Source: a virus (lineage: Duplodnaviria > Heunggongvirae > Uroviricota > Caudoviricetes). From it: a stretch of DNA of 64,000 nucleotides. A model generated the notes under the pieces. That model ran no database searches, had not been told where the DNA came from, and saw nothing but the letters and a program-made list of their open reading frames with translations. The DNA lies in the IMG/VR virus record IMGVR_UViG_3300047548_000621, positions 8,200-72,199 of that record. One strand, written 5' to 3'. Of the stretch, positions 1 through 64,000 are shown piece by piece. The position numbers and the translations under genes are program-made. Numbering within the stretch: the first letter of the stretch is position 1; each line of letters begins with the position of its first letter.

Positions 1-2300
1 ATTTCAGTTACCTTACCTATTATCCCGTTATATCCTGACTCGGGATTATTGACTTTAATAATATCACCAACCTTAATGTTACCTGCTGCACTAGATTTTT
101 CAGGTTCAATCTTTTCTACATCTTTTACATTGATATCAGGTGTGCCAGATCCATCACTAAATGCTACTGCAACTTCTGGATAGTTAGAATAAACATATTC
201 AACCGTGCCAGTCTGGTTCTTGAAATCACCACTGATTACCTTTACCTTATCACCAACTTTAAGTGTTTCTTGTTCAATCTCGTCAGTTGATAATTCTAAA
301 ACTTTGACAGGAAGAGTAATTAGATATCCATTCTTAAGTAATTTAAGATCAACCTCATCTGGGAAAACATCACTAACATAACTTACTGTTGCAAAGTTTC
401 CTTTATAATCACCGTCAGTTATTTTAACTGTGTCCCCGACCTTAAACTTAACTGCTGGCTTTTCTGGTTTATCATAATGCTCTAGGTCGTCAATCTTTAC
501 ATCAATTTTCTTGTCTAATCCAGTTAAATCAACAGATGCTTTTATGCCGTTCCCATATAGATAGTCAACCTTGCCTACATAGCCACTATGTTCGCCGCCG
601 GTTATGTTAACTTTGTCTCCCACGTTAAACACTTTATCTTCTTTTGAGACAAGATCAGGGCCGGCATTCTTTAATAGTACCAATTGTTCTGGTTGGAAAT
701 CTATATACTCCCCCAATTTCTGTAGATAGACTTCAATAGTACCAGAACTATAGATATGATTAACTCTGCCTCTAGCCTTATAATATTTACTATCAGGGTC
801 GCTGACAACAACATCATCTTGGTCGTGAATAGTAGGAGGCTTAGATTCTAACTCTTTGGCTAGTTTTTGTTCTAATTCCTCTGAGTAGGGCGCAACTTGA
901 TTTTTATACATAGTGAACGAGTTTTTGGTAACTTCATCAGTGGCTTCAATCTTACCATTTGGATATACATAGTTAATAACAGCAGTGACACCATAAAATC
1001 TACTTTCACTATCAGTAACGATTACCTTTTCCCCTCGCTCAAACATAGGGATAGAACCATCTGGTAGTTTATATAATTCAATATCAGTTTTTTCAACGCC
1101 CACACCATTAATCTTAGTTGATATAAACAATTCTACGCTACTGGTATATTCGTAAGTGATAGTACCAAGCATATCTTTGTATGGACCATTTAAAACTTTA
1201 ACTACGTCACCCTGTTCATATGCTAGTGGCATTTCACCAACTGAATCAGGTAACTCAACATTATCCGTATCAATTTGCTGTAAAAACTTTATCAATTCAT
1301 CTACGTGGTCAATATTAACTGCATAGTATGGACCTGTCAGGTATATCTCTTTGTTGCTTAATATAGCTTCAAACAAGTCTTTGTCTGTGAACTTAAAGTG
1401 TTCTTGAATACTCTGGGGAGTCAATAATTCATCTAATAAATCTGCTACCGTTTCTGGAACCAAATTCTTTTCAATCAAGCTTTCTACTTTTCTATAGTCA
1501 GAATTATAATCATATCCATTACGAAATAGTTCGGCTGGACTAGCAAAAGGAAACTTTTCAGGATTTTCATTATAAGATTTAATAATTTCATTAACGATTT
1601 GTTGACGAACATTTTTGTCAATCATATTCATTCGTTTAGCACTATCTAAAACCAAATCTTTGACCGTTTTACTCCAAGTAAACTTAAAACCATCTACAGG
1701 AAATAATACATACAGACTATATCCATACCCACTTGCTTGGCTTCTATCGCCGGTCGTGAATGTAGAATTTTCTCTATCCGCTTCAAATCCCATATCTTTA
1801 ATGGCGTTATTGAGCAAATCGTGCAATTCTCTATCACTATCTTTGGGTTTACGAGCTTCAAAAGGTTTTCCATATAGTGCATCATCGCTTGATCTAATGC
1901 CTCTAAACAAAAACCTTTGCTTATTAAAGTTATTTTTGTTGAGTTCCTTATAGACCTTTATAATCTCTTTGCAATTCTTACTTAAAGCCTTAAACAGATT
2001 ATCCATCTTGACTGGTCTGTCATTGACTCTAGACTTCTCGTACATAGTTGAATATGCTGTATTAACCTTCTCTATCTCTGCATCTAACTTATCCTGCAAA
2101 GATTGCATATCACCCTTAAGTTCGGGAGGCATACTAGCAGACTGTAAATAGCTCATTGAATTTTTATATTTGTCTAACTCTGCCCTAACTTTATCAAGCC
2201 TCTTTAAATTAAAGGATATTCCCTTTCGTTCACCCGGCTTAACAGGGGCTTCAGTAAGCTGTAACTGATTAAGTTTTTCTAATAGGTCTCTCATTAACAT
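1..2300 (-). CDS. Hypothetical protein (5'-partial in window) with at least 6 tandem KOW-like motifs (VGDxVKV..G.YkG..G.V..V)
   Basis: Continuous minus-strand frame from an ATG at 2298-2300 that runs off the window start. The translation shows the same short motif repeated about every 55-60 aa. It is absent from the ORF track because its stop lies outside the window. Confidence 0.5.
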   Translation of the reverse strand, partial: MLMRDLLEKLNQLQLTEAPVKPGERKGISFNLKRLDKVRAELDKYKNSMSYLQSASMPPELKGDMQSLQDKLDAEIEKVNTAYSTMYEKSRVNDRPVKMDNLFKALSKNCKEIIKVYKELNKNNFNKQRFLFRGIRSSDDALYGKPFEARKPKDSDRELHDLLNNAIKDMGFEADRENSTFTTGDRSQASGYGYSLYVLFPVDGFKFTWSKTVKDLVLDSAKRMNMIDKNVRQQIVNEIIKSYNENPEKFPFASPAELFRNGYDYNSDYRKVESLIEKNLVPETVADLLDELLTPQSIQEHFKFTDKDLFEAILSNKEIYLTGPYYAVNIDHVDELIKFLQQIDTDNVELPDSVGEMPLAYEQGDVVKVLNGPYKDMLGTITYEYTSSVELFISTKINGVGVEKTDIELYKLPDGSIPMFERGEKVIVTDSESRFYGVTAVINYVYPNGKIEATDEVTKNSFTMYKNQVAPYSEELEQKLAKELESKPPTIHDQDDVVVSDPDSKYYKARGRVNHIYSSGTIEVYLQKLGEYIDFQPEQLVLLKNAGPDLVSKEDKVFNVGDKVNITGGEHSGYVGKVDYLYGNGIKASVDLTGLDKKIDVKIDDLEHYDKPEKPAVKFKVGDTVKITDGDYKGNFATVSYVSDVFPDEVDLKLLKNGYLITLPVKVLELSTDEIEQETLKVGDKVKVISGDFKNQTGTVEYVYSNYPEVAVAFSDGSGTPDINVKDVEKIEPEKSSAAGNIKVGDIIKVNNPESGYNGIIGKVTE

Positions 2301-2318
2301 ATTTATGCTAAATACATT

Positions 2319-2990
2319 ATGCGCTTTAATGAATTTTCTCAGCCGCTAGACGAAGGCGTTCACGATCCAAATATCTTCAAAGCCGTGTTTATGGCAGGAG
2401 CCCCAGGTTCGGGCAAGACAACAGTTTCTAATCAGTTGTTTGCTGGGACTGGATTAAAGTCTCTGAATGTAGACGATTTCTATAACTACTTGCGGCAATC
2501 ACAAAAAGCAGTGGGAGATCCAGAACAAGATTATGCTACTGCTTGGGAAAAGTACAGAAAAAGAGAGCAAAACTATCTAGATGGTCGCCTAGGATTGATC
2601 ATCGATGGCACTGGTAAAAACCCAGCTATTATGAATGATGTTAAGACTAAACTAGAAGAAATGGGATATGAGACTGCAATGGTCTTTGTCAATACATCAT
2701 TGGATACTAGTTTAGAACGCACCACTCGTAGATCACAACGTCCCGGAAGAGATTATGGTAGACAGATTGATCCTAAGTTTGTAAAAGACACTTGGATGAG
2801 AGTTCAACAAGCATTAGGACAATTACAGAGTATCTTTGGAAACAGGTTCTTTATCATTGATAACAATCGCGGTGATCCCGATATTGCATATGTTCAGAAA
2901 ACATTGGACAAATGGCTAAAAGCCAGTCCCCAATCCCACATCGCTAAAGAGTGGATCAAGAACGAGCTTCAAGCTAAGCAACAAAAATAG
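2319..2990 (+). CDS. P-loop NTPase or kinase (AAA_33/zeta-toxin-like fold)
   Basis: Walker A motif GAPGSGKTT about 25 aa from the N-terminus, 223 aa. The ATG is only 18 nt from the divergent upstream start, so the true start may lie downstream. Confidence 0.5.
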   Translation: MRFNEFSQPLDEGVHDPNIFKAVFMAGAPGSGKTTVSNQLFAGTGLKSLNVDDFYNYLRQSQKAVGDPEQDYATAWEKYRKREQNYLDGRLGLIIDGTGKNPAIMNDVKTKLEEMGYETAMVFVNTSLDTSLERTTRRSQRPGRDYGRQIDPKFVKDTWMRVQQALGQLQSIFGNRFFIIDNNRGDPDIAYVQKTLDKWLKASPQSHIAKEWIKNELQAKQQK

Positions 2991-2991
2991 T

Positions 2992-3067
2992 TGGTGGACC
3001 CTGTGGGGTTCGAACCCACGACCTACAGGTTAAAAGCCCGTTGCTCTACCTACTGAGCTAAAGGTCC
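2992..3067 (-). tRNA. tRNA-Lys (UUU)
   Basis: Minus-strand cloverleaf. Anticodon loop CUUUUAA, D-arm AGCUCAGUAGGUAGAGC, T-loop GGUUCGAAC, CCA encoded. Confidence 0.8.
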
Positions 3068-3073
3068 ATTATG

Positions 3074-3150
3074 TGGTGCGCCCGGGAGGATTCGAACCTC
3101 CGACCTTTCGATTATCAGTCGAATGCTCTAGCCAACTGAGCTACGAGCGC
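3074..3150 (-). tRNA. tRNA-Ile (GAU)
   Basis: Anticodon stem UUCGA/UCGAA with loop CUGAUAA. Canonical T-arm and CCA. Confidence 0.8.
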
Positions 3151-3156
3151 ATTAAT

Positions 3157-3234
3157 TGGAGCGACGGGTGTGATTCGAACACACGACTTTATTGCTTTGC
3201 AGGCAATTGCATTGGGCCTCTCTGCCACCGTCGC
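3157..3234 (-). tRNA. tRNA-Cys (GCA)
   Basis: Anticodon stem AUUGC/GCAAU with loop CUGCAAA, T-loop GUUCGAAUC, CCA. The D-arm is slightly long. Confidence 0.7.
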
Positions 3235-3282
3235 ATTAAACTTTATAGATTAGTTATATCAACATTCAGGACGAATGTCAAG

Positions 3283-4812
3283 TTATTTGTTAAGATATTT
3301 CCATAAATTTATGAAATAATTGTCTGCATATTCTGCTGATCTTCTTTTGATTTCTTCGCTTTCATCAACTTTTTTCAAAGAGGTCTTCATCATTTCGTAT
3401 GAATCGTAACCCAATCTTGTTAGACCTGCTGCCTGATATGGGTCTAGCTTTCGGCGGCCCGAATTATATATCTGACTATACTGGTTGCACATAAACTCAA
3501 ACGCTGCTTTCCTGTCCCAAATGTCATTTTTCCAATTGTGGTACAACCCAGATGAACCTAACAATTCATATCCGTATTTTTTTGGATTTTTTAAAATGCT
3601 ACTGTCATCATATTGTCCGGGACCAATTGATAAACACGAAAGGCTTAGCGCATCCATTGGAAAATCTTCATCAGATAACAATTCTATATTCTTCTCTGCT
3701 ATCTCTGGCGTTTCGCCCGGAAGTCCTATAATATATCCTGCGCTTATACCCAAAGCAGTGTCGCTTTCTTCATAGATATCTCTTAGCTTATACAATGTTT
3801 CTATATTTTTTTCAGGGGAGCCGCCCTTGCCTATAGCCTTAGCAGCAGGAGCGTGTAATGATTCTAACCCGAAAAAATAACCGTTAAAATTTAAATCCCT
3901 CAACATATACATCTGTTCAGGTTTAGCTGCTAATAAGTCTAATCTACAGCATCCCATAAATTTCAAATCAATTTTAGACTTGTCTCTAACATAAAGCATA
4001 CGCTCTATGTTATCTGTGCGGTGATTAAAAGTATCGTCAATTATGATGTAGCTAGTTGTTCCAAAATTTTCATAGTTATACAAAACTTCTTCTAGAATAC
4101 AATCTTCGTGTCTCATATACGAAAGGTCGTTTTTATTTTTACCTAAGAGTGGATAGGTACAAAAAGCACATTTAAAAATACACCCTCTCGATACTTCTAT
4201 AGGCAAAGACTCATTGTTTGTTACCCCATCATAGTGTTCCCATATGTGAGTGGAGTGCCTAAAATCAAACATATCACCTTTCATATCATATGATATGTCG
4301 TACATAAAAGTTTTAGGATCGTAATGCGGAGCTCCAACTGTCTTACTATAGATAGGATCTTTGTTTTTCTTGATGCATTCAACAATGTCTAAGATCATTC
4401 CTTCTCCCATACCTCGAACCACGTAATCTACATTAAAATTATGGTGCCGGCCGTGATCAAGCATAACATGGGTATTACCCCCACCGTAGATTATCTTTAT
4501 CTTTGGAAATTTAGTTTTTACGTATTCGTTAATAAGAGAAAATGTATCATCACCATCTTTAAAAGTAGAGACTATGCCCGGCCTACTATCATCCATAAAC
4601 AAAGTACTACTATACCCTAAAAATAAAGTATCAGTGGATATTACCCTATCTAATAAGCGCAACAATTCAGTAGTTGACAAATGGCTCATATGATCAATGA
4701 CCAAAGCCGAATATCCAGATTTGCGCAGTACGTCAGCTATTCTATAAGCACCGAAGGGTTTAAACCTTGTAGTCCAGGTCGCGTCTGATAATATCACTGC
4801 GTTGAATGTCAT
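3283..4812 (-). CDS. B12-binding-domain radical SAM enzyme (class B rSAM-like)
   Basis: 509 aa. N-terminal Rossmann-like cobalamin-binding region, then CIFKCAFCTYP (CxxxCxxC radical SAM motif). Paralog of the adjacent 493-aa ORF. Confidence 0.7.
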   Translation of the reverse strand: MTFNAVILSDATWTTRFKPFGAYRIADVLRKSGYSALVIDHMSHLSTTELLRLLDRVISTDTLFLGYSSTLFMDDSRPGIVSTFKDGDDTFSLINEYVKTKFPKIKIIYGGGNTHVMLDHGRHHNFNVDYVVRGMGEGMILDIVECIKKNKDPIYSKTVGAPHYDPKTFMYDISYDMKGDMFDFRHSTHIWEHYDGVTNNESLPIEVSRGCIFKCAFCTYPLLGKNKNDLSYMRHEDCILEEVLYNYENFGTTSYIIIDDTFNHRTDNIERMLYVRDKSKIDLKFMGCCRLDLLAAKPEQMYMLRDLNFNGYFFGLESLHAPAAKAIGKGGSPEKNIETLYKLRDIYEESDTALGISAGYIIGLPGETPEIAEKNIELLSDEDFPMDALSLSCLSIGPGQYDDSSILKNPKKYGYELLGSSGLYHNWKNDIWDRKAAFEFMCNQYSQIYNSGRRKLDPYQAAGLTRLGYDSYEMMKTSLKKVDESEEIKRRSAEYADNYFINLWKYLNK

Positions 4813-4820
4813 ATCAGTAT

Positions 4821-6302
4821 TTAACTATATAGTTTTTTGATTTTTGAAAAATATTCTTGCTCTATCTTTACTTTTAACTCAGGTATATTAGGCTTTATAG
4901 TTTCGTCAAATGTTTTGAGTGGCATATCAATCAGGTCATCAAATTTTAGACCAAATCTTAAATAGCCGGCTATCGAAAAAGACGGAATCTTCAATTTTCC
5001 AGAATCATACAGAAACAAGTTATAATGATTGGCAATCTCTGCACATTTATGATAGTCCCAAACATCGTTTTCCCAAAAAGGATCGTTTGTTAATCTATAC
5101 CCATATTTTTCAGGATTGGCGTATAAACTACTTTTACCAAATGCACTCTCACTCATCCATAATGGAGACAGTCCCACACAATCTACCGGAGAATCATCTT
5201 CTATTAGACGATTTATCCAGTAATCTACTGTTTCCGGCGTTTCATATGGTAGACCAACGATATACCCTAGCATTAAGTTAACTTTATTGTTGAATGCATT
5301 TTTGAGCTTATGCATTGTTTCAAACAATTCTTCGGCCGGAGCATACTTGCCTATAGCCTTAGCAGTCTTCTCATTTAGTGTTTCAACTCCAAAATAGTGT
5401 CCGTTGAAGTTAAGGTCCTTAAGTAAACTTATTTGCTCTGGCTTCTTTGCAAGCAAATCTAACCTGGTATATCCTACAAAATTTAAATCTAATTTTGTTC
5501 TGTCTCTTGCTCTTAGCAACAATTCTATTTTATCATTGCGTTCATTAAAAGTGTCATCTACGATCATATATGTAGTAGTATTGAACTTTTCATAATTATA
5601 CAAAAGTTCAGAGTACAGGGAATCTTCCAAACGTATATACGAGGTGTCTTGTTTGTGCATTCCTATTAAAGGAAAAGTACAAAATGTACATCGGAAAATA
5701 CAACCTCTTGCAACTTCAAGAGGTAGGCATTCACCCTCTATTATAAAATCTGAATCGTGCCAAAAATGTGTAGAATGCTTATAATCATACAGCTTGCCTC
5801 TGAGGTCATATGAAATAACATAAGCACCATTTACTTTATAATCATAGTAGGGTTCAGTATCATTTGCTAGTGAGTTTACTAAGTCCAACATCATAGATTC
5901 TGCGTAGCCTAATACAACATAATCAGTATACGTTTCTCGTATTTTTACGAGTTGTTCAAGAATTACATTACTATTGCTACCGCCCACTATAATTTTTATA
6001 TTAGGGTATCTATTCTTAATATGTTGATTAATTGCAACGAAATCATCGTCTCCGTTATCAAAGGGAACTTTATGATTTTTTTTACTATGAAACAGGGTGG
6101 TACTGTAACCCAAGAATAAAGTATCATCAGTAATAATGATATCTAATAAAGCAAAAAGCTGGTCTAATGGCAATCTGGATACATAGTCTAATACTTGTAT
6201 TTCATACCCTGCTTTTCGCAGTGTATCAGCAATCGTATATGCGCCTAGAGGTCTAATTCTTTCATCAAATACTGCATCAGTGAGTATAACGCCGTGGATC
6301 AT
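4821..6302 (-). CDS. B12-binding-domain radical SAM enzyme, tandem paralog
   Basis: 493 aa with CIFRCTFCTFP motif. Collinear similarity to 3283-4812, including LFLGYS(S/T)TLF, GYI(I/V)GLP(G/Y)ETPE and NP(K/E)KYGY. Confidence 0.7.
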   Translation of the reverse strand: MIHGVILTDAVFDERIRPLGAYTIADTLRKAGYEIQVLDYVSRLPLDQLFALLDIIITDDTLFLGYSTTLFHSKKNHKVPFDNGDDDFVAINQHIKNRYPNIKIIVGGSNSNVILEQLVKIRETYTDYVVLGYAESMMLDLVNSLANDTEPYYDYKVNGAYVISYDLRGKLYDYKHSTHFWHDSDFIIEGECLPLEVARGCIFRCTFCTFPLIGMHKQDTSYIRLEDSLYSELLYNYEKFNTTTYMIVDDTFNERNDKIELLLRARDRTKLDLNFVGYTRLDLLAKKPEQISLLKDLNFNGHYFGVETLNEKTAKAIGKYAPAEELFETMHKLKNAFNNKVNLMLGYIVGLPYETPETVDYWINRLIEDDSPVDCVGLSPLWMSESAFGKSSLYANPEKYGYRLTNDPFWENDVWDYHKCAEIANHYNLFLYDSGKLKIPSFSIAGYLRFGLKFDDLIDMPLKTFDETIKPNIPELKVKIEQEYFSKIKKLYS

Positions 6303-6315
6303 AATTTTATTTAAG

Positions 6316-6407
6316 TGGCGGAGAGTGAGGGATTCGAACCCTCGGAACCAGTTTCCCAGTTCGCCTTCTTAGCAGGAAGATGGTTTAAGCCACTCACCCA
6401 ACTCTCC
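6316..6407 (-). tRNA. tRNA-Ser (GCU), class II
   Basis: Long variable arm. Anticodon loop CUGCUAA, acceptor GGAGAGU/ACUCUCC, CCA. Confidence 0.75.
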
Positions 6408-6413
6408 GTAGTT

Positions 6414-6833
6414 CTATATATTTAAATGCTGTTTAGCATTTTCAACATAACTTTCAATTCTTTCTTTTCCAACATTGTTCTTAGAATGCACTATATATCT
6501 AGGAAACTTCTTTTGATTATTTACGCAATATTCAACTAACCATTTTGCGCAATCATATCCGGTTTTTTCCGGTCCATAATCAAAGGTCTTTATTAAATCA
6601 CCGTCGTTGTATGTATAAGAATCTGCCTGGGCATTCTCCTCTAACATAACTGCATAATGAAAGTCCGCTAAATCGTGGTCAAAACACACAAACTTCGGCA
6701 AACCAAAAAACTCAACGTGTCTGACAAAACCGTCAAAGCTACGAGCTATAAAAATAGAATCATAGCGAGGAAACTCGGCCCACGTTACTTGATCGGGCAT
6801 TCTTTCGTCATCAAGAAATAAAACGTAAGACAT
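6414..6833 (-). CDS. Hypothetical protein
   Basis: The ORF-track N-terminus (to 6923) overlaps tRNA-Ser(UGA). The internal Met MSYVLFLDD at 6831-6833 is taken as the start. Confidence 0.4.
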   Translation of the reverse strand: MSYVLFLDDERMPDQVTWAEFPRYDSIFIARSFDGFVRHVEFFGLPKFVCFDHDLADFHYAVMLEENAQADSYTYNDGDLIKTFDYGPEKTGYDCAKWLVEYCVNNQKKFPRYIVHSKNNVGKERIESYVENAKQHLNI

Positions 6834-6849
6834 TGTTAATCCTAATAGT

Positions 6850-6937
<88 letters not shown>

Positions 6938-6977
6938 ATATTCATATTTATGAGCGTATTACTACTGTAGTAAAAAG

Positions 6978-7052
6978 TGGTGCGCCCGGCAGGACTCGAA
7001 CCCGCAACCTAGCCCTTATGAGGGGCCAGCTCCACCATTGAGCTACAGGCGC
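6978..7052 (-). tRNA. tRNA-Met or Ile2 (CAU)
   Basis: Anticodon loop CUCAUAA, canonical T-arm GGUUCGAGUCC, CCA. Elongator, initiator and lysidine-Ile identities cannot be separated by eye. Confidence 0.7.
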
Positions 7053-7061
7053 ATTATTATT

Positions 7062-7148
7062 TGGTGGGAGTGGATGGATTCGAACCAACTCAGCCTTCCG
7101 ACAACAGATTTACAGTCTGCCCCAGCTCTCCAACTCTGGCGCACTCCC
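7062..7148 (-). tRNA. tRNA-Tyr (GUA), class II
   Basis: Anticodon loop CUGUAAA, long variable arm, acceptor GGGAGUG/CACUCCC, CCA. Confidence 0.7.
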
Positions 7149-7158
7149 AAATTAAACT

Positions 7159-7380
7159 TTACAAAAATTGATGGAGCCAACCATCAGCCAACTTCTGAAC
7201 TTCTTCGTCAGAAGCAAAATACTTATTCATATCGTTAATAGCGTCAAGTGTATCAAGGACATCATCTTCGTCCAACCCTTGATTACGCAAATGATTTAGA
7301 TAATCAGTAAGAGTTTCACAATCACACAGTTCTTGTTCAACATTCTTCTTACCAAACTCGACTTGAATAACTTGGCCCAT
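7159..7380 (-). CDS. Small acidic hypothetical protein
   Basis: 73-aa ORF. Confidence 0.3.
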   Translation of the reverse strand: MGQVIQVEFGKKNVEQELCDCETLTDYLNHLRNQGLDEDDVLDTLDAINDMNKYFASDEEVQKLADGWLHQFL

Positions 7381-7396
7381 AGTTGGCTCCTATGTG

Positions 7397-7627
7397 TTAC
7401 TTGGTTGCAGATTCCGTTGCAGCACCAGATGGAGTATCAGATGCAGTCTTTACGGTACCATCATCATTAAGCTGAACATCAGCAGATGAGGATGCAGCAG
7501 CGGCTTCATCAGCCGGTACATCAACAGTTTCAGTTCCCTTACTGCAAGCAGCAAGAGTAGCAAGGGCCGCAACAGCAGCAATAGTTACAATCTTCTTCAT
7601 ATTTTTTCCTCTTAATAAATGGTCCAT
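7397..7627 (-). CDS. Small lipoprotein
   Basis: Signal peptide with lipobox LAAC (MKKIVTIAAVAALATLAAC), followed by a low-complexity Ala/Ser/Thr-rich tail. Confidence 0.45.
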   Translation of the reverse strand: MDHLLRGKNMKKIVTIAAVAALATLAACSKGTETVDVPADEAAAASSSADVQLNDDGTVKTASDTPSGAATESATK

Positions 7628-7651
7628 TATTGAACCAAACTCTAAATTATT

Positions 7652-7727
7652 GGTGACCCCTACGGGATTCGAACCCGTGATCTTTCCCGTGAAAGGGGAA
7701 TGTCCTAAGCCGCTAGACGAAGGGGCC
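7652..7727 (-). tRNA. tRNA-Glu (UUC)
   Basis: Anticodon stem UUCCC/GGGAA with loop CUUUCAC, T-loop GGUUCGAAUCC, CCA. Confidence 0.8.
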
Positions 7728-7899
7728 GATAAACTTGTTACGCTATTGCTGCAATATAGCTTCGGGACTTCGAAACCCGAACCTGGTCCCTATTGTCGCC
7801 TTATGGGCTATCGTCGTTCTCCGTGCTAGCCTTACACCACATCTACTGTCACCGTTTGCAACCGTAAAATGCAGCAATATTAAAACTTTTTATTGATTT

Positions 7900-8180
7900 T
7901 GGTATGAGCGGCGGGACTCGAACCCGCACGTCCAAAGGACACAAGATTTTCTTACCACTATAGCTTTCGCTACCCATTAGTTTGTGGTCTGGACTATCCC
8001 TTCATCATATCATGACTGACTTAGATGCCTGCCGTCTAGTCTCTACACCTTCCCTTTCGGGCTTGGCTCGGGATCAGCATTTTACAGCCTTCCCCGAATT
8101 TGACAGGTTCTACTCTAGAGATTTCCCTCTAGGCACTCAAATTAATAAGTCTCGGGCGTCTACCATTCCGCCACGCTCAC
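7900..8180 (-). tRNA. tRNA-Leu (UAA) interrupted by a group I intron (exon 1 at 8147-8180, exon 2 at 7900-7950)
   Basis: The two exons join to an 85-nt class II tRNA. Acceptor GUGAGCG/CGCUCAU, D-arm UGGCGGAAUGGUAGACGC, anticodon stem CGAGA/UCUUG with loop CU-U|AAAA, variable arm, T-arm GCGGGUUCGAGUCCCGC, CCA. The split falls between U34 and A35. Confidence 0.75.
7951..8146 (-). ncRNA. Group I intron (tRNA-Leu UAA type, 196 nt, no ORF)
   Basis: Follows a U at the 5' splice site and ends with G before the 3' exon. Carries recognisable group I conserved elements: P-like AAAUUCGGGGAA, Q-like AUCCCGAGCC, R-like GUAGAGACUAGACGG, S-like AAGGGAUAGUCC. Confidence 0.65.
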
Positions 8181-8240
8181 ACATTAAAACTTAACCAACA
8201 ATGTCAAAGAATAGAGTGTGTTTCTCACTCTGTATATCTC

Positions 8241-8269
8241 TTTATACGATATAATAGGATAAATGTCAA
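8241..8269 (-). promoter_or_regulatory. Sigma70 / T4-early-like promoter (minus strand)
   Basis: Minus strand reads TTGACA, 17 nt, TATAAA. Confidence 0.4.
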
Positions 8270-8332
8270 GAAGTTTTTTCAAAAAAGCACACAATTTCAG
8301 AGAACCGAAAGAAATCAAACAAATTGGTATAA

Positions 8333-8409
<77 letters not shown>

Positions 8410-8413
8410 TATA

Positions 8414-8806
8414 TTAGAAGTGAACTACACCACTGTCAATGACAGGATGCTCATCGTCTGTGCGATCTACAATTGTGTAGGTGAATTTGGTTGTTCCAAA
8501 CTCACGGAGCATATCTGAAACACTGTCTAGTGTGAAATCTTTACAAGAGTAAAGATCAAACTTGAAAAAGGATGGCTCACCAGACCAAAAATGAATGCTA
8601 CTGTGACTAGTAGTAATGCCTACCATACCGGTAACACCTTCGTTACCTTCATCATCACAATATACGCAGATAGGATCAATCAATATTTTCATATCAACTG
8701 CTTCAACCAATCGGCGGAACCAATCATTTAGTTGGGGAACATACTCTGGGCCAGGAGCCTCTGCTAGGTATCCTGTAACCAGGACGTGCTTATTAACTTG
8801 AGCCAA
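8414..8806 (-). CDS. speD: S-adenosylmethionine decarboxylase proenzyme (pyruvoyl-dependent, SpeH/SpeD-like)
   Basis: 130 aa. The motif TTSHSSIHFWSGEP...FKFDLYSC matches the SES(H)xSIHTWPE self-cleavage region of bacterial and archaeal AdoMetDC. Confidence 0.6.
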   Translation of the reverse strand: MAQVNKHVLVTGYLAEAPGPEYVPQLNDWFRRLVEAVDMKILIDPICVYCDDEGNEGVTGMVGITTSHSSIHFWSGEPSFFKFDLYSCKDFTLDSVSDMLREFGTTKFTYTIVDRTDDEHPVIDSGVVHF

Positions 8807-8884
8807 CTCATAAAACCTTTCTCATCAATTTTACTGTCAGACAGCGAATAACTATTTATCATTATGTGTGTAGTTTTTAAGAAA

Positions 8885-8959
8885 TGGTAGCGCCGAGGAA
8901 TTCTGCCATCCTGACCTTTCGGGTGTAAACCGAATGCTCTACTTCTGAGCTACGGCGCC
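8885..8959 (-). tRNA. tRNA-Val (UAC)-like with non-canonical T-loop (GGCAGAA) and D-loop lacking GG; possible pseudogene
   Basis: Acceptor GGCGCCG/CGGCGCU, anticodon stem UUCGG/CCGAA with loop UUUACAC, CCA. The T-stem has a 53-61 mismatch and the T-loop has no TΨC. Confidence 0.45.
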
Positions 8960-8971
8960 ATTATTAAAATA

Positions 8972-9049
8972 TGGTCGGGGTAGCAGGATTCGAACCTGCG
9001 ACCTCCTGCTCCCAAAGCAGGCCGTCTAACCAGACTGACGTACACCCCG
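8972..9049 (-). tRNA. tRNA-Pro (UGG)
   Basis: Anticodon stem CCUGC/GCAGG with loop UUUGGGA, T-arm GCAGGUUCGAAUCCUGC, CCA. Confidence 0.8.
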
Positions 9050-9056
9050 ATATTCT

Positions 9057-9131
9057 TGGTGGAGACGGAGGGAATCGAACCCTCAAGTGCGCCTTGCAAA
9101 GGCGCCAGTTTCCCGTTAGCTTACGTCCCCG
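9057..9131 (-). tRNA. tRNA-Ala (UGC)
   Basis: Anticodon stem GCGCC/GGCGC with loop UUUGCAA, T-loop GGUUCGAUUCC, CCA. Confidence 0.7.
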
Positions 9132-9150
9132 TTGAACTATTTATATACTC

Positions 9151-9179
9151 ACTATAACATAGGCAAATTCCTATGTCAA
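9151..9179 (-). promoter_or_regulatory. Sigma70 / T4-early-like promoter (minus strand)
   Basis: Minus strand reads TTGACA, 17 nt, TATAGT. A TATATAAATA (late-promoter-like) sequence sits immediately downstream. Confidence 0.45.
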
Positions 9180-9188
9180 GAAAAAACT

Positions 9189-9266
9189 TGGTGCGCCCGG
9201 CAGGATTCGAACCTGCAACTTGAAGCTTAGAAGGCTCCTGCTCTATCCAGTTGAACTACGAGCGCG
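9189..9266 (-). tRNA. tRNA-Arg (UCU)
   Basis: Anticodon stem GGAGC/GCUUC with loop CUUCUAA, T-arm GCAGGUUCGAAUCCUGC, CCA. Confidence 0.75.
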
Positions 9267-9320
9267 TTATTCTTACTTATACGATAGATTGAAACGAGTG
9301 TCAACCTCTTTTTTCAAGAA

Positions 9321-9396
9321 TGGTGCTCTAGGAGAGAATCGAACTCCCTGTCTCCGGGTTACAAATCCGGCGCATCGCCAGCAATGCTTCTAGAGC
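9321..9396 (-). tRNA. tRNA-Thr (UGU)
   Basis: Acceptor GCUCUAG/CUAGAGC. Anticodon loop UUUGUAA with an A31-C39 mismatch. T-loop GUUCGAUUC, CCA. Confidence 0.65.
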
Positions 9397-9931
9397 GTAA
9401 TATTTTGTTTCTTTGCTTGTATATAGCAGCGTTAGAGACACCTAGCATATTTTCTAGTTCTCCGATTCTGTGCTTGTCAAGCAATGCAATCAAGTCAATA
9501 CTATCCCAATCTACCTTTCGGCTGTTACGCTGGGCACAAGTATGACTGCAAAACTGTTGTGCAACAGGCTTTTGGGCATCGCAGATTGGACAAGCATCAT
9601 ACTCTGACACTTTCTTGAAGTCAGCAAATGCTTCATTAAAACCTTCATACGTTTCCGGAAGTTCTAAGGCTCCTGCGTGAATCTCACTGTGGCAGTTGTG
9701 ACAAACCAAAATACACTTTCTAAGTTCAGTTACGACCTTAGACCATGATTTTGGATTCGCTCTAGTACCACCGAATCCAATGTCTTTTTGACTAGGATCA
9801 ATATGATGAAATGCCAGCGCAGCAGTATGCTTATCATACCCACAGCATTGACATTTCCCGCCCATTGCTTCTACCATCTTATTTTTGGTATTTTCTCTCC
9901 AGCGTTTTACTTTTTCTGATCCATAGCTCAT
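9359..9931 (-). CDS. HNH homing endonuclease
   Basis: 190 aa with HHIDP...CHNCH HNH/zinc motifs. The last ~12 codons overlap the 5' part of tRNA-Thr. Confidence 0.6.
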   Translation of the reverse strand: MSYGSEKVKRWRENTKNKMVEAMGGKCQCCGYDKHTAALAFHHIDPSQKDIGFGGTRANPKSWSKVVTELRKCILVCHNCHSEIHAGALELPETYEGFNEAFADFKKVSEYDACPICDAQKPVAQQFCSHTCAQRNSRKVDWDSIDLIALLDKHRIGELENMLGVSNAAIYKQRNKILRSRSIAGDAPDL

Positions 9932-9991
9932 AATATAACCTCTAACCTGTAATTCTATTTATCATAAAGTTGCAGGTTAGAGGTTTTAATT

Positions 9992-10067
9992 GGCTCCGAC
10001 ACCAGGACTCGAACCTGGAAAAACGCTGATTAACAGTCAGCTGGGTCTACCATTCCCCCATGTCGGA
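9992..10067 (-). tRNA. tRNA-Asn (GUU)
   Basis: Anticodon stem GCUGA/UCAGC with loop CUGUUAA, T-arm CCAGGUUCGAGUCCUGG, CCA. Confidence 0.8.
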
Positions 10068-10093
10068 ATGAACTCTATAAACTATTTAACTTG

Positions 10094-10122
10094 ACTATAG
10101 CAGCCTGACAAATAAATGTCAA
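10094..10122 (-). promoter_or_regulatory. Sigma70 / T4-early-like promoter (minus strand)
   Basis: Minus strand reads TTGACA, 17 nt, TATAGT, just upstream of tRNA-Asn. Confidence 0.45.
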
Positions 10123-10685
10123 GCTGCTATTTTCAAGATCCTACTGTGCTTGGGAACACCTGAAATCAAGTAATCCATCTGATCCGCAAGAATGTTGCGG
10201 TTCTGTAGAATCAAGCTTTCATAGTGGTTCGGCTCGTAGGGAATGTAACGCAATTCCATACCACTTTGCTTTAATGTCTTGCAACCCTTCTTTTGGTTAC
10301 AGTCAAAGCAAGATGTTACGACATTAGTCCATTCGTCCAAACCGCCCAAGAACCTCGGGACAATGTGGTCACGACTCAAATCATACTTACTTGCGAAATG
10401 ATTTCCACAGTAAGCACAGATATGTCTGTCACGAGCAAACAATGTAGGGTTCGTAAGAACTACTTTGTTGTGCTTTTTGAAATCGAAACCGTTACCCCTA
10501 ATAGCAATAATGCTAGGAGTTTCTAGATAGCTACGAGTACCATCGTTCTTGTAACCACCGTTGTATCTAGCAATTACATCACCTAGACTCCAAGCTACCA
10601 GATTTTTTGCGTGATACGAAATTGCTTCGTCGTGGGAGACCCACGTTCTGGGGACACCCGATATGTCTAAGGCTAGAACTGCCAT
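10119..10685 (-). CDS. HNH homing endonuclease
   Basis: 188 aa with the motif YCGN...DHIVP...CFDCNQKKG. Confidence 0.6.
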   Translation of the reverse strand: MAVLALDISGVPRTWVSHDEAISYHAKNLVAWSLGDVIARYNGGYKNDGTRSYLETPSIIAIRGNGFDFKKHNKVVLTNPTLFARDRHICAYCGNHFASKYDLSRDHIVPRFLGGLDEWTNVVTSCFDCNQKKGCKTLKQSGMELRYIPYEPNHYESLILQNRNILADQMDYLISGVPKHSRILKIAA

Positions 10686-10789
10686 AATAAACTCCTGTTA
10701 TTCTTTCTATATTTACTAATCTACAAAGTGACTTCCCTATTGTCTGTTCACTGTACATTTGTTTGACCGAATTGTCAACCAAAATCTTT

Positions 10790-10875
10790 TGGTGCACGGA
10801 AGAGGATTCGAACCTCTACACCATTTCTGATAGTACCCCCTCAAGATACCGCGTCTGCCGTTTCGCCACCCGTGC
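10790..10875 (-). tRNA. tRNA-Leu (GAG), class II
   Basis: Anticodon stem GUAUC/GGUAC with loop UUGAGGG. Long variable arm, T-arm AGAGGUUCGAAUCCUCU, CCA. Confidence 0.65.
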
Positions 10876-11521
10876 GTGAATCCCACTCTTGTATGTCTTT
10901 CATAAGCTCATCAATAGTACAGCTATTTTTCCAAGTCTTTTTGGCGTTAGCTGAATGTAAGACGAACTCGCAATTAGCAGGATGTGATATAATCTTAGGA
11001 TCAATATTGTTAGTAAATCCGTAATGCACTGATATACGATGATCACGGACTACCCCAGTAGGATTAATCTTTTTATGATACATACCGTGTTCTTGTAGAA
11101 GACAGTACCCTTTAACTTTTTCTATACAGGATGATAAGTGGAATGAGCAATCTTCCTTATACATCACCTTGCAAAGTGCTTGCTCATCAGTTATCTTTCT
11201 TTTACCTGTCATGTTCGTGGCCCAAGAACGGATGCTTTCATGAGTATCTTTAGTGAGACCTTTTGCCCAAGCCATCCTCTGTTTAGAATCTTCGGACAAT
11301 GTTGCATAGCGTTCCTTAGCACTTACTCGTTTACCGCTCTCATAAGCGTTCTTTGTGTTAGCACTATTTCTTGCTCTAACAGCAGGGCATTTGTTAGGAA
11401 CAATCTCGCACGAAAGTTTGCCACTTGAGGTAGAGTAGTGTGCAATATTGCCACACCCATAACTACATAACTCATCAGTGGTGATCTTTATTCCTGATTT
11501 AATAGGCATTTGTTTCTCCAT
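10841..11521 (-). CDS. Putative HNH-family or zinc-finger homing endonuclease
   Basis: 226 aa. Cys-rich N-terminus, C-terminal DHRISVHYGF...H motif. The 3' end overlaps tRNA-Leu(GAG). Confidence 0.4.
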   Translation of the reverse strand: MEKQMPIKSGIKITTDELCSYGCGNIAHYSTSSGKLSCEIVPNKCPAVRARNSANTKNAYESGKRVSAKERYATLSEDSKQRMAWAKGLTKDTHESIRSWATNMTGKRKITDEQALCKVMYKEDCSFHLSSCIEKVKGYCLLQEHGMYHKKINPTGVVRDHRISVHYGFTNNIDPKIISHPANCEFVLHSANAKKTWKNSCTIDELMKDIQEWDSRTGGETADAVS

Positions 11522-11569
11522 TGGTATACACGCAAGTATTTATCTTTTGCATACCAATCGGTATTAATT

Positions 11570-11660
11570 TGGTACTCCTGCTCGGATTCGAACCGAGACC
11601 GACCCCTAATCTGGGCTCCGGGATATAAATCCGGCCACTCTACCATTAAGCTACAGGAGT
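11570..11660 (-). tRNA. Class II-like tRNA, anticodon uncertain (best parse loop UUUAUAU with A31-C39 mismatch, possibly Ile-UAU)
   Basis: Perfect 7-bp acceptor ACUCCUG/CAGGAGU, T-arm CUCGGUUCGAAUCCGAG, CCA, and a variable arm of about 20 nt. The anticodon arm is irregular. Confidence 0.4.
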
Positions 11661-11673
11661 ATGAAACTTGCTT

Positions 11674-11747
11674 GGTGCCTCGTGAGGGATTTGAACCCCC
11701 GGCCTTTGCTTTACGAAAGCACTGCACTACCACTGTGCTAACGAGGC
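11674..11747 (-). tRNA. tRNA with uncertain anticodon (best parse CGU, Thr)
   Basis: Acceptor GCCUCGU/ACGAGGC, T-arm GGGGGUUCAAAUCCCUC, CCA. Anticodon stem GUGCU/AGCAA with a 27-43 mismatch and loop UUCGUAA. Confidence 0.4.
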
Positions 11748-12086
11748 TCAGAATGAGTTGTTATTTTTATGCCACTGACCATAAACACAATGTAAAAACT
11801 CGTGCCCTACATATTCCGGTTCATATCTAACTGATGGGTCAATCATATGAATTGTGCAAGTGTCAAACGGATATTTCAACACAGTAAATGCAGCAGTTTT
11901 GCCAGGGAGCTTTTTTTCAGCTACAACCTTACTAAACTCTTGTTCTGTTTTATAAGTTACGATGTTAACTTTCACCGTTTGTCGTTCATACTGTTTTTTA
12001 CCAAACGTATATCCGTCCTTACCTGGAGTAGGACCTTGATTACAACTTACCAATAATAGCAATAATGTTGCACATAATTTTTTCAT
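11748..12086 (-). CDS. Small lipoprotein with HExxH zinc-metallopeptidase motif
   Basis: Signal peptide plus lipobox (LLLLLVSC) and HEFLH near the C-terminus. Confidence 0.45.
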   Translation of the reverse strand: MKKLCATLLLLLVSCNQGPTPGKDGYTFGKKQYERQTVKVNIVTYKTEQEFSKVVAEKKLPGKTAAFTVLKYPFDTCTIHMIDPSVRYEPEYVGHEFLHCVYGQWHKNNNSF

Positions 12087-12294
12087 AGAGAATCTCCCTA
12101 TGATATTTAGTAAATTATAGTGGGCCCGTCACCACAACATAGACGGCATTATGCGGAATTTATCAGCGCCTCCGCTTGTGGATAGCTTGCTATCCTTTGG
12201 GTAAGTTATTGCAGATTACTTTCAGGTTAGCCTTCGCACCGTCTCCAATGTATGCCTACACGGGATTTCATCTTACTAACACCCACTATAAACT

Positions 12295-12378
12295 TGGTGC
12301 CCCGAGAGGGACTTGAACCCCCACGCCTTTCAGCAAAAGATTTTGAGTCTTCCGTGGCTACCATTACACCATCGGGGC
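12295..12378 (-). tRNA. tRNA-Leu (CAA), class II
   Basis: Anticodon stem GAAGA/UCUUU with loop CUCAAAA. Long variable arm, T-arm GGGGGUUCAAGUCCCUC, CCA. Confidence 0.7.
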
Positions 12379-12497
12379 AAGAAACTAGGCCCGGGATATT
12401 TATACTGCATACGGGCGGCGCAGTATCGGTTCAGCCTAGCGCATAGCTTATTGTGCCTTGAGAACACTCCGGTGCACCGCGTTTCTCTTCCGATATT

Positions 12498-12581
12498 TGG
12501 TGCGGGTAGAGGGACTTGAACCCCCACGCGATTAAGCAACAGATTCTAAGTCTGCCGTGGCTACCATTACACCATACCCGC
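12498..12581 (-). tRNA. tRNA-Leu (UAG), class II
   Basis: Anticodon stem GCAGA/UCUGU with loop CUUAGAA, long variable arm, CCA. Close paralog of the Leu(CAA) gene. Confidence 0.7.
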
Positions 12582-12732
12582 ATTTAAAATTATTTACTCG
12601 CCGTGACTCGTATCTCAAATAAAGTCACCGATAGTTCTTTCAACTACTGCTACGGCCTTCGGGTACACTCTCGCTCGGATTGAGCATAGAGCAAGGTCAC
12701 ATACGGCATACCGTACACACACGAGTAAAATT

Positions 12733-12808
12733 TGGTGCCGCCTCGAGGTTTCGATCCCCGTTCTTCGGTGCTTCAAACCGACGCTATCACCAGATCAGCT
12801 AAAGCGGC
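12733..12808 (-). tRNA. tRNA-Phe (GAA)
   Basis: Anticodon stem UCGGU/ACCGA with loop UUGAAGC, T-loop AUCGAAA, CCA. Confidence 0.65.
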
Positions 12809-13360
12809 ATTTAAGTCATTATATTGTTCTTTCTCTATAATGAGAATCTTCTTGTCAGGATGCTGTTCTATTACTGCATCCATCTTAGCTCTATCATTGC
12901 CCCACCATCTGCCCTTTATCTCAACATAAAGATCAAAAGCAGGAAGATAGAAATCAGGAGTGTAGTTCTTTGTTATTCCATCTAGAACATACTTCCAAGA
13001 CTTGCATCTTTCCCAAGCAATGTTATTATCGTTACAGTATAAAGCAAAAGTCCTTTCCCAGGTACCTTGCACTTTCTTACCGCTCACTTCAAACCATTTA
13101 CTCTTGCCACCTGGATTATGCTGTGACATTCGTTCGGACAATCGTTTACGAGCATCCTCGCCCATTACAGTAGGACCGTATTCAGCAATGCGAAGTTTTG
13201 TAGCTTCAGATTTAGTCCTAGTAATTAGGTCGCCGCGATTTTTGGCATTGACCAATGAGTTAAAAGCGAGTCCGTGCTTCTGTTGCAGGCCTCTAAAGCT
13301 CAACCCAGCGTCATAATCTTTCTGTATTTCAGCCCAATCGTAATGTTTCTTGTGTGGCAT
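12773..13360 (-). CDS. PD-(D/E)XK-family nuclease with N-terminal helix-turn-helix (putative homing endonuclease)
   Basis: 195 aa. The motif PDFYLP...DLYVEIKG fits PD...(D/E)xK. The 3' end overlaps tRNA-Phe and the start codon abuts a tRNA 5'-half remnant. Confidence 0.5.
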   Translation of the reverse strand: MPHKKHYDWAEIQKDYDAGLSFRGLQQKHGLAFNSLVNAKNRGDLITRTKSEATKLRIAEYGPTVMGEDARKRLSERMSQHNPGGKSKWFEVSGKKVQGTWERTFALYCNDNNIAWERCKSWKYVLDGITKNYTPDFYLPAFDLYVEIKGRWWGNDRAKMDAVIEQHPDKKILIIEKEQYNDLNAALADLVIASV

Positions 13361-13385
13361 TTGTGTTCTCCGTGATACTATTTAT

Positions 13386-13436
13386 CCCAGATACACAATC
13401 AACTGCTCTACCAACTGAGCTACAGAGGCAAAAACT
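13386..13436 (-). pseudogene. tRNA 5'-half remnant (acceptor plus D-arm only)
   Basis: GCCUCUGUAGCUCAGUUGGUAGAGCAG is a canonical acceptor and D-arm. No matching 3' half (CAGAGGC-N-CCA) is found nearby. Confidence 0.4.
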
Positions 13437-13588
13437 ATTGACTGGCTGCGTCACACCTACGCGATTTAACAGGATAGACTGTCCTGACCAATCTTTAGTT
13501 TAGTAAAATAACAATGTCAAAGAATAGAAAGCATCGCTCTCTATAGTCTTGTTATAGCAAACAATGATAGTGTTGTCAACTATTATTT

Positions 13589-13667
13589 TGGTCACGCCGA
13601 CGAGATTCGAACTCGCATTCTCCGACTTGAAAGGACGAACTCTTATGCCAATTAGAGGACGGCGTGA
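13589..13667 (-). tRNA. tRNA-Glu (UUC)-like, second copy, degenerate
   Basis: Acceptor CACGCCG/CGGCGUG, T-arm GCGAGUUCGAAUCUCGU, CCA. Anticodon loop CUUUCAA with one U-U mismatch in the stem. The D-loop is 12 nt. Confidence 0.4.
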
Positions 13668-13672
13668 TATCT

Positions 13673-13756
13673 TGGTGGGCCGGTGTGGACTTGAACCACG
13701 CCCCGAAGGATGAGTTTTACAGACTCACTGCTAAATCCAATTAGCTTTACCGTCCC
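13673..13756 (-). tRNA. tRNA-Tyr (GUA), class II, second copy
   Basis: Anticodon stem UGAGU/ACUCA with loop CUGUAAA, long variable arm, T-loop GGUUCAAGUCC, CCA. The acceptor has one A-G mismatch. Confidence 0.55.
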
Positions 13757-13763
13757 ATTAACT

Positions 13764-13948
13764 TGGTGAGGGCGACCAGATTCGAACTGGCAGAAGTCGT
13801 TACCAAAGCATTACCAGTGGCTGCCATCAGGTTCAAAGACTGCCGCGAGTCTACAAAAAATACCCCTAGGCACTTGCGAACAAACTCGGGTGTTACCCCA
13901 ATCGTTCCTTACTTTAACGATGCGTATACCTATTTCCGCTACGCCCTC
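13764..13948 (-). ncRNA. tRNA-like RNA with a ~105-nt insertion between the anticodon-stem halves
   Basis: 5' part has acceptor GAGGGCG, D-arm GCGGAAAUAGGUAUACGC and stem UCGUU. 3' part has AACGA, a 5-nt variable loop, T-arm GCCAGUUCGAAUCUGGU, acceptor CGCCCUC, A, CCA. The two parts are separated by about 105 nt that contains a second AACGA. Confidence 0.4.
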
Positions 13949-13957
13949 ATATAATCT

Positions 13958-14033
13958 TGGTGGAGCCTACGGGGATCAAACCCGTGACCTTTTGTCTGCC
14001 AGACAAATGCTCTCTCATCTGAGCTAAAGCCCC
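13958..14033 (-). tRNA. Atypical tRNA-like (Cys-GCA-like anticodon loop UGGCAGA, D-loop without GG, T-loop UUUGAUC)
   Basis: Acceptor GGGGCUU/AGGCUCC with CCA. Anticodon stem UUGUC/GACAA has G at position 33. D and T loops are non-canonical. Confidence 0.35.
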
Positions 14034-14041
14034 AATATCGG

Positions 14042-14124
14042 AGGAGTGTGATGGCATCGAACCATGTACCTTTCGGTACCTACTGATTTCGAATCAGTGC
14101 GGGGAGCCAACCCCAGCACACTCC
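14042..14124 (-). tRNA. tRNA-Ser (CGA), class II
   Basis: Acceptor GGAGUGU/ACACUCC, anticodon stem ACUGA/UCAGU with loop UUCGAAA, variable-arm hairpin GGUACCGAAAGGUAC. The 3' end reads UCC rather than CCA. Confidence 0.6.
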
Positions 14125-14198
14125 AATCTCGCGGGGGAGTTGCACTGTCCCCCTTCCCTCAATCTGCTATTGTGCAACGCAGTAATGAGGAGTATTTC

Positions 14199-14274
14199 TG
14201 GTCGGGAAGACAGGGATCGAACCTGCGACCTCGGCGTCCCGAACGCCGCGCTCTACCACCTGAGCTACTTCCCG
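14199..14274 (-). tRNA. tRNA-Pro (CGG)
   Basis: Anticodon stem CGGCG/CGCCG with loop UUCGGGA, T-arm GCAGGUUCGAUCCCUGU, CCA. Confidence 0.7.
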
Positions 14275-14410
14275 TTGTTATTCTTTAATCTATCAAAAGC
14301 ACGTTTCATCCGCGCTCTTGCTTCTTCTGCTTCTTTTCCTTTGAGGACTCTTACGCCCTCAAAAACACGGTTGCTCGTGTAGTTGCTAAAGTCAGGTAAA
14401 TCAGACTTCA
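14264..14410 (-). CDS. Small ORF (about 48 aa, MKSDLPDFSNYTSNRVFEGVRVLKGKEAEEARARMKRAFDRLKNNNGK)
   Basis: ATG preceded by AAAGGAAAUCAUU. The stop lies inside the tRNA-Pro(CGG) 5' end. The 124-aa ORF in the track looks like an over-extension across two tRNAs. Confidence 0.3.
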
Positions 14411-14427
14411 TAATGATTTCCTTTAAA

Positions 14428-14506
14428 TGGTCGGGATAGCAGGACTCGAACCTGCGACCTCTTGTCCCCCAGACAAGCGCGCTAAACCAGGCTGCGCCAT
14501 ACCCCG
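14428..14506 (-). tRNA. tRNA-Pro (GGG)
   Basis: Acceptor CGGGGUA/UAUCCCG, anticodon stem CUUGU/ACAAG with loop CUGGGGG, T-arm GCAGGUUCGAGUCCUGC, CCA. Confidence 0.7.
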
Positions 14507-14585
14507 TTGAATTGGCCGCCCCCTTTATTTTCCGTCCCCTTGCACTGAATAAACAGTAAAGCACAAGGTGAGAGGGCGATAAGAT

Positions 14586-14681
14586 TGGTGGACTGTGAAG
14601 GATTCGAACCTTCGAGTGGCCGTCGCCAATGAGTACCATACTTAATGGGAATCGAACCCAATCCTCTTCCAGGAACAGTCC
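14586..14681 (-). ncRNA. tRNA-like element of unknown fold (7-bp acceptor plus CCA, two T-arm-like hairpins)
   Basis: Ends GAAGGUUCGAAUCCUUC-ACAGUCC-A-CCA with a matching 5' GGACUGU 96 nt upstream. The interior holds a second UGGGUUCGAUUCCCA hairpin and no recognisable anticodon arm. Confidence 0.3.
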
Positions 14682-14687
14682 AATTAG

Positions 14688-14777
14688 TGGCGGAGTCGGT
14701 GAGATTCGAACTCACGGTACCCTTACGAGTACAACACCTTTCCAGGGTGTCACAATCGGCCACTCTGTCACGACTCC
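14688..14777 (-). tRNA. tRNA-Ser (GGA), class II
   Basis: Acceptor GGAGUCG/CGACUCC, anticodon stem ACACC/GGUGU with loop CUGGAAA, long variable arm, CCA. Confidence 0.7.
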
Positions 14778-14925
14778 AGTATTTGGCGCGACCACTTATT
14801 TTCTATGCCGACTACTACTTTCGGAAGGTAGCTCTTGCATGTGGCCGCATAAGAATGGAAAAGCGGTGACGTTTTTTCGTCACTATTATAGTGGTATCAC
14901 TCGCCGCCATAAACTTGGTGCGCGA

Positions 14926-14990
14926 TGCAGGAGTTGAACCTGCCGCCTCTTCCATGTCAAGGAAGCGTTCTACCGATGAACTAATCGCGC
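14926..14990 (-). tRNA. tRNA-Val (GAC)
   Basis: Acceptor GCGCGAU/AUCGCGC, anticodon stem CUUCC/GGAAG with loop UUGACAU, T-arm GCAGGUUCAACUCCUGC, CCA. Confidence 0.75.
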
Positions 14991-14997
14991 ATTGAAT

Positions 14998-15072
14998 TGG
15001 CTGACTAAGTAGGACTCGAACCTACATATCCTTCATTAACAGTGAAGTTCATTACCATTATGATATTAGCCA
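14998..15072 (-). tRNA. tRNA-Asn (GUU), second, AT-rich copy
   Basis: Anticodon stem CUUCA/UGAAG with loop CUGUUAA, T-arm GUAGGUUCGAGUCCUAC, CCA. The acceptor starts with U. Confidence 0.6.
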
Positions 15073-15130
15073 ATGAAACTGTGTGCGTTTTTAAAAAGGG
15101 ACGCACGGCCCGAGCAGCCGAAGCTGTAAC

Positions 15131-15208
15131 TGGGGTGGGTGAAGGGATTCGAACCCTCGACATTCGGCACCACAAGCCGACGCTCTAACCAACTGAGCTA
15201 CACTCACC
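15131..15208 (-). tRNA. tRNA-His (GUG) with G-1
   Basis: Anticodon stem UCGGC/GCCGA with loop UUGUGGU. Extra 5' G opposite discriminator C73, which is the bacterial His identity feature. CCA. Confidence 0.7.
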
Positions 15209-15214
15209 ATGAAT

Positions 15215-15290
15215 TGGAGGACCCGCCCGGGCTCGAACCGGGGACCTAGAGATTAAAAGTCTCCCACTCTACCTACTGAGTTACGGGTCC
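15215..15290 (-). tRNA. tRNA-Lys (UUU), second copy
   Basis: Acceptor GGACCCG/CGGGUCC, anticodon loop CUUUUAA, T-arm CCCGGUUCGAGCCCGGG, CCA. Confidence 0.7.
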
Positions 15291-15340
15291 GTAAAACTCT
15301 CAGCTTCGGCTGTAGACCGAACTTAATCGGTCTTAAAAAC

Positions 15341-15417
15341 TGGTGCAACCAGAAGGATTCGAACCTTCAACCTTCGGTTTCGTAGACCGATGCTCTATCC
15401 AGTTGAGCCATGGCTGC
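15341..15417 (-). tRNA. tRNA-Arg (ACG)
   Basis: Anticodon stem UCGGU/ACCGA with loop CUACGAA, T-arm GAAGGUUCGAAUCCUUC, CCA. Confidence 0.75.
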
Positions 15418-15428
15418 GTGAAATTGTT

Positions 15429-16085
15429 TTATAATGATTGTAGTCTATCTATAATAGAATTACGTTCTTCAATTGTGTTTTCTTTTAGGTCTAGAGGATA
15501 GAAAAACGCCATCGGAAGTTCAAATGCCGGCACTGACTCTAGTCCACCCTTAATTGTTTGGTTGTGATAAGTTTTAGCATTTAAACTAAAAACACTCTTG
15601 TTTTCAGCTTCATATTGCTCTATCAAGACAGGTGTACTTGAAGGGAAACTTTCATTGGGATCAGATACCTCACCCGGAACTTCATAAAAATTAATTAAAC
15701 TGTTGTTTGCGCCATCAAGCAAAAAAGTTAATGTGTAGTCAGAAGTGGTTGGGTGCAGATGTTTGTGTATATTTAAAGTAACGTTATTCAACCCAAATAA
15801 CATAGGCAAAAAGTTATATTTCTTACATAATTCAGAAATATTGGTCCTGTTAATTACTTCACTATAAAGTAATTGATCTATATCTCTCACTTCATCCGCA
15901 AGAGCATTGAAACTCATATAAGTTTGTGTACCAGTAACCGTCTGATATAATCCAGATGCCCAGCAATACGAATTCTGTACTGAAGGATCTAACTCATAGA
16001 CCAGAGAGAAGGCTTCTAGAGTGGAAGTGACAATTTCATTGTACACTGAATCTGACAGAATTACGGGAACATAATTTTTTGACAC
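15429..16085 (-). CDS. Hypothetical protein
   Basis: 218-aa ORF inside the tRNA array. No recognisable motif. Confidence 0.4.
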   Translation of the reverse strand: MSKNYVPVILSDSVYNEIVTSTLEAFSLVYELDPSVQNSYCWASGLYQTVTGTQTYMSFNALADEVRDIDQLLYSEVINRTNISELCKKYNFLPMLFGLNNVTLNIHKHLHPTTSDYTLTFLLDGANNSLINFYEVPGEVSDPNESFPSSTPVLIEQYEAENKSVFSLNAKTYHNQTIKGGLESVPAFELPMAFFYPLDLKENTIEERNSIIDRLQSL

Positions 16086-16138
16086 CAGGAAACTTTTCCT
16101 TTTTTGTTATTTAGTCCCGAAATTATTCGTAATTAATA

Positions 16139-16215
16139 TGGTAGACCCTGAGAGATTCGAACTCCCGACCTTCTGTTTCGAAGACAGACATTCTATCCAG
16201 CTGAACTAAGGGTCC
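16139..16215 (-). tRNA. tRNA-Arg (UCG)
   Basis: Anticodon stem UCUGU/ACAGA with loop CUUCGAA, T-arm GGGAGUUCGAAUCUCUC, CCA. Confidence 0.75.
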
Positions 16216-16226
16216 AAAATATTATA

Positions 16227-16300
16227 TGGTGCTCCCAGGAGGTACCGCCCCTCCGGCTCATCATTACCAATGATGTGTATTGCTTTTATACTATGGGAGC
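16227..16300 (-). tRNA. Atypical tRNA-Thr (GGU)-like with non-canonical T-loop (GGCGGUA) and D-loop (AAAAGCA)
   Basis: Perfect acceptor GCUCCCA/UGGGAGC with CCA. Anticodon stem CAUCA/UGAUG with loop UUGGUAA. T-stem GGAGG/CCUCC is perfect but the loop has no TΨC, and the D-loop has no GG. Confidence 0.4.
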
Positions 16301-16331
16301 CGACATCATATTTAGTATGCTAATTCCGGTG

Positions 16332-16928
16332 TTAATTTAAAGGAAGTCCTCTTGATGCTCTGCCATTGCCCTTATTACGACCTTTCCAAGTCGGCGTAAT
16401 ACTATGACAATTAGGACAAACTAATCTAAGGTTGGCGAATTCGTTATTTCCCGCGTTGCCGTCAATATGATCTAATTCCAACGACAATTTTGCGCCGCGC
16501 CATTCCGATATGCCACATTCAAAGCAGTTGCTTCCGTACTCACGAATCAACGCAGTTTTGATAGTCGTTCGTTCGGTTAGGTTTCCTTCATATAATCGTT
16601 TTTTAGTGTCCTCTCTAGTAGGAATATGCTGGCAATCTGCACTACAATATTTTTTTACTAGGTGCTTAGAAGAGGTGTGTTTTTTTCCGCAGCCTGCACA
16701 TTCCCATTCTACTTTGGTAGCTCTATTTTTATTAGAATGGGTAGCGGCGCAAGTGTGGTTACAGAATTTTTTGTGCCTATCAACATATGATAGTGTTTTG
16801 TTGCATTCCGCACAAGAACTAGGAGAACTGTCATAAAGTTCTACTCGTTGCAGTTTTTTCTTTTCTAAGGTAGCTCTGGCTTTTTTCATACCAAGCGCGC
16901 CTGCTTCTGCTTTTGTTAGTTTTCGCAT
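16332..16928 (-). CDS. HNH homing endonuclease
   Basis: 198 aa. LELDHIDGN...LRLVCPNCH HNH motif, several CxxC pairs. Confidence 0.6.
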   Translation of the reverse strand: MRKLTKAEAGALGMKKARATLEKKKLQRVELYDSSPSSCAECNKTLSYVDRHKKFCNHTCAATHSNKNRATKVEWECAGCGKKHTSSKHLVKKYCSADCQHIPTREDTKKRLYEGNLTERTTIKTALIREYGSNCFECGISEWRGAKLSLELDHIDGNAGNNEFANLRLVCPNCHSITPTWKGRNKGNGRASRGLPLN

Positions 16929-16993
16929 ATAATACTCTCCACAATGTATTTATGCTCTAGGTTCAAAACCAGCTAAAAGCAGCATTATAAAGT

Positions 16994-17067
16994 TGGATGC
17001 CCCTCTAGGACTCGAACCTAGGTTGACGGATTCAAAGTCCGCTCTCTTACCACTAGAGGAAGGGGCA
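16994..17067 (-). tRNA. tRNA-Gln (UUG)
   Basis: U1-A72 acceptor (UGCCCCU/AGGGGCA), anticodon stem GCGGA/UCCGU with loop CUUUGAA, T-arm CUAGGUUCGAGUCCUAG, CCA. Confidence 0.65.
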
Positions 17068-17085
17068 ATGTCAACTTGTAGACAC

Positions 17086-17114
17086 ATTATATATGCGATT
17101 GCATAAAATGTCAA
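17086..17114 (-). promoter_or_regulatory. Sigma70 / T4-early-like promoter, near consensus (minus strand)
   Basis: Minus strand reads TTGACA, 17 nt, TATAAT, about 20 nt upstream of tRNA-Gln(UUG). Confidence 0.55.
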
Positions 17115-17120
17115 ATAAAA

Positions 17121-17196
17121 TGGATGCCCGAGATGGGGTCGAACCACCAACCTCCTGGTTCAGAGCCAGGCGATCTGCCAATTGATCTATCGGGCA
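17121..17196 (-). tRNA. tRNA-Gln (CUG)
   Basis: U1-A72 acceptor (UGCCCGA/UCGGGCA), anticodon stem CCUGG/CCAGG with loop CUCUGAA, T-loop GGUUCGACCCC, CCA. Confidence 0.7.
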
Positions 17197-17918
17197 GCAT
17201 ACCATAAATTGTTATGTGTTATATAATCTAGCAATTGAACATCTGGATCAACATATTTTTGCACCTTCTGAAGGTATTCAGGATCCAGTAGCTTTTCTTT
17301 AAGAATCTCATAAACAAAACGTTTTGATTCACTTCCTTCATCATATCTATGATAGTTATCATTGATGATAAGGTTATTGTCATTGCGTAAAGTGCGTATG
17401 AAGGAACACAGTTCGTCTTCTAAACTATCGTCACATTTAAAAAATATACATTTATTAATGTTATAATGAAAAATCACATCAAGCTGCCTATTAGAATGCG
17501 TATCCAATCGCCCTAATTCAAATAAAAACTTAATGAATCTTTCGTTAGTGAATAGTTCTGTGCAAAAATCTAAATCATACCCAGACATATATTGGGCAAT
17601 ACCTGCTACCCAACGTTCAACAGGATCACGAAGAATTATAATATATCTTCTTCTAAGGCCAAGCTTCCTTAATTCTTTTCTCGTGAAACATAGATTTTCT
17701 TCAAATAATTTTGAAACCCAGCAATGAGCATTCTTTAATATAGGTAAATACGCATAGTGAATTGAACCTATTTTAGCTGAATATATGTTCCCGCCGATTG
17801 GAGGATAATACTTCGGTGCAGTTTTCTGTATTGGGATATTAGGTTTAATATTAAACAACATATGTTTATTTATTAGTAAAGCATTCGTTACTAAAGAATA
17901 CTCAAGGTGCCGATCCAA
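17187..17918 (-). CDS. Sulfotransferase-family-like protein
   Basis: 243 aa. RDPVERWVAG resembles the sulfotransferase RDP..R..S region. The true start may be the internal Met (MLFNIKP). Confidence 0.35.
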   Translation of the reverse strand: MDRHLEYSLVTNALLINKHMLFNIKPNIPIQKTAPKYYPPIGGNIYSAKIGSIHYAYLPILKNAHCWVSKLFEENLCFTRKELRKLGLRRRYIIILRDPVERWVAGIAQYMSGYDLDFCTELFTNERFIKFLFELGRLDTHSNRQLDVIFHYNINKCIFFKCDDSLEDELCSFIRTLRNDNNLIINDNYHRYDEGSESKRFVYEILKEKLLDPEYLQKVQKYVDPDVQLLDYITHNNLWYAAR

Positions 17919-18150
17919 GGTTCACAGCCGAGGGGCGTTGTTCTTCTCTCATATTCTTGAATAATGAATGGTTAGCCTTTTGTTGACAAGCGATCTATGT
18001 TGTCTGGCATTTCAGACTTGACCGCTTGAAGGGAATCACTATGTTCCCTACTGATAGATTTTTCATCGCACTAAAGCGAATCCATCCTTACCACCGCCCC
18101 TTCTTTTTTTATAGTGCTTTGCAGGCTCGTTCCGACTTGCACTGTTAGTA

Positions 18151-18181
18151 ATAAAAAACCCCAGAAACTTGAGTTTCCGGG
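18151..18181 (-). terminator. Rho-independent terminator (minus strand)
   Basis: Minus strand reads CCCCGGAAACU-CA-AGUUUCUGGGG (an 11-bp stem with one G-U) followed by UUUUUU. Confidence 0.55.
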
Positions 18182-18478
18182 GGACAAATAAACTAGTTTA
18201 TAACTATGCTTACTTCATCCCCTCATACCCCATTCAATCATTGAATTAAAGGTATTGCGGGCACTTGTTGGATATACTGCCGCAACCTGACCCAATAAGG
18301 AATCGAGTCCCCCGAGTCTATGTTGTTTCAGACATATGTTACGAGTGTTAGTATTCATAGTAAGTTTATTTAGTCCTGGTTTAAAATAGTGCATTTTAAC
18401 GGCTAGTTTTTCAACTTTTCGTCAATCTGCGCTACAATTACTCTTATATATCATTTGAAAAACATTGTCAAGAAAAAA

Positions 18479-18721
18479 TTATCCGCTTAACAATTTATAA
18501 ACTTCGTCGCAATCATTCAATATGCTGTTTAGTGAACGACCATTGCAACGAAGACCGAGCGTGTAAGCAGGGTCTTCAATTACCACGCCGAACTTCCCAT
18601 CATACATAATGAAGTCACCCTGGCGCAGAGTTTTGACATTACTAAAATCAACACGAGGTCCATATTTCATACCAATCTCCTTGCTATATCTCTTTATAGC
18701 AGTTTGAGCTTTCTGTGTCAA
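18479..18721 (-). CDS. Hypothetical protein
   Basis: 80-aa ORF. Confidence 0.3.
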   Translation of the reverse strand: MTQKAQTAIKRYSKEIGMKYGPRVDFSNVKTLRQGDFIMYDGKFGVVIEDPAYTLGLRCNGRSLNSILNDCDEVYKLLSG

Positions 18722-18746
18722 CCGTTTTCTTCTATCTAAATAGAAG

Positions 18747-19307
18747 ATGAACTACGATAGCTTCTCTCACGGTCAAATCCAATCCAAACTATGGCTTTGC
18801 AAGGAGCTTGAAAAGTTTGTCCACGCTAACATCAAGATTGCTATCTTGGGTAGCTGGTACAATGTTTTATCGTTTATGCTTCTTACTAGGAATGCGGACA
18901 GATATCAATATATTTTGGGCGTGGACCTTGACCCAGAGACAAAAGAAATTGCCGACAAGATCACCGAAGCGTGGCGAATCGGTAAGGATTATAAGGTTGA
19001 GAACATTATAGCGGACGCAAATCTTGTAAATTTAGCTGGCTACGACCTTGTAATCAATTGTTCACCTGAACACTTGACCGGAAATGATTGGTTTGAGAAT
19101 CTTGAGTATGGCACTATGGTCTGCATTCAATCAAGCGATGTGCAGACAAGTGACGATGATGTTTGGAAGTGTGTCAATCCAAATGAAAGTTTGGAAGATT
19201 TGGTATTAAAATACCCGTTATCAAAGTATCTTTACTCCGGTGAAAAGGAGATAAGGTATACTGAGGATAACGGGTATAAAAGATTTATGCTGATTGGAAT
19301 CAAATAA
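18747..19307 (+). CDS. Hypothetical protein (possible Rossmann/SAM-MTase-like fold)
   Basis: 186 aa, one of the few plus-strand genes. Contains AILGSWYNV...GVDLDPE, which resembles methyltransferase motif I and the post-I acidic residue. Confidence 0.3.
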   Translation: MNYDSFSHGQIQSKLWLCKELEKFVHANIKIAILGSWYNVLSFMLLTRNADRYQYILGVDLDPETKEIADKITEAWRIGKDYKVENIIADANLVNLAGYDLVINCSPEHLTGNDWFENLEYGTMVCIQSSDVQTSDDDVWKCVNPNESLEDLVLKYPLSKYLYSGEKEIRYTEDNGYKRFMLIGIK

Positions 19308-19767
19308 GACACTTGCTGATTGCAGGAATTACACTTGCAATATCAGCAACAGATTTGATTTGGTCGCTCGGAAATCCATTCAATAATAGATTATTGATTG
19401 TTTGTTGAGCAATATGTGAGTTACCCAAAACTAACGCACTAGCTAATGCATAAGGGGTGTCATATGATGGAACATAAGGTGTACCGAGTAAACAAACATC
19501 ATATGTCATATTAACAATATCAACTGACATAGCTGCAACAGTTTTGGCAATATCTTCACGAATATCATTACCGAACAATACATCGCTCATAGTAATTTCA
19601 AACGCAAGTTCTCCGTTTCCATCAGCAAGTGCAGCAGCTAATGCGCAACTATGCGCTACAGCATCACCTAAATTATGTTCAGTCATTACAGACTGAATCT
19701 TGTTACCTAAATCTTCTGCATAACCAGGAAGACTTATAGTAAGTGTTTTTACCCAATCTCTGTTCAC
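19300..19767 (-). CDS. Hypothetical protein
   Basis: 155-aa Ala-rich ORF. Confidence 0.3.
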   Translation of the reverse strand: MNRDWVKTLTISLPGYAEDLGNKIQSVMTEHNLGDAVAHSCALAAALADGNGELAFEITMSDVLFGNDIREDIAKTVAAMSVDIVNMTYDVCLLGTPYVPSYDTPYALASALVLGNSHIAQQTINNLLLNGFPSDQIKSVADIASVIPAISKCLI

Positions 19768-20390
19768 GGATTCAAATCCTCTAATACTTGTTGATAAATG
19801 CGTCTTGCACCATTTCCGCTAGGATGAATCCCATCACCGAGATGACCATAGTTTTCAAGTGGACCTAAGAATACAACATCTTCCTGTCTTGCTAGATTAG
19901 CAAGCTGTCCATTGACATTTTCTTTTCTAAAGTTAACACGATATGTGCCATAGCGATTATGAATCCAAGGGCTAGTGTTGCTACCAGTTCCTACAAGAAA
20001 CACCAATGCGCCAGCAGCCTTCAATCTGCCAATCTGTTGTCTAATAGGTCTAATATCAAGACTACGACCCTGACCATTCTTACGCTCATAAGTGCTATTG
20101 CTAGCACCACTGCTTAGAATGACAACACTTCCTCGTGCCTTTCCAGTAGCGATGAAATTATCAATGTAACGCAAGATGGTTACAGTATCCTTACCACCCT
20201 TGCGCCAGCGATTATTTCCGGCGCGATCTAAACCATTTTCGTTGGCAATACCAACTGCGATACTATCACCGATCACATACACACGGTCTATTCCGTTAAC
20301 AATCACGTGGCTATTAGTGACACGAATGTTAGCATATGCCGGAGTGGCAACTAACATTGATATAATTACTAAAAACAACTTTTTAAACAT
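19764..20390 (-). CDS. Secreted SGNH/GDSL-family hydrolase
   Basis: Signal peptide, then VIGDSIAVG (block I with catalytic Ser) and C-terminal DGIHP (DxxH). Confidence 0.6.
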   Translation of the reverse strand: MFKKLFLVIISMLVATPAYANIRVTNSHVIVNGIDRVYVIGDSIAVGIANENGLDRAGNNRWRKGGKDTVTILRYIDNFIATGKARGSVVILSSGASNSTYERKNGQGRSLDIRPIRQQIGRLKAAGALVFLVGTGSNTSPWIHNRYGTYRVNFRKENVNGQLANLARQEDVVFLGPLENYGHLGDGIHPSGNGARRIYQQVLEDLNP

Positions 20391-20438
20391 ACTCTATCCT
20401 TTATACATAGGTTGGAAGGGACTAAGTCCCTTCCTAAA

Positions 20439-21506
20439 TTAAAATGCAAGTGCGCTGTAATCGTACAGTACCTTTTCCTTGACACGAGTAAGAATGAGCC
20501 TTGCACCCTTGCTTTCAAAGATAAACATTCCCTTCTGTGAATCCAAATTGATAAGATTTTCGGGAGTGAACTTAAACTCCTTCCATTCAGCCTCATCATT
20601 GTTAGGGTCAGTATCATATTCGATATTAACACCAGACACAGCAAGCGGGTTGCCTCGCCATTCACAGTATTCCAAACGCTCACTAGGAATTTCAGCACCA
20701 CAATCAATGAGAGTGATATCGTACCTAGCACCACTGTCATATTCAGGCTTTGCGTTAAGCATTTCAAGTGCCTCACTCGGGCTTTCGTTATATCGGTTCA
20801 TTTCTTCAATAAGAGCCTTAAGCATATCAAAGTTGAACTCACCAAACAAACTCGTAAGACCACAAATTTGGTCAATATACTGCTTGTTATTAAGACGATC
20901 CTCACAATATTCACGAATGAAGGTTACATCAAGTCCCTTAAAATCAAGCAGGTAGAACAGTCGACCGGGGCGATTACGCATATGCTCATTGACACGCCAC
21001 TTGTCATTCACGGTGAGGATGTAAAGCTTCTTACTACCGAATACACCATCAAGCAGTGTGAGGATTTCCTCCTGCTTGTCGCGGTCGTATACCTTCTCAA
21101 ACTCATCAAAAAGAATGACGCACGGCTGATCAATATCCTGCAATAGCTTGAAGAAGCCATCACCAGTCCAATCACGATTGATCACGATAGTAGGGACGCC
21201 TTGCTTTGCAAGTTCGATAGAGATATTCTTAGCAAGCAGCGTCTTGCCACTACCCTTTTCACCGTTCAACAGAACACCCGTCTGCTGGGGACGGTCCCAA
21301 AACGAATTGATAATCCGATCAGTGTGACGGAGAGTATTACCGTACAACTTTGACGGAATTTCAAAGTTTTCAATCTGATCAAGATAGAAATTACCAAAAG
21401 GATCTACCGCAACGGTATAGTTGCCTGCAGGAAGTTGCTCGTGTAGATTCATTGCTTCCTTGCTGGAAACACGAAAAGTAGTACCACTCTTAAGAAAGTA
21501 TGCCAT
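20439..21506 (-). CDS. AAA+ ATPase
   Basis: 355 aa. Walker A GEKGSGKTLLAKNI, Walker B ILFDEFEKV. Confidence 0.6.
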   Translation of the reverse strand: MAYFLKSGTTFRVSSKEAMNLHEQLPAGNYTVAVDPFGNFYLDQIENFEIPSKLYGNTLRHTDRIINSFWDRPQQTGVLLNGEKGSGKTLLAKNISIELAKQGVPTIVINRDWTGDGFFKLLQDIDQPCVILFDEFEKVYDRDKQEEILTLLDGVFGSKKLYILTVNDKWRVNEHMRNRPGRLFYLLDFKGLDVTFIREYCEDRLNNKQYIDQICGLTSLFGEFNFDMLKALIEEMNRYNESPSEALEMLNAKPEYDSGARYDITLIDCGAEIPSERLEYCEWRGNPLAVSGVNIEYDTDPNNDEAEWKEFKFTPENLINLDSQKGMFIFESKGARLILTRVKEKVLYDYSALAF

Positions 21507-21513
21507 ATTATCC

Positions 21514-21837
21514 TCAAAACTTTAGTAGGTTAAACGCAAGCAGGATATCCCGCTTGTCTTCGTCAACTGGATGAACTGCCAGTGCAGTATACTCACCTTC
21601 ATTTAGATCAGGTTCATAAAACTTTTCATACTTGAATCCAAACTTAGTGAGAATCTTTTCAACAGCCTCGAGGGCTTCTAGGTTGCGAACGCCAACACAA
21701 GTAAAGTATGTGTTGTCAGGATCTTCGGTGGAGCCGAGCTTGAACCCCAGCTTCATAGCAACGTGTGCGGTCTGCACAAGCTGGTACTCCTTGAAAATAT
21801 CTTGTCTGGTGAAAAAATATGCGTATCGTTTTGTCAT
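21514..21837 (-). CDS. Hypothetical protein
   Basis: 107-aa ORF. Confidence 0.3.
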   Translation of the reverse strand: MTKRYAYFFTRQDIFKEYQLVQTAHVAMKLGFKLGSTEDPDNTYFTCVGVRNLEALEAVEKILTKFGFKYEKFYEPDLNEGEYTALAVHPVDEDKRDILLAFNLLKF

Positions 21838-21884
21838 AGTTTCTTATAACAGGAGTTGACCCTAAAGTCAACCCCTTATTATCC

Positions 21885-23258
21885 TCACTTGTTAGCGTTT
21901 GCCCGAACTTCGTCAAAAGTCATATCACGAACAAGAACACCATTTTCAAAAACTGCTTCAAGCATATCCGTAGCAAAAATGTATTCACGGTCATCGCTAC
22001 GAACAGTATGGTACGTTCCATCAACAAACTTGATCAGCTTGAGCTTACCCTTCTTGCTCTGCTTGCCCTTGTCAGTGATCGGGTCCTTGAAAACATCAAC
22101 CCACTTACCATCAACAAGTGCCGCGCTGCACTTCATAGCGAAGCGGAAATCATCTCTATTCACAGTCTGAAGTAACATTCCGCCCTGACCGAAAGCCACA
22201 TTGTCAGCACTGTAACCAGCAAGCGTGATCGTGTAGAGAATGCTACGAATAGTCTGGTGATTGATGCCGTCACCCTGCAAGACACGGACATTGTTCAATA
22301 CCTTGTAGCCCTTGTCATTAACAGTGTGACCAAAGTTCTTGTCAAGAATCTTGAGGCACTTGCAGACAACATCAGCTGGATCTCCCGAGTCAGGACGAAC
22401 AACAAGAGTAGCACCACTATCAAGAACATCCTGCTTAAGTTCGGTACCCCACATTTCGCAAGCAGCGAAAATGTCATAGCTGTCCGAAACACAAGCAAAG
22501 ATACCACCTGGCTTTGCGTTCTGTTTGATCATATTGCGATAGCTGTCAACCTCGTGTTCACGCCCCCAGCTGGTTACAGTGCTGTGTTCCATTGCAGGAA
22601 CGCTAAACCCAGCCATGTCAGCATTGTAATAACGACGGGCAAAAAGCAGAGCCTCAACGGTGTCGGTCCCTTGAAAATTAACCAAGTGCGCGGCACCACC
22701 AATTCCTGCACTTTCCAAACTGCTAACCCCACGAGCACCGAAATCGTGAAGTTTAAAATCAATAGTAGTAGGATCACCAGTTTTCTCCAGATATTCAAGA
22801 ATCAATTTCTTGTTTTCATAGCTGTTAGTAGCAACAGTAGTAGGATACCAAATTGCACGAAGCAGCGCCGTTTCGAGGAACGAAGTCAGCCAGTAACAGT
22901 TAGGATCAGTGTTTTCAATCGTAACGAGAACATTACCAGTAGGAATGACAAGACCCTCAGGTGCTGCTTTAATGCGAACAGGAAGATATCCGTTATGTTC
23001 TAGAAGAATGTAAATCCAGCCTTCTCGATTAAAAGGTTCGCCGTGTGCTGTAATGATAGCTTCCGCTTCTTGGATCATTTCAAGCGTAATCGGGGTAAGC
23101 AAATATTCCTTAATAAAGGCCTGAAGTCCGAAGAAAACAGTAGCATCGTGTTTGCCACCGCGGCTTTCAATGTAGCTGTAGATACCAGTTGTGTTGGGAG
23201 GGTATTGATTGAACTGCGAATACTTATAGCTATCCGCGTTAAGAATAATGTTGTGCAT
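21885..23258 (-). CDS. nadV: Nicotinamide phosphoribosyltransferase (NAMPT)
   Basis: 457 aa. N-terminal NIILNADSYKYSQFNQYPPNTTGIYSYIESRGG is characteristic of NAMPT/NadV. Length fits. Confidence 0.85.
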   Translation of the reverse strand: MHNIILNADSYKYSQFNQYPPNTTGIYSYIESRGGKHDATVFFGLQAFIKEYLLTPITLEMIQEAEAIITAHGEPFNREGWIYILLEHNGYLPVRIKAAPEGLVIPTGNVLVTIENTDPNCYWLTSFLETALLRAIWYPTTVATNSYENKKLILEYLEKTGDPTTIDFKLHDFGARGVSSLESAGIGGAAHLVNFQGTDTVEALLFARRYYNADMAGFSVPAMEHSTVTSWGREHEVDSYRNMIKQNAKPGGIFACVSDSYDIFAACEMWGTELKQDVLDSGATLVVRPDSGDPADVVCKCLKILDKNFGHTVNDKGYKVLNNVRVLQGDGINHQTIRSILYTITLAGYSADNVAFGQGGMLLQTVNRDDFRFAMKCSAALVDGKWVDVFKDPITDKGKQSKKGKLKLIKFVDGTYHTVRSDDREYIFATDMLEAVFENGVLVRDMTFDEVRANANK

Positions 23259-23337
23259 AATAGAACTCCTCTATTTAAAATGCTAGCTTCTATCAGCTAG
23301 ACTTGATGATTGACTATAACAAATCTCTAGCAGAATG

Positions 23338-23934
23338 TCAACCGAATTCTACAAGGGTGACGGACCCGCCCTTACTAGAAACCTTTTCAGCAAAGTCTTC
23401 AATCATCGCAATGATGCGATCCTTATCACCCCCTGCAAGTCCCATACCGATGTAGGGGAAGCCGAAATTAAACATTTCCCCACCAAGTTGTCGGGCAGGC
23501 TTAGTTGCAGTTTGCCATGCCTTGGTATTTCCCTTGCCTGACCTCCAGCGAGTTTCAGCAAGTTCATTAGCAACCTTAGCACTGTCTTCGGAATGTGCTA
23601 CCTTTTCATACAGTGTGTCAAGAATGCGCTGGAATGCTTCATATTCAAAATGATCCTTGTCACGAGGTGCAAAGTCATATTGAGTATACGCATTCACTAT
23701 GAGAAAAGGATTATCCGCTTTTTTTACTACTTCAAGAGAGAAGGTACCTAGTTTGTCCCTATCACTCTTTACCGTAGCAAGGTCAGCTTCATATGCCTCC
23801 GGATATCGTTCACGAATCTCCTTAGCGATTCCAGAACCCATCGTGTGGTGACAATTACAACCATGAACTATCACAGTGAATTCTCCCTGTTCAGCGAGGT
23901 CAATGAGATTTCCCTTAGTGTGCTTAAGCATCAT
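23338..23934 (-). CDS. Macro-domain-like protein (tentative)
   Basis: 198 aa with Gly-rich loops (HGCNCHHTMGSGIAKEI, GFPYIGMGLAGGD) reminiscent of ADP-ribose-binding macro folds. Sits between nadV and natV. Confidence 0.3.
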   Translation of the reverse strand: MMLKHTKGNLIDLAEQGEFTVIVHGCNCHHTMGSGIAKEIRERYPEAYEADLATVKSDRDKLGTFSLEVVKKADNPFLIVNAYTQYDFAPRDKDHFEYEAFQRILDTLYEKVAHSEDSAKVANELAETRWRSGKGNTKAWQTATKPARQLGGEMFNFGFPYIGMGLAGGDKDRIIAMIEDFAEKVSSKGGSVTLVEFG

Positions 23935-24134
23935 CGTCTCCGATCCGTGAAAACATTTTTACCGCATTGCGGGCACTTGATGCCGCGATCAACCGAATAA
24001 TCACCTAAATAATCGTAGCTGTGCTTGATGGACTGCACTTCACTCTGGGTATATTCTAGAACCGAAGCACAAGACCAACAAGTAACACGATGGACGGCTG
24101 ATTCGTCTCTTCCTACAACCTTAACCATAATCAA
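23931..24134 (-). CDS. Small zinc-ribbon protein
   Basis: 67 aa. CWSC...CPQC. Confidence 0.35.
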   Translation of the reverse strand: MIMVKVVGRDESAVHRVTCWSCASVLEYTQSEVQSIKHSYDYLGDYSVDRGIKCPQCGKNVFTDRRR

Positions 24135-25180
24135 AGCCCCAGAAAATATTGAATGATATGAAAGTGATCATCAAACAGGTCTTCCTCACGAAGATCACCA
24201 ATCGGTACCCACTTTGCCTTTTCAGCATCGTCAGCACCCTTCACCTTTGGCAATGTAACATCGTCTGCCAACTTGAAGTGGTATGCCTTCGTGATAACAC
24301 GACCAAGCGTAGAACGATAAGGATCGTCAAAGGTTTGATGGTCACGAATGCTACCACGCAATACAGCTTCCGGAACCTTGATCTTGGTTTCTTCACGAAG
24401 TTCACGAATAGCACCATCAAGCTGACGCTCAAATTCGTTTAGGTGACCGCCAGGCAATGCCCACAGTCCCTTACCAGGTTCTGCTTTACGCTTGACAAGC
24501 AGGATGTGACCACTCTGTTCAACTACTGCATCAACAGTGGCGTGCTTCACAGGATAGGGCGAAACTTCCCACTGCTTCTTGTAGTTACGAACGAACTTAA
24601 GTTCACTCTGCAATTGCTTAAAAGCATCGGTGTTATAAAAGTTTATAATGAACTGTAGAACGCTTTCAGGAATAGCATCATTATGAATAAACTCTCCCGA
24701 CAACCACTTCTCCCGAATATAGGTAGCGTGAACATCAGCCTGAATCTCAACATTCACCGAGCGAAACTGTGGGAACATCTTTAGATAATAGCTGGTGTTA
24801 TCCTTGCTAGCACCGATCAATCCAACCTTAGCATCGTTGAATCCATTTGCGCGGAAGCCGAAGTTGTTGACAACATCAAGCACAGTGTCCTTAACGATAT
24901 GCTGAACCTGATTGATCCAGGCAGCTTCGTTATATGTCTTGTCATAGAGTGGCTTGATGATCAGCCTAGATGCATCTCCGCCGCGCATAGCACCAAAAAT
25001 CATATCTGCTCGTTCTTGGAACGTGAATGGGTTACGGATCGTGCGGGCCTTACCTGCCGAACCTACGAGAACCAATACATTTTTAGATTTTTGTAGCGCA
25101 ATATCGATAATACGCTTATGCTCGTTGTGTAGTGGCTGAAACCTACCTACAAAGACCAATAGGTCAAACTCTTTTTCCAT
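24131..25180 (-). CDS. natV: Bifunctional NMN adenylyltransferase / Nudix hydrolase
   Basis: 349 aa. N-terminal VFVGRFQPLHNEH is the (H/T)xGH nucleotidyltransferase motif. C-terminal GGHLNEFERQLDGAIRELREETKI is a Nudix box. Confidence 0.85.
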   Translation of the reverse strand: MEKEFDLLVFVGRFQPLHNEHKRIIDIALQKSKNVLVLVGSAGKARTIRNPFTFQERADMIFGAMRGGDASRLIIKPLYDKTYNEAAWINQVQHIVKDTVLDVVNNFGFRANGFNDAKVGLIGASKDNTSYYLKMFPQFRSVNVEIQADVHATYIREKWLSGEFIHNDAIPESVLQFIINFYNTDAFKQLQSELKFVRNYKKQWEVSPYPVKHATVDAVVEQSGHILLVKRKAEPGKGLWALPGGHLNEFERQLDGAIRELREETKIKVPEAVLRGSIRDHQTFDDPYRSTLGRVITKAYHFKLADDVTLPKVKGADDAEKAKWVPIGDLREEDLFDDHFHIIQYFLGL

Positions 25181-25276
25181 TGCTCAAAACTCCTTTGAAG
25201 CTATTTTAATGTAGCGAGTCTATCTCGCTACAGTCTTATTTATACTTGGAAAGTAGGATAAAGTCAATAACTTTCT

Positions 25277-25498
25277 TTACCCATTTTTATTACGAATCAC
25301 CGTAGTTACATTATGAATGTCGGTGTTCTGCCTACGAATCTGCCTACTGTTCAATGCCAATAAGTTAGCCATCTTGTTTACCTGCTCACTCAAATGACGA
25401 ACACGATCCTCTAGAAACTTGATTCTTTTTTCTGGATCGTTGGGTTGAACGGTAACTTCTTTGTGTTCAGTTATTTGATTTGTATACATCTTCTTCAT
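25277..25498 (-). CDS. Hypothetical protein
   Basis: 73-aa ORF. Confidence 0.3.
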   Translation of the reverse strand: MKKMYTNQITEHKEVTVQPNDPEKRIKFLEDRVRHLSEQVNKMANLLALNSRQIRRQNTDIHNVTTVIRNKNG

Positions 25499-25507
25499 AG
25501 TGATTCC

Positions 25508-25690
25508 TTACACGGTATTTATGTCATACTTCAAAACAAGATAACTTACTAGAGGATGATCAGCAGGTTCAAACTCAATGATATAGCTCGTATGTCTTTT
25601 GGTATAGGGCAAATGCTTTACACCAGATTCCTTAATCGCCTTGTCAACTTCTCTGAAATGCTGCCAGGGAACTAAAATCTTAGTTGTCAT
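25508..25690 (-). CDS. Hypothetical small protein (MTTKILVPW...)
   Basis: The start ATG overlaps the upstream gene's YDN* stop (11-nt overlap). The ORF-track N-terminal extension is discounted. Confidence 0.3.
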   Translation of the reverse strand: MTTKILVPWQHFREVDKAIKESGVKHLPYTKRHTSYIIEFEPADHPLVSYLVLKYDINTV

Positions 25691-26216
25691 AAAGTTCCTC
25701 CTCAAAGTCCTCTTCCGATTCCAGCTTGTAGCCACGACCATCTTTCTCATAGTCAATGTAATAGTCTTCGTTGGGCATAAGCTTACGAATACCATCTACA
25801 GTGAGTGATAGAAACAGAAAGTCTTTCTCATCGGAAATGCTGACAACATACCAGCTAGTCCCGCATCCTCCACCAAACACTTTTAACATACCGTGCTTGA
25901 TATTATGATTTGTAAGTGCTTCTCTAAGCTGCATACCTTTGCTAGTAATCAACCTAATAGGTTCCTTCTTACCATTTAACCTGTCACGATCTTCTGGCGT
26001 CAATAGGCTTAATGTAGCGTTATTGTCTTCGTCAATTGTCAATAGGCAAGACTTGACCTTGATGCTACCTTTTGTGCTAGGATTGTCGGGAGTTTCTTTG
26101 GTTGACCACGGAACAGAACATTCAACGTGATTAACATAGTAGCTCTCACCCTTAGTTTTCAAGACCCACATGGGAATTGATGGATCGGTGAGGTGACCCT
26201 TATTGAAATGGAACAC
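25680..26216 (-). CDS. Hypothetical protein
   Basis: 178-aa ORF. Confidence 0.4.
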   Translation of the reverse strand: MFHFNKGHLTDPSIPMWVLKTKGESYYVNHVECSVPWSTKETPDNPSTKGSIKVKSCLLTIDEDNNATLSLLTPEDRDRLNGKKEPIRLITSKGMQLREALTNHNIKHGMLKVFGGGCGTSWYVVSISDEKDFLFLSLTVDGIRKLMPNEDYYIDYEKDGRGYKLESEEDFEEELYDN

Positions 26217-26279
26217 AACGTCCTTACAAGCTAATTCAACTTTCTATGCCATTTTACTTTCTCCTTTAGTTAGCATTCA

Positions 26280-26564
26280 TTAATATTTATATGGTAGAAT
26301 ATATTGTTCTTCAAAATATTCTTCTGTGTATAGTATTGCTTTATCTGCAAAATACAACTTAAGCCAAGTTTCTTCTTTGTCAGTATAAGCGTAAATCTTG
26401 GCAGGATCTCTTTTTCCTGCTATCTTAACCGGTTGCCTAGTTCCTATGTCTACAAAATCCAGATAGTGTTGTTCACCGGGTTCGCATTCAATCTTGGACC
26501 GAAGCAGCCACTCAATATCATCTTGAGTGAGTGCTTCGGTAATGATCCAAGTCTTTTTGATCAC
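26280..26564 (-). CDS. Hypothetical protein
   Basis: 94-aa ORF. Confidence 0.35.
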   Translation of the reverse strand: MIKKTWIITEALTQDDIEWLLRSKIECEPGEQHYLDFVDIGTRQPVKIAGKRDPAKIYAYTDKEETWLKLYFADKAILYTEEYFEEQYILPYKY

Positions 26565-26721
26565 ACTAATTCTTCAACGACACCAATTATTTCAGCAAGC
26601 AATAACATTCCCGCAAGAACGGCAATTGAACCCGTTCCCCAAGCTACAGCACATCCTAAAATACGAATGCCGCTCTTTGCAAAACTAATAATCTGATGCA
26701 GTCTAGGATCAGGCTGTTCCA

Positions 26722-27258
26722 TTATTCACCTCGCAAATAAGCAAGAACATTTTCAGGTGAAGTTTCACCATATGGGTCAGTTGTGCAGTTATGCTCAATG
26801 CCGGGCTCAATGAACCACTTTTCAATAACACCATTATCGATAATAACTGCATAGCGCCAAGAACGAACACCAAATCCAAGATTGTCCTTCTGAACAAGCA
26901 TATTCATCTGGCTAGTGAAATAACCAGAACCATCTGGAATAACCTTAACATTCTGCAATCCTTGATCTTGCGCCCACTTATTCATAACAAAACTGTCATT
27001 CACAGAAACACAGTAGATTTCATCAATCCCGAGTTCCTTGAACTTTTCATAGTTCTGTTCAAAGCCCGGAAGCTGATAAGTTGAGCAAGTTGGGGTGAAC
27101 GCTCCGGGGAGCGAAAACAATACTACTCGCTTACCTGCGAAATAGTCGTAACTTGATACATCCTGCCAGCGATAGGGATTTGGTCCTTCAATAGAATCAT
27201 CACGGACACGAGTCTTAAAGACTACAGCAGGAACAATTTGTGGAAGTTGATCAGTCAT
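26722..27258 (-). CDS. Peroxiredoxin (Prx5/redoxin-like, AhpC/TSA family)
   Basis: 178 aa. LPGAFTPTCS contains the peroxidatic Cys in an FTPTC context. Confidence 0.7.
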   Translation of the reverse strand: MTDQLPQIVPAVVFKTRVRDDSIEGPNPYRWQDVSSYDYFAGKRVVLFSLPGAFTPTCSTYQLPGFEQNYEKFKELGIDEIYCVSVNDSFVMNKWAQDQGLQNVKVIPDGSGYFTSQMNMLVQKDNLGFGVRSWRYAVIIDNGVIEKWFIEPGIEHNCTTDPYGETSPENVLAYLRGE

Positions 27259-27275
27259 ATTTTTCCTTTAGTATA

Positions 27276-27350
27276 TGGCGCGCTCGGTGGGATTCGAACC
27301 CACTGTCTCGGGCTTTAGAGACCCTTGCAATACCATTTAGCCTCGGGCGC
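27276..27350 (-). tRNA. tRNA-like gene, candidate amber suppressor (CUA), anticodon arm ambiguous
   Basis: Acceptor GCGCCCG/CGAGCGC (one C-A mismatch), D-loop with GG, T-arm GUGGGUUCGAAUCCCAC, G73, CCA. Standard numbering gives stem AGGGU/GCCCG (27-43 mismatch) and loop CUCUAAA. The alternative is a perfect 5-bp stem GUCUC/GAGAC with an 8-nt loop. Confidence 0.4.
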
Positions 27351-27394
27351 GTTTAATTTCTATGTTGAGAATATATCAGTTATTACAATGATAA

Positions 27395-27649
27395 TCAATT
27401 AATTTGGGTATCTTTGTGACCCTGAATAAACTTCTTTTCTTGGAATGTTCTTTCCTTAAAGAACTTGCGAGGATTACCGCACATTGAACAATCAGGATCA
27501 CCGCAATTCAATGAATGCATCTTAGCATAGCGATGGGGCTGATTCTTAGTATGATTGATACCGTGACATTTAGCAATGCGCTTCTGTCGTTCAATGGCAA
27601 CTTGTGTCCTAGCGCGGCGAGTTGATTTCTTAAGTCTGTTATCGCTCAT
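27395..27649 (-). CDS. Small basic Cys/His-rich protein
   Basis: 84-aa ORF. Confidence 0.3.
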   Translation of the reverse strand: MSDNRLKKSTRRARTQVAIERQKRIAKCHGINHTKNQPHRYAKMHSLNCGDPDCSMCGNPRKFFKERTFQEKKFIQGHKDTQIN

Positions 27650-27784
27650 TTCTTTCTCGTTTTGGGAGTGTGGCAGTTTTTTCTATTGTCTAGATTTTGT
27701 TTCTGTTGGGTTGGTAACCAACCCATCGTACCGACGTTGTTCTGAGCTATTACTTTTTCTATAAACTTTTTACCTGCACCTAAT

Positions 27785-28360
27785 CTATTCAAATCCATTT
27801 AATTCTCTCACTATCCAACCTAATTTGAGTAGGTCCTCTCTTATTTCGTCGGTGACTTCACTTTCACCTACAGTACCTTCACCGTCGTGTCTTCCAATCC
27901 CAGAACAATACCAATCGATATAGTCACCCTCTTCTCGCATATCAGCAATTATGCCTCCTGCATAACGCCAACTACAGCTCCAAGCTTCTCCCTTTAATAC
28001 AGGCCAAACATCATTTTTGATGAATTCATTATTACACATAGCAGCATAAAGGTTCTGTGCGTATGCATCGCTTTCACGAACCTTTATCAATATCCAGTCT
28101 GTAGATCGAAGATCATATTCGAGATTGTTTTTCTGCCATTCTGGATCTTGTTCTCGGTCTTTCTTAAGCTGGTCCCAAGTTCGGTACCACTCAAGCATCT
28201 TATCAGTTTCAGGATCGTCTATTAGGCCCTTTTCAGTCTGTCTTTCTACATACTTATCACGCTGAAAAGTGTTGCGTTCAGGGCTTCTTGATATCGTCAT
28301 ACTTTTTTGCTCTACTAAACATCCAAGATACCAAAATATAAACTCCAATAGGAACAGCAA
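27785..28360 (-). CDS. Hypothetical protein
   Basis: 191-aa ORF, Trp/acidic-rich. The start may be an internal Met. Confidence 0.35.
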   Translation of the reverse strand: MLFLLEFIFWYLGCLVEQKSMTISRSPERNTFQRDKYVERQTEKGLIDDPETDKMLEWYRTWDQLKKDREQDPEWQKNNLEYDLRSTDWILIKVRESDAYAQNLYAAMCNNEFIKNDVWPVLKGEAWSCSWRYAGGIIADMREEGDYIDWYCSGIGRHDGEGTVGESEVTDEIREDLLKLGWIVRELNGFE

Positions 28361-28414
28361 CTCCAGTTACTACTACGGTCCCTATCATAGCTAAAAAGTT
28401 AAGAAATATTTCTA

Positions 28415-28627
28415 TCATCGTTTTATCTTTCGCAACTTACTATTTATATAGTATATTGCTATGAAGGGCGAAACGACCAAAACGCCTATCAAGAATAAAA
28501 TTATCATCATTAACGACAATAACTCATCTGATAGGCGTTTTAACATTATACTACTTGAAACAAAACTAAAGCAAGAATTCCAGTTAGATATAGGAATGTT
28601 CTTCCCCAGCCCGAGTAGACCAACCAA
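28415..28627 (-). CDS. Small membrane protein
   Basis: 70 aa, hydrophobic. Confidence 0.3.
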   Translation of the reverse strand: MVGLLGLGKNIPISNWNSCFSFVSSSIMLKRLSDELLSLMMIILFLIGVLVVSPFIAIYYINSKLRKIKR

Positions 28628-28628
28628 T

Positions 28629-28850
28629 TCATTCTACGAACTCCAAACTAGTAACAACTGCGCTTTCATATTCAGCAAGACCGCGGTGTTCGTCTTCAAC
28701 TAACTCCTTCAACTCATATGCTAAACTCTTTTCGGGAGTAGGATGAACAACAAAATGGTTTCGCTGATGGTAGGATATTAAATCCTCAATTGAAGAAAAT
28801 CTATCTTCATCAAAATGAACATCAAATTCAATAACAGCACGAACACGCAT
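28629..28850 (-). CDS. Hypothetical protein
   Basis: 73-aa ORF. Confidence 0.3.
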   Translation of the reverse strand: MRVRAVIEFDVHFDEDRFSSIEDLISYHQRNHFVVHPTPEKSLAYELKELVEDEHRGLAEYESAVVTSLEFVE

Positions 28851-28912
28851 TTTACATTCTCCGTAGCAATCTATTAGAATCTCACTATATGTTATTTATG
28901 TTCCTAAGTCAA

Positions 28913-28940
28913 CCAAAAAAATAGCCTCTTTCGAGGCTAT
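28913..28940 (-). terminator. Rho-independent terminator (hairpin with T-runs on both sides, so effectively bidirectional)
   Basis: AUAGCCUC-uuuc-GAGGCUAU with A7 on the plus strand upstream (U7 on minus) and a U-rich run downstream. It sits just 3' of the TonB-receptor gene. Confidence 0.55.
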
Positions 28941-28963
28941 TTTCTTTTATTGAGATTGTAACA

Positions 28964-31204
28964 TTAAAAGTGAAGTCCCAACGAGACTCCATATGTCCTG
29001 GGCTCTCTAGCAAAAGCCAAAGACCAAAGACCTACTAGGTTTCCTGCGGCGTGAACTGGGCCTCTAGAATTAAGTAAATTGTGACCCCAAAATGTCAACT
29101 TAGCATCTGCGCCATTAAGTGAAAACGATGTAGCTACACTTGCATCTAATAGATTCAGCGCAGGTGAGCGAACACCTGGGTCCATTGTCAATACTTTATA
29201 ATTTTGTGTCCCGTTTGCATTTGAACTTAGTAAAATTCCAGGTCCTTGCGAATTATAAACATCGTGTGGACCTACGTAACGATAAGCAAGATTAAAATTA
29301 ACATTTTTTAGTGTATAATTAACACTCGCTGTTCCCATAAACTTTGGAGCGTAGATCATATCTACACTAGACAAGTCGTAGGTATCAGTCAATGGAGCCA
29401 AATTCGGGTTAGGAGAATTAATAACAAATCCATTATAACTCGTCTTTAATGCAGAAAATGAACCATTAAATGTTAAATTATTAACTGGCTTATATGAAAG
29501 TTCTAGCTCAACGCCTTTAATGTTGCTTGAAGCAACATTCGCAATTACGACCTCATTTCCGGTTGGGCCTCCTGGAATATTAGTAATTTGCTGCATACCT
29601 TTATATTTTGCAACAAATCCAGCAAGTGATATATTCAGTTTGTTATCAAACAAAGAAACCTTGGTTCCTAATTCAAAAGAATCAACAATCTCTGGATTGA
29701 ATGGTGTAGTTGCTGATACAGGAGTCAGTCCGCGTAAAGAAAATCCGCCCGAACGATAACCCTGAGACCAAGAAGCATATACCATAGTATCCTTGTTTAT
29801 ATGATAATCCACGCTAACTCTAGGAGTAAATCTATTGAAATTCTTAGATGAGTCTCCTAGTTGATAGAAGAAGAACTGGTTTAACCACTTCTTGTCGTGA
29901 GTCCATCTGCCCCCCAATTCTAATCGCAAGTTGTCAGTAATATTTGCGTTAACATCACTGAAGAAAGCGTAAGAAGTTGTTCCTCCCTTAGCAACTTGAG
30001 CATTAGGTAACGAAAGAGAACCCCCGACCCACGAACCAAAGAATCTAGTGTTCATTGCGTGGTAGTAGCGACCATCATAGAAATAAGCACCAACTACATA
30101 ATCAATAGAATTATTAATGTTGCCTGCTGCTCTCAACTCTTGACTATATTGACGAAATGTTTGTTGTCTATAGATAGCAGAAAAATCCAATGAAGTTCCG
30201 TCAAAATCCTGCCACTGATATTCGGTTGACTTCCTATAAGATGAAATGGATGTTAGCTTGACTGCATCAAGATCGTAATTCATTTCCAACGTCACTGATG
30301 GAGCAGAAAAATATGTTTTAGGTTCGTTACCATCAATAGTATTTCCAAAAACAGTGTATAAATCAGAAGTTAGATTGCGATTGCATTGGTTAGAAGGAAT
30401 TAATGCACAAAGATATTCGCCGTTTTTAGTTGTCGAAGAAACATAAGGATTTGATTCTTGAATCTGCTTCTCAACAGTTAATAAAGCATTAAAATTATTG
30501 CTGGGTTCATATAAGAAACTTGCACCGAAGTTTTCATTATTATATCCTCCTACACTCTTTCCATCAGATGCTCGGTGTAGGAAGCCGTCGCTTTGACTAT
30601 GAAAATACCAAAGCTTAGTAGAAATAGAGTCTGCCAACTTAGGCAAGTTTACTACTGTTTTTGCAGTGTATGAATTATAATTTCCGTAAGATACATCTGC
30701 CTTAACATCAAGTCTGCCTAGAGGTCTTGTTCTCTTGATATTAATTACGCCGCCTATAGTGTTTCTACCGAACAGAGTTCCCTGAGGACCTCTCAAAATT
30801 TCAAGTTGTGAAGTATCATACAAATCCAAATATTGTCCAGTGCTTGTTCCGATAAAGACACCGTCAACCACTACAGCAACTGTTGGGTCATAGGATTTTT
30901 CAACATCAGCAAATGACATTCCCCTGATAGATACACTTGCTGTTCCGGCTGCCGAAGGCTGTGCGTTGAAAAGCACATTTGGGGCAATGCCCATCAAGTC
31001 GCCGGTGTTTACATTACCGCGAAGATCCAGCGTTTTTGAATCAATTGCAGTGATGGCGATAGGAGTATTTCGTAGTTCTTCGTTTCTGTATCTAGCAGTA
31101 ACGATGATATCATTGGGATTTTCTGTCTCAATTTTATTAGGTGCAGCGATTGCACTAGTTGATGCTAATAATGAAAGACATAGCCCAAATAAATATTTCT
31201 TCAT
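28964..31204 (-). CDS. TonB-dependent outer-membrane receptor
   Basis: Internal Met at 31202-31204, with an AAGGAAAG Shine-Dalgarno, is taken as the start. Signal peptide, TonB-box-like DIIVTA and a plug region, about 700 aa of alternating beta-barrel pattern, C-terminal aromatic residue (...LGLHF). Confidence 0.7.
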   Translation of the reverse strand: MKKYLFGLCLSLLASTSAIAAPNKIETENPNDIIVTARYRNEELRNTPIAITAIDSKTLDLRGNVNTGDLMGIAPNVLFNAQPSAAGTASVSIRGMSFADVEKSYDPTVAVVVDGVFIGTSTGQYLDLYDTSQLEILRGPQGTLFGRNTIGGVINIKRTRPLGRLDVKADVSYGNYNSYTAKTVVNLPKLADSISTKLWYFHSQSDGFLHRASDGKSVGGYNNENFGASFLYEPSNNFNALLTVEKQIQESNPYVSSTTKNGEYLCALIPSNQCNRNLTSDLYTVFGNTIDGNEPKTYFSAPSVTLEMNYDLDAVKLTSISSYRKSTEYQWQDFDGTSLDFSAIYRQQTFRQYSQELRAAGNINNSIDYVVGAYFYDGRYYHAMNTRFFGSWVGGSLSLPNAQVAKGGTTSYAFFSDVNANITDNLRLELGGRWTHDKKWLNQFFFYQLGDSSKNFNRFTPRVSVDYHINKDTMVYASWSQGYRSGGFSLRGLTPVSATTPFNPEIVDSFELGTKVSLFDNKLNISLAGFVAKYKGMQQITNIPGGPTGNEVVIANVASSNIKGVELELSYKPVNNLTFNGSFSALKTSYNGFVINSPNPNLAPLTDTYDLSSVDMIYAPKFMGTASVNYTLKNVNFNLAYRYVGPHDVYNSQGPGILLSSNANGTQNYKVLTMDPGVRSPALNLLDASVATSFSLNGADAKLTFWGHNLLNSRGPVHAAGNLVGLWSLAFAREPRTYGVSLGLHF

Positions 31205-31306
31205 ATTTCTTTCCTTTATACTAATAATTATCTGAAATAATATGTTCCAAAAAAAATCCAGATAAGGCGGTGCCCACTCTTTCAAGCGGGCACCCATTTT
31301 ATCTAC

Positions 31307-32686
31307 TTACTTAGAAGTTTCTTTCTTAGCAGGTTTTGCGTTAGGTGCACCCAACTTAGTGATTACACCGTTGACAAGAGCCTGACCTTCTTCTGTCTGG
31401 CTAAGAGCAGTCAACATACCTGCAATGCTAGTTCCGCCCGCCGGGCTGAACACGCCTGCAAGATTAGACATACCGCTCTGTACATCACCGCCGTTAGCGA
31501 TGATCTTAAGATCAGCAGCCTTAATAGCTCCAGCCATTTCCTTACCAACAGCTTCGGTAGCTTCAACATTACGAATCTTGATGAGATAATCCTGATAACT
31601 CTGGTTCTCACCGATTTCCTTAGCAAGCGTCATTTGAGCGTTAACCGGGGCAAGCAAGATAGCCTTTTCAGCTTCACCCTTAGCGATACCCTCAGCCTGA
31701 ATACCTTCTGCATTCTTGAGAGTAGCCTGTAGATTACCTTCTGCAATCTTAATTGCAGCTTCACGCTCGGCTTCTGCACTCACCACCTTGACTCGCTGAT
31801 CCTGCTCTGCCTTAACAACAGCAACTTCACGCTCGATTTCAGCAGTCTTGACGCTCTGAACCTTCTGTACTTCCATCTGTCGTTCAGCAGTAGTCTTAGC
31901 TTCTGCCTGAACTTCCTGCTCACTCTTTTCCTGAGCGATGCCGACGATCTTTTCCTTTTCGGCTTCACGAAGACCGACAGTCTGTTCAGCTTCTGTCTTG
32001 CTCAATGCAATCTGTCGCTGGGCTTCAATTTCTCGGGATTCAGCTTCCTGCAAGTTCTTCGCAACTTCCATACGACTTTCCTTTTCAATAAAGGACTTTT
32101 TCTTCGCCATAATGTTGTGAATAACCTGGCTGTTCTGTGCGTCACGAATGTTCATAAACTCAATAGTCTTAACAGTCTGGACACCCCATTCCTTAAGACC
32201 TTCGTCAACAACAGCAGAGAATTCTGCGCCCATTGTAGCACGATCTGTCATAATGTGATCAAGGGTATACTTAGCAAGAACATTACGAACAGCACCTTGT
32301 AGAACACCAGATAGCTGATCCTTGAGTTCCTGGAAGTTAGAAACACGCTGGGCAGCAGTCTGACTATCGCTTACTCGGAAGAATGCACGAACGTCTACGA
32401 GAAATTCAAGACGATCAACGTCATATGCATCGTAATTGAGCAGGTTCAAGTCAAACACTGACAATGGGAACTTACTGACTGTGACACCGATCTTGGGAAT
32501 CCAGCTGGGGAATTCATAGTAGCTGTTGCCGGCTTCAAGTCCAGACCCATATGAGATAGACTTCTTACCTGACTGAACGATATGCACTTCGTTAGTAGGG
32601 ACAACAACGCGCCAAAAGAGGGCGCAAATAATGCTAATGCCGACAATAGCAGCAAGAGCAATCAAACCAATAAAAATCATATTCAA
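31307..32686 (-). CDS. SPFH/band-7 (flotillin-like) membrane protein
   Basis: 459 aa. N-terminal TM helix, SPFH-like region, then a long Glu/Ala/Lys-rich coiled coil (EAEKEKIVGIAQEKSEQEVQAEAK...). Confidence 0.7.
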   Translation of the reverse strand: MNMIFIGLIALAAIVGISIICALFWRVVVPTNEVHIVQSGKKSISYGSGLEAGNSYYEFPSWIPKIGVTVSKFPLSVFDLNLLNYDAYDVDRLEFLVDVRAFFRVSDSQTAAQRVSNFQELKDQLSGVLQGAVRNVLAKYTLDHIMTDRATMGAEFSAVVDEGLKEWGVQTVKTIEFMNIRDAQNSQVIHNIMAKKKSFIEKESRMEVAKNLQEAESREIEAQRQIALSKTEAEQTVGLREAEKEKIVGIAQEKSEQEVQAEAKTTAERQMEVQKVQSVKTAEIEREVAVVKAEQDQRVKVVSAEAEREAAIKIAEGNLQATLKNAEGIQAEGIAKGEAEKAILLAPVNAQMTLAKEIGENQSYQDYLIKIRNVEATEAVGKEMAGAIKAADLKIIANGGDVQSGMSNLAGVFSPAGGTSIAGMLTALSQTEEGQALVNGVITKLGAPNAKPAKKETSK

Positions 32687-32692
32687 TATTCC

Positions 32693-33214
32693 TTAGTTAG
32701 AGTTAGAGGTAAGAACAACGATAGTAGGATCGCTGATACGAAACGGCTTGTCACTGTAAAGGTACTTACCAGCCCACTGAAAATACTGACCATCAGTAGT
32801 CCAGAAGAACACATAAGGGGTAGAGTTACCATAAGTGCCTTCATCGCTAGGAGCTTCGACTACTTCATAGCTACATCCGCCACCTGCGACGCCAAGACAC
32901 TGAAATTCCTGAGGGCGAGTCAGTCGCTTGCCACCAGAAGTGATCTTACCCTTGACACTTGCATACATTACGGGCTTGCCCATTTCATTAAGCAATAGAA
33001 CGAATCCGATCTGACCCGGATTACTTGTCAATTCAAGACGCTGCTTGATATTGTCAATTTCAGCATTTTCATTAAACTTAATTGAATTAGCGGCAGCAGC
33101 AGCCTTTTCAGCTTGAACATCCTTAGCAGTCTTTGGCTCAGACTGAACATCACACCCAGCAAGAGCAAATGATGCTGCAAGAGCAGCAACAATTCCAAAC
33201 TTATTCATAATCAT
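32693..33214 (-). CDS. Lipoprotein
   Basis: Lipobox LAGC after the signal peptide. Immediately downstream of the SPFH gene, so probably the same operon. Confidence 0.45.
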   Translation of the reverse strand: MIMNKFGIVAALAASFALAGCDVQSEPKTAKDVQAEKAAAAANSIKFNENAEIDNIKQRLELTSNPGQIGFVLLLNEMGKPVMYASVKGKITSGGKRLTRPQEFQCLGVAGGGCSYEVVEAPSDEGTYGNSTPYVFFWTTDGQYFQWAGKYLYSDKPFRISDPTIVVLTSNSN

Positions 33215-33218
33215 TTCC

Positions 33219-33617
33219 TTATTCGCAAACAGTTACATCAAGTTCGTAGGGAAGGTTGCGATCCTTAAACAGCCCACGATTAAGCTTCTTACTATCAGCA
33301 TTATAGCCATTAGCAAGTTCTCGGCAGCTTTGCTTCATACCCGAGAGTTCGATCCTAAGATTAGTCTTTTCAGTAGGATCAGTCGTTTCTGCAAGCAATG
33401 CCTTGTGTTCCTTAATCTGCGAAACACGAGATTCATAGTTTGCATTAACATCGAAGAATCGTTCATAATTGAAAACGATGTTGTTGGTTTCAAGTGTCTT
33501 GTTGATGACACGGCCGGGAGCAGTAGCAGCGGTATTAAAAACACCGAGATAAGTGCATCCTACCGGGACTGCAACCAGAATTAGGGCACCAACTGCCACT
33601 ATGCGTAATACGGACAT
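33219..33617 (-). CDS. Membrane-anchored hypothetical protein
   Basis: Internal Met with an AAGGAG Shine-Dalgarno is taken as the start. N-terminal TM/signal (MSVLRIVAVGALILVAVPVGC). Confidence 0.4.
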   Translation of the reverse strand: MSVLRIVAVGALILVAVPVGCTYLGVFNTAATAPGRVINKTLETNNIVFNYERFFDVNANYESRVSQIKEHKALLAETTDPTEKTNLRIELSGMKQSCRELANGYNADSKKLNRGLFKDRNLPYELDVTVCE

Positions 33618-33673
33618 TTTTACTCCTTTATGCCGTTGTAATAATATAGTTATATGTGAATGTATAGAGAATG

Positions 33674-33958
33674 TCAAGCAGAGATTTCAGCTTCGGGCAA
33701 ATCAATATGTCGAGGTCCTTCGGTCTTGAACCACTCAAGAACCTCTTGCTTATTCTTACCGAAGAAGGAAACATCCATACCAAAGTGCTTGGTACTATTG
33801 AAAATCTTACCCTGCCAAGCTGGCCCGCCGGCATTCTTAGGACGACTGGTAAACTTAAGTTGTCCGACAACCTTGCCGTTATACTTGACAGCAAAAGTGT
33901 GAAAACGTTCGTTCTGCAAATCTGCAAAACCGTTGAGAACTTTAGCGAGAGTCCACAT
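33674..33958 (-). CDS. Hypothetical protein
   Basis: 94-aa ORF. Confidence 0.3.
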   Translation of the reverse strand: MWTLAKVLNGFADLQNERFHTFAVKYNGKVVGQLKFTSRPKNAGGPAWQGKIFNSTKHFGMDVSFFGKNKQEVLEWFKTEGPRHIDLPEAEISA

Positions 33959-34221
33959 TACGCAGCTACCTTTTCACCACGAGCAATCTGAATATCAATG
34001 TCACGGAAAGTCACTACGAACTTCATCATTTCGAGAGCAGCGTCCGACAGATAAGTGACAGTTTCACGACCATTGAGATAGTGCTGAACACCAATCCAAG
34101 GGCGAACAACATCGTCGGCGCACATACGATCAACGATTGCTACAACTTCCCCGCGGATAGTACCAGCAGCAGATTCGTAGCGAACACGATCACCAACGAG
34201 AACAGTCTTGGGATAAGCCAT
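33958..34221 (-). CDS. Hypothetical protein
   Basis: 87-aa ORF. Confidence 0.3.
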   Translation of the reverse strand: MAYPKTVLVGDRVRYESAAGTIRGEVVAIVDRMCADDVVRPWIGVQHYLNGRETVTYLSDAALEMMKFVVTFRDIDIQIARGEKVAA

Positions 34222-34287
34222 ATACAGAACCTTTCGTTTGCTCTTTATATGACTGTTATATCAGTTTTGGGTAACCGTGTCAACCGA

Positions 34288-37200
34288 TTATTTTACCCAG
34301 CAATCACAATTGCACTCAATAACCTTAGCAATCGCATCCTTGACGCTTAATGTTGCCGGAAGCAGTGTGCTGCTTGTATAGTTAGGATCTAAATTATAAG
34401 GGACATTTGAAGGATCTAACTGGGAAGGAGGCTGAATTATAGGTATGCCGTCGTCACCTAAGTTGTTCGGTGATTCTGTAACTCCAGTCAAATCAGTGTC
34501 AGGCATATAGATAGTAGAATTTTCATCTGATGTGCTAGGACCAACTGGTACATATGGGCCGACAACCGGATTGTCTGTTGTGCCGGCTATAATAGGATCA
34601 ATGACACCAAATGCAGGCGCAACATCAGTTGTTTCTTCAAATGTTCCAATCAATCCGGTATCAGTGGGCGTATATATTCCATCTGGAATAGGGCTTACTT
34701 CTTCATTGTTTATAATATTAACAGGCCAAGATGGCTCAGTATAGCCATTTATATCATTGTTTAGTCCAGCTAGAACAGTTCCATTTGTCGTTAATGTTTT
34801 AAAATCCATTGCTGATATTTCGTCAGGGATATTATTATCTAACCCAATACCAATATTTGACAATCGCGCTTCATTTCTATCTTGTCGCATTGCACCCACA
34901 ACACTTTGACCCCCTACTAGATCAAGATTGCTTATTGCTTCAAGTGTCTGCACTGACATATGGGGCCTAGTGTCTTGTGCAAAGCCGGGGAGTGCATCAA
35001 CAAAAACAATAGTTGTTGTGGGATAAGGATTTATCCAAGTATTTTGTGGAATTGGAACAGGTTGTAATAGATTATATCTAGTTCTCTGTTCAATCAATAA
35101 TTGCTCACCCAAAAGATTCCAAAAAATGTTTAAGTATTCTGCTTCTTGAGGATATGTCAATGCAAATTCTTCTATGAATTCATTTGCCTGATCAATATAT
35201 GCTTGAACCACTCCATTCATTGGACTAGCCCAACCAGTCGTGCCGTCAGGCGTATTAGTTCCGCCCGTTGCTACTGAACCGTCTGGCTGAATTGGGAGAG
35301 TAGCAGTCGGGGGACATTCTACTGTAATAGTTACATTTGGGGGCGCATTGCCTCCTGTTAGTGATGGCGGATTGTCATTTAAATAATTATAGACGGTGTT
35401 GTAATTCACCGAAGAGCCGTCGTTGGGGGGACCAAACGTTATTCGGCCGAACGTCCCTTCTCCGTTTGACCCCGCATTTTTATCATCAGTCCCTACAATA
35501 GCAGTCATTGAAGCACCTCCGGGATTGGGAGTAATTGTAACAACCGGGGCGGGTGCCGTTCCTCTACCATATCCTCCTCCTAAGCCATCACCGGCAACAG
35601 CTAACGTATACGAAAGTGTGTCTATTCTAGGCTGACAGCAAGGGTCTGTAGTTGGCGTCCCAGTACCGCATTGCAAATATGGATTCGTTGGGTCAATTGA
35701 AGGATAATCAGGATTGGCTGCATTTGCAATATAATGCTGAACGTTTGTATAGGTTGGAGTAACTTCTACTGTAGCGGTAGCTGGTTCCCATTCTACTGCT
35801 AAAAATAACTGCTGATATATGTTTTTTAATTTGTCTAATGGCAATTCGTTAAACTTATTATAAATCGCTTCCCAAGGATAGGGAAGTCCACTCATACAAC
35901 CGAACATATCAGAAAATGTATAAGTTCCATATGGTCCTGTTCCCAAAGATAAATTCGTTATCGCGTTGTCAGTTGATGCTTGATTTGTGGGTTTACTAGT
36001 ACCATTGATCAATGACAGCCCGGCAGTATTTTCCATTGCTTTAGCGACTTTAGCAAACTTCTTAGAATCTGCCTGGTGAATCTTACCTACTTGACGCATA
36101 GTGAATTGAAATGCGCCGGCGGCTATAGCCTGGTCATCCGGTAATATTCCTCGTAAGTAAGAACCAAATCCTTGCGTAGGCTCTTGATAATTTTCAGGAG
36201 ATAAACTACCTTCTGCAATGGGAGGAGGACCATATGGAAGTTGCACTCCCACATAATCTTCCATATCAGGAGTAGATAACGCAGAATTTACTCCCTCACC
36301 TTCGTAAATCAAATAGTATGTTTTACTATTTGTAGGTAATCCTACCTCGCTATTATACATAGGAACAGTTAATGATTGATATGAATTAGGGAAAAGCTTT
36401 TTAACATCTAACAAATCAGCTAATGATTCTAATCCTGCTGTTTTACATTGCAAAGATGCTAAGATAGTTGCAAGATTTTGTCCTTGAATTAATTTAAATG
36501 ACTCGTATATTTTTTGTTCTTGATCCGTAGTAGGTCTTGTTAATGTACCGTTAGTGATCGCAGCTATCTCTGATCCTGACAATCCCGCAGTAAGCAACAA
36601 TAAAGAAAGGTCTTGCGTAACCGCAATGTTTTTACCAAGAATTTCTAACAAGACAGAAGGTAAACCAAATGCATCCAGTCTACTTAAATTTATTATTTTA
36701 CCTAACTTTTCTAAATCGCTTCCAAATTCTTTAGTTGATAAACTAATTCCAGATACATCAGCAGTAATTAAGTCATCCATATTACTATAGATATTATCCA
36801 TAAAATCATCAGAATTATGCGAGGTCATTATAGCACGATTAATATAATCTATAGCACTAGACGCTGACAAAAATGATCCGCAAAATTGACCATAGTCCGG
36901 ATTCGCTTGATCAGGAACGCCATTATAATTAAACTCATCCCACGCTTGTAGTGCGTGTAATCTTGCATAACCCCACTGAGTTACTGATTTATTGGGGTTA
37001 GAAGTATCATATGGTATCCAAGAAGCTTCTTGGCCCTGCCCAGTGTTTCCTGAAATACCATACGAAGTCGCGGCAGGTGTCCCTGCATCAGTCCATTTAC
37101 CAGAAGGATCATTGTCCTTAAAAGTAGGTGGTTTGGCGTTACCTAATGCTTCTACTTGATCTTCACCTATCGAAATTAGATTATCGTATGTCGAGTTAGT

Positions 37201-37434
37201 GACAGTTTTTTCTGGACCGGATACTGCAACACCGCGAGCATATGCATCATTAATCGCATAAGTCAATAGTCGTAATACGGTTCCGTTAACTAGTTTTCCC
37301 ATATCATACTGAGAATTAGTTTTGCTTTTTCCTATATATGATTCAGCTACCGGGTTAATGTTCAGTCCCGTATTAACTAGAAATGATCCTAAGACATTTA
37401 CTCCTAATGGATTTTGTTTACCTGTGTCTGACAT
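34288..37434 (-). CDS. Large virion-associated protein (baseplate or tail candidate)
   Basis: 1048 aa with Gly/Pro/Thr-rich segments. Immediately upstream of the PAAR gene. Confidence 0.4.
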   Translation of the reverse strand: MSDTGKQNPLGVNVLGSFLVNTGLNINPVAESYIGKSKTNSQYDMGKLVNGTVLRLLTYAINDAYARGVAVSGPEKTVTNSTYDNLISIGEDQVEALGNAKPPTFKDNDPSGKWTDAGTPAATSYGISGNTGQGQEASWIPYDTSNPNKSVTQWGYARLHALQAWDEFNYNGVPDQANPDYGQFCGSFLSASSAIDYINRAIMTSHNSDDFMDNIYSNMDDLITADVSGISLSTKEFGSDLEKLGKIINLSRLDAFGLPSVLLEILGKNIAVTQDLSLLLLTAGLSGSEIAAITNGTLTRPTTDQEQKIYESFKLIQGQNLATILASLQCKTAGLESLADLLDVKKLFPNSYQSLTVPMYNSEVGLPTNSKTYYLIYEGEGVNSALSTPDMEDYVGVQLPYGPPPIAEGSLSPENYQEPTQGFGSYLRGILPDDQAIAAGAFQFTMRQVGKIHQADSKKFAKVAKAMENTAGLSLINGTSKPTNQASTDNAITNLSLGTGPYGTYTFSDMFGCMSGLPYPWEAIYNKFNELPLDKLKNIYQQLFLAVEWEPATATVEVTPTYTNVQHYIANAANPDYPSIDPTNPYLQCGTGTPTTDPCCQPRIDTLSYTLAVAGDGLGGGYGRGTAPAPVVTITPNPGGASMTAIVGTDDKNAGSNGEGTFGRITFGPPNDGSSVNYNTVYNYLNDNPPSLTGGNAPPNVTITVECPPTATLPIQPDGSVATGGTNTPDGTTGWASPMNGVVQAYIDQANEFIEEFALTYPQEAEYLNIFWNLLGEQLLIEQRTRYNLLQPVPIPQNTWINPYPTTTIVFVDALPGFAQDTRPHMSVQTLEAISNLDLVGGQSVVGAMRQDRNEARLSNIGIGLDNNIPDEISAMDFKTLTTNGTVLAGLNNDINGYTEPSWPVNIINNEEVSPIPDGIYTPTDTGLIGTFEETTDVAPAFGVIDPIIAGTTDNPVVGPYVPVGPSTSDENSTIYMPDTDLTGVTESPNNLGDDGIPIIQPPSQLDPSNVPYNLDPNYTSSTLLPATLSVKDAIAKVIECNCDCWVK

Positions 37435-37442
37435 AATAATCC

Positions 37443-37709
37443 TTAAGGTACAAAAATGTCTGGGCTACCTTGCGAAATAGGATGACCGCAAGTATTTCCT
37501 GACCCAACCCGTAGAACAGGACAATTTTCAACAAACACAGTAGGACTACCTTCTGTGGTTTTTGCTGAGGCGTGTGGACCAATACCGTGAGAAGTAATAT
37601 CGCTTACGTGCAGTCCTACTGGAATACCGTTTGCAAATACTGTTCCTGCACCGCGTATAATTCGGCCGCCGCCGGAATCTTGATCGCCTTTTCTACTAAG
37701 TTGTGGCAT
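37443..37709 (-). CDS. PAAR-repeat spike-tip protein (T4 gp5.4-like)
   Basis: 88 aa. Gly-rich PAAR-like repeats (GGGRIIRGAGTVFANGIPVG...) and C-terminal Cys/His. Confidence 0.65.
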   Translation of the reverse strand: MPQLSRKGDQDSGGGRIIRGAGTVFANGIPVGLHVSDITSHGIGPHASAKTTEGSPTVFVENCPVLRVGSGNTCGHPISQGSPDIFVP

Positions 37710-37737
37710 TCCGTATCCTTTGTTAATAATATTTATA

Positions 37738-38037
37738 CTAACCTAAAATCAGCTTTTTCTCCGGCATCACAATACCGGTTGTAGCTTCAATATACTTTGA
37801 CTTGATAGTAGCATCAGCCAATGCATAAATTGATATACTATTCTTATTTAATCTAGTCTCAGCCTTCGGATCTGCGGTGAATAGGCTAGGAATAAGTCCC
37901 ATTCCTTGAGGTCCCGGAGCTACAGATAATGGATCGTGAATTACGATTTCACTGTCAGTTACTTCAACCACCTTAGTTACAATCTCTTCACCCGAGTTCA
38001 ACTTAAAAACCCAAACTTCATCTTTCTTAATAGTCAT
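37738..38037 (-). CDS. Hypothetical protein
   Basis: 99-aa ORF. Confidence 0.35.
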   Translation of the reverse strand: MTIKKDEVWVFKLNSGEEIVTKVVEVTDSEIVIHDPLSVAPGPQGMGLIPSLFTADPKAETRLNKNSISIYALADATIKSKYIEATTGIVMPEKKLILG

Positions 38038-38045
38038 AATTTTCC

Positions 38046-38300
38046 TTATGCTGCTTGCGGGAGCAGTCTTGTTCTGAGTTCATTGAACCCACCCACGTAT
38101 TCTTCATCTAAAAAGATTTGAGGTACGGTACGAGCATCAGGAACTGCTTCTAACAAATCTTCCTTTGTATATCCTTCACCAATCTTCTTTTCTATATATT
38201 CAATACCCTTCTGTGATAATAGATTCTTTGCCTGCACACAATAGGGGCAGTTATCCTTTGACCATATAATTGCTTGCATAATGTTTTCCTTTCTTATCAA
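38046..38300 (-). CDS. Glutaredoxin / NrdH-like redoxin
   Basis: 84 aa with the CPYC active site (WSKDNCPYCVQAK). Next to the RNR genes. Confidence 0.7.
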   Translation of the reverse strand: MIRKENIMQAIIWSKDNCPYCVQAKNLLSQKGIEYIEKKIGEGYTKEDLLEAVPDARTVPQIFLDEEYVGGFNELRTRLLPQAA

Positions 38301-38977
38301 TCCTCTATATTCATACCGGATAACTCTCGCATTCTACGAGTGTTAAACTGTGACTTTGTTTCCATTAAATGAGTGCCCGGTTTTGATAGCACAAACCGGT
38401 ATCTTTTATAATCTTCTGCATAACCAAAAACCGATTCTAACTCCTTTTTATCGGTAATTGTTTTGAATGACCCACCGGGATTGTCTATATCATAAATTGA
38501 TATTATTCCACCTAAGTCTAATAATCTAGCCCATATGTCAAATCCTTCATCATAAAGCATAGTATCAGACATAAGTATAGAGTAATTAGTATTGTTCAAT
38601 ATAGTAAAATATAAATCGGAAGCATAGGGTGGTTTTCCTGTATATTTAGGATTTTTAGATGTTCCTACTACCGCTAATCCCTGAGGTCTTATTTCCAATT
38701 CAGAAATTATCACATATTCATTTGTGTTAGGGTCGGTTAACCAGACATACAATATTTTTCCCCCGATATATGTATAATAACCATTACCTAAATCAGTTAT
38801 AGAATCCGACGGGACCGTTTTCTGTAGCTCGTCTATATTATGCTTCATATTTTTATATAAATTGTTTGCTTTTCCTATTAATCTTTGTGGCATTTCAACC
38901 AACCAAGTCTCATTGAAGTCAGTCCTGCTAGTAGGACCAATTCTTAAGTCCGGGATAAACAATTTATTTTCAGTCAT
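38297..38977 (-). CDS. Hypothetical protein, paralog A of a pair flanking nrdB
   Basis: 226 aa. Shares TDFN(E/S)TWL(V/A)EMPQ, PQGL(A/V)V(V/N)G..KNP, ASDLY(F/E)(T/A)ILN(N/D)TN and C-terminal FNTRRMREL(S/A)G with 40094-40723. Confidence 0.45.
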   Translation of the reverse strand: MTENKLFIPDLRIGPTSRTDFNETWLVEMPQRLIGKANNLYKNMKHNIDELQKTVPSDSITDLGNGYYTYIGGKILYVWLTDPNTNEYVIISELEIRPQGLAVVGTSKNPKYTGKPPYASDLYFTILNNTNYSILMSDTMLYDEGFDIWARLLDLGGIISIYDIDNPGGSFKTITDKKELESVFGYAEDYKRYRFVLSKPGTHLMETKSQFNTRRMRELSGMNIED

Positions 38978-38991
38978 TAAGAGTTTTATCC

Positions 38992-40092
38992 TTATAAATC
39001 TGGTAATTCGTCGTAATCTAATGTGTCGGTCATAACACCGATCACATACGAGGTACTTTCAGATTCTTGCAAGGCCGTTTGCTTTTTGGAGGTATCCACG
39101 TGCTTATTGAACCAAGGAATAGGAGTAGACTTGGGTGCTATATTCCAGTATTTAATTCCAATCTGCTTAAGTGCATCTATTGCATTGTAGTCAACAAAGT
39201 CTATCATAATTTTTTCATTAAGACCAATAACTGGACCCTTCTTGAATAGATATCTAGCCCAGTCTTTTTCTTCACGAATCACATCTTCATAAATCTTGTG
39301 AACTTCTGGTTCGCAATCAATCTTTGCCTTAGCAAAGCGAGGATCTTCTTTAACAACTTGATTAATGATCCAAGCAGTCCACTCTTTGTGTAACAATTCA
39401 TCTTGGAGAATAAGACTAATAATGTTCCCATTACCCATAAACAGCTTATTCTCAACCATACCCAGACTAGTCGCAAATGATACCATAAACCTAAATGCTT
39501 CAAGTGCATAGCTTGCGTGAAGTGCTAACCAAATGCTGTTGATATGCTCTTGTTCGTCTACCTTCTGTCCAAGCTCTTTCTTGCAATTAAGAAGGTGAAG
39601 CTTGTCATAATATTTCCCGACACTAGACGCCATATCAATAATTTCTGTAGTGTCGTGGATAGTGTTAAACACTTCTTTAGGAACATTATAGATATTACGA
39701 ATGATATGTGAGTATGAACGACTATGAATGTTCGTTTCGAAAAACGACCAATTACTCATAATAGCTTCTAATTCTGGAATAGAGCAAACAGGAGTAAAGA
39801 CTTGTGCTGGTGCTCTACCTTGTAAACTGTCAAGTGCGGTCTGACGAAGAACATTGCTAGTAAAGATATGAGATACCGCTTCACTAGCTTCCTTCATATC
39901 ATTAGCATCTTTAGATAGATTAACTTCTTCTGGGACCCAAAAGAATCCACGAGCCGTTTGTTCAATCTTCTGTAATTTTTGATACTTGACTTCTTCAAAA
40001 CGCTGGATAGTTACAGGACCCGCAGGATCAAGAAACATCTTGCGCTGAAGGTAATCAGTCTTTGTGTTTAGATTGTATTGTTGCTTTGACAT
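38992..40092 (-). CDS. nrdB: Ribonucleotide reductase class Ia beta subunit
   Basis: 366 aa. Ferritin-like di-iron protein carrying the RNR R2 (E/D...ExxH) iron ligands. Adjacent to nrdA. Confidence 0.8.
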   Translation of the reverse strand: MSKQQYNLNTKTDYLQRKMFLDPAGPVTIQRFEEVKYQKLQKIEQTARGFFWVPEEVNLSKDANDMKEASEAVSHIFTSNVLRQTALDSLQGRAPAQVFTPVCSIPELEAIMSNWSFFETNIHSRSYSHIIRNIYNVPKEVFNTIHDTTEIIDMASSVGKYYDKLHLLNCKKELGQKVDEQEHINSIWLALHASYALEAFRFMVSFATSLGMVENKLFMGNGNIISLILQDELLHKEWTAWIINQVVKEDPRFAKAKIDCEPEVHKIYEDVIREEKDWARYLFKKGPVIGLNEKIMIDFVDYNAIDALKQIGIKYWNIAPKSTPIPWFNKHVDTSKKQTALQESESTSYVIGVMTDTLDYDELPDL

Positions 40093-40093
40093 A

Positions 40094-40723
40094 TTAATCT
40101 TCTAATCCCAATCCTGCTAATTCTCTCATTCGTCTTGTGTTAAAATGACTTCTAGTGTTAAGATAATTGTCACCTGATTCAGATAACACAAATCTATATT
40201 TTCTAAAATTAGTATCATCAGGAGAAAAATATTGTTTCAGATCATCAACCGTCGCAAGTGTAGTGAAAGTTTGTCCTGGTTGATCCGTATTGTATACTGA
40301 TATTTTATGTCCCGATTGTAACAATCTAACCCAAACCTTAAAAGCGTCTTCGCTCATATCTGCATCACTTATTAATCTTATTGATCTATTAGTGTCGTTA
40401 AGAATAGCTTCGTATAAATCTGCTGCGTAGGGGGAGCCTGATATATCAGGATTTTTAGCCAAACCATTAACTACCAATCCTTGCGGCTTAATTTCTAATT
40501 CAGCTCCCAACAATATCACACCATTCTTATTCTCGTACCAATAATATTTGACTTCTTGTCCATCTATTTTTTTCAAACTATCTGTCAGGTTTATTACTTT
40601 GGCTCCTTCTTTAATAAGATCATATATATTATATGTCAACCAATCATACAATTGTGTCTTGCCGATATTTTGTGGCATTTCTGCCAACCAAGTAGAGTTA
40701 AAATCTGTTCTATTGGTAGTCAT
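40094..40723 (-). CDS. Hypothetical protein, paralog B of a pair flanking nrdB
   Basis: 209 aa. See paralog A. Confidence 0.45.
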   Translation of the reverse strand: MTTNRTDFNSTWLAEMPQNIGKTQLYDWLTYNIYDLIKEGAKVINLTDSLKKIDGQEVKYYWYENKNGVILLGAELEIKPQGLVVNGLAKNPDISGSPYAADLYEAILNDTNRSIRLISDADMSEDAFKVWVRLLQSGHKISVYNTDQPGQTFTTLATVDDLKQYFSPDDTNFRKYRFVLSESGDNYLNTRSHFNTRRMRELAGLGLED

Positions 40724-43029
40724 AACTTACAAGCCTCGCAGGATTCGTCTTCTTCAAAAAAGTCAATAGCTTCAAGTGGTGCTTCATCCTCTTCTTCTTT
40801 CGAACCTTGCTTGTTTATGAGACTGTAATATACCGTCTTACAACCATACTTATGTGCAAGCATTAGATTCTTAGCAATCAATGTAGTAGGTACCTTACGA
40901 TCAGGGAAATGTGCAGGATTATAGAAAGTATCCATTGAGATACTTTGATCCATATATGCTGCTAGAACAGCGGCTGTTTTGATGTATCCTAAGCAATCTG
41001 TTTGTTCCCACATCAACTGATATTTGTTCTTTAATCTATGATATTCTGGAACAACCTGCACGAACGATCCAGCCTTTGATTCCTTAACACTAATCAAACT
41101 CATTGGCAATGCAATGCCGTTTGTTGAATTGATCGCTACACTTGATGATTCTACTGGAGCAATAGCACCTTGTGTAGCGTTACGAACACCGTGTTCTTTC
41201 ATTTCGGCTCTTAGTGTTTCCCAGTCAAGTTCAGGAGTAAAGTCTGCAAGTTCATTTACACCCTCAGCACGAAGCTCCCAAGGGAAAATACCCTGACCAT
41301 ATCTAGTCTTGTCACTATCTAAGCACTTGCCGCGTTCCTTAGCGAGTTCAACAGTAGCCTCAGTAAGATAATACATTTGATGTTCAGCCCAGCTTTTAGT
41401 TTCTTGCAATGCTTCTATATCACCATACTTATATCCGCGCTTGGCGTGCCAATATGCAAGATTAGTAACGCCTATACCAATTGGTCTGATTTCTTCGTTA
41501 CTCAACTTACTTTGAATTGATAAGAAATCCTGATAGTCTAATATATTGTTCAAGCTTCTGTGTAATAATCTACACGCTCTGCGCATATCTTCTGGATTTC
41601 TAAATGCACCCCAATTCATACTTCCTAAGGTACAAAGCGCGATACGCCCAGTTGGATCGTCTAATCTTTTGAATGGCTTTGTAGGAAGAAGTATCTCAAC
41701 ACAAAGGTTTGATTGATAGATTGTATGATACTCAGGATCAAATGGACCCTGATTCATAACATTATCAATGAACACTAGATAGATTCTACCTGTGTCAGTG
41801 CGTTCCTTGAGAATGCCTCCCTTGAAGACTTCCTCAGCACTCATTACCTTTCTACGTAAATCCTTACGCTTTTCATACTTCACATAAAGTTCTTCAAACT
41901 TCTTTGTGTCCTTATAAAATGCTTCATACAAGTCAGGTACTTCGTTTGGATCAAAGAACGTGATGTTCTCTTTGTTCTTAAAGCGTCTCCAAAAGAATGC
42001 AGAGAGAACTACACCATAGTCCATATGACGAACACGAGTTTCCTCAGTGCCCTGATTGTTCTTGAGAACGATCAAATCATCAAACTGATGATGCCAGATA
42101 GGATAAAAGACAGTAGCACTAGCATTACGAATGCCGCCTTGTGAGCAACTACGAAGATCACCGAACCACTTCTTCAAGAAGGGAATCATGCCAGTGTGCA
42201 TAATCTCTCCCCCTCGGATAGGCGAACCGAGAGGGCGAAGTCTGCCGATTTCTAAGCCGATGCCAGCACGTTTGCTAGCATACTTAGCCATCATTTCACC
42301 AGAAGCGAAGATTGAATCCAGATCGTCATCGCTGCGAATAAGAACACAAGAGGAGAATTGCTTGGTTGGGGTACCAAGACCAGCCAGAACAGGAGTGGCA
42401 AGTGTAAACAAACCATCACTAGCTGCATTATAATATTCTTTAACAAACTTAAGACGCTTGCTAGATTCTTCCATATGAAAGACTGTTGCAGCCGCGACCA
42501 TATATCTAACTTGAGGTGTTTCATATACTTCTTTCGTGGCTCTGTTGCGAACAAGATATTTTTCAATAAGTTGTTCAATTGCTGCGTATGAGTACTCCTC
42601 ATCTTTTTCGTGATCAATGAATTCATCCATCTTGTTCCACTCTTCCTCAGTGTACCAAGATAATAATTCAGGAGTGTAAAGGCCCACCGATATGTTCTTC
42701 TTTACAATCTCATACAATGGAGGTGGGGTATATTCTCCGTAAACATCTTTACGAAGCATAGATAATCTTTGCTTACCGGCTACAAATTGATAATTCGTGT
42801 GACCAACATCAGGATTACTTTCAACATCAATCAAATCTACGATAGCTCTCAGAGTTATTTCATCGATTTCTCTGGTAGTAATACCATCAAAAAAGTGAGG
42901 GTGAGCTTTAATTTCAATCATAGACTGACTTATATCAGCCGTTCCATTGCATACTTTAGATATTTGTGCTTGCCACTTTTCCAAAGCAAGTGGCTCCTTG
43001 TTTCCTGATCGCTTGGTTACATTAATCAT
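40720..43029 (-). CDS. nrdA: Ribonucleotide reductase class Ia alpha subunit
   Basis: 769 aa. ATP-cone-like N-terminus, catalytic SNLCVEI motif, C-terminal Cys pair (...CEACKL). Confidence 0.9.
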   Translation of the reverse strand: MINVTKRSGNKEPLALEKWQAQISKVCNGTADISQSMIEIKAHPHFFDGITTREIDEITLRAIVDLIDVESNPDVGHTNYQFVAGKQRLSMLRKDVYGEYTPPPLYEIVKKNISVGLYTPELLSWYTEEEWNKMDEFIDHEKDEEYSYAAIEQLIEKYLVRNRATKEVYETPQVRYMVAAATVFHMEESSKRLKFVKEYYNAASDGLFTLATPVLAGLGTPTKQFSSCVLIRSDDDLDSIFASGEMMAKYASKRAGIGLEIGRLRPLGSPIRGGEIMHTGMIPFLKKWFGDLRSCSQGGIRNASATVFYPIWHHQFDDLIVLKNNQGTEETRVRHMDYGVVLSAFFWRRFKNKENITFFDPNEVPDLYEAFYKDTKKFEELYVKYEKRKDLRRKVMSAEEVFKGGILKERTDTGRIYLVFIDNVMNQGPFDPEYHTIYQSNLCVEILLPTKPFKRLDDPTGRIALCTLGSMNWGAFRNPEDMRRACRLLHRSLNNILDYQDFLSIQSKLSNEEIRPIGIGVTNLAYWHAKRGYKYGDIEALQETKSWAEHQMYYLTEATVELAKERGKCLDSDKTRYGQGIFPWELRAEGVNELADFTPELDWETLRAEMKEHGVRNATQGAIAPVESSSVAINSTNGIALPMSLISVKESKAGSFVQVVPEYHRLKNKYQLMWEQTDCLGYIKTAAVLAAYMDQSISMDTFYNPAHFPDRKVPTTLIAKNLMLAHKYGCKTVYYSLINKQGSKEEEDEAPLEAIDFFEEDESCEACKL

Positions 43030-43469
43030 TCTTTGCCTATTTTCTGTTGTAATGGTGTTATATCTAGATATTTGATGTTTGTAAAATCCGATAGTTTCAT
43101 ATTTACTACTGAGTTAGGGTAGTAATTAAGAACATATTTTGCGTTGTCGACCAGGACTAAACATACATTTTCACTATTATCGTCTAAACAGTCAACAAAG
43201 TCAATGTTCTCTACGCCCAATAACAATAGTGTGTATACCATTCCTAAACCTCGCGCATACTGACAATAATTATTGTCGTATATCAGTTCCCATGGACCGG
43301 GCCAGTCTATAGTGTCGGCAGGATGTAAATAATGATTTGACATTGGACATTGTTGCCAAAACTTATCTACTTCAATGCAGATAGTTTGTATGTCTGATTT
43401 CCCGAGATTTTCTTTGAGTTTATGCCACTGTTTTAATCTTGTATAATAGTCTTGAAGAAAGGTATTCAT
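43026..43469 (-). CDS. Hypothetical protein
   Basis: 147-aa ORF. Confidence 0.4.
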   Translation of the reverse strand: MNTFLQDYYTRLKQWHKLKENLGKSDIQTICIEVDKFWQQCPMSNHYLHPADTIDWPGPWELIYDNNYCQYARGLGMVYTLLLLGVENIDFVDCLDDNSENVCLVLVDNAKYVLNYYPNSVVNMKLSDFTNIKYLDITPLQQKIGKE

Positions 43470-43489
43470 TATACTTACTTATAATTTTA

Positions 43490-46400
43490 TTAGAAGAAAA
43501 GAAAGAATTGTCCACCGACAGTAGAAATTAATACACCTATCATATAGGTTATATTAAGATAATCTACCGTGCCAGCAACATAATATATGCCAGTATTATT
43601 TCCATTATCATCTGTATTAGCTCCGACATTCCAAGCAGTAGCTTTACTAAGTGTATATTGACTTGTATTTGTAGATGTCAGATATGTTCTTACATTTGAG
43701 ATACCGTTGACGCTGAATGTGGTCAGACTTTGTGTAGATCCACCTTCAAATAAAATAATAGTAGGCGATGCTGAATTAGTCAAAGTATCAATTGTATTAT
43801 TACCATAGATGAATAAAGGACTAGCGCCAGCAGATATAGTTCCGTACTCTAGACCGCCACCATAGAATGACTGATTTCCAGCAGTACCAGTGAATGTTAT
43901 ATTAAGTGGTGTTGTATATGTTAAGCCTGTAGTATTTTCTATTTCAAATACTGGTATAAATCGTGAATATCCTGAAAATACTCCTTCATCTTTACCGGTA
44001 ATATTAATTTGACCTGAACCTTGAGTAATAGTTTTAGCTGAAGTATCTAATATACTAATACCTTTTGTTGTTAGATTAAATCCGTTCAAATCAAATGTAC
44101 CTGAGACTAGATAAAAGCCTCCTGTGTCATTTGTGGAGTTTAAAGTTAGATTGTCAAGTAGCCTCAATGTTCCTGAAGTTTTAATTACTTCTATTAAGAT
44201 ACCCCCTGATCTACCATTTGATTTAATAGTCTGATCTGTTGATCCTCGAAATGAAAAAATAAAATTAGTAGTAGTTAAATCTACTGAGCTACCTAAATCA
44301 ACATCACCATAAATAAAGATAGAATTTGAAAGACCAGTAGGTTTTCCCCCGAATCCAGTTAGATTTAAGTTATTGATATATCTGTTAGTTAGATTCAATA
44401 TATCTGTTCCAGCAGTTACATTAATATTTACAGAAGTGACAGAAGAATCAAGTAAATTTATACTTCTCGTTCCAGTTGCACCACTATAAGTACAATTGAA
44501 CGTAGGTGTGCCGGTCATAGTGAGATATGTTCCTACACCATTTTGATAACTCAAAATAGTAGCACTATTACCAGTCAAATTAATTGTACTAGTACCAAAT
44601 GTTATAGTTCTATTAGTAGGAACAAATGTTTCTGTAAACGAAGCACCAGTCAAAGTAAACCCATTTAGATTAAGCGTACCTCTTCCATGTGTAATAGTAC
44701 CTGTTGTAGTCGTAGCAGCACTTAACTGAACCGTTCCTGTATTAACAAGATTCAGACCATAGGTCATTGTGATACCAGCAGTATTAATACTTTGTGTGCC
44801 AGTTCCAATAAAGTTGATAGCTGTCGTACCAGAAGAGGTCAACGAGCTATAAAGAGTTAAACTACCAGTCATCCAAGGCGCAAATGATGTACAAGCTAAA
44901 GTTGTAGCCGTAGTTCTAGAAGCATATGTAATTGAACCGACAAGATAGTTTGCATTATATGTTACTACTTGACCAATTGCGGTACCATTATTTGTAAATG
45001 CAGCAGTATCCTGTGCTAATGGAAAGTTATTTAAAGCAGGAGTACCAGACGGAGCAGTAGCCCAAGCAGTAGCAGACCAATTTTGAGGAGTACCTGTTAA
45101 ATTCCAGTATACAGTTTTAGCTGCTGGAAATGTAATATTGCTATTACCACTACCATTACCCAGTCTTGTACCTGACCATGTACCAGCAGCACCAGCCGCT
45201 GTAATATTATGGAAATCAATATCTGTAAAAGTTCCGACCGCTGCTGCTGTAATTGTTGTAGTTGTGTCAAACGAATACAAAAATGTTCTATAGATTACAC
45301 TGGTACCAGCATTAAGTGTAAATGTTCCATTAACTGTTACACCAGTACAGCCTTGGAACTGAATTCGAGATATGCCGACGGAACCTGATCTACCAGTAAC
45401 CGTGAAATTATTACAAGTAAACGAAACCGTAGATGTATACGCCGTACTACCTATATAGGTTGAACTGCCGATATAGATATTACTGATTGTGGTATTAGTA
45501 AATGAAAGATTACGAAATGTAGCCATACCATCTAGAATTAAGGCAGATGTTGTTCCGCTAAATGTTATAGTACTTGTACCGGCGTTGAATGTAGTTGAAC
45601 CATTACTTAACCCGTAAAGTCTAAGTCCAGTACTAGAGGAGCCTCCAGTTATAGTTATTGTGGAGGAACCTAGATTTGTTGTTCTATTAAATGATGAACT
45701 AGAGTCAATATAAACTCCTGCACAAGTTACATTATAATTTTGGGTATTGAAAGTACCAAAATATTGCTGTATTTCGCTACCTAATGTTATAGCAGAGCCG
45801 AGATTAAGAGTACCAGAGCCGTATACTAACAATGATCCTGTAATTGATATAGCAGAACTAGTAAATGTTTGTGTATCTGTATTAATAAAAACAAAACTAT
45901 AACTAACGCCCGAAACTGTTACACCAGAGCCTAAATTAACATCTCCATTCACGACAGGATAATTAAAACCAGGTATACTTAATGTTACAGCACTGGTTCT
46001 GGCACTCATATTAAGAGTACCTATCATATAATTAGCATTTATGGTAACGGTAGTTGCTGCTCCGGTATTATCAAAAATACAAGTATCTTGTGGCAAAGGA
46101 AAGTTTGCGGCAGCAGGTGTGCCACCAGAACTTGTAGCCCAAGCTGTAGCATTCCAATTTTGTGTACCAGTTAGATTCCAATAAACAGTCTTTGTTGCCG
46201 CGAATGTAATATTACTATTTCCCCCTGCATCGCCAAGCCTTGTGCCTGTCCATGGTGTAGCTGGACCAGAAGCCACAATATTTTTGAAATCAATATCATC
46301 AAGACCTGAAATAGCACCAGCATAAATTGTTCTTGTGGCAGGTGTGAGGCTGCCAATAAATGCGAGCCTAGCAGTATTAAGTAATGTTCCTGTTACAGAT

Positions 46401-49400
46401 AAAGTGCCATTGATAGTTTGATTGGCATTAAATACTACTTGCACATAAGAAGCTGCGGCTGGATGCGTAAATGTTAGATTGTTATAGGTATTAGCGCCAT
46501 TAAAAGTCATATCCGTAGGCGCTGTAGATGTGAATGACATGTTATAAAATGTCTGTCCGCCCCCCTGCAATGTTACACTAGCACCAGAAAAACTAATCGT
46601 AGATGTTCCGGAACTAAACGTAAGACCAGTAGTAGTAAAATTCCATACTGTGCCAGTGCCAGATAATGCGACTGTAGAAGCACCAAGTGTAATAGAACGA
46701 GTATTGCTATTACTAGAGGATAATGAAGCAGCAGTTACATTGAAGCCACCAGTAGAAAACGTTCCTGAGTTAATAGTCAACGCATTTGCACCAATGTTAA
46801 GAGCATCCTGTAATGTCCATCCACCTGTAGTTGATGAGAAGGTAATCGGGAATCCAAGAGTCTTACCATTTGATCTTATAGTCTTACCCGTCGATGATGC
46901 TGCAAATGTTAAAGCATTAGCACCAGCTGTCACAGTCATACCAGTTGATACGGTTAAACTTCCAAAAAGTGTTAGTGCTGTGTTAGCCCAGGTTCCTGTG
47001 AAGCCGGTAAAATCTAAGTCGCGTATATTCCCAGCCGTAATTGTAACAGTAGCAGCCCCAGCACCTGATATTTTGAATGAGATTGAATTAGTCTCATCAG
47101 GTGCACCTGGTGTAATAGTTTTAGCAGTCGTTGTAGCATTGGTCATATTTACAACAGGCGTGCCGTAGATAAACAACTCTTGTACTGATGTTGTGTCCCA
47201 TACAGTACCAGTACCATTTACAGCAATAGTACCAGATGATCCAAAATCAATAAAACGAATATTTGAGTTATTAGACGCAAAGTTATTACAAGTCAGCGTA
47301 AAGTTATTAAGAATCAATGAACCATATGTAAGAGTGACACCGTAGGTCGTACCTGTAGTCATAGCATCTTGGAGAGTCCACTCGCCTCCGATACCATTAA
47401 AGACAACAGGAAAGCCTAATGTTTTACCTGCAGATGTGATAGTCTTACCAATTGAAGTAGCAGCAAATGTTACCGCGTTAGCACCAGCTGTAACAGTCAT
47501 ACCGGTAGCAATATTAAGACTGCCATAGATGGTCAGTACAGTATTGGCCCACGAACCGGTGAAACCTGTAAAGTCTAAATCCCGTACATTACCGGCTGTA
47601 ATTGAAACTGTGCCAGCACCTGCCGTGACATAGAAATTAATAGAATTGGCTTCTGACACCGCGCCCGGTTGAATAGTTCGTGTAATACCAGCGCCGGCGG
47701 CTCCAGTCAATCTAACATTTGAAGTGCCAAGAATAGTAATACTTGGTACCGCCACAGCAGGCACAAACCAGACAGTAGTAGTAGTTGTAGCAGTAAGATT
47801 TATTGTACCTGAGTTACCGAAATTAAGTTGCGTAGTAAGTGTATTTGAACCAAACTCAAACGTGGTCGCTTGCAAGGTATAATTATTTAGATTAAGCAAA
47901 CCACTGCTAAGAACAAATGAATTTGTAGAAGTAAAATTACTACCTAATGTAACAGTTCCTGCATTGTTATTATCTGTGCCTGTAATACTAACTACTGCGC
48001 TTATGGTAGCACCATTAGTAGTTAATGAGCGTGAAGATCCAGTAATACTATACATATTTAAAATAGCGGTACCACTTATAGTAAGCGATGAGCTAAGTGT
48101 AATATCACCTAATATTAGGATTCCGTTATTAACTATGATGGAAAATGCGCTTGTTCTAGTAGATGTATCTAAATCTGTTATATTATAACCAATTTGATCT
48201 ACTGTAATAGAAGTTCCAGCTGAAGAATTATCTATAATAACTGTATCTTGAGGTAACGGAAAGTTGGATAAACTTGGTGAACCTCCAGACGAAGCTGCCC
48301 AACCATTTGATGACCAATTATTAGCGCCGGCTAAATTCCAATATACAGTTTTTGGTGCGTCAAATGTAATATTTGTATTATTTCCTATATCACCAAATGA
48401 TGTACCAGTCCATGGTATAGAAGATCCAGCCGCGGTAATGTCTGAAAAATTAACATATGAAAGTGAAATTGCATTAGCCGTAATTTGTCTAATAGACCCG
48501 CCACCACCAATACTATATCTTTTCGTTTCGTCTGTACCGTTAGCAGTTAATGTGCCATTAATGATTTGATTAGCATTAAATGCTACAGAAGCTCTTGTGG
48601 TAGTCGTAGGAAAACTTAAATTATTAAAGGTGTTAATTCCAAATATAAAATAATTTGTTACGGCGCTGTTAGTAAAGCTTACATTGTAAAACGTTTGGCC
48701 ACCACCTTGAAATGTAGTACTAGATCCACTTGAACAATTGATTTGACTCGTACCAGAACTAAATGTAAGATTGGTAGATGTAGTAAAATCAACAGGTGTT
48801 GTTCCAAGGAGCGATACTGTAGATGAACCAAGAGTGATCGTTCTTGTATTTGAGTTGCTAGAGCTTAATTGTGAAGCAATAACACTAAATCCATTTGTAT
48901 TGAGTGAACCATTTGTGACTGTGATAGCACCAGCTGATGACATAGCATCTTGAAGCGTCCAGCCGCCACCAACACCATTAAATGTTATTAACGCAAAAGT
49001 TCTACCTGCACTTGTAATAGTTTTACCTGTAGTGGTAGCGGCAAAAGTAAGACCGTTCGAAGCAAAAGTTACGCCTGATACATTAGTCAAGCTACCATAG
49101 ATAGTTATAGTTGCAGTAATAGTACCCGCGAATCCGGTAAGATTTAGATCATTTACAAAGTTATTATCTGTAAATAATACGGTATCAGTCCCAGCAGAAA
49201 TATTAAAACTAAATGTAGTAGCAGTTGTGCCTGATGTAATAGTTCTTGTACCAGTAGAACCAGCATATGTACAATTAATAACAGGTGTTCCAGATACAGT
49301 CAAATTTGTTTGAGTAGTAGCATCAAAGATTGTTGCGCCATTACCAGTAAGAGTTAAATTACCTGTACCAAAGTTAAAAGTTCTAGCGGTAGTACCTGAA

Positions 49401-50455
49401 ATAGTACATAGACCAACCGAAAGTGTAAAAGAGCTAAGAGCTAATGTTCCTTGAGTAAGAGTTAATGTTCTTGTTGAACCAATAGTACAAGCATCTCCTA
49501 ATGTTACGGTAATACCGCTGCCGTTAATTGTAACAGGAAAATCTAAAAGTTCACCATTTGTAGTAAGTGTTGAAGATCCAACAAATGTCCATGCATTCGC
49601 GCCTGCTGTTAGAGTCATTGTATTGGATAAAGTAACATTACCGTATAAAGATAAAGCAACATTTGAAAGAGTACCAGAAAATCCGGTAAAATTTAGATTG
49701 TTAACTCTATTATTTGCTGTAAATGTTACAGTATCAGAACCGGCAGAAATATTGAATCTAAACGTGGTAACACCTGCACCACAAGCAATAGTTCTTGTAC
49801 CAGTAGAACCAGCATATGTGCAGTTGATAGTAGGAGTACCTGATACAGTCAAACTTGTCTGTGTGGTAGCTGTAAAGATTGTTATACCATTACCAGTGAG
49901 TGTTAAATTACCAGTACCAAAGTTGAATGTTCTCGTTGATGTACCAGAAATATTAGCAGTTAAAGCTGTAAATGTGTTTGTTCCGAGTGCCAAGGTACCC
50001 TGTGTGAGTGTTAATGCTGCTGAGGTACTAACATTACCATTAAGTGTAACTGTAATAGAAGCACCACTAATAACAATAGTACTTGCTATCGTCGTTGTAC
50101 CGGTATTAAATGTAGATGTTGTACCCGATGCAGTTAATGTACCGGTATTTGTCCAGTTTATAGTACCGGATATGGTTAAACCTGCCGTTGTAACACCAAT
50201 AACGCTTGATCCGGCAAACGTCAAAGTACCAGCAGATGGATTAGCCATATTGATACCCTGAACGTTTGTTGTGGCGGTTCTAGTTACGGTATAACTGGCG
50301 CCGGCGCCTGCGACATTGGATGCTGAATCAAAGATAGCAACGTCGGCGGTACTTGGAACCGACGCACCTCCAGAACCACCACTAGTCGTTGACCAGTTAG
50401 TAGTTGTCGTGGCATCCCATGTACCCGTTCCTCCAACCCAATATCTATTTGCCAT
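43490..50455 (-). CDS. Giant internally repetitive fibre/adhesin-like protein
   Basis: 2321 aa, Thr/Ser/Gly/Asn-rich beta-strand-like repeats. Near-identical ~200-aa modules recur (e.g. TFNFGTGNLTLTGNG(I/A)TIF(T/D)ATTQT(S/N)LTVSGTP(T/V)INCTYAGSTGTRTI...). A KTVYWNL(A/T)G..NW...W...GG.P....FPL.QDT motif recurs 3-4 times. Confidence 0.6.
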   Translation of the reverse strand: MANRYWVGGTGTWDATTTTNWSTTSGGSGGASVPSTADVAIFDSASNVAGAGASYTVTRTATTNVQGINMANPSAGTLTFAGSSVIGVTTAGLTISGTINWTNTGTLTASGTTSTFNTGTTTIASTIVISGASITVTLNGNVSTSAALTLTQGTLALGTNTFTALTANISGTSTRTFNFGTGNLTLTGNGITIFTATTQTSLTVSGTPTINCTYAGSTGTRTIACGAGVTTFRFNISAGSDTVTFTANNRVNNLNFTGFSGTLSNVALSLYGNVTLSNTMTLTAGANAWTFVGSSTLTTNGELLDFPVTINGSGITVTLGDACTIGSTRTLTLTQGTLALSSFTLSVGLCTISGTTARTFNFGTGNLTLTGNGATIFDATTQTNLTVSGTPVINCTYAGSTGTRTITSGTTATTFSFNISAGTDTVLFTDNNFVNDLNLTGFAGTITATITIYGSLTNVSGVTFASNGLTFAATTTGKTITSAGRTFALITFNGVGGGWTLQDAMSSAGAITVTNGSLNTNGFSVIASQLSSSNSNTRTITLGSSTVSLLGTTPVDFTTSTNLTFSSGTSQINCSSGSSTTFQGGGQTFYNVSFTNSAVTNYFIFGINTFNNLSFPTTTTRASVAFNANQIINGTLTANGTDETKRYSIGGGGSIRQITANAISLSYVNFSDITAAGSSIPWTGTSFGDIGNNTNITFDAPKTVYWNLAGANNWSSNGWAASSGGSPSLSNFPLPQDTVIIDNSSAGTSITVDQIGYNITDLDTSTRTSAFSIIVNNGILILGDITLSSSLTISGTAILNMYSITGSSRSLTTNGATISAVVSITGTDNNNAGTVTLGSNFTSTNSFVLSSGLLNLNNYTLQATTFEFGSNTLTTQLNFGNSGTINLTATTTTTVWFVPAVAVPSITILGTSNVRLTGAAGAGITRTIQPGAVSEANSINFYVTAGAGTVSITAGNVRDLDFTGFTGSWANTVLTIYGSLNIATGMTVTAGANAVTFAATSIGKTITSAGKTLGFPVVFNGIGGEWTLQDAMTTGTTYGVTLTYGSLILNNFTLTCNNFASNNSNIRFIDFGSSGTIAVNGTGTVWDTTSVQELFIYGTPVVNMTNATTTAKTITPGAPDETNSISFKISGAGAATVTITAGNIRDLDFTGFTGTWANTALTLFGSLTVSTGMTVTAGANALTFAASSTGKTIRSNGKTLGFPITFSSTTGGWTLQDALNIGANALTINSGTFSTGGFNVTAASLSSSNSNTRSITLGASTVALSGTGTVWNFTTTGLTFSSGTSTISFSGASVTLQGGGQTFYNMSFTSTAPTDMTFNGANTYNNLTFTHPAAASYVQVVFNANQTINGTLSVTGTLLNTARLAFIGSLTPATRTIYAGAISGLDDIDFKNIVASGPATPWTGTRLGDAGGNSNITFAATKTVYWNLTGTQNWNATAWATSSGGTPAAANFPLPQDTCIFDNTGAATTVTINANYMIGTLNMSARTSAVTLSIPGFNYPVVNGDVNLGSGVTVSGVSYSFVFINTDTQTFTSSAISITGSLLVYGSGTLNLGSAITLGSEIQQYFGTFNTQNYNVTCAGVYIDSSSSFNRTTNLGSSTITITGGSSSTGLRLYGLSNGSTTFNAGTSTITFSGTTSALILDGMATFRNLSFTNTTISNIYIGSSTYIGSTAYTSTVSFTCNNFTVTGRSGSVGISRIQFQGCTGVTVNGTFTLNAGTSVIYRTFLYSFDTTTTITAAAVGTFTDIDFHNITAAGAAGTWSGTRLGNGSGNSNITFPAAKTVYWNLTGTPQNWSATAWATAPSGTPALNNFPLAQDTAAFTNNGTAIGQVVTYNANYLVGSITYASRTTATTLACTSFAPWMTGSLTLYSSLTSSGTTAINFIGTGTQSINTAGITMTYGLNLVNTGTVQLSAATTTTGTITHGRGTLNLNGFTLTGASFTETFVPTNRTITFGTSTINLTGNSATILSYQNGVGTYLTMTGTPTFNCTYSGATGTRSINLLDSSVTSVNINVTAGTDILNLTNRYINNLNLTGFGGKPTGLSNSIFIYGDVDLGSSVDLTTTNFIFSFRGSTDQTIKSNGRSGGILIEVIKTSGTLRLLDNLTLNSTNDTGGFYLVSGTFDLNGFNLTTKGISILDTSAKTITQGSGQINITGKDEGVFSGYSRFIPVFEIENTTGLTYTTPLNITFTGTAGNQSFYGGGLEYGTISAGASPLFIYGNNTIDTLTNSASPTIILFEGGSTQSLTTFSVNGISNVRTYLTSTNTSQYTLSKATAWNVGANTDDNGNNTGIYYVAGTVDYLNITYMIGVLISTVGGQFFLFF

Positions 50456-50458
50456 TGA

Positions 50459-50743
50459 TTAACCTTGCTGTAGCAACTCTTGAATAGTCGGTGTTGGTGT
50501 AGGTTCTGTCAGCCCCGGTAATGTTATTGCTGTCTCCTCAGGAACCGGGTCGGGAACCCCTTTAATAGCTTCAAGCCAATTATTGAATCTGCGATCTTTT
50601 TCCATTTCAATTTCAGCTGGATCAACTGTAGGATATACATCTGCTCTATAATAGAGAGCATCTCTATAATTATTCACACCATCGGTCTTCTCAAAGATAA
50701 TGCGAATCTGACCATCGTCTGTTGTTTCGATAATATCTTCCAT
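50459..50743 (-). CDS. Hypothetical protein
   Basis: 94-aa acidic ORF. Confidence 0.35.
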   Translation of the reverse strand: MEDIIETTDDGQIRIIFEKTDGVNNYRDALYYRADVYPTVDPAEIEMEKDRRFNNWLEAIKGVPDPVPEETAITLPGLTEPTPTPTIQELLQQG

Positions 50744-50754
50744 AATTTAACTCC

Positions 50755-53523
50755 TTAAAATCCAAAGTTCTTAGCAATCAACTGCCACTTAATTGCAGTT
50801 GAATCATATATAAAACCCAGATAATCTGTCAATGAACTTCCTGATGTTGCTGTAGGTAAAGCCAAATCAGATGATCCATCAAAAATAGAATTCCACGAAA
50901 AGGTTTGGACGTTGCTTGATTTTATTCGTAACATGACCATCTGTCCATTTAATGGTGTTCCAGTTGGAGCATTAATAGTCAATGTGCCTGTAACTTGTGT
51001 ATTTATTTGGGTTGCCATGTCTGTTGTGTCTGCATTGATAGTAATTGACGTTCCGTCTGCGAGAGCATTAACTCTGCGCACTAATCCGCCGGTTGAGTTC
51101 AATGTTCCAGTTACATTTGCACCTGTCGTGGTAACAACAAATACGTTAGCAACATTCCCTACTGAGGTAGTAACATTACCACCTGAAGTAGCGATGTTAA
51201 CATTACTTGTACCGTTTGCAATATTTGATCCACCGGATCCTGAGGGTCCTTGCTGGCCGCCGCCCGACGTTACTGCCGCATAACCTGTCTGGGCGCTGTC
51301 AAAAGTTACAGTTAAGGTTGTTGTGTTATTGAATGTGATTGTAGGATAATTATATCTACCAGTCCAACTGTTTCCTGTTGCGTCTACAAGTTGGACATTA
51401 ACATATTGAACACCTAAATTATGTGTCACCGTCCAAGTTGCACTTGACACTGATTGTGTATGAACATATCCAGTAGTAGAACTAACAAATGATAAATTAC
51501 CAGCACCATCAGTGATGAGAATAGCATTAGCAGAACCGCCAGTAATTTTAAGATTGCTTACAGAACCCAAGCTGACGTTCGGTCCAGTGAATGTTACATT
51601 ACCGGTAGCTACTAAAGCCCCTGTGCCTAAATTACCTACATTAGCGTTGCCAGTTGCAGTTATCGCAGTAACATTAGCATTTGTCGCACCGATATTACCC
51701 ACGTTGGCATTGCCAGTAGCATTTAGTGTTCCGGTAACATTAATTCCGGTGCTAGTAATTACTAATTCATTTGTTCCTCCGGCCGCAGTAATGTTTATAT
51801 TTCCGCTTGCTGTAGGAATAGCAATATTACTTGTGCCGTTTGCAAAAGTACCAATGAGATTACCACCTGTTATATTGCCAGTTACTGATAATGAGGTTAA
51901 TGTACCAACACTTGTGATATTGGGTTGTGTTGCAGTAGTTAATGTACCAGTAATAAAATTTCCTGATATTAAGTTAGCACCTGTTATCTGAGAAGAAAGA
52001 CCAGACAAAGTAATACTGGCATTAGTTGCCATTGAAATAGATGTAAGTGTGCCTACTGTAGTGATATTTGATTGGTTGCCAGTTGTTAATGTTCCGCCAA
52101 GAAGTGTAGCAGCAAAATGTCCATTTGCTAAATTGGCGGAGAATGCAGTATTTGAACCTAATGCATAATTAGCAGTTGTATTACCACTTACAAACGTCGG
52201 GTAATATACGCCGGTTGTTTGTGTTGTGACTACATTAAAGTCGCTTACGTTAGCGTAATTAACATTTAAGTTGGCAACTCTTGTAGTAGAGGTAACAGTT
52301 AACGGTGCAGTACCAGTAGCCACATTTGATGTTAAAGTGCTAGCAATAACAGCAGCACTTGTTAATATATTACCACCTGTGATATTACCAGTTGCAGTGA
52401 TTAGCCCAGCAGTTCCTAAGTTACCGACATTAGCATTGCCGGTTACTGCTAATGCATCTCCAACAGAAGTATTACCTACAATTGTAATATTTCCATTTTG
52501 TTCTACAGTTAAGCGGACAGCATTAGTAGTAGAGCCGTTAGGTGTAGTAGCAATAGCATATTTGGTTCCGTGTGCAGTGGCAGACCAATTTTCCGTAGTT
52601 TGGGAGATTGCATATGCACCCCGTGCATATGTAGTCCCGTCATAACCATAGAAACCATGGTAACCTAATTCAGCTCCTGAAACGACCAAACCATTAGCAT
52701 CAGTAGTATTACCTCGCTTGTATACATTAAACCCGGTACTAAAATTATTATTAGCAACTGAGTAGATAGATACCGTACCTGATGTACTGAGTCCAGTAAG
52801 CTGGCCAACGCTTGTAATATTAGGCTGTGCTGCGGTAGTTAATGTCCCTGTTACTAATGTACCGGATAAGTTGCCACCGGTGATATTACCTGTTGCCGTA
52901 ATTAAACCGCTAGTGCCTAAATTGCCGACATTGGCGTTTCCTGTTACTGAAAGGGCGTTACCCAATGATAGCGTGTTAGAAGTCTTATTAAATGTGAAAT
53001 TTGCGCTTCCGTTCGCATTGCCGGCGTCATTGAATAAAACTTGAGTATTAGATCCGCCGGCTGGACCAACTGCGCCGCCGCCTGAAGTTACAGCGGCATA
53101 TCCAGCTTGTGCGCTATCGAAAGTTACAGTTAATGCACTTGTATTATTAAATGTGATAGTTGGATAGTTATATCTACCAGTCCAACTATTTCCTGTTGCA
53201 TCTACGAGTTGAACATTAACATACTGAATTCCCAAATTATGTGTTACTGTCCAAGTAGTAGCTGCTACTGATTGTGTATGTACATATCCGGTTGTAGAGC
53301 TAGCAAATGATAGATTTCCAGCACCATCCGTGATAAGAATAGCGTTAGCCGAGCCACCAGTTATCTTAAGATTCGAGACATTACCTACACTTACATTTGC
53401 GCCAGTAAATGAAACATTAGCTGTTGCAACTAAGTTAGATGTAGTAGTCGTGTTAGTACTTGCATCTAATGTGATGTTACCAGCCGTCAGGCCATTTTTA
53501 ACATTAAAATTTCTCGTTGCCAC
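50755..53523 (-). CDS. Tail fibre protein with an internal ~110-aa duplicated module
   Basis: 922 aa. The N-terminal M(A/T)TRNFNVKNGLT is shared with the next fibre. The module GxNVSxGxVSNLKITGGSANAILITDGAGNLSF...TWTVTHNLG(I/V)QYVNVQLVDATGNSWTGRYNYPTITFNNT is present twice. Confidence 0.6.
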   Translation of the reverse strand: MATRNFNVKNGLTAGNITLDASTNTTTTSNLVATANVSFTGANVSVGNVSNLKITGGSANAILITDGAGNLSFASSTTGYVHTQSVAATTWTVTHNLGIQYVNVQLVDATGNSWTGRYNYPTITFNNTSALTVTFDSAQAGYAAVTSGGGAVGPAGGSNTQVLFNDAGNANGSANFTFNKTSNTLSLGNALSVTGNANVGNLGTSGLITATGNITGGNLSGTLVTGTLTTAAQPNITSVGQLTGLSTSGTVSIYSVANNNFSTGFNVYKRGNTTDANGLVVSGAELGYHGFYGYDGTTYARGAYAISQTTENWSATAHGTKYAIATTPNGSTTNAVRLTVEQNGNITIVGNTSVGDALAVTGNANVGNLGTAGLITATGNITGGNILTSAAVIASTLTSNVATGTAPLTVTSTTRVANLNVNYANVSDFNVVTTQTTGVYYPTFVSGNTTANYALGSNTAFSANLANGHFAATLLGGTLTTGNQSNITTVGTLTSISMATNASITLSGLSSQITGANLISGNFITGTLTTATQPNITSVGTLTSLSVTGNITGGNLIGTFANGTSNIAIPTASGNINITAAGGTNELVITSTGINVTGTLNATGNANVGNIGATNANVTAITATGNANVGNLGTGALVATGNVTFTGPNVSLGSVSNLKITGGSANAILITDGAGNLSFVSSTTGYVHTQSVSSATWTVTHNLGVQYVNVQLVDATGNSWTGRYNYPTITFNNTTTLTVTFDSAQTGYAAVTSGGGQQGPSGSGGSNIANGTSNVNIATSGGNVTTSVGNVANVFVVTTTGANVTGTLNSTGGLVRRVNALADGTSITINADTTDMATQINTQVTGTLTINAPTGTPLNGQMVMLRIKSSNVQTFSWNSIFDGSSDLALPTATSGSSLTDYLGFIYDSTAIKWQLIAKNFGF

Positions 53524-53572
53524 AGTTCCATATATCCCTGTTTTATATTTTATTTAGCTATTTCTAGCTGTA

Positions 53573-56500
53573 TTATGTCAAAATGTAACTAGACACAATA
53601 TTAACCTTTACATTTGCACCTGTGTTTGCTGCATATAATGAAACATTACCAGAAACACCATTGATATTAGCAGTAACATCGATGATATCAGCAGAAACGT
53701 TTGAGCAAATAGATCCATATATTGTAATATAAGCGTTCACCCCGTCGTGAACCAATAATGATTCAACTGATTGGTATCCATTATCGCCTGATGCACTAAT
53801 GATATATTTAGCTGTTCTGAATGTTGCCGGAGCAAACTGATCAATTACAGTAGCACCAGAAATCGAAACATTTGATCTATTGCTGAGTAATCCGCCATTT
53901 AGTTTAACGTTGCCGGTTGTTACATTACCAGTTACAGTGAGCGAACTAAGAGTTCCAAGACTTGTAATGTTTGGCTGAGCCGCTGTAGTTAATGTACCGG
54001 TTAGTAACGAAGCGCCGATCGTACCTGAGTTGGCATATACATTACCGGCAGTAACATTTGCAGTGAAGGAGCCAGCTGTGGCGCCCACGTTGCCGATATT
54101 TGCGTTGCCGACAATGTTTGCATATCCTGCAATGTTTGCACCAGTAGATGTTACAACCAACTGAGCAGTAGCGTTACCACCGATGAACGTAGAAACGTTA
54201 CCACCTGAAGCAAGAGTGATATTAGAAGTACCATTCTGCACTAAGCCGGTATTAACAGTAGTAATGTTACCGGTAGTAATGATTGCAGTAGTAGTACCAA
54301 GATTACCAACGTTAGCATTTCCTGAAGCATTTAATGTGCCAGTAATATTTGCACCAGTTGATGTTACTACTAGAACGTTAGCGGTACCACCAGCACTAAT
54401 GTTAACATTACCATTAGCAGAAGGAATATTTACATTTGAGTTACCATTTGCATGAACGCCTAATAGATTACCACCAGTGATATTGCCAGTAACTGTAAGT
54501 GATGACAATGTACCGAGTGAGGTAATGTTTGGCTGAGCAGCAGTAGTTAGTGTACCAGTTAACAATGTAGCACTCAGTGCGCCAGTTGCAGCGTTGAATG
54601 AAACGTTAGCATTGGATGCTAATGCATAGTTAGCAGTCGTGTTACCGTTCACAAAAACCGGATAGAAAGTTCCAGTTGTTTGAGTAGTAACAACATTAAA
54701 ATCGCTGACATTTGCGTAAGCAACGTTAAGATTTGATACACGAGTTGTAGAAGTAACAGTTAATGGAGCAGTACCAGTAGCGACATTTGATGTTAATGTG
54801 CTTCCGATAACGGCAGCAGAAGTTAATAAGTTGCCGCCAGTAACGTTACCGGTAGCCGCAATAGAACCAGCAGTACCTAAGTTACCTACGTTAGCATTAC
54901 CTGAAGAGTTCAATGTACCTGCTACGTTAACACCGGTTGATGTTACTACTAGAACGTTAGCAACACCGCCGACAGAAATATTGACGTTGCCAGCAGCAGC
55001 AGGAATTCTTACGTTAGAAGTAGTATTAGCAAGGGTACCTAAGAAGTTACCTGAAGTAGTATTGCCAGTAACAGTCAATGAACCTAGAGTACCAACGCTC
55101 GTCAAACTTGAATTTACGATAGATGAGTTAAGAGTGGTACCTGTCAAGTTAGCAGCATTTGCCTGAATAACGGTATTGCTTGCGGCTGTTAGCTGACCTT
55201 GCTGATTAACTGTAAAGGTTGCTACACTGTCACTACTGCCGTAGGATCCTGATGTAACCGCAGTGTTAGTGATGCTAAATGAATAGTCCGCGTTTAATGT
55301 CAAGCCGGTGTTAGCAGTATATGATTGAATACTACTGAACTGACTGAATACGATGTTGCTTGTACCAAACGTGATTGTACCCGATGGTGCGCTAACAACC
55401 CAAGAAGTATTCTTGTTTACTTGGCCACCACTTACGAAGAAATAGTCGTTGATACTTAAGTCAGTAGTGCTATCCGGACCGTAACTGTCTGCGTCAGTTG
55501 CACGAACAATAGTAGTTGCGTTAGCCCAAGTGTAAACACCGTTCCAAGCTGCGTTTGCTTCGTTCTTAACAAGGATACGAGTACCAACTGTTTGAACGTT
55601 TGCTGTATCGATTAAGTTGAACGAACCTGTAGTAACAAGATTTGCGCCGACGCCGCTTGCACCGTTGTTGTATGTCATTGTACCGCCGGTTGTTGTGGCT
55701 AGAGTTGTAGTTGTAGCAGCAGTAACGGCAGTGTGGAATGCAATACCAGTTGTAGCAATATTGTCTACGTATGCCTTAGTAGCAGCGTCTTGTGCATTAA
55801 CCGGATTTTTAACACTAGTGATGTTTGTGGCATTAGCGTCAATATTACCGGTGCCGTTTGGCTTCAGGTTGATGTTAGTATTAGTACCAGCACTTGTAAT
55901 AGTCAATGCACCGGTGCGACCTAGAATGTTATCAGAAATTAAGTTTGCACTTGAAGTGATATTTCCTGTTGCAGTGATTAGTCCACCAGTACCTAAATTG
56001 CCTACGTTAGCATTACCGCTTGTAGTAAGTGCGGTTAAATTAGCGTTCGTTGCGCCGATATTACCAACGTTAGCATTACCGGTTGCATTCAACGTACCAG
56101 TAATGTTTGCACCAGTTGCTGTTACTACCAATGAAGTGTTGCCAGCAGCAACAAGATTGACATTGCCACCTGAAGCAGGAATGCTTACGTTTGATGTGCC
56201 ATTAGAGATTCTATCTGTTTGAAGACCGGTTAACTGACTGCCATTACCAATAAAGAAGTTAGCAGAGATATTACCATTTGCGTCTCTTAATGCAATGGTG
56301 CTTGCTGTGTTAGCAGTAGCAGTAGTGTATCCATCAAGCAAGTCAGCATTAAGATTAGTAACAAGAGTATTTGATGTGACAACTAGAGGAGCAGTGCCCT
56401 GTGCTACGTTAGAAATAAGCTGCGGAGCAGTTACGTTAGCAGTGGCGAGAACCTGAGCAGTACCTAGATTACCGACGTTAGCATTACCAGTAGCGGTAAT

Positions 56501-57103
56501 TGCAGTCACATTAGCATTTGTAGCACCAATGTTACCAACGTTGGCGTTACCAGTAGCATTCAACGTACCGGCTATGTTTGCACCGGTGGTTGTTACAACA
56601 AATACGTTAGAAACACCGCCTACTGAAGTAGTAACATTACCGCCGGAAGTGAAAATATTAATGTTTGACGTACCATTACTGATACCAGTACCAGTGGGAA
56701 CAGCAGCCCAAGATAGTCCGCCTGAACCATTTGTTTGTAAATAGTAACCTGAAGAACCGCCGGTAATTGTAACATTACCTACCGCTCCTAGATTAGTAGT
56801 ACCAGATACAGTAAGGCTAGTTAATGTGCCAACACTTGTAATATTGGGCTGTGCAGCAGTCGTTACCGTGCCTGAAGTGAGTGCCGTTGTAGCAGCTAGG
56901 TTAGCAACCGTTGTCGTGGAGTTTACGAGGAAAGGTGCAGTACCAGTCGTGACATTGCTAATGATCTGAGGGGCGGTAATATTAGCAGTTGCAAGAACTT
57001 GAGCGGTGCCCACATTACCAAGATTGGCATTACCGGTTGCAGCATCAATAGTCGCAGTTCCTACTGTCAACCCATTTTTAACATTAAAATTTCTAGTTGT
57101 CAT
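53573..57103 (-). CDS. Tail fibre protein (paralog)
   Basis: 1176 aa. Same N-terminus as the 50755-53523 fibre, repeated NANVGN(L/I)G motifs. Its C-terminal domain is shared with 57125-58141. Confidence 0.6.
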   Translation of the reverse strand: MTTRNFNVKNGLTVGTATIDAATGNANLGNVGTAQVLATANITAPQIISNVTTGTAPFLVNSTTTVANLAATTALTSGTVTTAAQPNITSVGTLTSLTVSGTTNLGAVGNVTITGGSSGYYLQTNGSGGLSWAAVPTGTGISNGTSNINIFTSGGNVTTSVGGVSNVFVVTTTGANIAGTLNATGNANVGNIGATNANVTAITATGNANVGNLGTAQVLATANVTAPQLISNVAQGTAPLVVTSNTLVTNLNADLLDGYTTATANTASTIALRDANGNISANFFIGNGSQLTGLQTDRISNGTSNVSIPASGGNVNLVAAGNTSLVVTATGANITGTLNATGNANVGNIGATNANLTALTTSGNANVGNLGTGGLITATGNITSSANLISDNILGRTGALTITSAGTNTNINLKPNGTGNIDANATNITSVKNPVNAQDAATKAYVDNIATTGIAFHTAVTAATTTTLATTTGGTMTYNNGASGVGANLVTTGSFNLIDTANVQTVGTRILVKNEANAAWNGVYTWANATTIVRATDADSYGPDSTTDLSINDYFFVSGGQVNKNTSWVVSAPSGTITFGTSNIVFSQFSSIQSYTANTGLTLNADYSFSITNTAVTSGSYGSSDSVATFTVNQQGQLTAASNTVIQANAANLTGTTLNSSIVNSSLTSVGTLGSLTVTGNTTSGNFLGTLANTTSNVRIPAAAGNVNISVGGVANVLVVTSTGVNVAGTLNSSGNANVGNLGTAGSIAATGNVTGGNLLTSAAVIGSTLTSNVATGTAPLTVTSTTRVSNLNVAYANVSDFNVVTTQTTGTFYPVFVNGNTTANYALASNANVSFNAATGALSATLLTGTLTTAAQPNITSLGTLSSLTVTGNITGGNLLGVHANGNSNVNIPSANGNVNISAGGTANVLVVTSTGANITGTLNASGNANVGNLGTTTAIITTGNITTVNTGLVQNGTSNITLASGGNVSTFIGGNATAQLVVTSTGANIAGYANIVGNANIGNVGATAGSFTANVTAGNVYANSGTIGASLLTGTLTTAAQPNITSLGTLSSLTVTGNVTTGNVKLNGGLLSNRSNVSISGATVIDQFAPATFRTAKYIISASGDNGYQSVESLLVHDGVNAYITIYGSICSNVSADIIDVTANINGVSGNVSLYAANTGANVKVNIVSSYILT

Positions 57104-57124
57104 TTTATTCTTTCCTTTTGGGTA

Positions 57125-58141
57125 TTAGTCTGGAACATACGTTCCTAATAAATTTACTCTTGTATTTGCACTCAAACCAGTAGCACGTAACTCAACTATT
57201 CCAGTATTAATATCCGAATCTAATGTTATGATATCTGATCCAGTGGTGGACAAGTTACCATATACTGTAGTGATACTATTTATGTTATCGTGAACCAAAA
57301 GCACCTCTAGAGCCTGGTAGCCCAAGTCATTACTAGCTCTGATAGTATACTTTGCCGAACGATATTCAGCAATGCTGAAAGAATCTATCACTGTGTCAAC
57401 TGTTACGTATACTGGTGCGCGATTACTGTAAAGATCACCTACTCTAACATTCTGTGCAGTGACCGTACCGGTTGATATTATATTGGATGCGTTGAACGTG
57501 CCTCTAGAGGTGACATTTCCTGAGACTGATCCCATTATAATATTGGCTTCTAAACCAATATTAACATCGTCTACTAATGAAGCGAAAATACCCGCGTTGT
57601 TTCCATCTACCGCAATGACTGCTTGAGAGATTTTAACACAACCTGAGGTAGACACTAGGTAATTGGCGCTTACCGCATTAGCATTAGAAATATTACCCGA
57701 TACGATTAAATCACCTTGCAAATTTGCAGTATTAGAGCTAATCACAAGAACATTGCTAGTACCGGCCACAGACACACTTACGTTACCATTAGCAGCAACC
57801 TTAACGTTGCTGTTACCATTGACAATTGAAGTGCTATCTAATGAAACGAATACAAGATTCCCATTACCATCAGTCGATAAAACCTGCCCGGTCGAACCAT
57901 CGGTATTAGGAAAGCTGTATTGCTCATAGAACGTTACAGTGTTTGATCCAATGTTTACTACGTTGGACCAGCTTCTTACACCGGTCGTAGTTGAAGTGAA
58001 TAAACTACCAGTTGCTGTGGGTACACCCAAACTGGGTTCAGCGTTCGCAAGCCCCAAAAACTCATAGCGGCTGCTAGTGAGATTATTATAAGGAGTAACC
58101 GGAACACGACCACTTATTAGTTTAGATGAGTTCATCGCCAT
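57125..58141 (-). CDS. Fibre-related protein sharing the C-terminal domain of the 1176-aa fibre
   Basis: 338 aa. C-terminal YRSAKYTIRASNDLGYQALEVLLVHDNIN... matches FRTAKYIISASGDNGYQSVESLLVHDGVN... in the 1176-aa fibre. Confidence 0.5.
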   Translation of the reverse strand: MAMNSSKLISGRVPVTPYNNLTSSRYEFLGLANAEPSLGVPTATGSLFTSTTTGVRSWSNVVNIGSNTVTFYEQYSFPNTDGSTGQVLSTDGNGNLVFVSLDSTSIVNGNSNVKVAANGNVSVSVAGTSNVLVISSNTANLQGDLIVSGNISNANAVSANYLVSTSGCVKISQAVIAVDGNNAGIFASLVDDVNIGLEANIIMGSVSGNVTSRGTFNASNIISTGTVTAQNVRVGDLYSNRAPVYVTVDTVIDSFSIAEYRSAKYTIRASNDLGYQALEVLLVHDNINSITTVYGNLSTTGSDIITLDSDINTGIVELRATGLSANTRVNLLGTYVPD

Positions 58142-58142
58142 A

Positions 58143-58481
58143 TTATGAGCCTGTCACCAACGTTTCTAGATAGCTCAATGTCAGTTGTGCGCTGGTGTCA
58201 TCGCTACTAGCAAACTGTAATTCGTCGCCATAGTTCAAAATCAATCTACCTGTTAGCACGGTGATAGCATCATTTGTAGGTATGCTAGCTTCTTTTATCA
58301 AATTAGTGGTAATGCTGGATCTGACAATACTGGCTGTTACCTGTATAGTATCATTACCGTTGTTGCTTACTTGGGCTAATAGAACGACAGTAGCATAACC
58401 TAAAGGGGGAGTATACACGGTTGTCGTGGTGGTTGTTACATCAGCGAGTGTTGTTCTAAAATTATTTAATGCGGCTGGCAT
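58143..58481 (-). CDS. Hypothetical protein
   Basis: 112-aa ORF. Confidence 0.35.
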   Translation of the reverse strand: MPAALNNFRTTLADVTTTTTTVYTPPLGYATVVLLAQVSNNGNDTIQVTASIVRSSITTNLIKEASIPTNDAITVLTGRLILNYGDELQFASSDDTSAQLTLSYLETLVTGS

Positions 58482-58497
58482 AACGTTTCCTTCTTCA

Positions 58498-59748
58498 TTA
58501 ATCTGAACCCAAAGCCAGAATAAACGGGGTCATCTGTGCAAACAAACTTTGATAGTAATAGGTACCGGTGATAGTTCCTGTAGCCTGATTGATAGTAAAA
58601 CCATCACCAACCTTAAAGTTACCTTTCTGATCAGTACTGGTGTAAGTTACAATTCCGCCACCTGTTTGTATAACTTCATTAGCTGGAATAGGAATACCGC
58701 CATATTGCGGTAGTGCAGTTGCAGGATTAGTACCAGCTCCCACATATTCAAACGTGTGTGCGCTTGCTATAATCGAGCTACGTACATAGAATGACACTGC
58801 TGTTCCCGGTGGTGGATTCTTATTATAAATTTGCTGTATAACTACTGTAGCCTGACCCGCAGATGGGGTATCAGGAAAAATTGTATCAATAGTATAGTAG
58901 TTTGGATCACCGTCAACAATCATAATAGTGTTAACGTTAGGTTGATCGGTGAGATTATCAATTACAAATGCACCTTGATATTGAGATACAATAGTTCCTG
59001 AGGTCTGTAGAGGTCCATATCCTTCGGCTACTAATCCATAATTGCCAATAGAACAGTCACTGCCGTTCAATGTGCAGAACGCACCGGATTCCACGTGGAT
59101 ACCAATATCACACGCAATCGTGTAAATGTTTACAAGTTGACTATAACCGGTATTTACTATATGAATTCCTTTGCCGCCTCGATTGATGATCGTAAAGAAG
59201 CCAACAATCATTGCCTTTGTGCTATTTGCACTCACGTTGCTTCCGTCAATATACACTGCGGTGCCGGTTGTGGTAGTTGAGGTTAAGTTTTGAATGTATG
59301 GACTAACGAATACATTTTGTGTGGGAGTAGATGGGTCAAAACTAAATCCATTAGCTAGATAGTTTCTAATAGAAATGCCCCACACATAACACCCGTTAGT
59401 AACATAGAATAAATCGTCAGCAGGAGTTTGTGGAATAACATTAACGTTTCTTAGATTATCACCCATCAGTGCTACGCTAGGAGGAATAGTAATAGGATTA
59501 GCTTCTGTATAATTTCCAGGAGCTACTTGTACCGATACGTTGGTTGGTAATGATGCTGCAACTTGCATCGCGTGTTTAATTGTTAGAAACGGATTGTTAA
59601 ATGTACCGTCATTAGTATCGTCTCCGTTTTTTGCAACATACAATATCTTAGAAGGTGCGCCCACAAGATTTCCGTTGGAATCAATAACCGGTTTTGAGTT
59701 TTCTCCTGCTGAAAAACCACCAACTGAGTTAATCGGTCTTAATGCCAT
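58498..59748 (-). CDS. Right-handed beta-helix (pectate-lyase-fold) tailspike or depolymerase candidate
   Basis: 416 aa. N-terminus shared with the 59786-61600 fibre (NS(V/L)GGFS). Internal Ile/Val/Asn/Gly-rich beta-helix-like rungs (GIHIVNTGYSQLVNIYTIACDIGIHVESGAF). Confidence 0.5.
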   Translation of the reverse strand: MALRPINSVGGFSAGENSKPVIDSNGNLVGAPSKILYVAKNGDDTNDGTFNNPFLTIKHAMQVAASLPTNVSVQVAPGNYTEANPITIPPSVALMGDNLRNVNVIPQTPADDLFYVTNGCYVWGISIRNYLANGFSFDPSTPTQNVFVSPYIQNLTSTTTTGTAVYIDGSNVSANSTKAMIVGFFTIINRGGKGIHIVNTGYSQLVNIYTIACDIGIHVESGAFCTLNGSDCSIGNYGLVAEGYGPLQTSGTIVSQYQGAFVIDNLTDQPNVNTIMIVDGDPNYYTIDTIFPDTPSAGQATVVIQQIYNKNPPPGTAVSFYVRSSIIASAHTFEYVGAGTNPATALPQYGGIPIPANEVIQTGGGIVTYTSTDQKGNFKVGDGFTINQATGTITGTYYYQSLFAQMTPFILALGSD

Positions 59749-59785
59749 CTTTACTTGTTTCCTTTAGTCTCTATATTTATCTATA

Positions 59786-61600
59786 TTATTCTTCGTAGAC
59801 CGTCATTTGAATCTTATACGTAGTTGGATTACTAGTGTAAGGTTCAACATATAGTGTCACTTGCGGTGGCGCAATAATGCTTCCGGGTTGATAACCTACC
59901 GTGAAGTTTCCAACCAATCCATTAATGCTCAATGTATTATATTCGTTATAGTCTAATGTCTCATCGTACATAATAGCTGACAATTTACTAACCTGTCTTA
60001 CGTTATCTAGTGGAGTGGTAGCAACAATAGTATAATCCACACTAGACACCGTAGTAGCGTTTAGTGACACGAGAGGAGTAACAGAAGTAGTAGATGATGA
60101 AGCGTGTACCACATTTGATTTTGAGAACTTGTAAATGCCCGAACCAATTTCAATTGAATTAGCAATCAAGTCTCCTGCAACAGTCAACGTAGTAGTTGCA
60201 CTATTGAATGTGAAGTATGGACTACCTCCAAACAAACCATTGTCATTGTATTGTATTTGTGAGTTTGAGCCTCCCGGGACGCCATTACCATTCGAAGTAG
60301 TTGTCTGCCAAGCTAGATTTCCTAATCCATCAGTAGTTAAAACTTGTCCGTTTGTTCCACCAAATATATGAATGTTACCTACATATCCCAATGATACGTT
60401 AGGTGAAGTATTAGCTGATAGATTACCCAATACGTTCAGCTTTCCGCCGGTGTTAACTGTAAGATTTGAACCCACTGTTGTTTTTATAGTGTTTGCATTA
60501 TCAACAGTTAATGTGTTTGAATATTGATTGAATGTAAAATTTGCAACGCCGCCGAACACGCCGCCATCGTTGAATTGAATTTGCGTTGTGTTGCCTCCTG
60601 GCAAGCCTGCATTAGCATTATTTTCAATCCAAGAAAGATTTCCAGAACCATCAGTTGATAATATATATCCTGCTAGGCCACCAGCAATGTGGATATTAGA
60701 TGGCTGTCCTAAATTTATATCAGGTGAAGTTGCAAAATTTACATTTCCTAAACCATAAAGTGTTCCGGTTATATTAGCAAATGTAGTGATTCGTATGTTA
60801 GCAGCATTCATTGTTCCTGCTGTACTAAAACTTGCAGCAGTAACAAAGCTAGAAGAAATGATACCACCGTTTCCTACTGAAAGATTGAGTAGAGTTCCCA
60901 CTTGAGTGATATTAGGTTGATAACTATTGCTTACTGTGTTAGCAACACCGGCTACAATTCCAGTAAGCTGTGAACCGTTTCCTAAGAAATAACTAGCTTG
61001 CACGTTTCCGGTTGCAACTATATTTCCTGCAACATTGACATTGGATGTATTAACCTTAGTTAAGTTTGCAGTCGTTGCATTAATATTAGTAGTAACAACA
61101 GTGTTCCCTATAGTCAAAGTGTTAGAGGTCTTGTTGTACATGAAGCCGGCATCGCCGCCAAATATACCTTGATCATTGAACTGAACCTGCATATTCGAGC
61201 CGCCCGGGCTAGTGTTGCCACCACCATTGCCACCGCCTGCTACAGACCAAGTTAGTCTGCCTTCACCATCCGTCTGTAAGAAATATCCGTTTTCTCCGCC
61301 GCCGATAGAAAGTTGTGACACATCACCTAATGATAGAATCTTTCCATCCCAAGTGGCATTTGGAATTCCACCGAATGTTCCACTGTTATTGAACTGTAAT
61401 TGTGTGTCGTTTCCTCCAGGCAAAGTCATAAAAGGGGCGCCATTAGGGAAATAGAAAGCATTGGCATATATTACATTAGCAGATACATTACCACTAAGAT
61501 TGTTAAAGTTAGATACAATGTTGCCATTGCTATCCACAACTTCAATGGGAGGAATGTTAACTGAAAACCCACCCAATGAATTGAAAAGTTCTGCTGCCAT
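59786..61600 (-). CDS. Tail fibre protein with a triplicated GG(S/N)xxQ(V/I)Q(F/Y)ND.G.FGG motif
   Basis: 604-aa Gly/Asn/Thr-rich protein with obvious internal repeats. Confidence 0.55.
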   Translation of the reverse strand: MAAELFNSLGGFSVNIPPIEVVDSNGNIVSNFNNLSGNVSANVIYANAFYFPNGAPFMTLPGGNDTQLQFNNSGTFGGIPNATWDGKILSLGDVSQLSIGGGENGYFLQTDGEGRLTWSVAGGGNGGGNTSPGGSNMQVQFNDQGIFGGDAGFMYNKTSNTLTIGNTVVTTNINATTANLTKVNTSNVNVAGNIVATGNVQASYFLGNGSQLTGIVAGVANTVSNSYQPNITQVGTLLNLSVGNGGIISSSFVTAASFSTAGTMNAANIRITTFANITGTLYGLGNVNFATSPDINLGQPSNIHIAGGLAGYILSTDGSGNLSWIENNANAGLPGGNTTQIQFNDGGVFGGVANFTFNQYSNTLTVDNANTIKTTVGSNLTVNTGGKLNVLGNLSANTSPNVSLGYVGNIHIFGGTNGQVLTTDGLGNLAWQTTTSNGNGVPGGSNSQIQYNDNGLFGGSPYFTFNSATTTLTVAGDLIANSIEIGSGIYKFSKSNVVHASSSTTSVTPLVSLNATTVSSVDYTIVATTPLDNVRQVSKLSAIMYDETLDYNEYNTLSINGLVGNFTVGYQPGSIIAPPQVTLYVEPYTSNPTTYKIQMTVYEE

Positions 61601-61692
61601 ACAATAAGTCCATTTATTATCTTGTATTTATGCAGATGCCCAAATTATTAACACTGGTTTTAAGTTTTTAGGTTCGCTTATAAATAGATTAT

Positions 61693-62061
61693 ATGCTTAC
61701 TGAACAACCACCAAGGCCAATCTGCGCTCATTGTAAGTTTGCTCTCAGTAAACCTAACGGAAAAAGCAAACACGGGTTTACGCAATGGCACAAGTATTGC
61801 GAAGACTGTGCAAAAACACTTTATTCAGGTAGATTCAAGCATCTACAACATAAAGGAAATGATTGTGAGGTGTGCGGGTTCGTACCAGAAGATCGTATTC
61901 AACTTGATCTAGTATATAAGGATGGCAATAAGAAAAACAAAAAGAAAAATAATCTATTGACATTATGTGCTAACTGTGCTAGGTTATACAACAAGAAAGT
62001 TCGCACAGGTAAGAAATCTATATTGAATGCTACAGTGGATGGTGACACTAGAATTATTTAA
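61693..62061 (+). CDS. Cys-rich zinc-finger protein
   Basis: 122 aa, plus strand. CAHC...CEDC...CEVC...CANC. A TATAAATA sequence lies 7 nt upstream. Confidence 0.35.
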   Translation: MLTEQPPRPICAHCKFALSKPNGKSKHGFTQWHKYCEDCAKTLYSGRFKHLQHKGNDCEVCGFVPEDRIQLDLVYKDGNKKNKKKNNLLTLCANCARLYNKKVRTGKKSILNATVDGDTRII

Positions 62062-62537
62062 TTGCACCAGCTTTGTTTAGCTTCGCCGTAATATTCTCGT
62101 GCATATCCATTCTGAATCAACATAGCTCGTAAGCTATGTCCATCTAAAATAATATCACCCAATACACGGCCGCCATACTTATCCCAGTCATAAAGAACGA
62201 TTTGTCTTTTAGTAGCAATATCCACTAAATGTTTAGTAAATTGAGTGGCAGCTTGACCTCTCTGATCTTCGCTTGCACACTTTGCCCTAAAACCTTTTTC
62301 AGGGGTGTCCACTCCAAACACACGAATACTGAGTTCTGGTTTTAATGGGGCTGGCAAAAAACTTGCCTTAAATGCTACAGTGTCTCCGTCAATTACTCTT
62401 AATATGTCAACATCATACATAACACCTTGCGGAGTCTTTTGTGCAATTGCTAGAGTTGTTAATAGAAATATAGATAGTAAGGTAGTTATTATTTTTTTCA
62501 TATTGCATCCTTTTAATATTTTTGTAATTCTTTCCAA
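62058..62537 (-). CDS. Secreted thermonuclease (staphylococcal-nuclease-like, SNase)
   Basis: The internal Met MKKIITTLL gives a signal peptide. (V)IDGDTV...VR(V/L)(F/I)GVDTPE...YGR.LG...LDG...L...G.A is the SNase fold signature. Confidence 0.65.
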   Translation of the reverse strand: MERITKILKGCNMKKIITTLLSIFLLTTLAIAQKTPQGVMYDVDILRVIDGDTVAFKASFLPAPLKPELSIRVFGVDTPEKGFRAKCASEDQRGQAATQFTKHLVDIATKRQIVLYDWDKYGGRVLGDIILDGHSLRAMLIQNGYAREYYGEAKQSWCN

Positions 62538-62875
62538 CCTAAATCTTTAATTCTATCTGGACTGATCGTTTTTGTGGTATAATAGAATCCATTACCATAT
62601 TGCAATGGTAATCCGGTAACATCAATTTGCAACAATGTAAGTTGCTCATCATATAACCCTTCATCATCAAGATTACTTTCAATCCAACCACGCACTTCTG
62701 TTATATCTTTAGTGTCGGTGATTAGATACGCTCTACTATTATCATAGAAATCTACATTTCTATCGTTTCTTGGTTCAAGTCCATATTTTAGTATCTCAAC
62801 AGCATTTTCTTCCGTGGTGATGTGGTAGGCTACAGATAGGTGAGTGGATTCTAGAAGGATTTCGTTGATACGCAT
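62513..62875 (-). CDS. Hypothetical protein
   Basis: 120-aa ORF. Confidence 0.35.
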   Translation of the reverse strand: MRINEILLESTHLSVAYHITTEENAVEILKYGLEPRNDRNVDFYDNSRAYLITDTKDITEVRGWIESNLDDEGLYDEQLTLLQIDVTGLPLQYGNGFYYTTKTISPDRIKDLGWKELQKY

Positions 62876-62926
62876 CTATTATTTAGTGTTGCTTACAGTT
62901 ATCACCGTCTTAATGAATATGGCCAT

Positions 62927-63262
62927 TTATTTTCGGTTAAGTTGCAACTGAATTGATTCATATAATTCATAGAGGTCATCATAAAGTTTGTCAAAATCGG
63001 GATCATTTTCAATATGTTGCCAATCAGGATTAGTAAGTAATGCGTGAACATAACTAGATAATTCCAACATATCTTGTCGGGCACGAAAATTATTTTGGTC
63101 ATTTATTATTTTTGTGTATGCATTGAAATATGATTCAATATCAATATCATTACGAAGTTGCCAATATATTCTGATAGAGTCTCTATCTTCTAGTAAATCA
63201 GTTATTTTCATCGCTAATGTCTCGCTGTAGAATTGATTGCACAAATCTGTTAAGATCATCAA
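62927..63262 (-). CDS. Hypothetical protein
   Basis: 111-aa ORF. Confidence 0.3.
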   Translation of the reverse strand: MMILTDLCNQFYSETLAMKITDLLEDRDSIRIYWQLRNDIDIESYFNAYTKIINDQNNFRARQDMLELSSYVHALLTNPDWQHIENDPDFDKLYDDLYELYESIQLQLNRK

Positions 63263-63559
63263 CTTGTTGCTTTAACGTTTTTCTTGTTCCATCCTCATTC
63301 AATGATTCAGTTGGAGTTTCTTTGTATAATCTTCGCTTAGTCATCTCACATATCTTCCTTTTTACAGCTATCAGGTGATTCACATAGCAGTTCATTTATT
63401 CGCATTATTACACCACTCATCAATTTCAATTGTTAACTCATCAATGCCTTGCCGTAACTCATCAAATGTCTTTGAGCCCGGAATGGGTTTTCCAGTAAGA
63501 TTAAACTTAAGTTTATATGTGTCTTTGTATTCATTGATGGGTTCTTCTTCGTTCATTTT

Positions 63560-63967
63560 TTAGCTATCCATTGAAAAAGTTATGACTTGATATTTGATAT
63601 CTTGGTTTATTCCACCATCATCAAATATTTGAACATCAGGAAGCCTACCTATACCCCGATGATCCGGATCTTTGTTCACATATATTGATTCCCGGACGCA
63701 GCGCAATAACCGCTTGAATGTAGGATTATATATAATTTCCGATTCATATGGTCCGTGCCAGGTAGTCACAATCGTCGGTAAGTTGTTGCATATAGCCTTT
63801 TCAAATGCTTCTATCTCGTCATCGGGGATAGGGTCATAATAATCTGGACCTCCTGTCAGGTACCAATACAAACTTTGCTTTTCCCAGCGGGCTTCCCCTC
63901 GCCCTCGCGGGCGATCTGCGTTAACTAACTCTCCTCTAGTCCAGCCTGCTGATTTGAAATATGACAT
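63560..63967 (-). CDS. Hypothetical protein
   Basis: 135-aa ORF. Confidence 0.35.
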   Translation of the reverse strand: MSYFKSAGWTRGELVNADRPRGRGEARWEKQSLYWYLTGGPDYYDPIPDDEIEAFEKAICNNLPTIVTTWHGPYESEIIYNPTFKRLLRCVRESIYVNKDPDHRGIGRLPDVQIFDDGGINQDIKYQVITFSMDS

Positions 63968-64000
63968 TAGCTCTTTATACGATGTCCATCTCGTATTGAA

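What the first reader, a model, noticed from the sequence alone, without database searches (positions are those of the whole stretch)
3283..6302. Tandem paralogous B12-binding radical-SAM enzymes embedded in the tRNA array
Two adjacent ~500-aa proteins each have an N-terminal cobalamin-binding-like Rossmann region and a CxxxCxxC cluster (CIFKCAFCTYP / CIFRCTFCTFP). They sit between tRNA-Cys and tRNA-Ser. Class B rSAM enzymes are typically C-methyltransferases for unactivated carbons. In a phage, candidate substrates are tRNA or rRNA nucleosides or DNA bases (hypermodification), either of which could give an uncharacterised nucleic-acid modification system. No partner genes (e.g. a cobalamin transporter) are obvious, but a TonB-dependent receptor of the class that imports B12 is encoded at 28964-31204.
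Basis: partly seen in the sequence, partly recalled or inferred. Interest (0 to 1): 0.7.

Follow-up and report, generated by a model that had tools for sequence, protein, structure and literature searches.

The report
Paired B12-type radical SAM phage genes
Two neighbouring phage genes inside a tRNA gene array encode real B12-type radical SAM enzymes from a large, uncharacterised, mostly viral family, but relatives elsewhere sit in small-molecule tailoring operons, so a nucleic-acid-modifying role is possible, not favoured.

Summary
Two minus-strand ORFs, 4821-6302 (493 aa, rSAM-A) and 3283-4812 (509 aa, rSAM-B), are 44% identical. Both carry CxxxCxxC and lie between tRNA-Ser(GCU) and tRNA-Cys in a roughly 37-tRNA array of a tailed phage.

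Profiles, a pLDDT-94 model and fold searches give a B12-binding-like Rossmann domain, a radical SAM barrel and a helical C-terminal domain. There is one Fe-S cluster only, which rules out MiaB/RimO. No curated family cutoff is reached.

The family is large: 1,175 clusters at 50% identity, with hundreds of viral contigs. It is absent from 50,697 GenBank phage records.

About 15% of members lie within 700 nt of a tRNA, against 4-6.5% for other genes in the same loci. The window's own subclade scores 8 of 8.

The same conserved signature also occurs elsewhere:
- in bacterial NRPS/carrier-protein clusters;
- in marine phage operons with P450, Trp halogenase, an adenylating enzyme and methyltransferases.

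The arrays are also mosaics of homing endonucleases and accessory genes.

Best reading (0.45): accessory class-B radical SAM tailoring enzymes, probably C-methylases, acting on a non-nucleic-acid substrate. tRNA/RNA modification remains a live rival (about 0.25).

The proposed B12 link to the TonB receptor is not supported.

The parts
4821..6302 (-). rSAM-A, 493 aa: N-terminal B12-binding-like Rossmann domain (about residues 1-150), radical SAM barrel with C201-x3-C205-x2-C208, helical C-terminal domain (about 417-492).
   Evidence: ORF. Pfam Radical_SAM 63.9 bits and B12-binding 31.3 bits. AF2 model with pLDDT 94.1. Fold matches to TsrM, MgmA, AprD4, CysS, RimO and MiaB.
3283..4812 (-). rSAM-B, 509 aa: paralog of rSAM-A (44% identity) with the same architecture and all family-invariant residues.
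   Evidence: The start at 4812 is supported by alignment with rSAM-A from residue 4. JGI's 437-aa call is too short.
6316..6407 (-). tRNA-Ser(GCU), 13 nt upstream of the rSAM-A start codon. The spacer has no Shine-Dalgarno sequence.
3157..3234 (-). tRNA-Cys(GCA), the first tRNA downstream of rSAM-B. It is followed by tRNA-Ile and tRNA-Lys.
6414..6833 (-). cREC_REC (cyclic-phosphate-processing receiver-like) gene. It lies 16 nt after tRNA-Ser(UGA) and 6 nt before tRNA-Ser(GCU), and is apparently in the same transcript as the rSAM pair. It is not conserved next to other family members.
   Evidence: Pfam PF20274, 63.6 bits. JGI gene call. Sequence. No homolog in other family-bearing loci.
8411..8439 (-). 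Nearest upstream sigma-70-like promoter (TTGACA-17-TAATAT), just before tRNA-Trp. It is the likely start of the transcription unit that ends with rSAM-B. This is inferred.
3253..3281 (-). Sigma-70-like promoter (TTGACA-17-TATAAC) starting 1 nt after the rSAM-B stop codon and 18 nt before tRNA-Cys. It marks the end of the rSAM unit and the start of the next tRNA unit. This is inferred.
   Evidence: The motif occurs 15 times in the window against 6.4 expected, 12 of them co-oriented with the genes.
2992..17196 (-). Co-oriented tRNA array that provides the context: 34 tRNAs by ARAGORN, 2 more by Rfam, and an intron-containing tRNA-Leu. It is interleaved with the rSAM pair, cREC, AdoMet decarboxylase, a lipoprotein and several HNH or endonuclease-I-type genes.

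Best explanation
rSAM-A and rSAM-B are two co-transcribed, probably both active, paralogs of a large uncharacterised family of class-B-type radical SAM enzymes that is enriched in viruses.

Shown: each has a Rossmann domain homologous to B12-binding domains, a radical SAM barrel with a single CxxxCxxC [4Fe-4S] site, and a family-specific helical C-terminal domain.

Inferred mechanism: the cluster reductively cleaves SAM to a 5'-deoxyadenosyl radical, which abstracts H from an unactivated carbon. A cobalamin held by the N-domain then most likely delivers a methyl group (C-methylation). A B12-independent rearrangement or dehydration, as in AprD4, is not excluded.

Inferred substrate: not a nucleic acid but a metabolite, lipid or carrier-bound or peptidyl molecule. 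That would make the pair accessory tailoring genes that alter host or phage chemistry during infection.

Inferred reason for the location: in this group of large phages, tRNAs, homing endonucleases and accessory genes are interleaved and transcribed together from repeated sigma-70-type promoters. The tRNAs are cut out of the transcript, leaving mRNAs with very short leaders.
For: Architecture and fold:
- establish the domain layout. Cobalamin radical SAM enzymes TsrM, MgmA, CysS, TokK and OxsB, plus AprD4, are among the best structural and profile matches.
- 44 of 53 members hit PF02310.
- N-domain residues G107 and G108 are 100% conserved; R29, D127, G132, T61 and G65 are 93-99% conserved across 186 members.
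- Only three Cys columns are conserved, so there is no auxiliary cluster.

Non-nucleic-acid context of relatives that keep the same signature residues:
- Vallitalea contig: two-module NRPS (C-A-T) + family rSAM + HemN/ChuW-like rSAM + adenylation enzyme + 86-aa ORF + two ABC exporters.
- Endobugula contig: family rSAM + HemN-like rSAM + TPP enzyme + A-PCP + a 1498-aa protein.
- Bdellovibrionales: FA desaturase, SDR, split transketolase and a QueC-like gene.
- Marine phage operon: P450, unknown, Trp halogenase, AMP-binding, family rSAM, unknown, methyltransferase, with overlapping genes.
- 61 of 103 loci of at least 10 kb carry at least one such partner.

Arrays as mosaics:
- HNH and endonuclease-I-type genes, AdoMet decarboxylase and a lipoprotein lie in this array.
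- Trp halogenase, a 2OG-Fe oxygenase, a PP-loop ATPase, peptidase S11 and FA desaturase lie in or beside arrays in relatives.
- No tRNA species is consistently adjacent.

Tight junctions and repeated promoters.
Against: - None of the usual partner genes is in the window, so the substrate has to be something the host already supplies.
- Family genes lie near tRNAs more often than their usual partners do: 15.2% against 4.0%, odds ratio 4.3, p 8e-5.
- A cobalamin-dependent radical SAM that methylates rRNA (RlmX) now exists as a precedent (PMC13602947).
- Function may differ between subclades that share only 30-45% identity.
Confidence: 0.45

Rival explanations
1. The pair are RNA-modifying enzymes. 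They would C-methylate, or otherwise functionalise, a base or ribose carbon of the phage-encoded or host tRNAs (or rRNA). Possible purposes are tuning decoding or protecting tRNAs from host anticodon nucleases. They would be expressed from the same transcripts as their substrates.
For: - Family genes are enriched near tRNAs: 30 of 197 within 700 nt, against 6.5% of other ORFs and 4.0% of the usual partner genes. 21 of 216 lie within 100 nt, against 3.2%.
- The window subclade is 8 of 8, and at least 12 subclades have embedded members.
- Flanking tRNAs are co-oriented, with spacers of 0-50 nt.
- Embedded members are usually stand-alone, so they need a ubiquitous substrate.
- A cREC_REC gene (predicted to process RNA 2',3'-cyclic phosphates; PMC7824862) lies immediately upstream.
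- RimO and MiaB are among the top fold matches.
- RlmX is a precedent for a cobalamin radical SAM acting on RNA.
Against: - About 85% of family members are not near any tRNA.
- The same invariant residues, including C-terminal-domain residues, occur in NRPS and tailoring-operon members. Embedded members are scattered among non-embedded ones, which argues against a repeated change of substrate.
- No particular tRNA is adjacent.
- There is no TRAM, PUA, THUMP or other RNA-binding domain. The C-terminal domain is helical.
- The proteins are acidic, pI 5.2 and 5.7.
- cREC is not conserved with the family.
- The family is absent from all cultured phages, including those with tRNA arrays.
- The sampling of loci is centred on the family, so the enrichment tests are biased.
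Confidence: 0.25
2. They modify a protein or a ribosomally made peptide. Examples would be methylation of a side-chain carbon, as with Mmp10, MgmA or PoyC, on a phage or host protein.
For: MgmA is the best profile hit in the PDB and a top fold match. The RiPP C-methyltransferase model TIGR03975 gives weak hits of 40-45 bits. The commonest partner in viral loci is a twitch/SPASM-type radical SAM, NF033640, at 244-388 bits. Tandem duplication up to six copies resembles multi-site tailoring.
Against: No precursor-like peptide or recognition-element gene lies next to the pair. All these hits are far below family cutoffs. The small recurrent ORFs in the viral islands look like membrane proteins, not precursors.
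Confidence: 0.1
3. They hypermodify phage DNA bases.
For: Phages do hypermodify DNA. QueC-like PP-loop genes co-occur in 32 of 164 loci.
Against: No DpdA/TGT-type transglycosylase, nucleotide kinase, glycosylase or other DNA-modification module lies next to the pair or recurs among the neighbours. The homologs in bacterial NRPS clusters do not fit this reading.
Confidence: 0.03
4. The B12-like domain is vestigial, and the enzymes carry out cobalamin-independent radical chemistry (dehydration or rearrangement, as in AprD4) rather than methylation. This concerns the chemistry, not the substrate, and could combine with any of the substrate hypotheses above.
Against: The N-domain is strongly conserved, including the GG motif typical of B12-binding domains (100% of 186 sequences). 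44 of 53 members match PF02310.
Confidence: 0.15

Closest known systems
Class B (cobalamin-dependent) radical SAM enzymes with solved structures: TsrM (6wte), MgmA (9ccb), CysS (9n1b), TokK (7kdx), OxsB (5ul3)
   Different: Sequence identity is only 13-18%. No curated family cutoff is approached. The helical C-terminal domain and the signature residues (DDTFN, R280, K319, NPEKYGY...W410, Y484) are specific to this family. Cobalamin binding has not been shown.
AprD4 (6fd2), a B12-independent radical SAM diol dehydratase with a B12-like N-domain
   Different: About 14% identity. The family keeps conserved GG and other N-domain residues, which suggests a working cofactor site.
MiaB/RimO/MtaB methylthiotransferases
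   Different: There is no N-terminal three-cysteine auxiliary cluster; only three Cys columns are conserved. There is no TRAM domain. NCBIfam scores are 10-19 bits against cutoffs of 251-357.
NCBIfam TIGR04072 (lipid biosynthesis B12-binding/radical SAM), TIGR04479 (PhpK P-methyltransferase), TIGR04385 (BzaD), TIGR04367 (HpnR)
   Same: These are the best-scoring curated models: 81, 66, 56 and 48 bits for rSAM-A. All are class-B enzymes that act on lipids or small molecules.
   Different: Scores are 4 to 13 times below the curated cutoffs (360-650 bits), so the proteins are not members.
RlmX, a cobalamin-dependent radical SAM methylating ribose C5' of D2449 and Cm2498 in E. coli 23S rRNA (as described in PMC13602947)
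   Same: It shows that a cobalamin radical SAM can act on RNA.
   Different: I could not determine the sequence identity of RlmX. E. coli YgiQ, whose name JGI uses to label this family, matches only the radical SAM core (hhalign probability 46%; TIGR03904 at 10.6 bits).

Membership tests
Radical SAM superfamily | CxxxCxxC motif binding a [4Fe-4S] cluster within a partial or full TIM barrel. | tested here: met
   C201/C205/C208 are invariant in 186 sequences. Pfam PF04055 gives 63.9 and 51.5 bits against a cutoff of 29.5. The barrel appears in the pLDDT-94 model.
Class B (cobalamin-dependent) radical SAM | N-terminal domain homologous to B12-binding (Rossmann) domains. | tested here: met
   PF02310 gives 31.3 bits (rSAM-A) and 18.5 bits (rSAM-B) against a gathering score of 32.1, so both fall individually below it. 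At family level, 44 of 53 members match at E <= 0.01, best 9e-9. The GG motif is 100% conserved. The fold matches TsrM, MgmA, CysS and TokK.
Class B (cobalamin-dependent) radical SAM | Actually binds cobalamin and depends on it for catalysis. | not testable with these tools
   AprD4 shows that this architecture can work without B12. The window has no riboswitch and no B12 genes.
Class B radical SAM methylases | Transfers a methyl group to an unactivated C (or P) atom. | not testable with these tools
   Inferred only, from the nearest structural and profile relatives.
Named class-B equivalogs (PhpK, ladderane-lipid rSAM TIGR04072, BzaD, HpnR, HpnJ, BchE, RiPP C-MT TIGR03975, MgmA TIGR04014) | Score at or above the curated NCBIfam cutoff. 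| tested here: not met
   The best hit is 81 bits against 360. All the others score 24-66 bits against cutoffs of 282-650.
MiaB/RimO methylthiotransferases | Second [4Fe-4S] cluster on three N-terminal cysteines, and a C-terminal TRAM domain. | tested here: not met
   Only the three radical SAM cysteines are conserved. There is no TRAM hit. The C-terminal region is helical.
YgiQ / UPF0313 (the source of the JGI label) | Full-length similarity to YgiQ (TIGR03904, with Radical_SAM_N and a C-terminal DUF). | tested here: not met
   TIGR03904 gives 10.6 bits against 462. hhalign probability is 46% and covers the core only.
tRNA/rRNA-modifying radical SAM enzymes (functional class) | A recognisable RNA-binding module, or conserved linkage to a particular RNA. 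| tested here: inconclusive
   No RNA-binding domain is found. Proximity to tRNAs is enriched 2.6-4.3 fold, but no specific tRNA is involved and about 85% of members are not near tRNAs.

The most novel reading that the evidence does not exclude
The stand-alone, array-embedded members, including this pair, are phage-encoded cobalamin-type radical SAM enzymes that install a so-far-unknown carbon modification on tRNAs (phage or host). They would be made from the same transcripts as their substrates. One possible purpose is to evade host tRNA-targeting defences. The two paralogs would then have different sites or different tRNA sets.
Probability: 0.2. Interest if true: 0.85.

Novelty: new member of a known kind. 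Interest (0 to 1): 0.45.

Why it matters
If the favoured reading is right, large aquatic phages carry a widespread, entirely uncharacterised branch of B12-type radical SAM chemistry: over 1,000 clusters at 50% identity and hundreds of viral contigs. Sometimes it stands alone and sometimes it sits inside compact operons with a halogenase, a P450 and an adenylating enzyme. That would mean phages make or remodel specialised metabolites or lipids during infection.

If the minority reading is right, this would be the first phage-encoded class-B radical SAM enzyme acting on tRNA, and a new layer in the contest between phage tRNA arrays and host tRNA-targeting defences.

Either way the family is a well-defined target for biochemistry. 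A high-confidence model exists, the invariant residues are mapped, and there are many natural variants.

Tried and rejected
1. Looked for annotated relatives in GenBank phages. tblastn found none, and the DNA search hit only a tRNA-Ser.
2. PHROGs gave no family. A PDB search with the single sequence gave nothing.
3. Tested for a MiaB/RimO-type methylthiotransferase. Rejected: no auxiliary cysteines and no TRAM domain.
4. Tested for a YgiQ-type enzyme, which is the JGI label. Rejected. I could not establish which E. coli gene is RlmX, because the primary paper is not in the library. MG1655 still annotates ygiQ generically.
5. Tested the B12 link through the TonB receptor or a riboswitch. The receptor is not BtuB-like, and there is no cobalamin riboswitch.
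6. Asked whether one tRNA species always neighbours the gene. It does not.
7. Asked whether cREC, AdoMet decarboxylase or the Zeta/AAA_33 kinase are conserved partners. cREC and the kinase have no homolog in any other family-bearing locus. AdoMet_dc recurs only twice: a Pfam-level neighbour in L002 and a BLAST homolog in L142.
8. Looked for phosphonate-pathway neighbours, prompted by the PhpK hits. No PEP mutase appeared among the recurrent neighbours.
9. Checked whether the small recurrent 70-110-aa ORFs in marine islands are carrier proteins or precursor peptides. They look like small membrane proteins.
BFVD gave only unnamed 'COG1032' phage proteins.
11. pI was computed as a crude proxy for RNA binding. 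The proteins are acidic, which is not decisive.
Full report
**Observation.** The window carries two adjacent minus-strand ORFs at exactly the coordinates reported.
- rSAM-A is at 4821-6302 (493 aa) and rSAM-B is at 3283-4812 (509 aa).
- They are 44% identical over 484 residues, E 7e-145.
- They contain RGCIFRCTFCTFP and RGCIFKCAFCTYP respectively.
- They lie between tRNA-Ser(GCU) at 6316-6407 and tRNA-Cys(GCA) at 3157-3234.
- These tRNAs belong to a co-oriented array at 2992-17196. ARAGORN finds 34 tRNAs there, Rfam adds two more, and there is an intron-containing tRNA-Leu.
- The window belongs to a tailed phage. It has tail-fibre PHROGs and class Ia RNR subunits, closest to the RNRs of Xanthomonas, Stenotrophomonas and Ralstonia myophages at 53-59% identity, and several HNH genes.
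- The source is a 120-kb JGI metagenome contig.

**What the proteins are.**
- Pfam Radical_SAM is clear in both, at 63.9 and 51.5 bits. B12-binding scores 31.3 and 18.5 bits against a gathering score of 32.1.
- At family level the N-domain homology is solid. 44 of 53 aligned relatives hit PF02310.
- The GG motif is invariant in 186 non-redundant members. R29, T61, G65, D127 and G132 are 93-99% conserved.
- AlphaFold2 with the family alignment gives a pLDDT-94 model. It shows a Rossmann domain, a radical SAM barrel and a helical C-terminal domain.
- Only three cysteine columns are conserved and there is no TRAM domain, so these are not MiaB/RimO enzymes.
- Every NCBIfam hit is a class-B family (ladderane-lipid rSAM, PhpK, BzaD, HpnR, BchE and others), but each scores 4 to 13 times below its cutoff.
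- E. coli YgiQ, whose name JGI attaches to these proteins, matches only the core.
- In short, the class-B architecture is confirmed, membership of any characterised family is rejected, and cobalamin use is inferred.

**Distribution.**
- No homolog exists in 50,697 GenBank phage records, and no PHROG matches.
- The family is nonetheless large in uncultured material.
  - The word-indexed search gave 190 hits.
  - IMG/VR holds at least 532 relatives, and JGI metagenome contigs hold at least 574.
  - An exhaustive HMM search found 1,175 cluster representatives (50% identity) at E <= 1e-30.
- Cellular genomes give only 27 loci, mostly small MAG contigs.
- BFVD relatives are unnamed 'COG1032' proteins of uncultured Caudovirales.
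- Tandem or multiple copies recur. They appear in 10 of 85 loci, and one Gammaproteobacteria MAG contig has six copies.

**The tRNA association.**
- The pattern is real in the window's own subclade. All 8 members are within 700 nt of a tRNA.
  - These include a T4-like phage (L002) and an unrelated large phage (L004/L005), at only 41-44% identity.
- Of four further close relatives picked only for contig length, one has a tRNA 12 nt downstream. One has a tRNA 617 nt upstream. One sits inside a loose 16-tRNA array. One has no tRNAs.
- Across the family, 30 of 197 non-redundant genes are within 700 nt of a tRNA.
  - This compares with 6.5% of other ORFs in the same loci (odds ratio 2.6) and 4.0% of the family's usual partner genes (odds ratio 4.3). 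Both give p of about 8e-5.
- Embedded members occur in at least 12 subclades. They are co-oriented with the tRNAs, with spacers of 0-50 nt, and no particular tRNA species is preferred.
- These tests are biased, because every locus was chosen for containing the family.

**Evidence pointing away from nucleic acids.**
- About 85% of members are not near tRNAs.
- Members with the same invariant residues, including those in the C-terminal domain (S391, G401, Y402, W410, Y484), sit in clearly small-molecule contexts.
  - A Vallitalea contig carries a two-module NRPS, the family rSAM and a HemN/ChuW-like rSAM. It also has an adenylation enzyme, a small 86-aa ORF and two ABC exporters.
  - An Endobugula contig has a similar set, with a TPP enzyme and an A-PCP protein.
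  - A Bdellovibrionales locus has an FA desaturase, an SDR, a split transketolase and a QueC-like gene.
- In marine viral contigs the gene lies in a tight overlapping operon. The order is P450, unknown, Trp halogenase, AMP-binding, family rSAM, unknown, methyltransferase.
- A twitch-domain radical SAM (NF033640) is a frequent neighbour there.
- 61 of 103 loci of at least 10 kb carry at least one such partner.
- The tRNA arrays of these phages are mosaics.
  - This array holds three or four homing-endonuclease-type genes, AdoMet decarboxylase, a lipoprotein and cREC.
  - Arrays in relatives hold Trp halogenase, a 2OG-Fe oxygenase, a PP-loop ATPase, peptidase S11 and other genes.
- A pelagimyophage study likewise reports 'radical SAM cassettes' in hypervariable regions, without assigning a function (PMC7029224).

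**Local anatomy.**
- The junctions are very tight.
  - tRNA-Ser(UGA), then 16 nt, then cREC.
  - cREC, then 6 nt, then tRNA-Ser(GCU).
  - tRNA-Ser(GCU), then 13 nt, then rSAM-A.
  - rSAM-A, then 8 nt, then rSAM-B.
  - rSAM-B, then 1 nt, then a TTGACA-17-TATAAC promoter that precedes tRNA-Cys.
- No Shine-Dalgarno sequence precedes either rSAM gene.
- The promoter motif occurs 15 times in the window against 6.4 expected. Twelve copies are co-oriented, and several sit directly before tRNAs.
- The nearest copy upstream of the pair is at 8439-8411.
- I infer a single transcript running from tRNA-Trp to rSAM-B, with the tRNAs excised.

**The B12 supply claim.**
- The TonB-dependent receptor is real, at 28964-31297 with Plug and barrel domains.
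- Its best subfamily matches are heme/hemoglobin and siderophore receptors. BtuB models score 31-37 bits. All of these are far below cutoff.
- Rfam finds no cobalamin riboswitch in the window.
- The link to B12 is therefore unsupported. A phage-borne TonB receptor is itself rare, with homologs in only 6 of 50,697 phage records.

**Verdict.**
The class-B assignment is supported. The nucleic-acid-modification interpretation is a minority possibility.
- My best explanation (0.45) is a pair of accessory class-B radical SAM tailoring enzymes, probably C-methylases. They would act on a metabolite, lipid or carrier-bound substrate supplied by the host. They would sit in the array because that region is a co-transcribed mosaic of tRNAs and accessory genes.
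- The main rival (0.25) is tRNA or rRNA modification. It is kept alive by the 3-4 fold enrichment near tRNAs, by the stand-alone nature of the embedded copies, and by the recent RlmX precedent (PMC13602947).
- Protein or peptide modification (0.1) and DNA modification (0.03) are less likely.
- Whether cobalamin is really used is a separate open question.
- In kind, this is a new and uncharacterised member family of a known enzyme class.

Noticed in passing
window 7900-8180 (-), intron core 7970-8157: tRNA-Leu(UAA) interrupted in the anticodon loop by a 196-nt group I intron (Rfam RF00028, 65.7 bits; ARAGORN intron mode). This is the classic cyanobacterial/plastid arrangement, here found inside a phage tRNA array.
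   Followed up: partly
window 28964-31297 (-): Phage-encoded TonB-dependent receptor (Plug plus beta-barrel, 777 aa). Its nearest models are heme/hemoglobin and siderophore-type receptors, not BtuB. Only 6 of 50,697 GenBank phage records hold a homolog.
   Followed up: partly
window 27276-27350 (-): An isolated tRNA with a CUA anticodon (amber-suppressor type, which ARAGORN calls 'Pyl'), lying about 10 kb outside the main array.
   Followed up: no
window 21885-25180, 23338-23934, 6414-6833 (-): An NAD salvage and ADP-ribose set: NAMPT, NadM-like cytidylyltransferase-Nudix, a weak Macro hit and cREC_REC. ADP-ribosylglycohydrolase and HAD_SAK_2 lie just beyond the window start on the source contig. 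The set resembles the phage NAD/ADPr conflict systems described in PMC7824862.
   Followed up: no
window 9359-9931, 10119-10685, 12773-13360, 16332-16928 (-): The tRNA array is studded with HNH-type and endonuclease-I-type (homing endonuclease-like) genes. In the sampled loci, homologs of these HNH genes are near tRNAs in 8 of 9 cases.
   Followed up: partly
window minus strand, for example 3253-3281, 8411-8439, 9151-9179, 10094-10122, 17086-17114: Repeated near-consensus sigma-70 promoters (TTGACA-17-TATAAC/TATAGT/TATAAT), many directly upstream of tRNAs. The rSAM genes have AT-rich leaders of 8-13 nt and no Shine-Dalgarno sequence.
   Followed up: partly
L034 about 6320-13891 (IMG/VR); similar in L012, L013, L014, L033, L040, L067: Marine viral contigs carry a compact operon with overlapping genes: P450, unknown, Trp halogenase, AMP-binding enzyme, family rSAM, unknown, methyltransferase. 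Twitch-domain radical SAMs lie nearby. It looks like a phage-borne biosynthetic gene cluster.
   Followed up: partly
L172 4759-16649 (Gammaproteobacteria MAG contig QZLE01000063.1): Six paralogs of the family in a row, interleaved with unknown proteins of about 200 aa that have no Pfam or NCBIfam hit.
   Followed up: no
L002 13311-13808; also L099, L146, L149, L163, L196: A small RNase H-like protein (PF04308, about 160 aa) lies within 700 nt of a tRNA in all 6 loci where it occurs. It is a more consistent array-associated gene than the rSAM family.
   Followed up: no
window 8414-8806 (-); L002 8451-8813: An AdoMet decarboxylase (PF02675) gene lies in or beside the array in the window and in the T4-like relative L002. 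It consumes the same cofactor (SAM) as the rSAM pair, but it is not generally linked to the family.
   Followed up: partly
window 3283-4812 (-): The public JGI gene call for rSAM-B is 437 aa. It starts at an internal Met and removes much of the N-terminal B12-like domain, which may explain why no B12-binding domain is on record for it.
   Followed up: yes

Follow-up and report, generated by a model that had tools for sequence, protein, structure and literature searches.

A compact ORF-less group I intron of the tRNA-Leu(UAA) class in the tRNA array of a probable large phage

The split tRNA-Leu(UAA) gene

The window considered here, meaning the whole 64-kb stretch of DNA that was analysed, carries an array of roughly 38 tRNA genes. 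On its minus strand, positions 8180 to 7900 read as the first exon of a tRNA-Leu gene, an insert and the second exon.

8147-8180, minus strand: tRNA-Leu exon 1, GTGAGCGTGGCGGAATGGTAGACGCCCGAGACTT; tRNA positions 1-34, with the acceptor 5' strand, D arm, anticodon-stem 5' strand and C32 U33 U34 (sequence, ARAGORN intron mode, intron-less syntenic alleles).
7951-8146, minus strand: group I intron, 196 nt, ORF-less (Rfam RF00028, nhmmer profile, covariation, empty sites).
7951, minus strand: omega-G, the last intron nucleotide, at the 3' splice site (G invariant in 27/27 homologues; intron-less alleles).
7900-7950, minus strand: tRNA-Leu exon 2, AAAATCTTG...CGCTCATACCA; A35 A36 A37 A38, anticodon-stem 3' strand, long variable arm, T arm, acceptor 3' strand, A73 and an encoded CCA at 7902-7900 (sequence, ARAGORN, intron-less syntenic alleles).

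This gene is missed by ARAGORN in its normal mode. A preliminary description, made from the sequence alone, had rebuilt an 85-nt class II tRNA-Leu(UAA) from two halves, placed the insertion at U34/A35 and suggested a tRNA finder in intron mode as a check. Run in that mode, ARAGORN returns exactly this span as tRNA-Leu(taa), c[7900,8180], and sets an intron of 196 nt at position 35. Joining 8180-8147 to 7950-7900 gives the 85-nt class II tRNA-Leu(UAA), and ARAGORN folds the spliced 85-mer into a clean class II cloverleaf with an encoded CCA; the anticodon is UAA whether the gene or the 85-mer is submitted. The insertion lies between anticodon nucleotides 34 and 35 (CUU/...g/AAAA) according to the sequence, ARAGORN and alignment with empty sites, and the junction of the spliced RNA is GAGACUU|AAAAUCUUG.

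It is extremely unlikely that the locus encodes a tmRNA or another tRNA-like RNA and not a split tRNA, a candidate that the preliminary description had already set aside. Rfam does give a partial tmRNA match, but it covers 17 nt of the T arm only and scores 14.5 bits, far below the gathering score of 47. ARAGORN finds no tmRNA, and the two halves make up a whole tRNA-Leu with D arm, anticodon stem, variable arm and T arm. The tmRNA identity was accordingly rejected.

ARAGORN finds no second tRNA-Leu(UAA) gene within the 64-kb window. Across 16 long ORFs, UUA accounts for 29% of leucine codons (23.5 per 1000 codons). The spliced tRNA would read UUA and UUG, the former being the commonest leucine codon of the phage, and is probably put to use. 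The best matches of the exons, at 79-82%, are alphaproteobacterial; the margin is too small for this similarity to serve as a clue to the host.

The insert as a group I intron

The preliminary description had taken the insert for a 196-nt group I intron, and its suggested search with Infernal and Rfam bears this out. The Intron_gpI model (RF00028) matches 8157-7970 on the minus strand at 65.7 bits (gathering score 50) and with an E-value of 1.9e-14 for the whole window. The match covers the full model (1-253 of 253) and is far beyond chance.

Homology to cellular tRNA-Leu(UAA) introns is seen with an nhmmer profile made only from 38 bacterial introns of this kind, which matches 8143-7952 with 141 bits (E 9.2e-43, profile positions 7-233). 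Smaller profiles of other tRNA introns score lower on the window intron: 109 bits for fMet, 83 for Arg(CCU) and 60 for Ile2 (Azoarcus type), the last two built from few sequences.

The boundaries agree with this assignment. As first described, the intron starts after a U, U34 at 8147, and ends in a G at 7951, both invariant in 27 of 27 homologues. The exon-intron junctions are also fixed independently, since syntenic intron-less alleles run continuously across 8147|7950.

Also as first described, the intron has no meaningful reading frame: no ORF of relevant size and no homing endonuclease ORF was found in 7951-8146. Only two ORFs of at least 20 aa overlap it, a 70-aa antisense ORF starting with TTG and a 42-aa ORF that extends into the exon.

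Protein-spliced tRNA introns of archaea and eukaryotes are short, lie usually at position 37/38, are flanked by a bulge-helix-bulge motif and are cut by a splicing endonuclease. An intron of this type was rejected: the insert lies at 34/35 and is a complete group I ribozyme in its structural elements.

Fold and covariation

The intron has an IC3-like architecture, P1 to P9 without peripheral extensions. Its elements, all on the minus strand, are the following.

8136-8138: internal guide sequence GAG; forms P1 with C32 U33 U34 (8149-8147).
8147 with 8138: U34-G wobble at the splice site in P1; UG in 27/27 homologues.
8115-8132: P2 hairpin CUAGAG-GGAAAU-CUCUAG with GAAA-type loop L2; 6/6 pairs covary, also in the MFE fold.
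8102-8107: P3 5' strand CCUGUC, pairing with 8033-8028; 4/6 pairs covary, 100% of cells paired.
8028-8033: P3 3' strand GGCAGG (covariation).
8067-8098: P4-P5 domain, with the 'P' and 'Q' elements (covariation, Rfam alignment).
8098-8092 with 8073-8067: P4, UUCGGGG/UCCCGAG; nearly invariant, one covarying pair.
8089-8087 with 8078-8076: P5, GGC/GCU; one pair covaries between GC and CG.
8048-8066: P6/P6a, CC...GG closing CCC-GAAA-GGG (alignment, covariation).
8037-8043: P7 5' strand, G-(A bulge)-GACUA, pairing with 7996-7991 and forming the pseudoknot with P3.
7991-7996: P7 3' strand UAGUCC, the 'S' element (covariation).
8003-8027: P8/P8a, CAUC...GAUG with hairpin GUCA-GUCA-UGAU (covarying pairs, alignment).
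7955-7987: P9, CCAC/GUGG, 7987-7984 with 7958-7955; one pair covaries, also in the MFE fold.
7972-7961: P9a, UAGC-GAAA-GCUA, with the L9 GAAA tetraloop; 4/4 pairs covary, also in the MFE fold.

Covariation was assessed in 27 distinct pre-tRNA-Leu sequences from phages, whose identity to the window is 56-74% over the whole pre-tRNA alignment. The structure (P1-P9 and the cloverleaf) was drawn on the window sequence and the alignment made with MAFFT, which favours the register of the window. Paired cells make up 96.6% in these homologues but 31-42% in controls with slid partners, which argues against an alignment artefact. Changes on both sides of a pair occur in 45 of 76 pairs, and none of 500 shuffles reaches any of five measures.

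The P3-P9 core, including the P3/P7 pseudoknot, is therefore a structure that the 27 homologues have kept in evolution. The MFE fold by itself gives P2, P3, P4, P5, P6a, P8, P8a, P9 and P9a (z = -2.2). The two results together support the core whose folding had been proposed as a check. The 'P/Q/R/S' strings picked out by eye correspond to the two strands of each of two helices, P4 (8098-8092 with 8073-8067) and P7 (8043-8037 with 7996-7991).

P7, presumed to be the guanosine-binding helix, has six pairs with 100% of cells paired, one of which covaries between AU and UA (18:9). Its motif AGGTGTAGAGACTAGACGG is identical in bacterial tRNA introns, those of the Azoarcus type included. P1 has three pairs outside the anticodon stem, all invariant in 27 of 27 homologues; it is without covariation support because its pairs never vary. 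UUU at 8141-8139 may pair with AAA of exon 2 (7950-7948) as P10, a putative helix of three A-U pairs only.

In the homologue alignment P6a is a hairpin of variable length, and the window intron has its shortest version. P8 contains the internal motif UCUAAG/UAUGA; the homologue consensus is CCUAAG/UAUGG, which we take to be the 11-nt GAAA-tetraloop receptor. The lack of P5abc, the short P2, the GAAA loops L2 and L9, the receptor-like motif in P8 and the homology to Azoarcus-type introns all fit subgroup IC3.

The tRNA array and its genome

The window has a GC content of about 40% and nearly all of its genes on one strand. HNH endonuclease ORFs are interspersed between the tRNAs. Besides these, identifiable genes include nrdA/nrdB, NAMPT, a NadR-like enzyme, beta-helix tail-fibre-like proteins, a TonB-dependent receptor (Plug and barrel), radical-SAM enzymes, an SPFH protein and a peroxiredoxin.

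The array is flanked by RNA-repair-type genes, namely a PNK-like ATPase and a cyclic-phosphate-processing receiver domain. Such flanking genes and HNH endonucleases make up a setting in which tRNA-directed conflicts occur.

Could the contig be a cellular or plasmid-borne long tRNA array, and the intron one more bacterial tRNA-Leu(UAA) intron? Long arrays do exist in bacteria, according to the abstract of PMC8421152. The 64-kb window yielded no recognised capsid, portal or terminase gene, the receptor, SPFH, peroxiredoxin and radical-SAM genes are encoded there, and an exact 43-mer of the intron is without a match in IMG/VR, so that the contig itself is absent from this collection. The reading is nevertheless quite unlikely. 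The one-strand layout, the GC content and the HNH endonuclease ORFs amid the tRNAs speak for a phage, as do matches to PHROG tail-fibre and baseplate families (E 8e-75) and giant ORFs, the longest of 2321 aa. A 416-aa tail protein has homologues with 60-85% identity on 75 IMG/VR viral contigs, which reach 524 kb, and the nearest relatives of the intron all come from viral contigs and bona fide phages.

The preliminary description called the phage T4-like, which is at present no more than a candidate label. Scans of most, but not all, ORFs of at least 100 aa against PHROGs or Pfam recognised no T4 core gene (gp23 capsid, gp17/gp20 or gp43, for instance) in the window, which makes up 64 kb of a 120-kb contig. 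Its nrdA gene shares only 53-59% identity with the counterparts in myophages of Xanthomonas, Ralstonia and Stenotrophomonas. The 416-aa tail protein has no match in the PDB. Between 7500 and 8500, promoter-like sites show no excess over shuffles. TTGACA-N15-TAATGT adjoins the 5' end of the tRNA-Leu gene and TTGACA-N17-TAATAT adjoins tRNA-Trp; the position of both strings makes a promoter role doubtful.

Three further intron-mode calls by ARAGORN in the array (6316-6639, 14199-14506 and 16994-17168) were rejected as ghosts that join neighbouring tRNAs, because the tRNAs that they span are called separately in normal mode. A 185-nt tRNA-like gene at 13764-13948 has no match in Rfam, BLAST or an IMG/VR pattern search.

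Alleles with and without the intron

Six metagenomic contigs (L353, L359, L344, L328, L376 and L345) share the tRNA order of the window, Thr-Arg-Ala-Pro-Val-Trp-Leu-Glu-Tyr-Met-Ser-Ser..., at 68-80% nucleotide identity. Their tRNA-Leu(UAA) genes are intron-less and continuous across GAGACTT|AAAATCTTG. Another contig with the same order, L331, has a 208-nt version of the intron, with a P6a 12 nt longer than that of the window. L331 and L353 come from lakes, and one larger syntenic contig, JACCDQ010273770, measures 318 kb. Exon differences in the acceptor and T stems go along with the intron and may reflect co-conversion. Presence and absence of the intron thus differ among syntenic relatives, and these alleles form a natural system for following how an ORF-less ribozyme spreads or is lost.

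The same intron in other phages

Of 119 IMG/VR contigs containing the core motif, about 59 have the same intron at the same site, and many of these intron-bearing tRNA-Leu genes sit inside tRNA arrays. Homologues without annotation are also present in a cultured jumbo phage of Agrobacterium, Atu_ph07, and in two curated 'huge phages', LR756501 and LR756511 (735-kb and 595-kb genomes). In Atu_ph07 (MF403008) the intron-bearing tRNA-Leu gene lies at 112890-113251 with an intron of 278 nt, and splicing would give the junction GGACUU|AAAAUCC. Part of this copy is covered by an annotated 'hypothetical protein', and the genome paper makes no mention of an intron. The classical tRNA-Leu intron is therefore present in at least three public phage genome records and dozens of viral contigs. 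Atu_ph07 and A. tumefaciens C58 are a cultured pair, which makes a phage tRNA-Leu intron directly testable.

Longer relatives exist as well, with introns of about 690-700 nt, and one in LR756511 contains an HNH-type ORF. Intron-mode calls of 'Tyr(ata)', 'Phe(gaa/aaa)', 'Ser(aga)' and 'Leu(tag)' in viral contigs were rejected; they are tRNA-Leu(UAA) introns whose junctions ARAGORN had mis-set. Standard tRNA finders skip these split genes, so analyses of phage tRNA repertoires and codon usage fall systematically short of at least tRNA-Leu(UAA).

A near-identical phage for 7600-8500 was not found in INPHARED by megablast, which gave only tRNA matches of 36-57 nt. The closest relatives of the window intron are other phage tRNA-Leu introns, with 82-88% identity, followed by introns of alpha- and other proteobacteria with 69-80%. 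A neighbour-joining tree places it with other viral copies and apart from most bacterial ones, a grouping that may owe something to base composition and to the fact that the viral and bacterial sets were collected with different search motifs.

Comparison with known introns

The intron is a new member of the known bacterial and plastid tRNA-Leu(UAA) class, found in phage tRNA genes. It has in common with this class the host gene, the insertion site (CUU/a...g/AAAA), the U at position -1, the omega-G and the core. It differs from the bacterial members in lying in a phage tRNA array and not in a cellular chromosome, in its length (196 nt against a median of 235 in the sample) and in its GC content (0.46 against 0.59). 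The preliminary description had likened it to the cyanobacterial and plastid intron. This holds for gene and insertion site but not for closest relatives, which are phage introns and then proteobacterial ones. Identity to the Anabaena intron is about 73%, for what we take to be the sequence of that intron.

The small, structurally solved IC3 ribozyme of Azoarcus tRNA-Ile(CAU) and the Agrobacterium-type tRNA-Arg(CCU) introns have the same overall architecture. Their J6/7-P7-J7/3 string AGGUGUAGAGACUAGACGG is identical to that of the window, and they too have GAAA loops in L2 and L9. Introns of these classes from Comamonadaceae, Methylorubrum and Xanthobacter are 70-76% identical to the window intron. 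However, they belong to other host tRNAs and are inserted after position 36, whereas the window intron lies between 34 and 35, and their profiles match it more weakly (60 and 83 bits against 141).

Self-splicing group I introns are also known from T4-type and other phages (td, nrdB and nrdD/sunY; DNA polymerase, terminase and capsid genes). Those lie in protein genes, often with homing endonuclease ORFs, while the present one is ORF-less and lies in a tRNA anticodon loop. The core of the window intron is similar to that of phage introns in protein genes, such as those in the capsid gene of Pelagibacter phage HTVC120P and in helicase genes of crAss-like phages.

Hausner, Hafez and Edgell (2014; PMC3984707) noted that the known phage introns were all in protein genes, despite the many tRNA genes of phages. 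It is these genes, empty by that review, in which the present intron is found. The available part of Devoto et al. (bioRxiv 10.1101/356790) calls phage tRNA introns previously unreported. The 'enigmatic' introns of Lak megaphages that it describes are likewise insertions in tRNA genes of very large phages. In that part of the text they were located by tRNAscan in its eukaryotic setting, in tRNAs for Phe, Gly, Thr and Tyr, and are not assigned to group I; the window intron, in contrast, is unambiguously group I and lies at the classical Leu(UAA) site.

In the full-text-searchable literature, outside which most subscription journals fall, no description of a group I intron in a phage tRNA gene was found. 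The intron had been called unusual at first sight. It is so relative to that literature but not relative to sequence databases, where it is common in uncultured viral contigs.

Splicing and possible role

Taken together, the evidence makes it very likely that the locus is an ORF-less group I intron of the bacterial and plastid tRNA-Leu(UAA) class, inserted at U34/A35 in the sole tRNA-Leu(UAA) gene of the window, in a large uncultured phage. Its sequence suggests that it is self-splicing. The array transcript would be made from the minus strand, and the intron would fold to the P3-P9 core. P1 would present the 5' splice site by pairing C32-U33-U34 with GAG, including the U-G wobble. Free guanosine in P7 would then attack after U34. 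The terminal G (7951) would next occupy the guanosine site, and the freed 3'-OH of U34 would attack after G7951. The products would be the ligated anticodon loop CU-UAA-AA and a released intron of 196 nt.

Other views of its activity are conceivable. The insertion might be decayed and catalytically dead and the tRNA-Leu(UAA) gene a pseudogene, the phage using the tRNA-Leu(UAA) of its host. Syntenic relatives do without the intron, so that it could be a recent and harmful arrival, and its P6a is the shortest in the family. Yet the core helices are all intact in a family that keeps its pairs by compensatory changes; the U-G at the splice site, the omega-G and P7 match the invariant consensus exactly, and the exons give a perfect cloverleaf. 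The close relative L331 moreover keeps the same intron, with differences mainly in the variable P6a loop. A dead insertion is thus very unlikely. A real group I intron that is inefficient alone, and that needs a protein cofactor of phage or host (a maturase or an RNA chaperone) in vivo, is also unlikely. Many group I introns depend on protein help in vivo, and this one is small (196 nt) with minimal peripheral elements. It retains, however, the GAAA loops in L2 and L9 and the receptor-like motif in P8, and in small bacterial tRNA introns such loops and the P8 receptor stabilise the core without protein. The tRNA-Leu intron of Nostoc splices in vitro free of protein (PMC13011429).

The intron is most likely a selfish but harmless passenger, moving or being lost within the phage lineage. 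Since it encodes no endonuclease, its spread may go by recombination of the entire intron-bearing tRNA allele. There is a small chance that the phage tRNA-Leu(UAA) introns are instead a phage-adapted lineage, kept for a benefit and not mere passengers. If so, the intron could make the DNA of the anticodon region immune to homing endonucleases that target tRNA genes and circulate in phage tRNA arrays. It could also shield the precursor from host anticodon nucleases until splicing, or tie the supply of a tRNA for the commonest leucine codon to the GTP and Mg2+ state of the infected cell.

Ribozymes of 196 nt are among the shorter natural group I introns in the samples compared. Compact ribozymes of the tRNA-Leu intron class are of practical interest, for instance in RNA circularisation, where they can serve as scaffolds.

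The split tRNA-Leu(UAA) gene

The tRNA-Leu(UAA) gene is divided into two exons by an insert of 196 nt, which is preceded by a U and has a G, at 7951, as its last base.

8180-8147, minus strand: exon 1, GTGAGCGTGGCGGAATGGTAGACGCCCGAGACTT
8146-7951, minus strand: 196-nt intron
7950-7900, minus strand: exon 2, AAAATCTTGTGTCCTTTGGACGTGCGGGTTCGAGTCCCGCCGCTCATACCA

In default mode, ARAGORN calls no gene at 7900-8180. With introns allowed it reports tRNA-Leu(taa) c[7900,8180] and places an intron of 196 nt at position 35; these are exactly the coordinates proposed in a preliminary description made from the sequence alone. The joined 85-mer is a clean class II cloverleaf, with an acceptor pair G1-U72, a D stem of 3 bp, an anticodon stem CGAGA/UCUUG, an anticodon loop CU-UAA-AA, a variable arm of 4 bp, a T arm, and A73 followed by an encoded CCA. 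A tmRNA identity, dismissed in the preliminary description, is also rejected here: the Rfam tmRNA match is limited to 17 nt of the T arm (14.5 bits).

This tRNA would read UUA and UUG. In the long ORFs of the window, UUA is used more than any other codon for leucine, making up 29% of the leucine codons (23.5 per 1000). Because the window has no other tRNA-Leu(UAA) gene, this one is probably needed, and the phage presumably uses the spliced product.

Intron boundaries

A 19-mer from exon 1 matched 64 metagenomic stretches. The tRNA-Leu(UAA) gene lacks the intron in 61 of these and bears it in 3. Six loci on other contigs (L353, L359, L344, L328, L345, and L376, the last on a 318-kb contig) have the tRNA order of the window: ...Thr(tgt) Arg(tct) Ala(tgc) Pro(tgg) Val(tac) Trp(cca) Leu(taa) Glu(ttc) Tyr(gta) Met(cat) Ser(tga) Ser(gct) Cys Ile Lys. 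They are 68-80% identical to the window on either side of the intron, and their own tRNA-Leu(UAA) has none. BLAST segments break at window position 7950 and restart at 8146 with contiguous subject coordinates. In alignment A2, which combines the window with syntenic alleles of both kinds, GAGACTT|AAAATCTTG is unbroken in the intron-minus alleles. The intron boundaries are thus defined independently by the intron-less syntenic alleles.

A further locus, L331, combines the window's tRNA order with a 208-nt version of the intron. It is 88% identical over 415 bp, and a longer P6a is the main difference. In their acceptor and T stems, the two intron-plus alleles are alike in sequence and differ from the syntenic intron-minus alleles. 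Such shared exon differences would be expected if the intron moved with flanking exon sequence, by co-conversion or by whole-gene replacement.

Intron family and structure

A match to the Rfam family Intron_gpI and a P3-P9 core fold had been proposed as checks in the preliminary description. The Rfam match, at 8157-7970 on the minus strand, spans the whole model length and scores 65.7 bits, above the gathering score of 50 (E 1.9e-14 per 64 kb). Rfam finds no further group I match in the 64-kb window.

Helices P1-P9 were drawn on the window sequence itself, after the layout of small bacterial tRNA introns, and compared with 27 distinct phage pre-tRNA-Leu sequences that are 56-74% identical to the window over the whole pre-tRNA alignment. 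In these 27, standard pairs occupy 96.6% of pair cells; shifting the 3' partners by 1-3 columns lowers the figure to 31-42%. Of the 76 pairs, 45 show changes on both sides. On each of five measures, 0 of 500 shuffles equalled the observed value. Covariation is found in P2 (6/6 pairs), P3 (4/6), and P9a (4/4), and partly in P8 and P5. Helix P4 and the P7 pseudoknot hardly vary and are paired throughout; no variation is seen in the P1 pairs C32-G, U33-A, and U34-G or in the terminal G. The core fold is supported by covariation in the phage homologues, and a thermodynamic fold of the intron alone recovers all helices except the pseudoknot (z = -2.2). The strings earlier taken for P, Q, R, and S elements are the strands of P4 (8098-8092/8073-8067) and P7 (8043-8037/7996-7991). 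An ORF scan of the intron found nothing of consequence, in line with the earlier remark that it carries no ORF.

GAAA-type loops occur at L2 and L9. The P8 motif is UCUAAG/UAUGA in the window and CCUAAG/UAUGG in most homologues; the latter we take to be the classical tetraloop receptor.

The element is a real group I intron, situated in a phage tRNA-Leu(UAA) gene, and is very probably functional. In every feature compared, namely host gene, insertion site, the U at -1, the omega-G, the core, and homology to the profile, it agrees with the group I family and with the tRNA-Leu(UAA) intron class, and it likely falls in subgroup IC3. It belongs to a well-known class and is not a new kind of element.

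Proposed splicing

The intron, whose sequence, boundaries, and fold conservation are established by the comparisons described, would catalyze its own removal as follows. Once the array is transcribed, the intron would fold, and P1 would present the U34-G pair. An exogenous G held in P7 would cut 3' of U34. The omega-G at 7951 would then take the place of the exogenous G, and the exons would be ligated. By analogy with the Anabaena intron, the anticodon stem probably helps to keep the exons together, and a short A-U P10 may play a part as well. The spliced product would decode UUA and UUG.

Relatives in phages and viral contigs

A BLASTN search of 50,697 phage records with the intron found relatives flanked by tRNA-Leu(UAA) in three phage genomes.

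LR756501/LR756503: 735-kb uncultured phage, full-length relative of the intron
MF403008.1, about 112890-113251, complement (locus L002, 1457-1818): cultured Agrobacterium jumbo phage Atu_ph07, intron of 278 nt at U34/A35
LR756511.1 (locus L245, about 600-760): 595-kb uncultured phage, 3' half of a group I core, then the tRNA-Leu(UAA) 3' exon

In all three, the intron sequence is flanked by halves of a tRNA-Leu(UAA) divided at U34/A35, and a split tRNA-Leu(UAA) is annotated in none of these records. In the Atu_ph07 record, a "hypothetical protein" CDS (AUZ94936) overlaps the gene at its 3' end. A list of 33 tRNAs is given in the genome paper, from which the word intron is absent (PMC6102473). 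In LR756511, the core half is preceded by an ORF with the HNH-type motif HHIDGD...CPNCH, and the locus looks like an endonuclease-carrying version of the window's intron.

A core-motif scan of IMG/VR matched at least 119 contigs, whose viral status is predicted, so that some may be cellular DNA. Among the 119 matches listed, about 59 have the intron at the same site of tRNA-Leu(UAA), after correction of mis-set ARAGORN junctions. Another 9 have it in tRNA-Arg(UCU), mostly between positions 34 and 35 (loci L009, L044, L051, L054, L068, L074, L078, L085, and L088). Many intron-bearing viral genes lie within tRNA arrays; for instance, L102 has 22 tRNAs in 14 kb. At L005, L047, L060, L062, L066, and L071, the tRNA-Leu(UAA) introns reach about 690-700 nt.

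The GenBank record of Microcoleus phage My-WqHQDG (locus L003, 811-1096) annotates a 286-nt tRNA-Arg, anticodon CCU, that contains a related intron, so annotation pipelines have met such genes. Together with the tRNA-Arg(UCU) contigs, this gene takes phage tRNA introns beyond tRNA-Leu.

Six IMG/VR loci (L015, L037, L046, L064, L099, and L118) have the same intron in a UAA-anticodon tRNA without a long variable arm. These tRNAs are class I-like, roughly 70-75 nt when spliced, and are predicted to read leucine codons without the usual tRNA-Leu shape.

In Gordonia phage Daredevil (NC_048021; locus L247, 440-751), ARAGORN in intron mode reports a tRNA-Lys(ttt), anticodon UUU, with a 238-nt insert at position 35. 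The insert coincides with a 74-nt BLAST match to the window intron core, at a place where the record annotates no feature, and is possibly a group I-like intron in an actinophage tRNA.

Relatives in bacteria

Bacterial genomes, one per species, were scanned with a P7 motif, which gave at least 120 matches. The intron type occupies tRNA-Leu(UAA) at no fewer than 46 loci, spread over Alpha- and Betaproteobacteria, Acidobacteria, and Bacteroidota; CAU-anticodon tRNAs (fMet and Azoarcus-type Ile2) have it at no fewer than 26, and tRNA-Arg(CCU) at no fewer than 3. These are the three main bacterial settings among the matches listed. Viral and bacterial frequencies are rough, coming from matches listed in two sets gathered with different motifs.

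Pairwise identity of the window intron to related introns
Viral loci L102 and L101: 88%
LR756501 and Atu_ph07: 82%
Bacterial tRNA-Leu(UAA) introns: 69-80%
tRNA-Arg(CCU) type: 73-76%
Ile2(CAU) type: 70-75%

The Anabaena intron, in the version of its sequence compared, is about 73% identical. An HMM built from 38 bacterial tRNA-Leu(UAA) introns only has one match in the window, covering the intron end to end (E 9.2e-43). Neighbour joining places the viral copies, that of the window among them, in one group away from most bacterial ones. This grouping is qualified by the crudeness of NJ on identity distances, by the GC of the two sets (0.41 in the viral, 0.59 in the bacterial), and by the different motifs used to collect them.

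Comparison with known phage introns

Known phage introns lie in td, nrdB, nrdD, polymerase, and capsid genes. The window intron differs from these in being in a tRNA and without an ORF. The preliminary description had called a phage tRNA intron unusual. A 2014 review places every phage intron known at the time in a protein-coding gene, although phages have many tRNA genes (Hausner, Hafez and Edgell 2014, PMC3984707). As to occurrence, the claim does not hold, since such introns are widespread in viral contigs. The large surveys of tRNA group I introns consulted are limited to bacteria (Williams 2020; PMC13011429). Devoto et al. described "enigmatic" tRNA introns in Lak megaphages and believed that no intron in a phage tRNA had been reported earlier. 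No account of a group I intron in a phage tRNA gene turned up in the literature searched, whose coverage is incomplete. Less ordinary are the intron's setting and frequency: it is widespread in the tRNA arrays of large phages, unannotated in published phage genomes, and polymorphic among syntenic relatives.

Genomic setting

The window has 38 tRNA genes, all on the minus strand and nearly all with an encoded CCA. ARAGORN with introns allowed gives 36, with a 185-nt "tRNA-Gln" call set aside, and Rfam alone gives 2.

8888-8959, minus strand: Rfam-only tRNA, 48.9 bits; syntenic contigs have tRNA-Val(tac) there
16230-16300, minus strand: Rfam-only tRNA, 48.5 bits, no ARAGORN call
10119-10685, 16332-16928, and 12773-13360, all minus strand: HNH endonuclease ORFs and an endonuclease I-like ORF, free-standing among the tRNAs
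2319-2990 (plus), 3283-6302 (minus), and 6414-6923 (minus): PNK-like ATPase, two radical-SAM proteins (one with a B12-binding domain), and a cREC_REC protein, flanking the array's low-coordinate end
28964-31297 and 31307-32686, both minus strand: TonB-dependent receptor of 777 aa (Pfam Plug and beta-barrel, E 1.7e-37) and adjacent SPFH/Band-7 protein

None of the endonuclease ORFs adjoins the intron; they could be homing-type nucleases on the tRNA array. The cluster at the low-coordinate end, which includes the cREC_REC (cyclic-phosphate processing receiver) protein, has the look of a module for repairing or modifying RNA, placed beside the tRNAs. Further genes include nrdA, nrdB, NAMPT, a NadR-like cytidylyltransferase/Nudix protein, and a peroxiredoxin.

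The contig is accepted as coming from a large phage on its gene content, which includes a series of giant ORFs, the longest of 2321 aa, matching tail-fibre/baseplate PHROGs, and a 416-aa beta-helix protein. Homologues of this protein, 60-85% identical, occur on 75 contigs in IMG/VR, some as long as 524 kb. The alternative, that it is cellular, is kept alive mainly by the TonB-dependent receptor and the SPFH/Band-7 protein, which would be unusual phage cargo; the PHROG matches and the beta-helix homologues speak against it. No capsid, portal, or terminase genes and no T4 core genes were seen in the window. Atu_ph07, a distant relative, has been described as Rak2-like with 16 T4 core homologues (PMC6102473).

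Other features of the array

The call set aside, at 13764-13948 (minus strand), is given by ARAGORN in intron mode as tRNA-Gln(ttg) i(34,107). The 7-bp acceptor stem of this tRNA-like gene, GAGGGCG/CGCCCTC, is perfect, and a D arm of class II-like form, the T arm GCCAG-TTCGAAT-CTGGT, and a terminal ACCA are also present. About 107 nt in its middle are an unexplained insert. The fold is not unusually stable (z = -0.87), and Rfam, BLAST of phage records, and an IMG/VR pattern search gave no match to the gene.

A lone tRNA with anticodon CUA, called "tRNA-Pyl" by ARAGORN, lies at 27276-27350 (minus strand), about 10 kb off the main array. Possibly it is an amber suppressor, which would hint that TAG is read through or recoded in some part of the phage.

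Promoter-like strings stand before two tRNAs and are absent before the others of the array. TTGACA-N15-TAATGT, at 8181-8207 (minus strand), runs right up to base 1 of tRNA-Leu; TTGACA-N17-TAATAT, at 8411-8439 (minus strand), does the same at tRNA-Trp. Their distance to the mature 5' ends is too short for an ordinary promoter.

The 172-nt spacer between tRNA-Leu(UAA) and tRNA-Glu (7728-7899, minus strand) matches no Rfam family at E up to 1. It has a multi-branched fold with a 10-bp closing stem, UAUUGCUGCA/UGCAGCAAUA (z = -2.7; 0 of 200 shuffles as stable), and holds a T-arm-like hairpin, CGGG-UUUCGAAGU-CCCG.

Follow-up and report, generated by a model that had tools for sequence, protein, structure and literature searches.

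The window, a stretch of 64,000 nucleotides, carries a jumbo-phage array of about 38 tRNA genes, three or four of which are elbow or T-loop variants (Table 1). By standard teaching, nearly all tRNAs have G18, G19, T54, Psi55, C56 and A58. Reviews stress the strong conservation of the elbow positions (PMC7912444). The D-loop GG is indeed found in the other ~35 tRNAs of the window, and the T-loop UUC in all of these except tRNA-Phe, which has AUC. An earlier note had singled out three genes with aberrant D- and T-loops. All three lie where it had placed them, on the minus strand, with the loop sequences it had quoted, and reading the genes confirmed that the 7-bp acceptor stem, the anticodon stem and the encoded CCA are intact in each. 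Scores with the Rfam tRNA model (RF00005) were 48.9 bits for Val, 59.8 for Ala and 48.5 for Thr, for a gathering score of 29. The predicted minimum-energy fold is a cloverleaf for Val and Thr; that of Ala retains the acceptor and T arms, is devoid of a D arm and has a lengthened anticodon stem. Run on the window with default settings, ARAGORN called neither the Val nor the Thr variant. Each of the three is the sole gene for its anticodon in the array.

Table 1. Variant tRNA genes of the window and the neighbouring endonuclease ORF.
Feature	Coordinates	Strand	Basis
tRNA-Val(UAC), variant elbow	8885..8959	(-)	sequence reading, Rfam tRNA model, minimum-energy fold
tRNA-Phe(GAA), 54/58 variant	12733..12808	(-)	sequence reading
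tRNA-Ala(GGC), A19-U56 swap	13958..14033	(-)	sequence reading, Rfam tRNA model
tRNA-Thr(GGU), variant elbow	16227..16300	(-)	sequence reading, Rfam tRNA model, family covariation
HNH endonuclease ORF	16332..16928	(-)	Pfam HNH match; directly upstream of variant Thr(GGU)

Positions in the D-loops of Val (AGAAGUA) and Thr (AAAAGCA) were numbered by alignment against the array's own canonical D-loops of 7 nt (AAUGGUA), which yields A18 G19 in both. The T-arm of Val, AGGAU-GGCAGAA-UUCCU, reads G54 G55 C56 A57 G58 A59 A60 and contains a U53.U61 mismatch; that of Thr, GGAGG-GGCGGUA-CCUCC, reads G54 G55 C56 G57 G58 U59 A60. In both genes, G18/U55 is exchanged for A18/G55 and U54/A58 for G54/G58. Besides the encoded CCA, Val has the A73 discriminator, and Thr has G1-C72, C2-G71 and a 4-nt variable loop.

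The remaining gene had been described as Cys-like with G33. It is a tRNA-Ala(GGC), with the anticodon loop C32 U33 G34 G35 C36 A37 G38 and the G3:U70 pair. Its D-loop, AGAUGAGA, has G18 A19, and its T-loop, UUUGAUC, has U54 U55 U56. G18/U55 is retained, and the sole elbow-pair swap is G19-C56 to A19-U56. Relative to the universal G18 G19 / U54 U55 C56...A58 set, Val and Thr differ by A18, G54, G55 and G58, and Ala by A19 and U56. The proposal that both partners of both elbow contacts had been lost has to be abandoned: as the D-loop alignment gives A18 G19 facing G54 G55 C56, Val and Thr keep G19-C56, and Ala keeps G18/U55. All three genes retain an outer elbow pair, which is A19-U56 in Ala and the usual G19-C56 in the other two. 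Judged from the letters, the elbow is rewired, not lost, and covarying alternatives are predicted to replace the contacts.

An A18.G55 class was defined by A18 G19 together with N54 G55 C56, 54/58 being G/G, A/U or U/A, in a phage tRNA array; the window Val and Thr genes belong to it. The survey of viral loci yielded 334 distinct A18/G55 tRNAs from about 300 loci, for 37 anticodons and 18 amino acids. Covariation statistics were computed on the 984 bystander tRNAs of these loci, that is, those outside the selection by search pattern. Among the 328 bystanders with 7-nt D-loops, positions 18/55 were G/U in 245 and A/G in 72, with at most nine discordant (Fisher p = 6e-67), and positions 19/56 were G/C in 312 and A/U in eight (p = 2e-14). 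For positions 54/58 in all 984, the counts were 810 U/A, 72 A/U, 57 G/G, 22 A/A and 14 C/A. When a scan fixed either arm and left the other free, the matching partner came back every time, and discordant combinations were rare in viral loci. The variant loops are conserved over many unrelated viral contigs, with compensatory changes in all four stems. Most arrays are mixed (median 20% G55-type tRNAs), and a few are nearly uniform (19/19 in L271, 11/11 in L055, 9/10 in L212).

The A19-U56 class combines a G18 A19 D-loop with a U54 U55 U56 T-loop, and all 23 distinct U56 tRNAs carried GA instead of GG in the D-loop. It includes the window Ala gene, an independent A19/U56 Ala(GGC) in L140 and, for another amino acid and in another lineage, tRNA-Ile1(GAU) of phage T5 (D-loop AGCGAUCUA, T-loop UUUAAAU), for which the GenBank record notes amber suppressor activity once the anticodon is changed. 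No A18/G55 tRNA was found among the T5 tRNAs that could be threaded.

The variant Thr family consists of 37 distinct viral sequences, the window gene among them. Its stem cells were paired in 94.7% of cases, versus 70.2% in shuffles and at most 49% in slid controls; both sides had changed in 18 of 23 pairs, as expected of stems maintained by compensatory substitution, and neither G19 nor C56 varies. At every locus where ARAGORN was checked for it, the variant Thr gene went uncalled. In L002, a GIY-YIG ORF adjoins the variant Thr gene. A scan of 185,579 cellular species genomes, which covered the Thr(GGU) family with R54-type T-loops, returned three true matches, all in metagenome-assembled genomes; the two that were examined lie on short contigs with phage-like tRNA arrays. 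For the Thr family, matched elbow changes are almost absent from cellular genomes.

The origin of the variants was traced in 22 close relatives that share the tRNA gene order of the window. All of them have canonical Val(UAC), Ala(GGC) and Thr(GGU) genes in these slots. The window Val is 72-75% identical to variant Val genes on the unrelated viral contigs L041, L024 and L187, versus just 51-56% to the canonical same-slot Val of the close relatives, with conserved flanks. Similarly, the window Thr is 80-88% identical to members of its family and 57% to the canonical gene that relatives have in this slot. These comparisons identify the two genes as foreign alleles from widespread phage-borne families, which replaced the resident canonical genes within their slots. 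The Thr replacement came together with the HNH endonuclease gene: Gln(UUG) and Thr(GGU) are adjacent in most close relatives, with no space for an ORF between them. Among all fetched loci, the best homolog of the HNH ORF (L016:4952-5554, 51% full-length amino-acid identity) is likewise the immediate upstream neighbor of a variant Thr(GGU), within an array unrelated to that of the window, and the two genes probably constitute a mobile cassette. The Ala gene is 92% identical to its canonical L324 ortholog, the sole differences being at positions 16, 19 (G to A), 28/42 (compensatory), 56 (C to U) and 57; from this alignment, it arose in place by the double substitution G19A + C56U. Polymorphism at the level of single slots also exists among the close relatives, for Trp in L307, Glu in L326 and Ile in L327. 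Whether the odd loops are conserved in relatives, as the earlier note had asked, receives a split answer, since the close relatives are canonical and it is the widely distributed families that conserve them.

The three variants are most likely working translational tRNAs, rather than decoys or pseudogenes, because their aminoacylation identity elements are kept: G3:U70 in Ala, A73 in Val, and G1-C72/C2-G71 in Thr (52/55 in the variant class). Moreover, anticodon by anticodon, the variant class has the discriminator bases of canonical tRNAs, and U33, purine 37 and the encoded CCA are preserved across its 37 anticodons. Decay into pseudogenes is barely conceivable. The Rfam scores are the lowest of the array, Tyr excepted, and Val has a U53.U61 mismatch; however, this mismatch is conserved throughout the GGCAGAA subfamily, loops are conserved and stems covary across dozens of contigs, and the partners always change together, the in-place double change of Ala having hit both. 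The covariation data contradict such decay, and uncompensated, lineage-specific damage was not seen. The idea that the loops changed jointly under selection for function is thus borne out by loop conservation across unrelated contigs and by stem compensation. It had further been suggested that the genes might encode non-translational molecules (tRNA-nuclease decoys or primers) or serve unusual decoding, which we consider highly improbable. Staphylococcus cell-wall tRNA-Gly is a precedent for non-translational tRNAs without GG and T-Psi-C, and the missing consensus in the loops, with default ARAGORN skipping Val and Thr, would agree with such a role. Yet the variants sit where relatives have canonical isoacceptors, and a tRNA serving as bait for a T-loop nuclease would be expected to preserve the motif that is cut, not to discard it. 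Of the hallmarks of a non-translational tRNA or decoy, a single specificity was not seen in the variant class, nor redundancy with a canonical isoacceptor in the window, and the spread of the class over 37 anticodons and 18 amino acids leaves neither this role nor unusual decoding with support.

We rather favor the reading that these are working elongator tRNAs with alternative elbow pairs, whose driver may be escape from factors that read the T-loop. The G19-C56 outer pair provides the stacking surface for the ribosome, RNase P and T-box leaders. In Val and Thr, A18.G55 would stand in place of G18.U55, and G54.G58 (with A60) in place of U54.A58, a geometry suggested by covariation; in Ala, the outer pair itself would be swapped for the Watson-Crick pair A19-U56. 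Such rewiring dispenses with G18 and with UUC (T-Psi-C), the recognition motif that varies least among tRNAs, and may render the molecule refractory to factors reading this motif, most plausibly T-loop-cleaving tRNases of defence or competition. The host enzymes acting on U54, U55 and G18 may also become dispensable; with these bases replaced, neither Val nor Thr can carry a methylated U54, Psi55 or Gm18. The prokaryotic Schlafen nuclease CbCash cuts the tRNA T-loop at UUC, and a single mutation of U54 or U55 abolishes cleavage; whether it targets phage tRNAs was stated as an open question (PMC13462974). The toxin CdiA-CT(E479) cleaves the T-loop between T and Psi (PMC9086364). Our best guess for the selective driver is escape from readers of the universal T-loop; these may be tRNases that cut the T-loop of the RNA, or homing endonucleases that act on the DNA. 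A more specific proposal is made tentatively: a phage-restricted second elbow design (A18.G55 with G54.G58 or A54.U58, or A19-U56) might have evolved as a counter-defence that preserves the L-shape but hides tRNAs from Schlafen/Cash-type T-loop tRNases and frees them from host elbow-modification enzymes. With only three or four of the ~38 window tRNAs variant, most tRNAs of this phage would still be vulnerable if its host cleaved T-loops broadly. We know of no T-loop nuclease in that host.

Selection may instead have acted on DNA, if homing endonucleases of tRNA clusters read the T-stem-loop sequence. Changes at 54, 55 or 56 would then confer immunity to cutting, immune alleles would be propagated through gene conversion, in some cases along with the endonuclease gene, and the changes in the D-loop and at position 58 would be repair at the RNA level. 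SegB of T4, encoded in a tRNA cluster, recognises GGTTCRANTCC, the DNA of the T-stem-loop, and causes its own tRNA region to be inherited preferentially (PMC2330249), and all three kinds of T-loop change found here break this motif. The window array contains several HNH or endonuclease-like ORFs; the one abutting the variant Thr is absent from relatives. L016 repeats this arrangement, L002 has its GIY-YIG neighbor, and the Val and Thr replacements are precise, within conserved flanks. We nevertheless hold this to be unlikely. The variant Val and Ala have no abutting endonuclease gene, and among 139 ORFs beside G55-type tRNAs, HNH/GIY-YIG families were outside the top 25 (at most four members), whereas 139 ORFs beside canonical tRNAs included HNH families of 10, 5 and 4 members, a comparison confounded by phage lineage. 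Neutral compensatory drift, in which the elbow pairs of short-lived, relaxed phage tRNAs flip and are inherited or exchanged at no advantage, would suit the predominance of mixed arrays, the slot-by-slot polymorphism of close relatives and the coexistence of several 54/58 solutions. It seems quite improbable, as some arrays are G55-type throughout their 11-19 diverged tRNAs, discordant intermediates are very rare, and the Thr family is nearly missing from the 185,579 cellular genomes despite their enormous number of tRNA genes. The near-complete G55-type arrays argue for directional pressure.

Compared with canonical tRNAs, the variants keep the cloverleaf with stems of 7/4/5/5 bp, U8, A14, A21, U33, purine 37, G53-C61 (Thr and Ala), the encoded CCA, identity elements and the phage-array setting; they differ in that G18, U54, U55 and A58 (Val/Thr) or G19 and C56 (Ala) are replaced by covarying alternatives. 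Evasion of anticodon nucleases by phage tRNAs mutated in the anticodon loop is experimentally supported (PMC10264068; Azam et al. 2024, cited in PMC13462974). The proposed logic is the same, a phage tRNA keeping its function and losing the feature recognised by a host nuclease, but here the elbow is changed, a compensating change in a second loop is needed, and the evasion is putative. Consensus D- and T-loop motifs are also missing from tRNA-Pyl and animal mitochondrial tRNAs, which function without GG and T-Psi-C (PMC7609411). Those have shrunken or variable loops and another core, whereas the phage variants have loops of normal size with specific covarying substitutions. A degenerate elbow of mitochondrial type was rejected, since the D- and T-loops have the canonical lengths of 7-8 and 7 nt, with conservation and covariation at positions 18, 19, 55 and 56.

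Hundreds of phage tRNAs thus replace near-universal elbow bases in strictly paired ways, in some arrays completely. They form a gene class that default tRNA finders miss, and amount to natural 'double-mutant cycles' defining workable elbow geometries. They also offer a testable answer to a question left open in a 2026 paper, whether defence nucleases that cleave the T-loop are evaded by phage tRNAs. Experiments are feasible now, since Pseudomonas phage 16Q, which is in culture, carries variant-elbow tRNAs for Ile and Pro. If the counter-defence reading were true, it would add a new front to the tRNA arms race, some phages would have converted their whole tRNA set to a new elbow design, and the variants would be natural tRNA scaffolds unrecognised at the elbow by host machinery.

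A fourth deviant, absent from the list of the earlier note, is tRNA-Phe(GAA), with a normal D-loop GG and the T-loop AUCGAAA (A54, A58, A60). In eukaryotic initiator tRNA, A60 accompanies A54.A58. The A54.A58 combination, also found in insect and mammal tRNA-Ala, is said to be absent from bacteria and archaea; as in the phage variants, a purine-purine combination stands in place of the 54-58 trans Watson-Crick/Hoogsteen pair (PMC7566577, PMC7912444). The eukaryotic A54.A58 tRNAs keep Psi55 and G18, whereas the phage variants have G/G or A/U at 54/58 and 18/55 swapped as well. The Phe T-loop of the window shows the same letters as these eukaryotic tRNAs, A/A at 54/58 was counted in 22 of the 984 bystanders, and the relative L312 has a T-loop identical to that of the window Phe.

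Reading of the sequence bore out the positions, the minus strand and the quoted loops of the three tRNA genes singled out in the earlier note. With the Rfam tRNA model (gathering score 29) they score 48.9 (Val), 59.8 (Ala) and 48.5 bits (Thr). The minimum-energy fold of Val and Thr is the cloverleaf; in the fold predicted for Ala, the acceptor and T arms are preserved, the D arm is absent and the anticodon stem is extended. As ARAGORN with default settings called neither Val nor Thr, lowered thresholds and a custom cloverleaf threading were used. The middle gene, formerly described as Cys-like with G33, is a tRNA-Ala(GGC), with anticodon loop CUGGCAG, U33 and G3:U70. HNH and endonuclease-like ORFs are scattered through the tRNA array, and the phage is a jumbo phage, since its close relatives reach 333–361 kb.

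The 7-nt D-loops of canonical tRNAs in the window array (e.g. AAUGGUA) served as numbering reference. Aligned to them, the D-loops of Val (AGAAGUA) and Thr (AAAAGCA) carry A18 and G19, and the T-loops, GGCAGAA and GGCGGUA respectively, read G54 G55 C56 R57 G58 N59 A60. The earlier note held that both partners of the two elbow contacts were lost; in Val and Thr, both sides of 18/55 and of 54/58 are changed, but G19-C56 is retained. In Ala (D-loop AGAUGAGA, T-loop UUUGAUC), G19 and C56 are both changed, but they are replaced by A and U, a Watson-Crick pair, and these are the only elbow changes, G18, U54 and U55 being kept. An antiparallel mini-helix (G18-C56 plus Y19-G55) was dropped after the D-loop alignment, G19-C56 having proved invariant. 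A fourth deviant, absent from the earlier list, is tRNA-Phe(GAA), with a normal GG D-loop and the T-loop AUCGAAA (A54, A58, A60), which has the letters of the eukaryotic initiator T-loop; an endonuclease-I-like ORF (12773–13360) overlaps its 5' end.

Covariation of the elbow positions was measured in an unbiased set of 984 distinct class-I tRNAs, found in the viral loci fetched for comparison and matched by no scan pattern. Among those with 7-nt D-loops, 245 had G/U and 72 had A/G at positions 18/55, no more than 9 being discordant (Fisher p = 6e-67); at positions 19/56 the counts were 312 for G/C, 8 for A/U and 2 for G/U (p = 2e-14). Over all 984, positions 54/58 were U/A (810), A/U (72), G/G (57), A/A (22) or C/A (14). 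Each of the three elbow tertiary pairs thus has alternative states, which occur essentially only in matched form. The 18/55 and 54/58 states combine freely: U54-G55-C56...A58 is common, and A54-U55-C56...U58 is also present. From sequence, we infer the pairing geometries of A18.G55 and G54.G58.

Pattern scans of IMG/VR with the Thr and Val designs recovered genuine tRNAs that share these loops on different, compensated stems. When the Thr T-arm was fixed and the D-loop left free, every real match had AG and none GG; conversely, with the D-arm fixed and the T-loop free, all had N-G-C and none U-U-C. The Thr(GGU) family comprises 37 distinct sequences, with G1-C72, C2-G71, A18, G19, G55 and C56 invariant. 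When 36 of them were aligned, 94.7% of pair cells were paired, versus 70.2% after shuffling and at most 49% with partners slid, and 18 of 23 pairs had both-sided changes. With the anticodon left open, scanning and cloverleaf threading gave 334 distinct tRNAs of the A18/G55 type (A18 G19 with N54 G55 C56) in about 300 viral loci; as these represent 37 anticodons and 18 amino acids, the design is general. Arrays are usually mixed, the median share of this type being 20%, although a few are almost wholly converted (19/19 in L271, 11/11 in L055, 9/10 in L212). In these arrays and that of L053, T-loops are mixed (U54..A58, G54..G58, A54..U58, C54..A58).

The origin of the three alleles was examined in 22 close relatives, found via the AdoMet-decarboxylase-like ORF adjoining Val (72–88% amino-acid identity). 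They share with the window the order Gln-Gln-Thr(GGU)-Arg-...-Ala(GGC)-Glu-Phe-...-Pro-Val(UAC)-[ORF]-Trp-Leu(UAA).... The conservation of the odd loops, raised in the earlier note, holds across IMG/VR, where they recur on compensated stems, but not in these slots: where the fetched loci reach, a canonical tRNA is present in 22/22 for Val, nine for Ala and four for Thr (one further locus, L310, has Thr(AGU) there). The window Val is 72–75% identical to variant Vals of unrelated contigs, versus 51–56% to the resident canonical orthologs, and its flanks are still alignable with the relatives (tRNA-Pro upstream, intergenic region and ORF start downstream). Likewise, Thr is 80–88% identical to the variant family versus 57% to its resident ortholog. 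Hence both Val and Thr are replacements of foreign origin. The HNH ORF lies directly upstream of Thr, at a point where most relatives lack the space for an ORF. Among all loci fetched, its best homolog (51% identical along the full length) is in L016, where it too immediately precedes a variant Thr(GGU), within an array unrelated to that of the window, which suggests that endonuclease and tRNA form a mobile cassette. Ala is 92% identical to its ortholog in one relative, L324. Apart from the elbow changes G19A and C56U, the two differ only at positions 16 and 57 and at the compensated stem pair 28/42; judged from this alignment, Ala carries a coupled double substitution that arose in place. Variant alleles occupy other slots in relatives, which indicates that turnover is ongoing.

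A decoy, a primer or unusual decoding had been proposed as the role of these tRNAs. Ordinary decoding is indicated instead: each variant is the sole gene of the window for its own anticodon, which points to decoding rather than to a decoy or primer role, and identity elements and anticodon loops are kept. Discriminator bases match those of canonical tRNAs of the same anticodon, G3:U70 is found in all Ala tRNAs, G1-C72/C2-G71 is kept in 52/55 variant Thr tRNAs, and anticodon loops are normal. The outer-pair face of the tRNA elbow is where the ribosome, RNase P and T-box leaders stack, and it is consistent with this that a planar pair, G19-C56 or A19-U56, is kept there.

Why the elbow changed may be sought at the RNA or at the DNA level. 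The changes remove G18 and the UUC/T-Psi-C motif. CbCash, a prokaryotic Schlafen nuclease, cleaves tRNAs at UUC in the T-loop, and mutating either U54 or U55 singly is enough to block it; whether phage tRNAs are among its targets is left open by that paper (PMC13462974). CdiA-CT(E479) cuts between T and Psi (PMC9086364). Homing endonucleases reading the DNA of the T-stem-loop are a live alternative: SegB of T4, encoded within a tRNA cluster, recognises GGTTCRANTCC, the T-stem-loop-encoding sequence (PMC2330249). Variant tRNAs adjoin an ORF of any kind slightly more often than canonical ones (41% vs 32%), but a Pfam search found no enrichment of HNH or GIY-YIG domains beside them, if anything the reverse. 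Since, in addition, whole arrays are converted at position 55, we favour T-loop tRNases reading the motif as the driver, and keep endonuclease hitchhiking as a rival and as the probable route by which the Thr allele was transferred. For the window phage, the chief difficulty with the tRNase explanation is that only 3–4 of its ~38 tRNAs are variant.

The Thr family was also sought among cellular genomes, 185,579 species representatives in a single scan. Of its 10 matches only three thread as tRNAs, and all three belong to metagenome-assembled genomes. Short contigs of 2.9 and 3.4 kb, identical in sequence to viral loci and bearing phage-like tRNA arrays, account for two of them; the third comes from an Alphaproteobacteria assembly, on a contig of 27.9 kb. 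The Thr family is thus essentially phage-borne. Among cultured phages, megablast found no relatives of the 9.5-kb array, and blastn gave no match to variant Thr and, for Val, only 5' halves of ordinary tRNAs. Matches in Bacillus phages and Synechococcus phage S-PM2 were canonical tRNAs on inspection, S-PM2 having no variant-elbow tRNA. Pseudomonas phage 16Q (OR001909) carries A18/G55 tRNAs (D-loop/T-loop AAAAGUA/AGCGUUA in Ile, AAUAGUA/AGCGUAA in Pro) and A19/U56-type tRNAs (Ala, Cys), all annotated as ordinary tRNAs; being cultured, it offers a ready experimental system for variant elbows. T5 has no G55-type tRNA among those threaded, and its tRNA-Ile1 is A19-U56 and, per its GenBank record, acts as an amber suppressor once its anticodon is changed.

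The literature found comprises reviews stressing the universality of the elbow nucleotides, papers on A54.A58 in eukaryotes and work on anticodon-loop escape in phage tRNAs. No description of this elbow class was found in full-text literature; with most subscription journals outside that coverage an earlier report is possible, and the class is perhaps, not certainly, previously unreported.

Features of the window and of the viral loci compared with it
Feature	Position	Strand	Remarks
tRNA array, ~38 genes	2,992–17,196	minus (all)	CCA encoded in all
Two tandem ORFs, 509 + 493 aa	3283–6302	minus	B12-binding + radical SAM domains, inside tRNA array
tRNA-Leu(UAA) with group I intron	7900–8180, intron ~7951–8146	minus	RF00028, 65.7 bits at 7970–8157
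tRNA-Val(UAC)	8885–8959	minus	A18/G55
tRNA, anticodon UAU, 91 nt	11570–11660	minus	long variable arm, class II-like, unusual for Ile
tRNA-Phe(GAA)	12733–12808	minus	deviant T-loop
tRNA-Ala(GGC)	13958–14033	minus	A19/U56
tRNA-like sequence, 96 nt	14586–14681	minus	good acceptor stem, T-arm (UUCGAAU), ACCA tail; middle disrupted
tRNA-Thr(GGU)	16227–16300	minus	A18/G55
HNH ORF	16332–16928	minus	directly upstream of variant Thr(GGU)
CUA-anticodon tRNA (amber suppressor type)	27276–27350	minus	Rfam 50 bits, apart from main array
TonB-dependent receptor, full-length	28964–31297	minus	Plug domain + beta-barrel
Array of L271	1086–4205		nearly all class-I tRNAs A18/G55
Arrays of L055, L212, L053			nearly all class-I tRNAs A18/G55
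Variant Trp, L307	9283–9356		window slot canonical
Variant Glu, L326	13351–13424		window slot canonical
Variant Ile, L327	7437–7510		window slot canonical
tRNA-Ile, tRNA-Pro, phage 16Q (L302)	20706–21256 of record		A18/G55

Other features of the window were noted. The intron of tRNA-Leu(UAA) sits between U34 and A35, the site of the cyanobacterial and plastid tRNA-Leu intron; the gene is uninterrupted in the same slot of close relatives. All relatives examined have the 91-nt UAU tRNA in this slot as well. For the 96-nt tRNA-like sequence, ARAGORN models a 23-nt intron and Rfam gives no report. The B12-binding/radical SAM ORFs have a possible RNA-modifying role. CUA tRNAs are also found in several related viral loci. 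Near the TonB-dependent receptor lie a NAD salvage pair (NAMPT, 21885–23258; NMNAT-NUDIX, 24131–25180) and class Ia ribonucleotide reductase genes.
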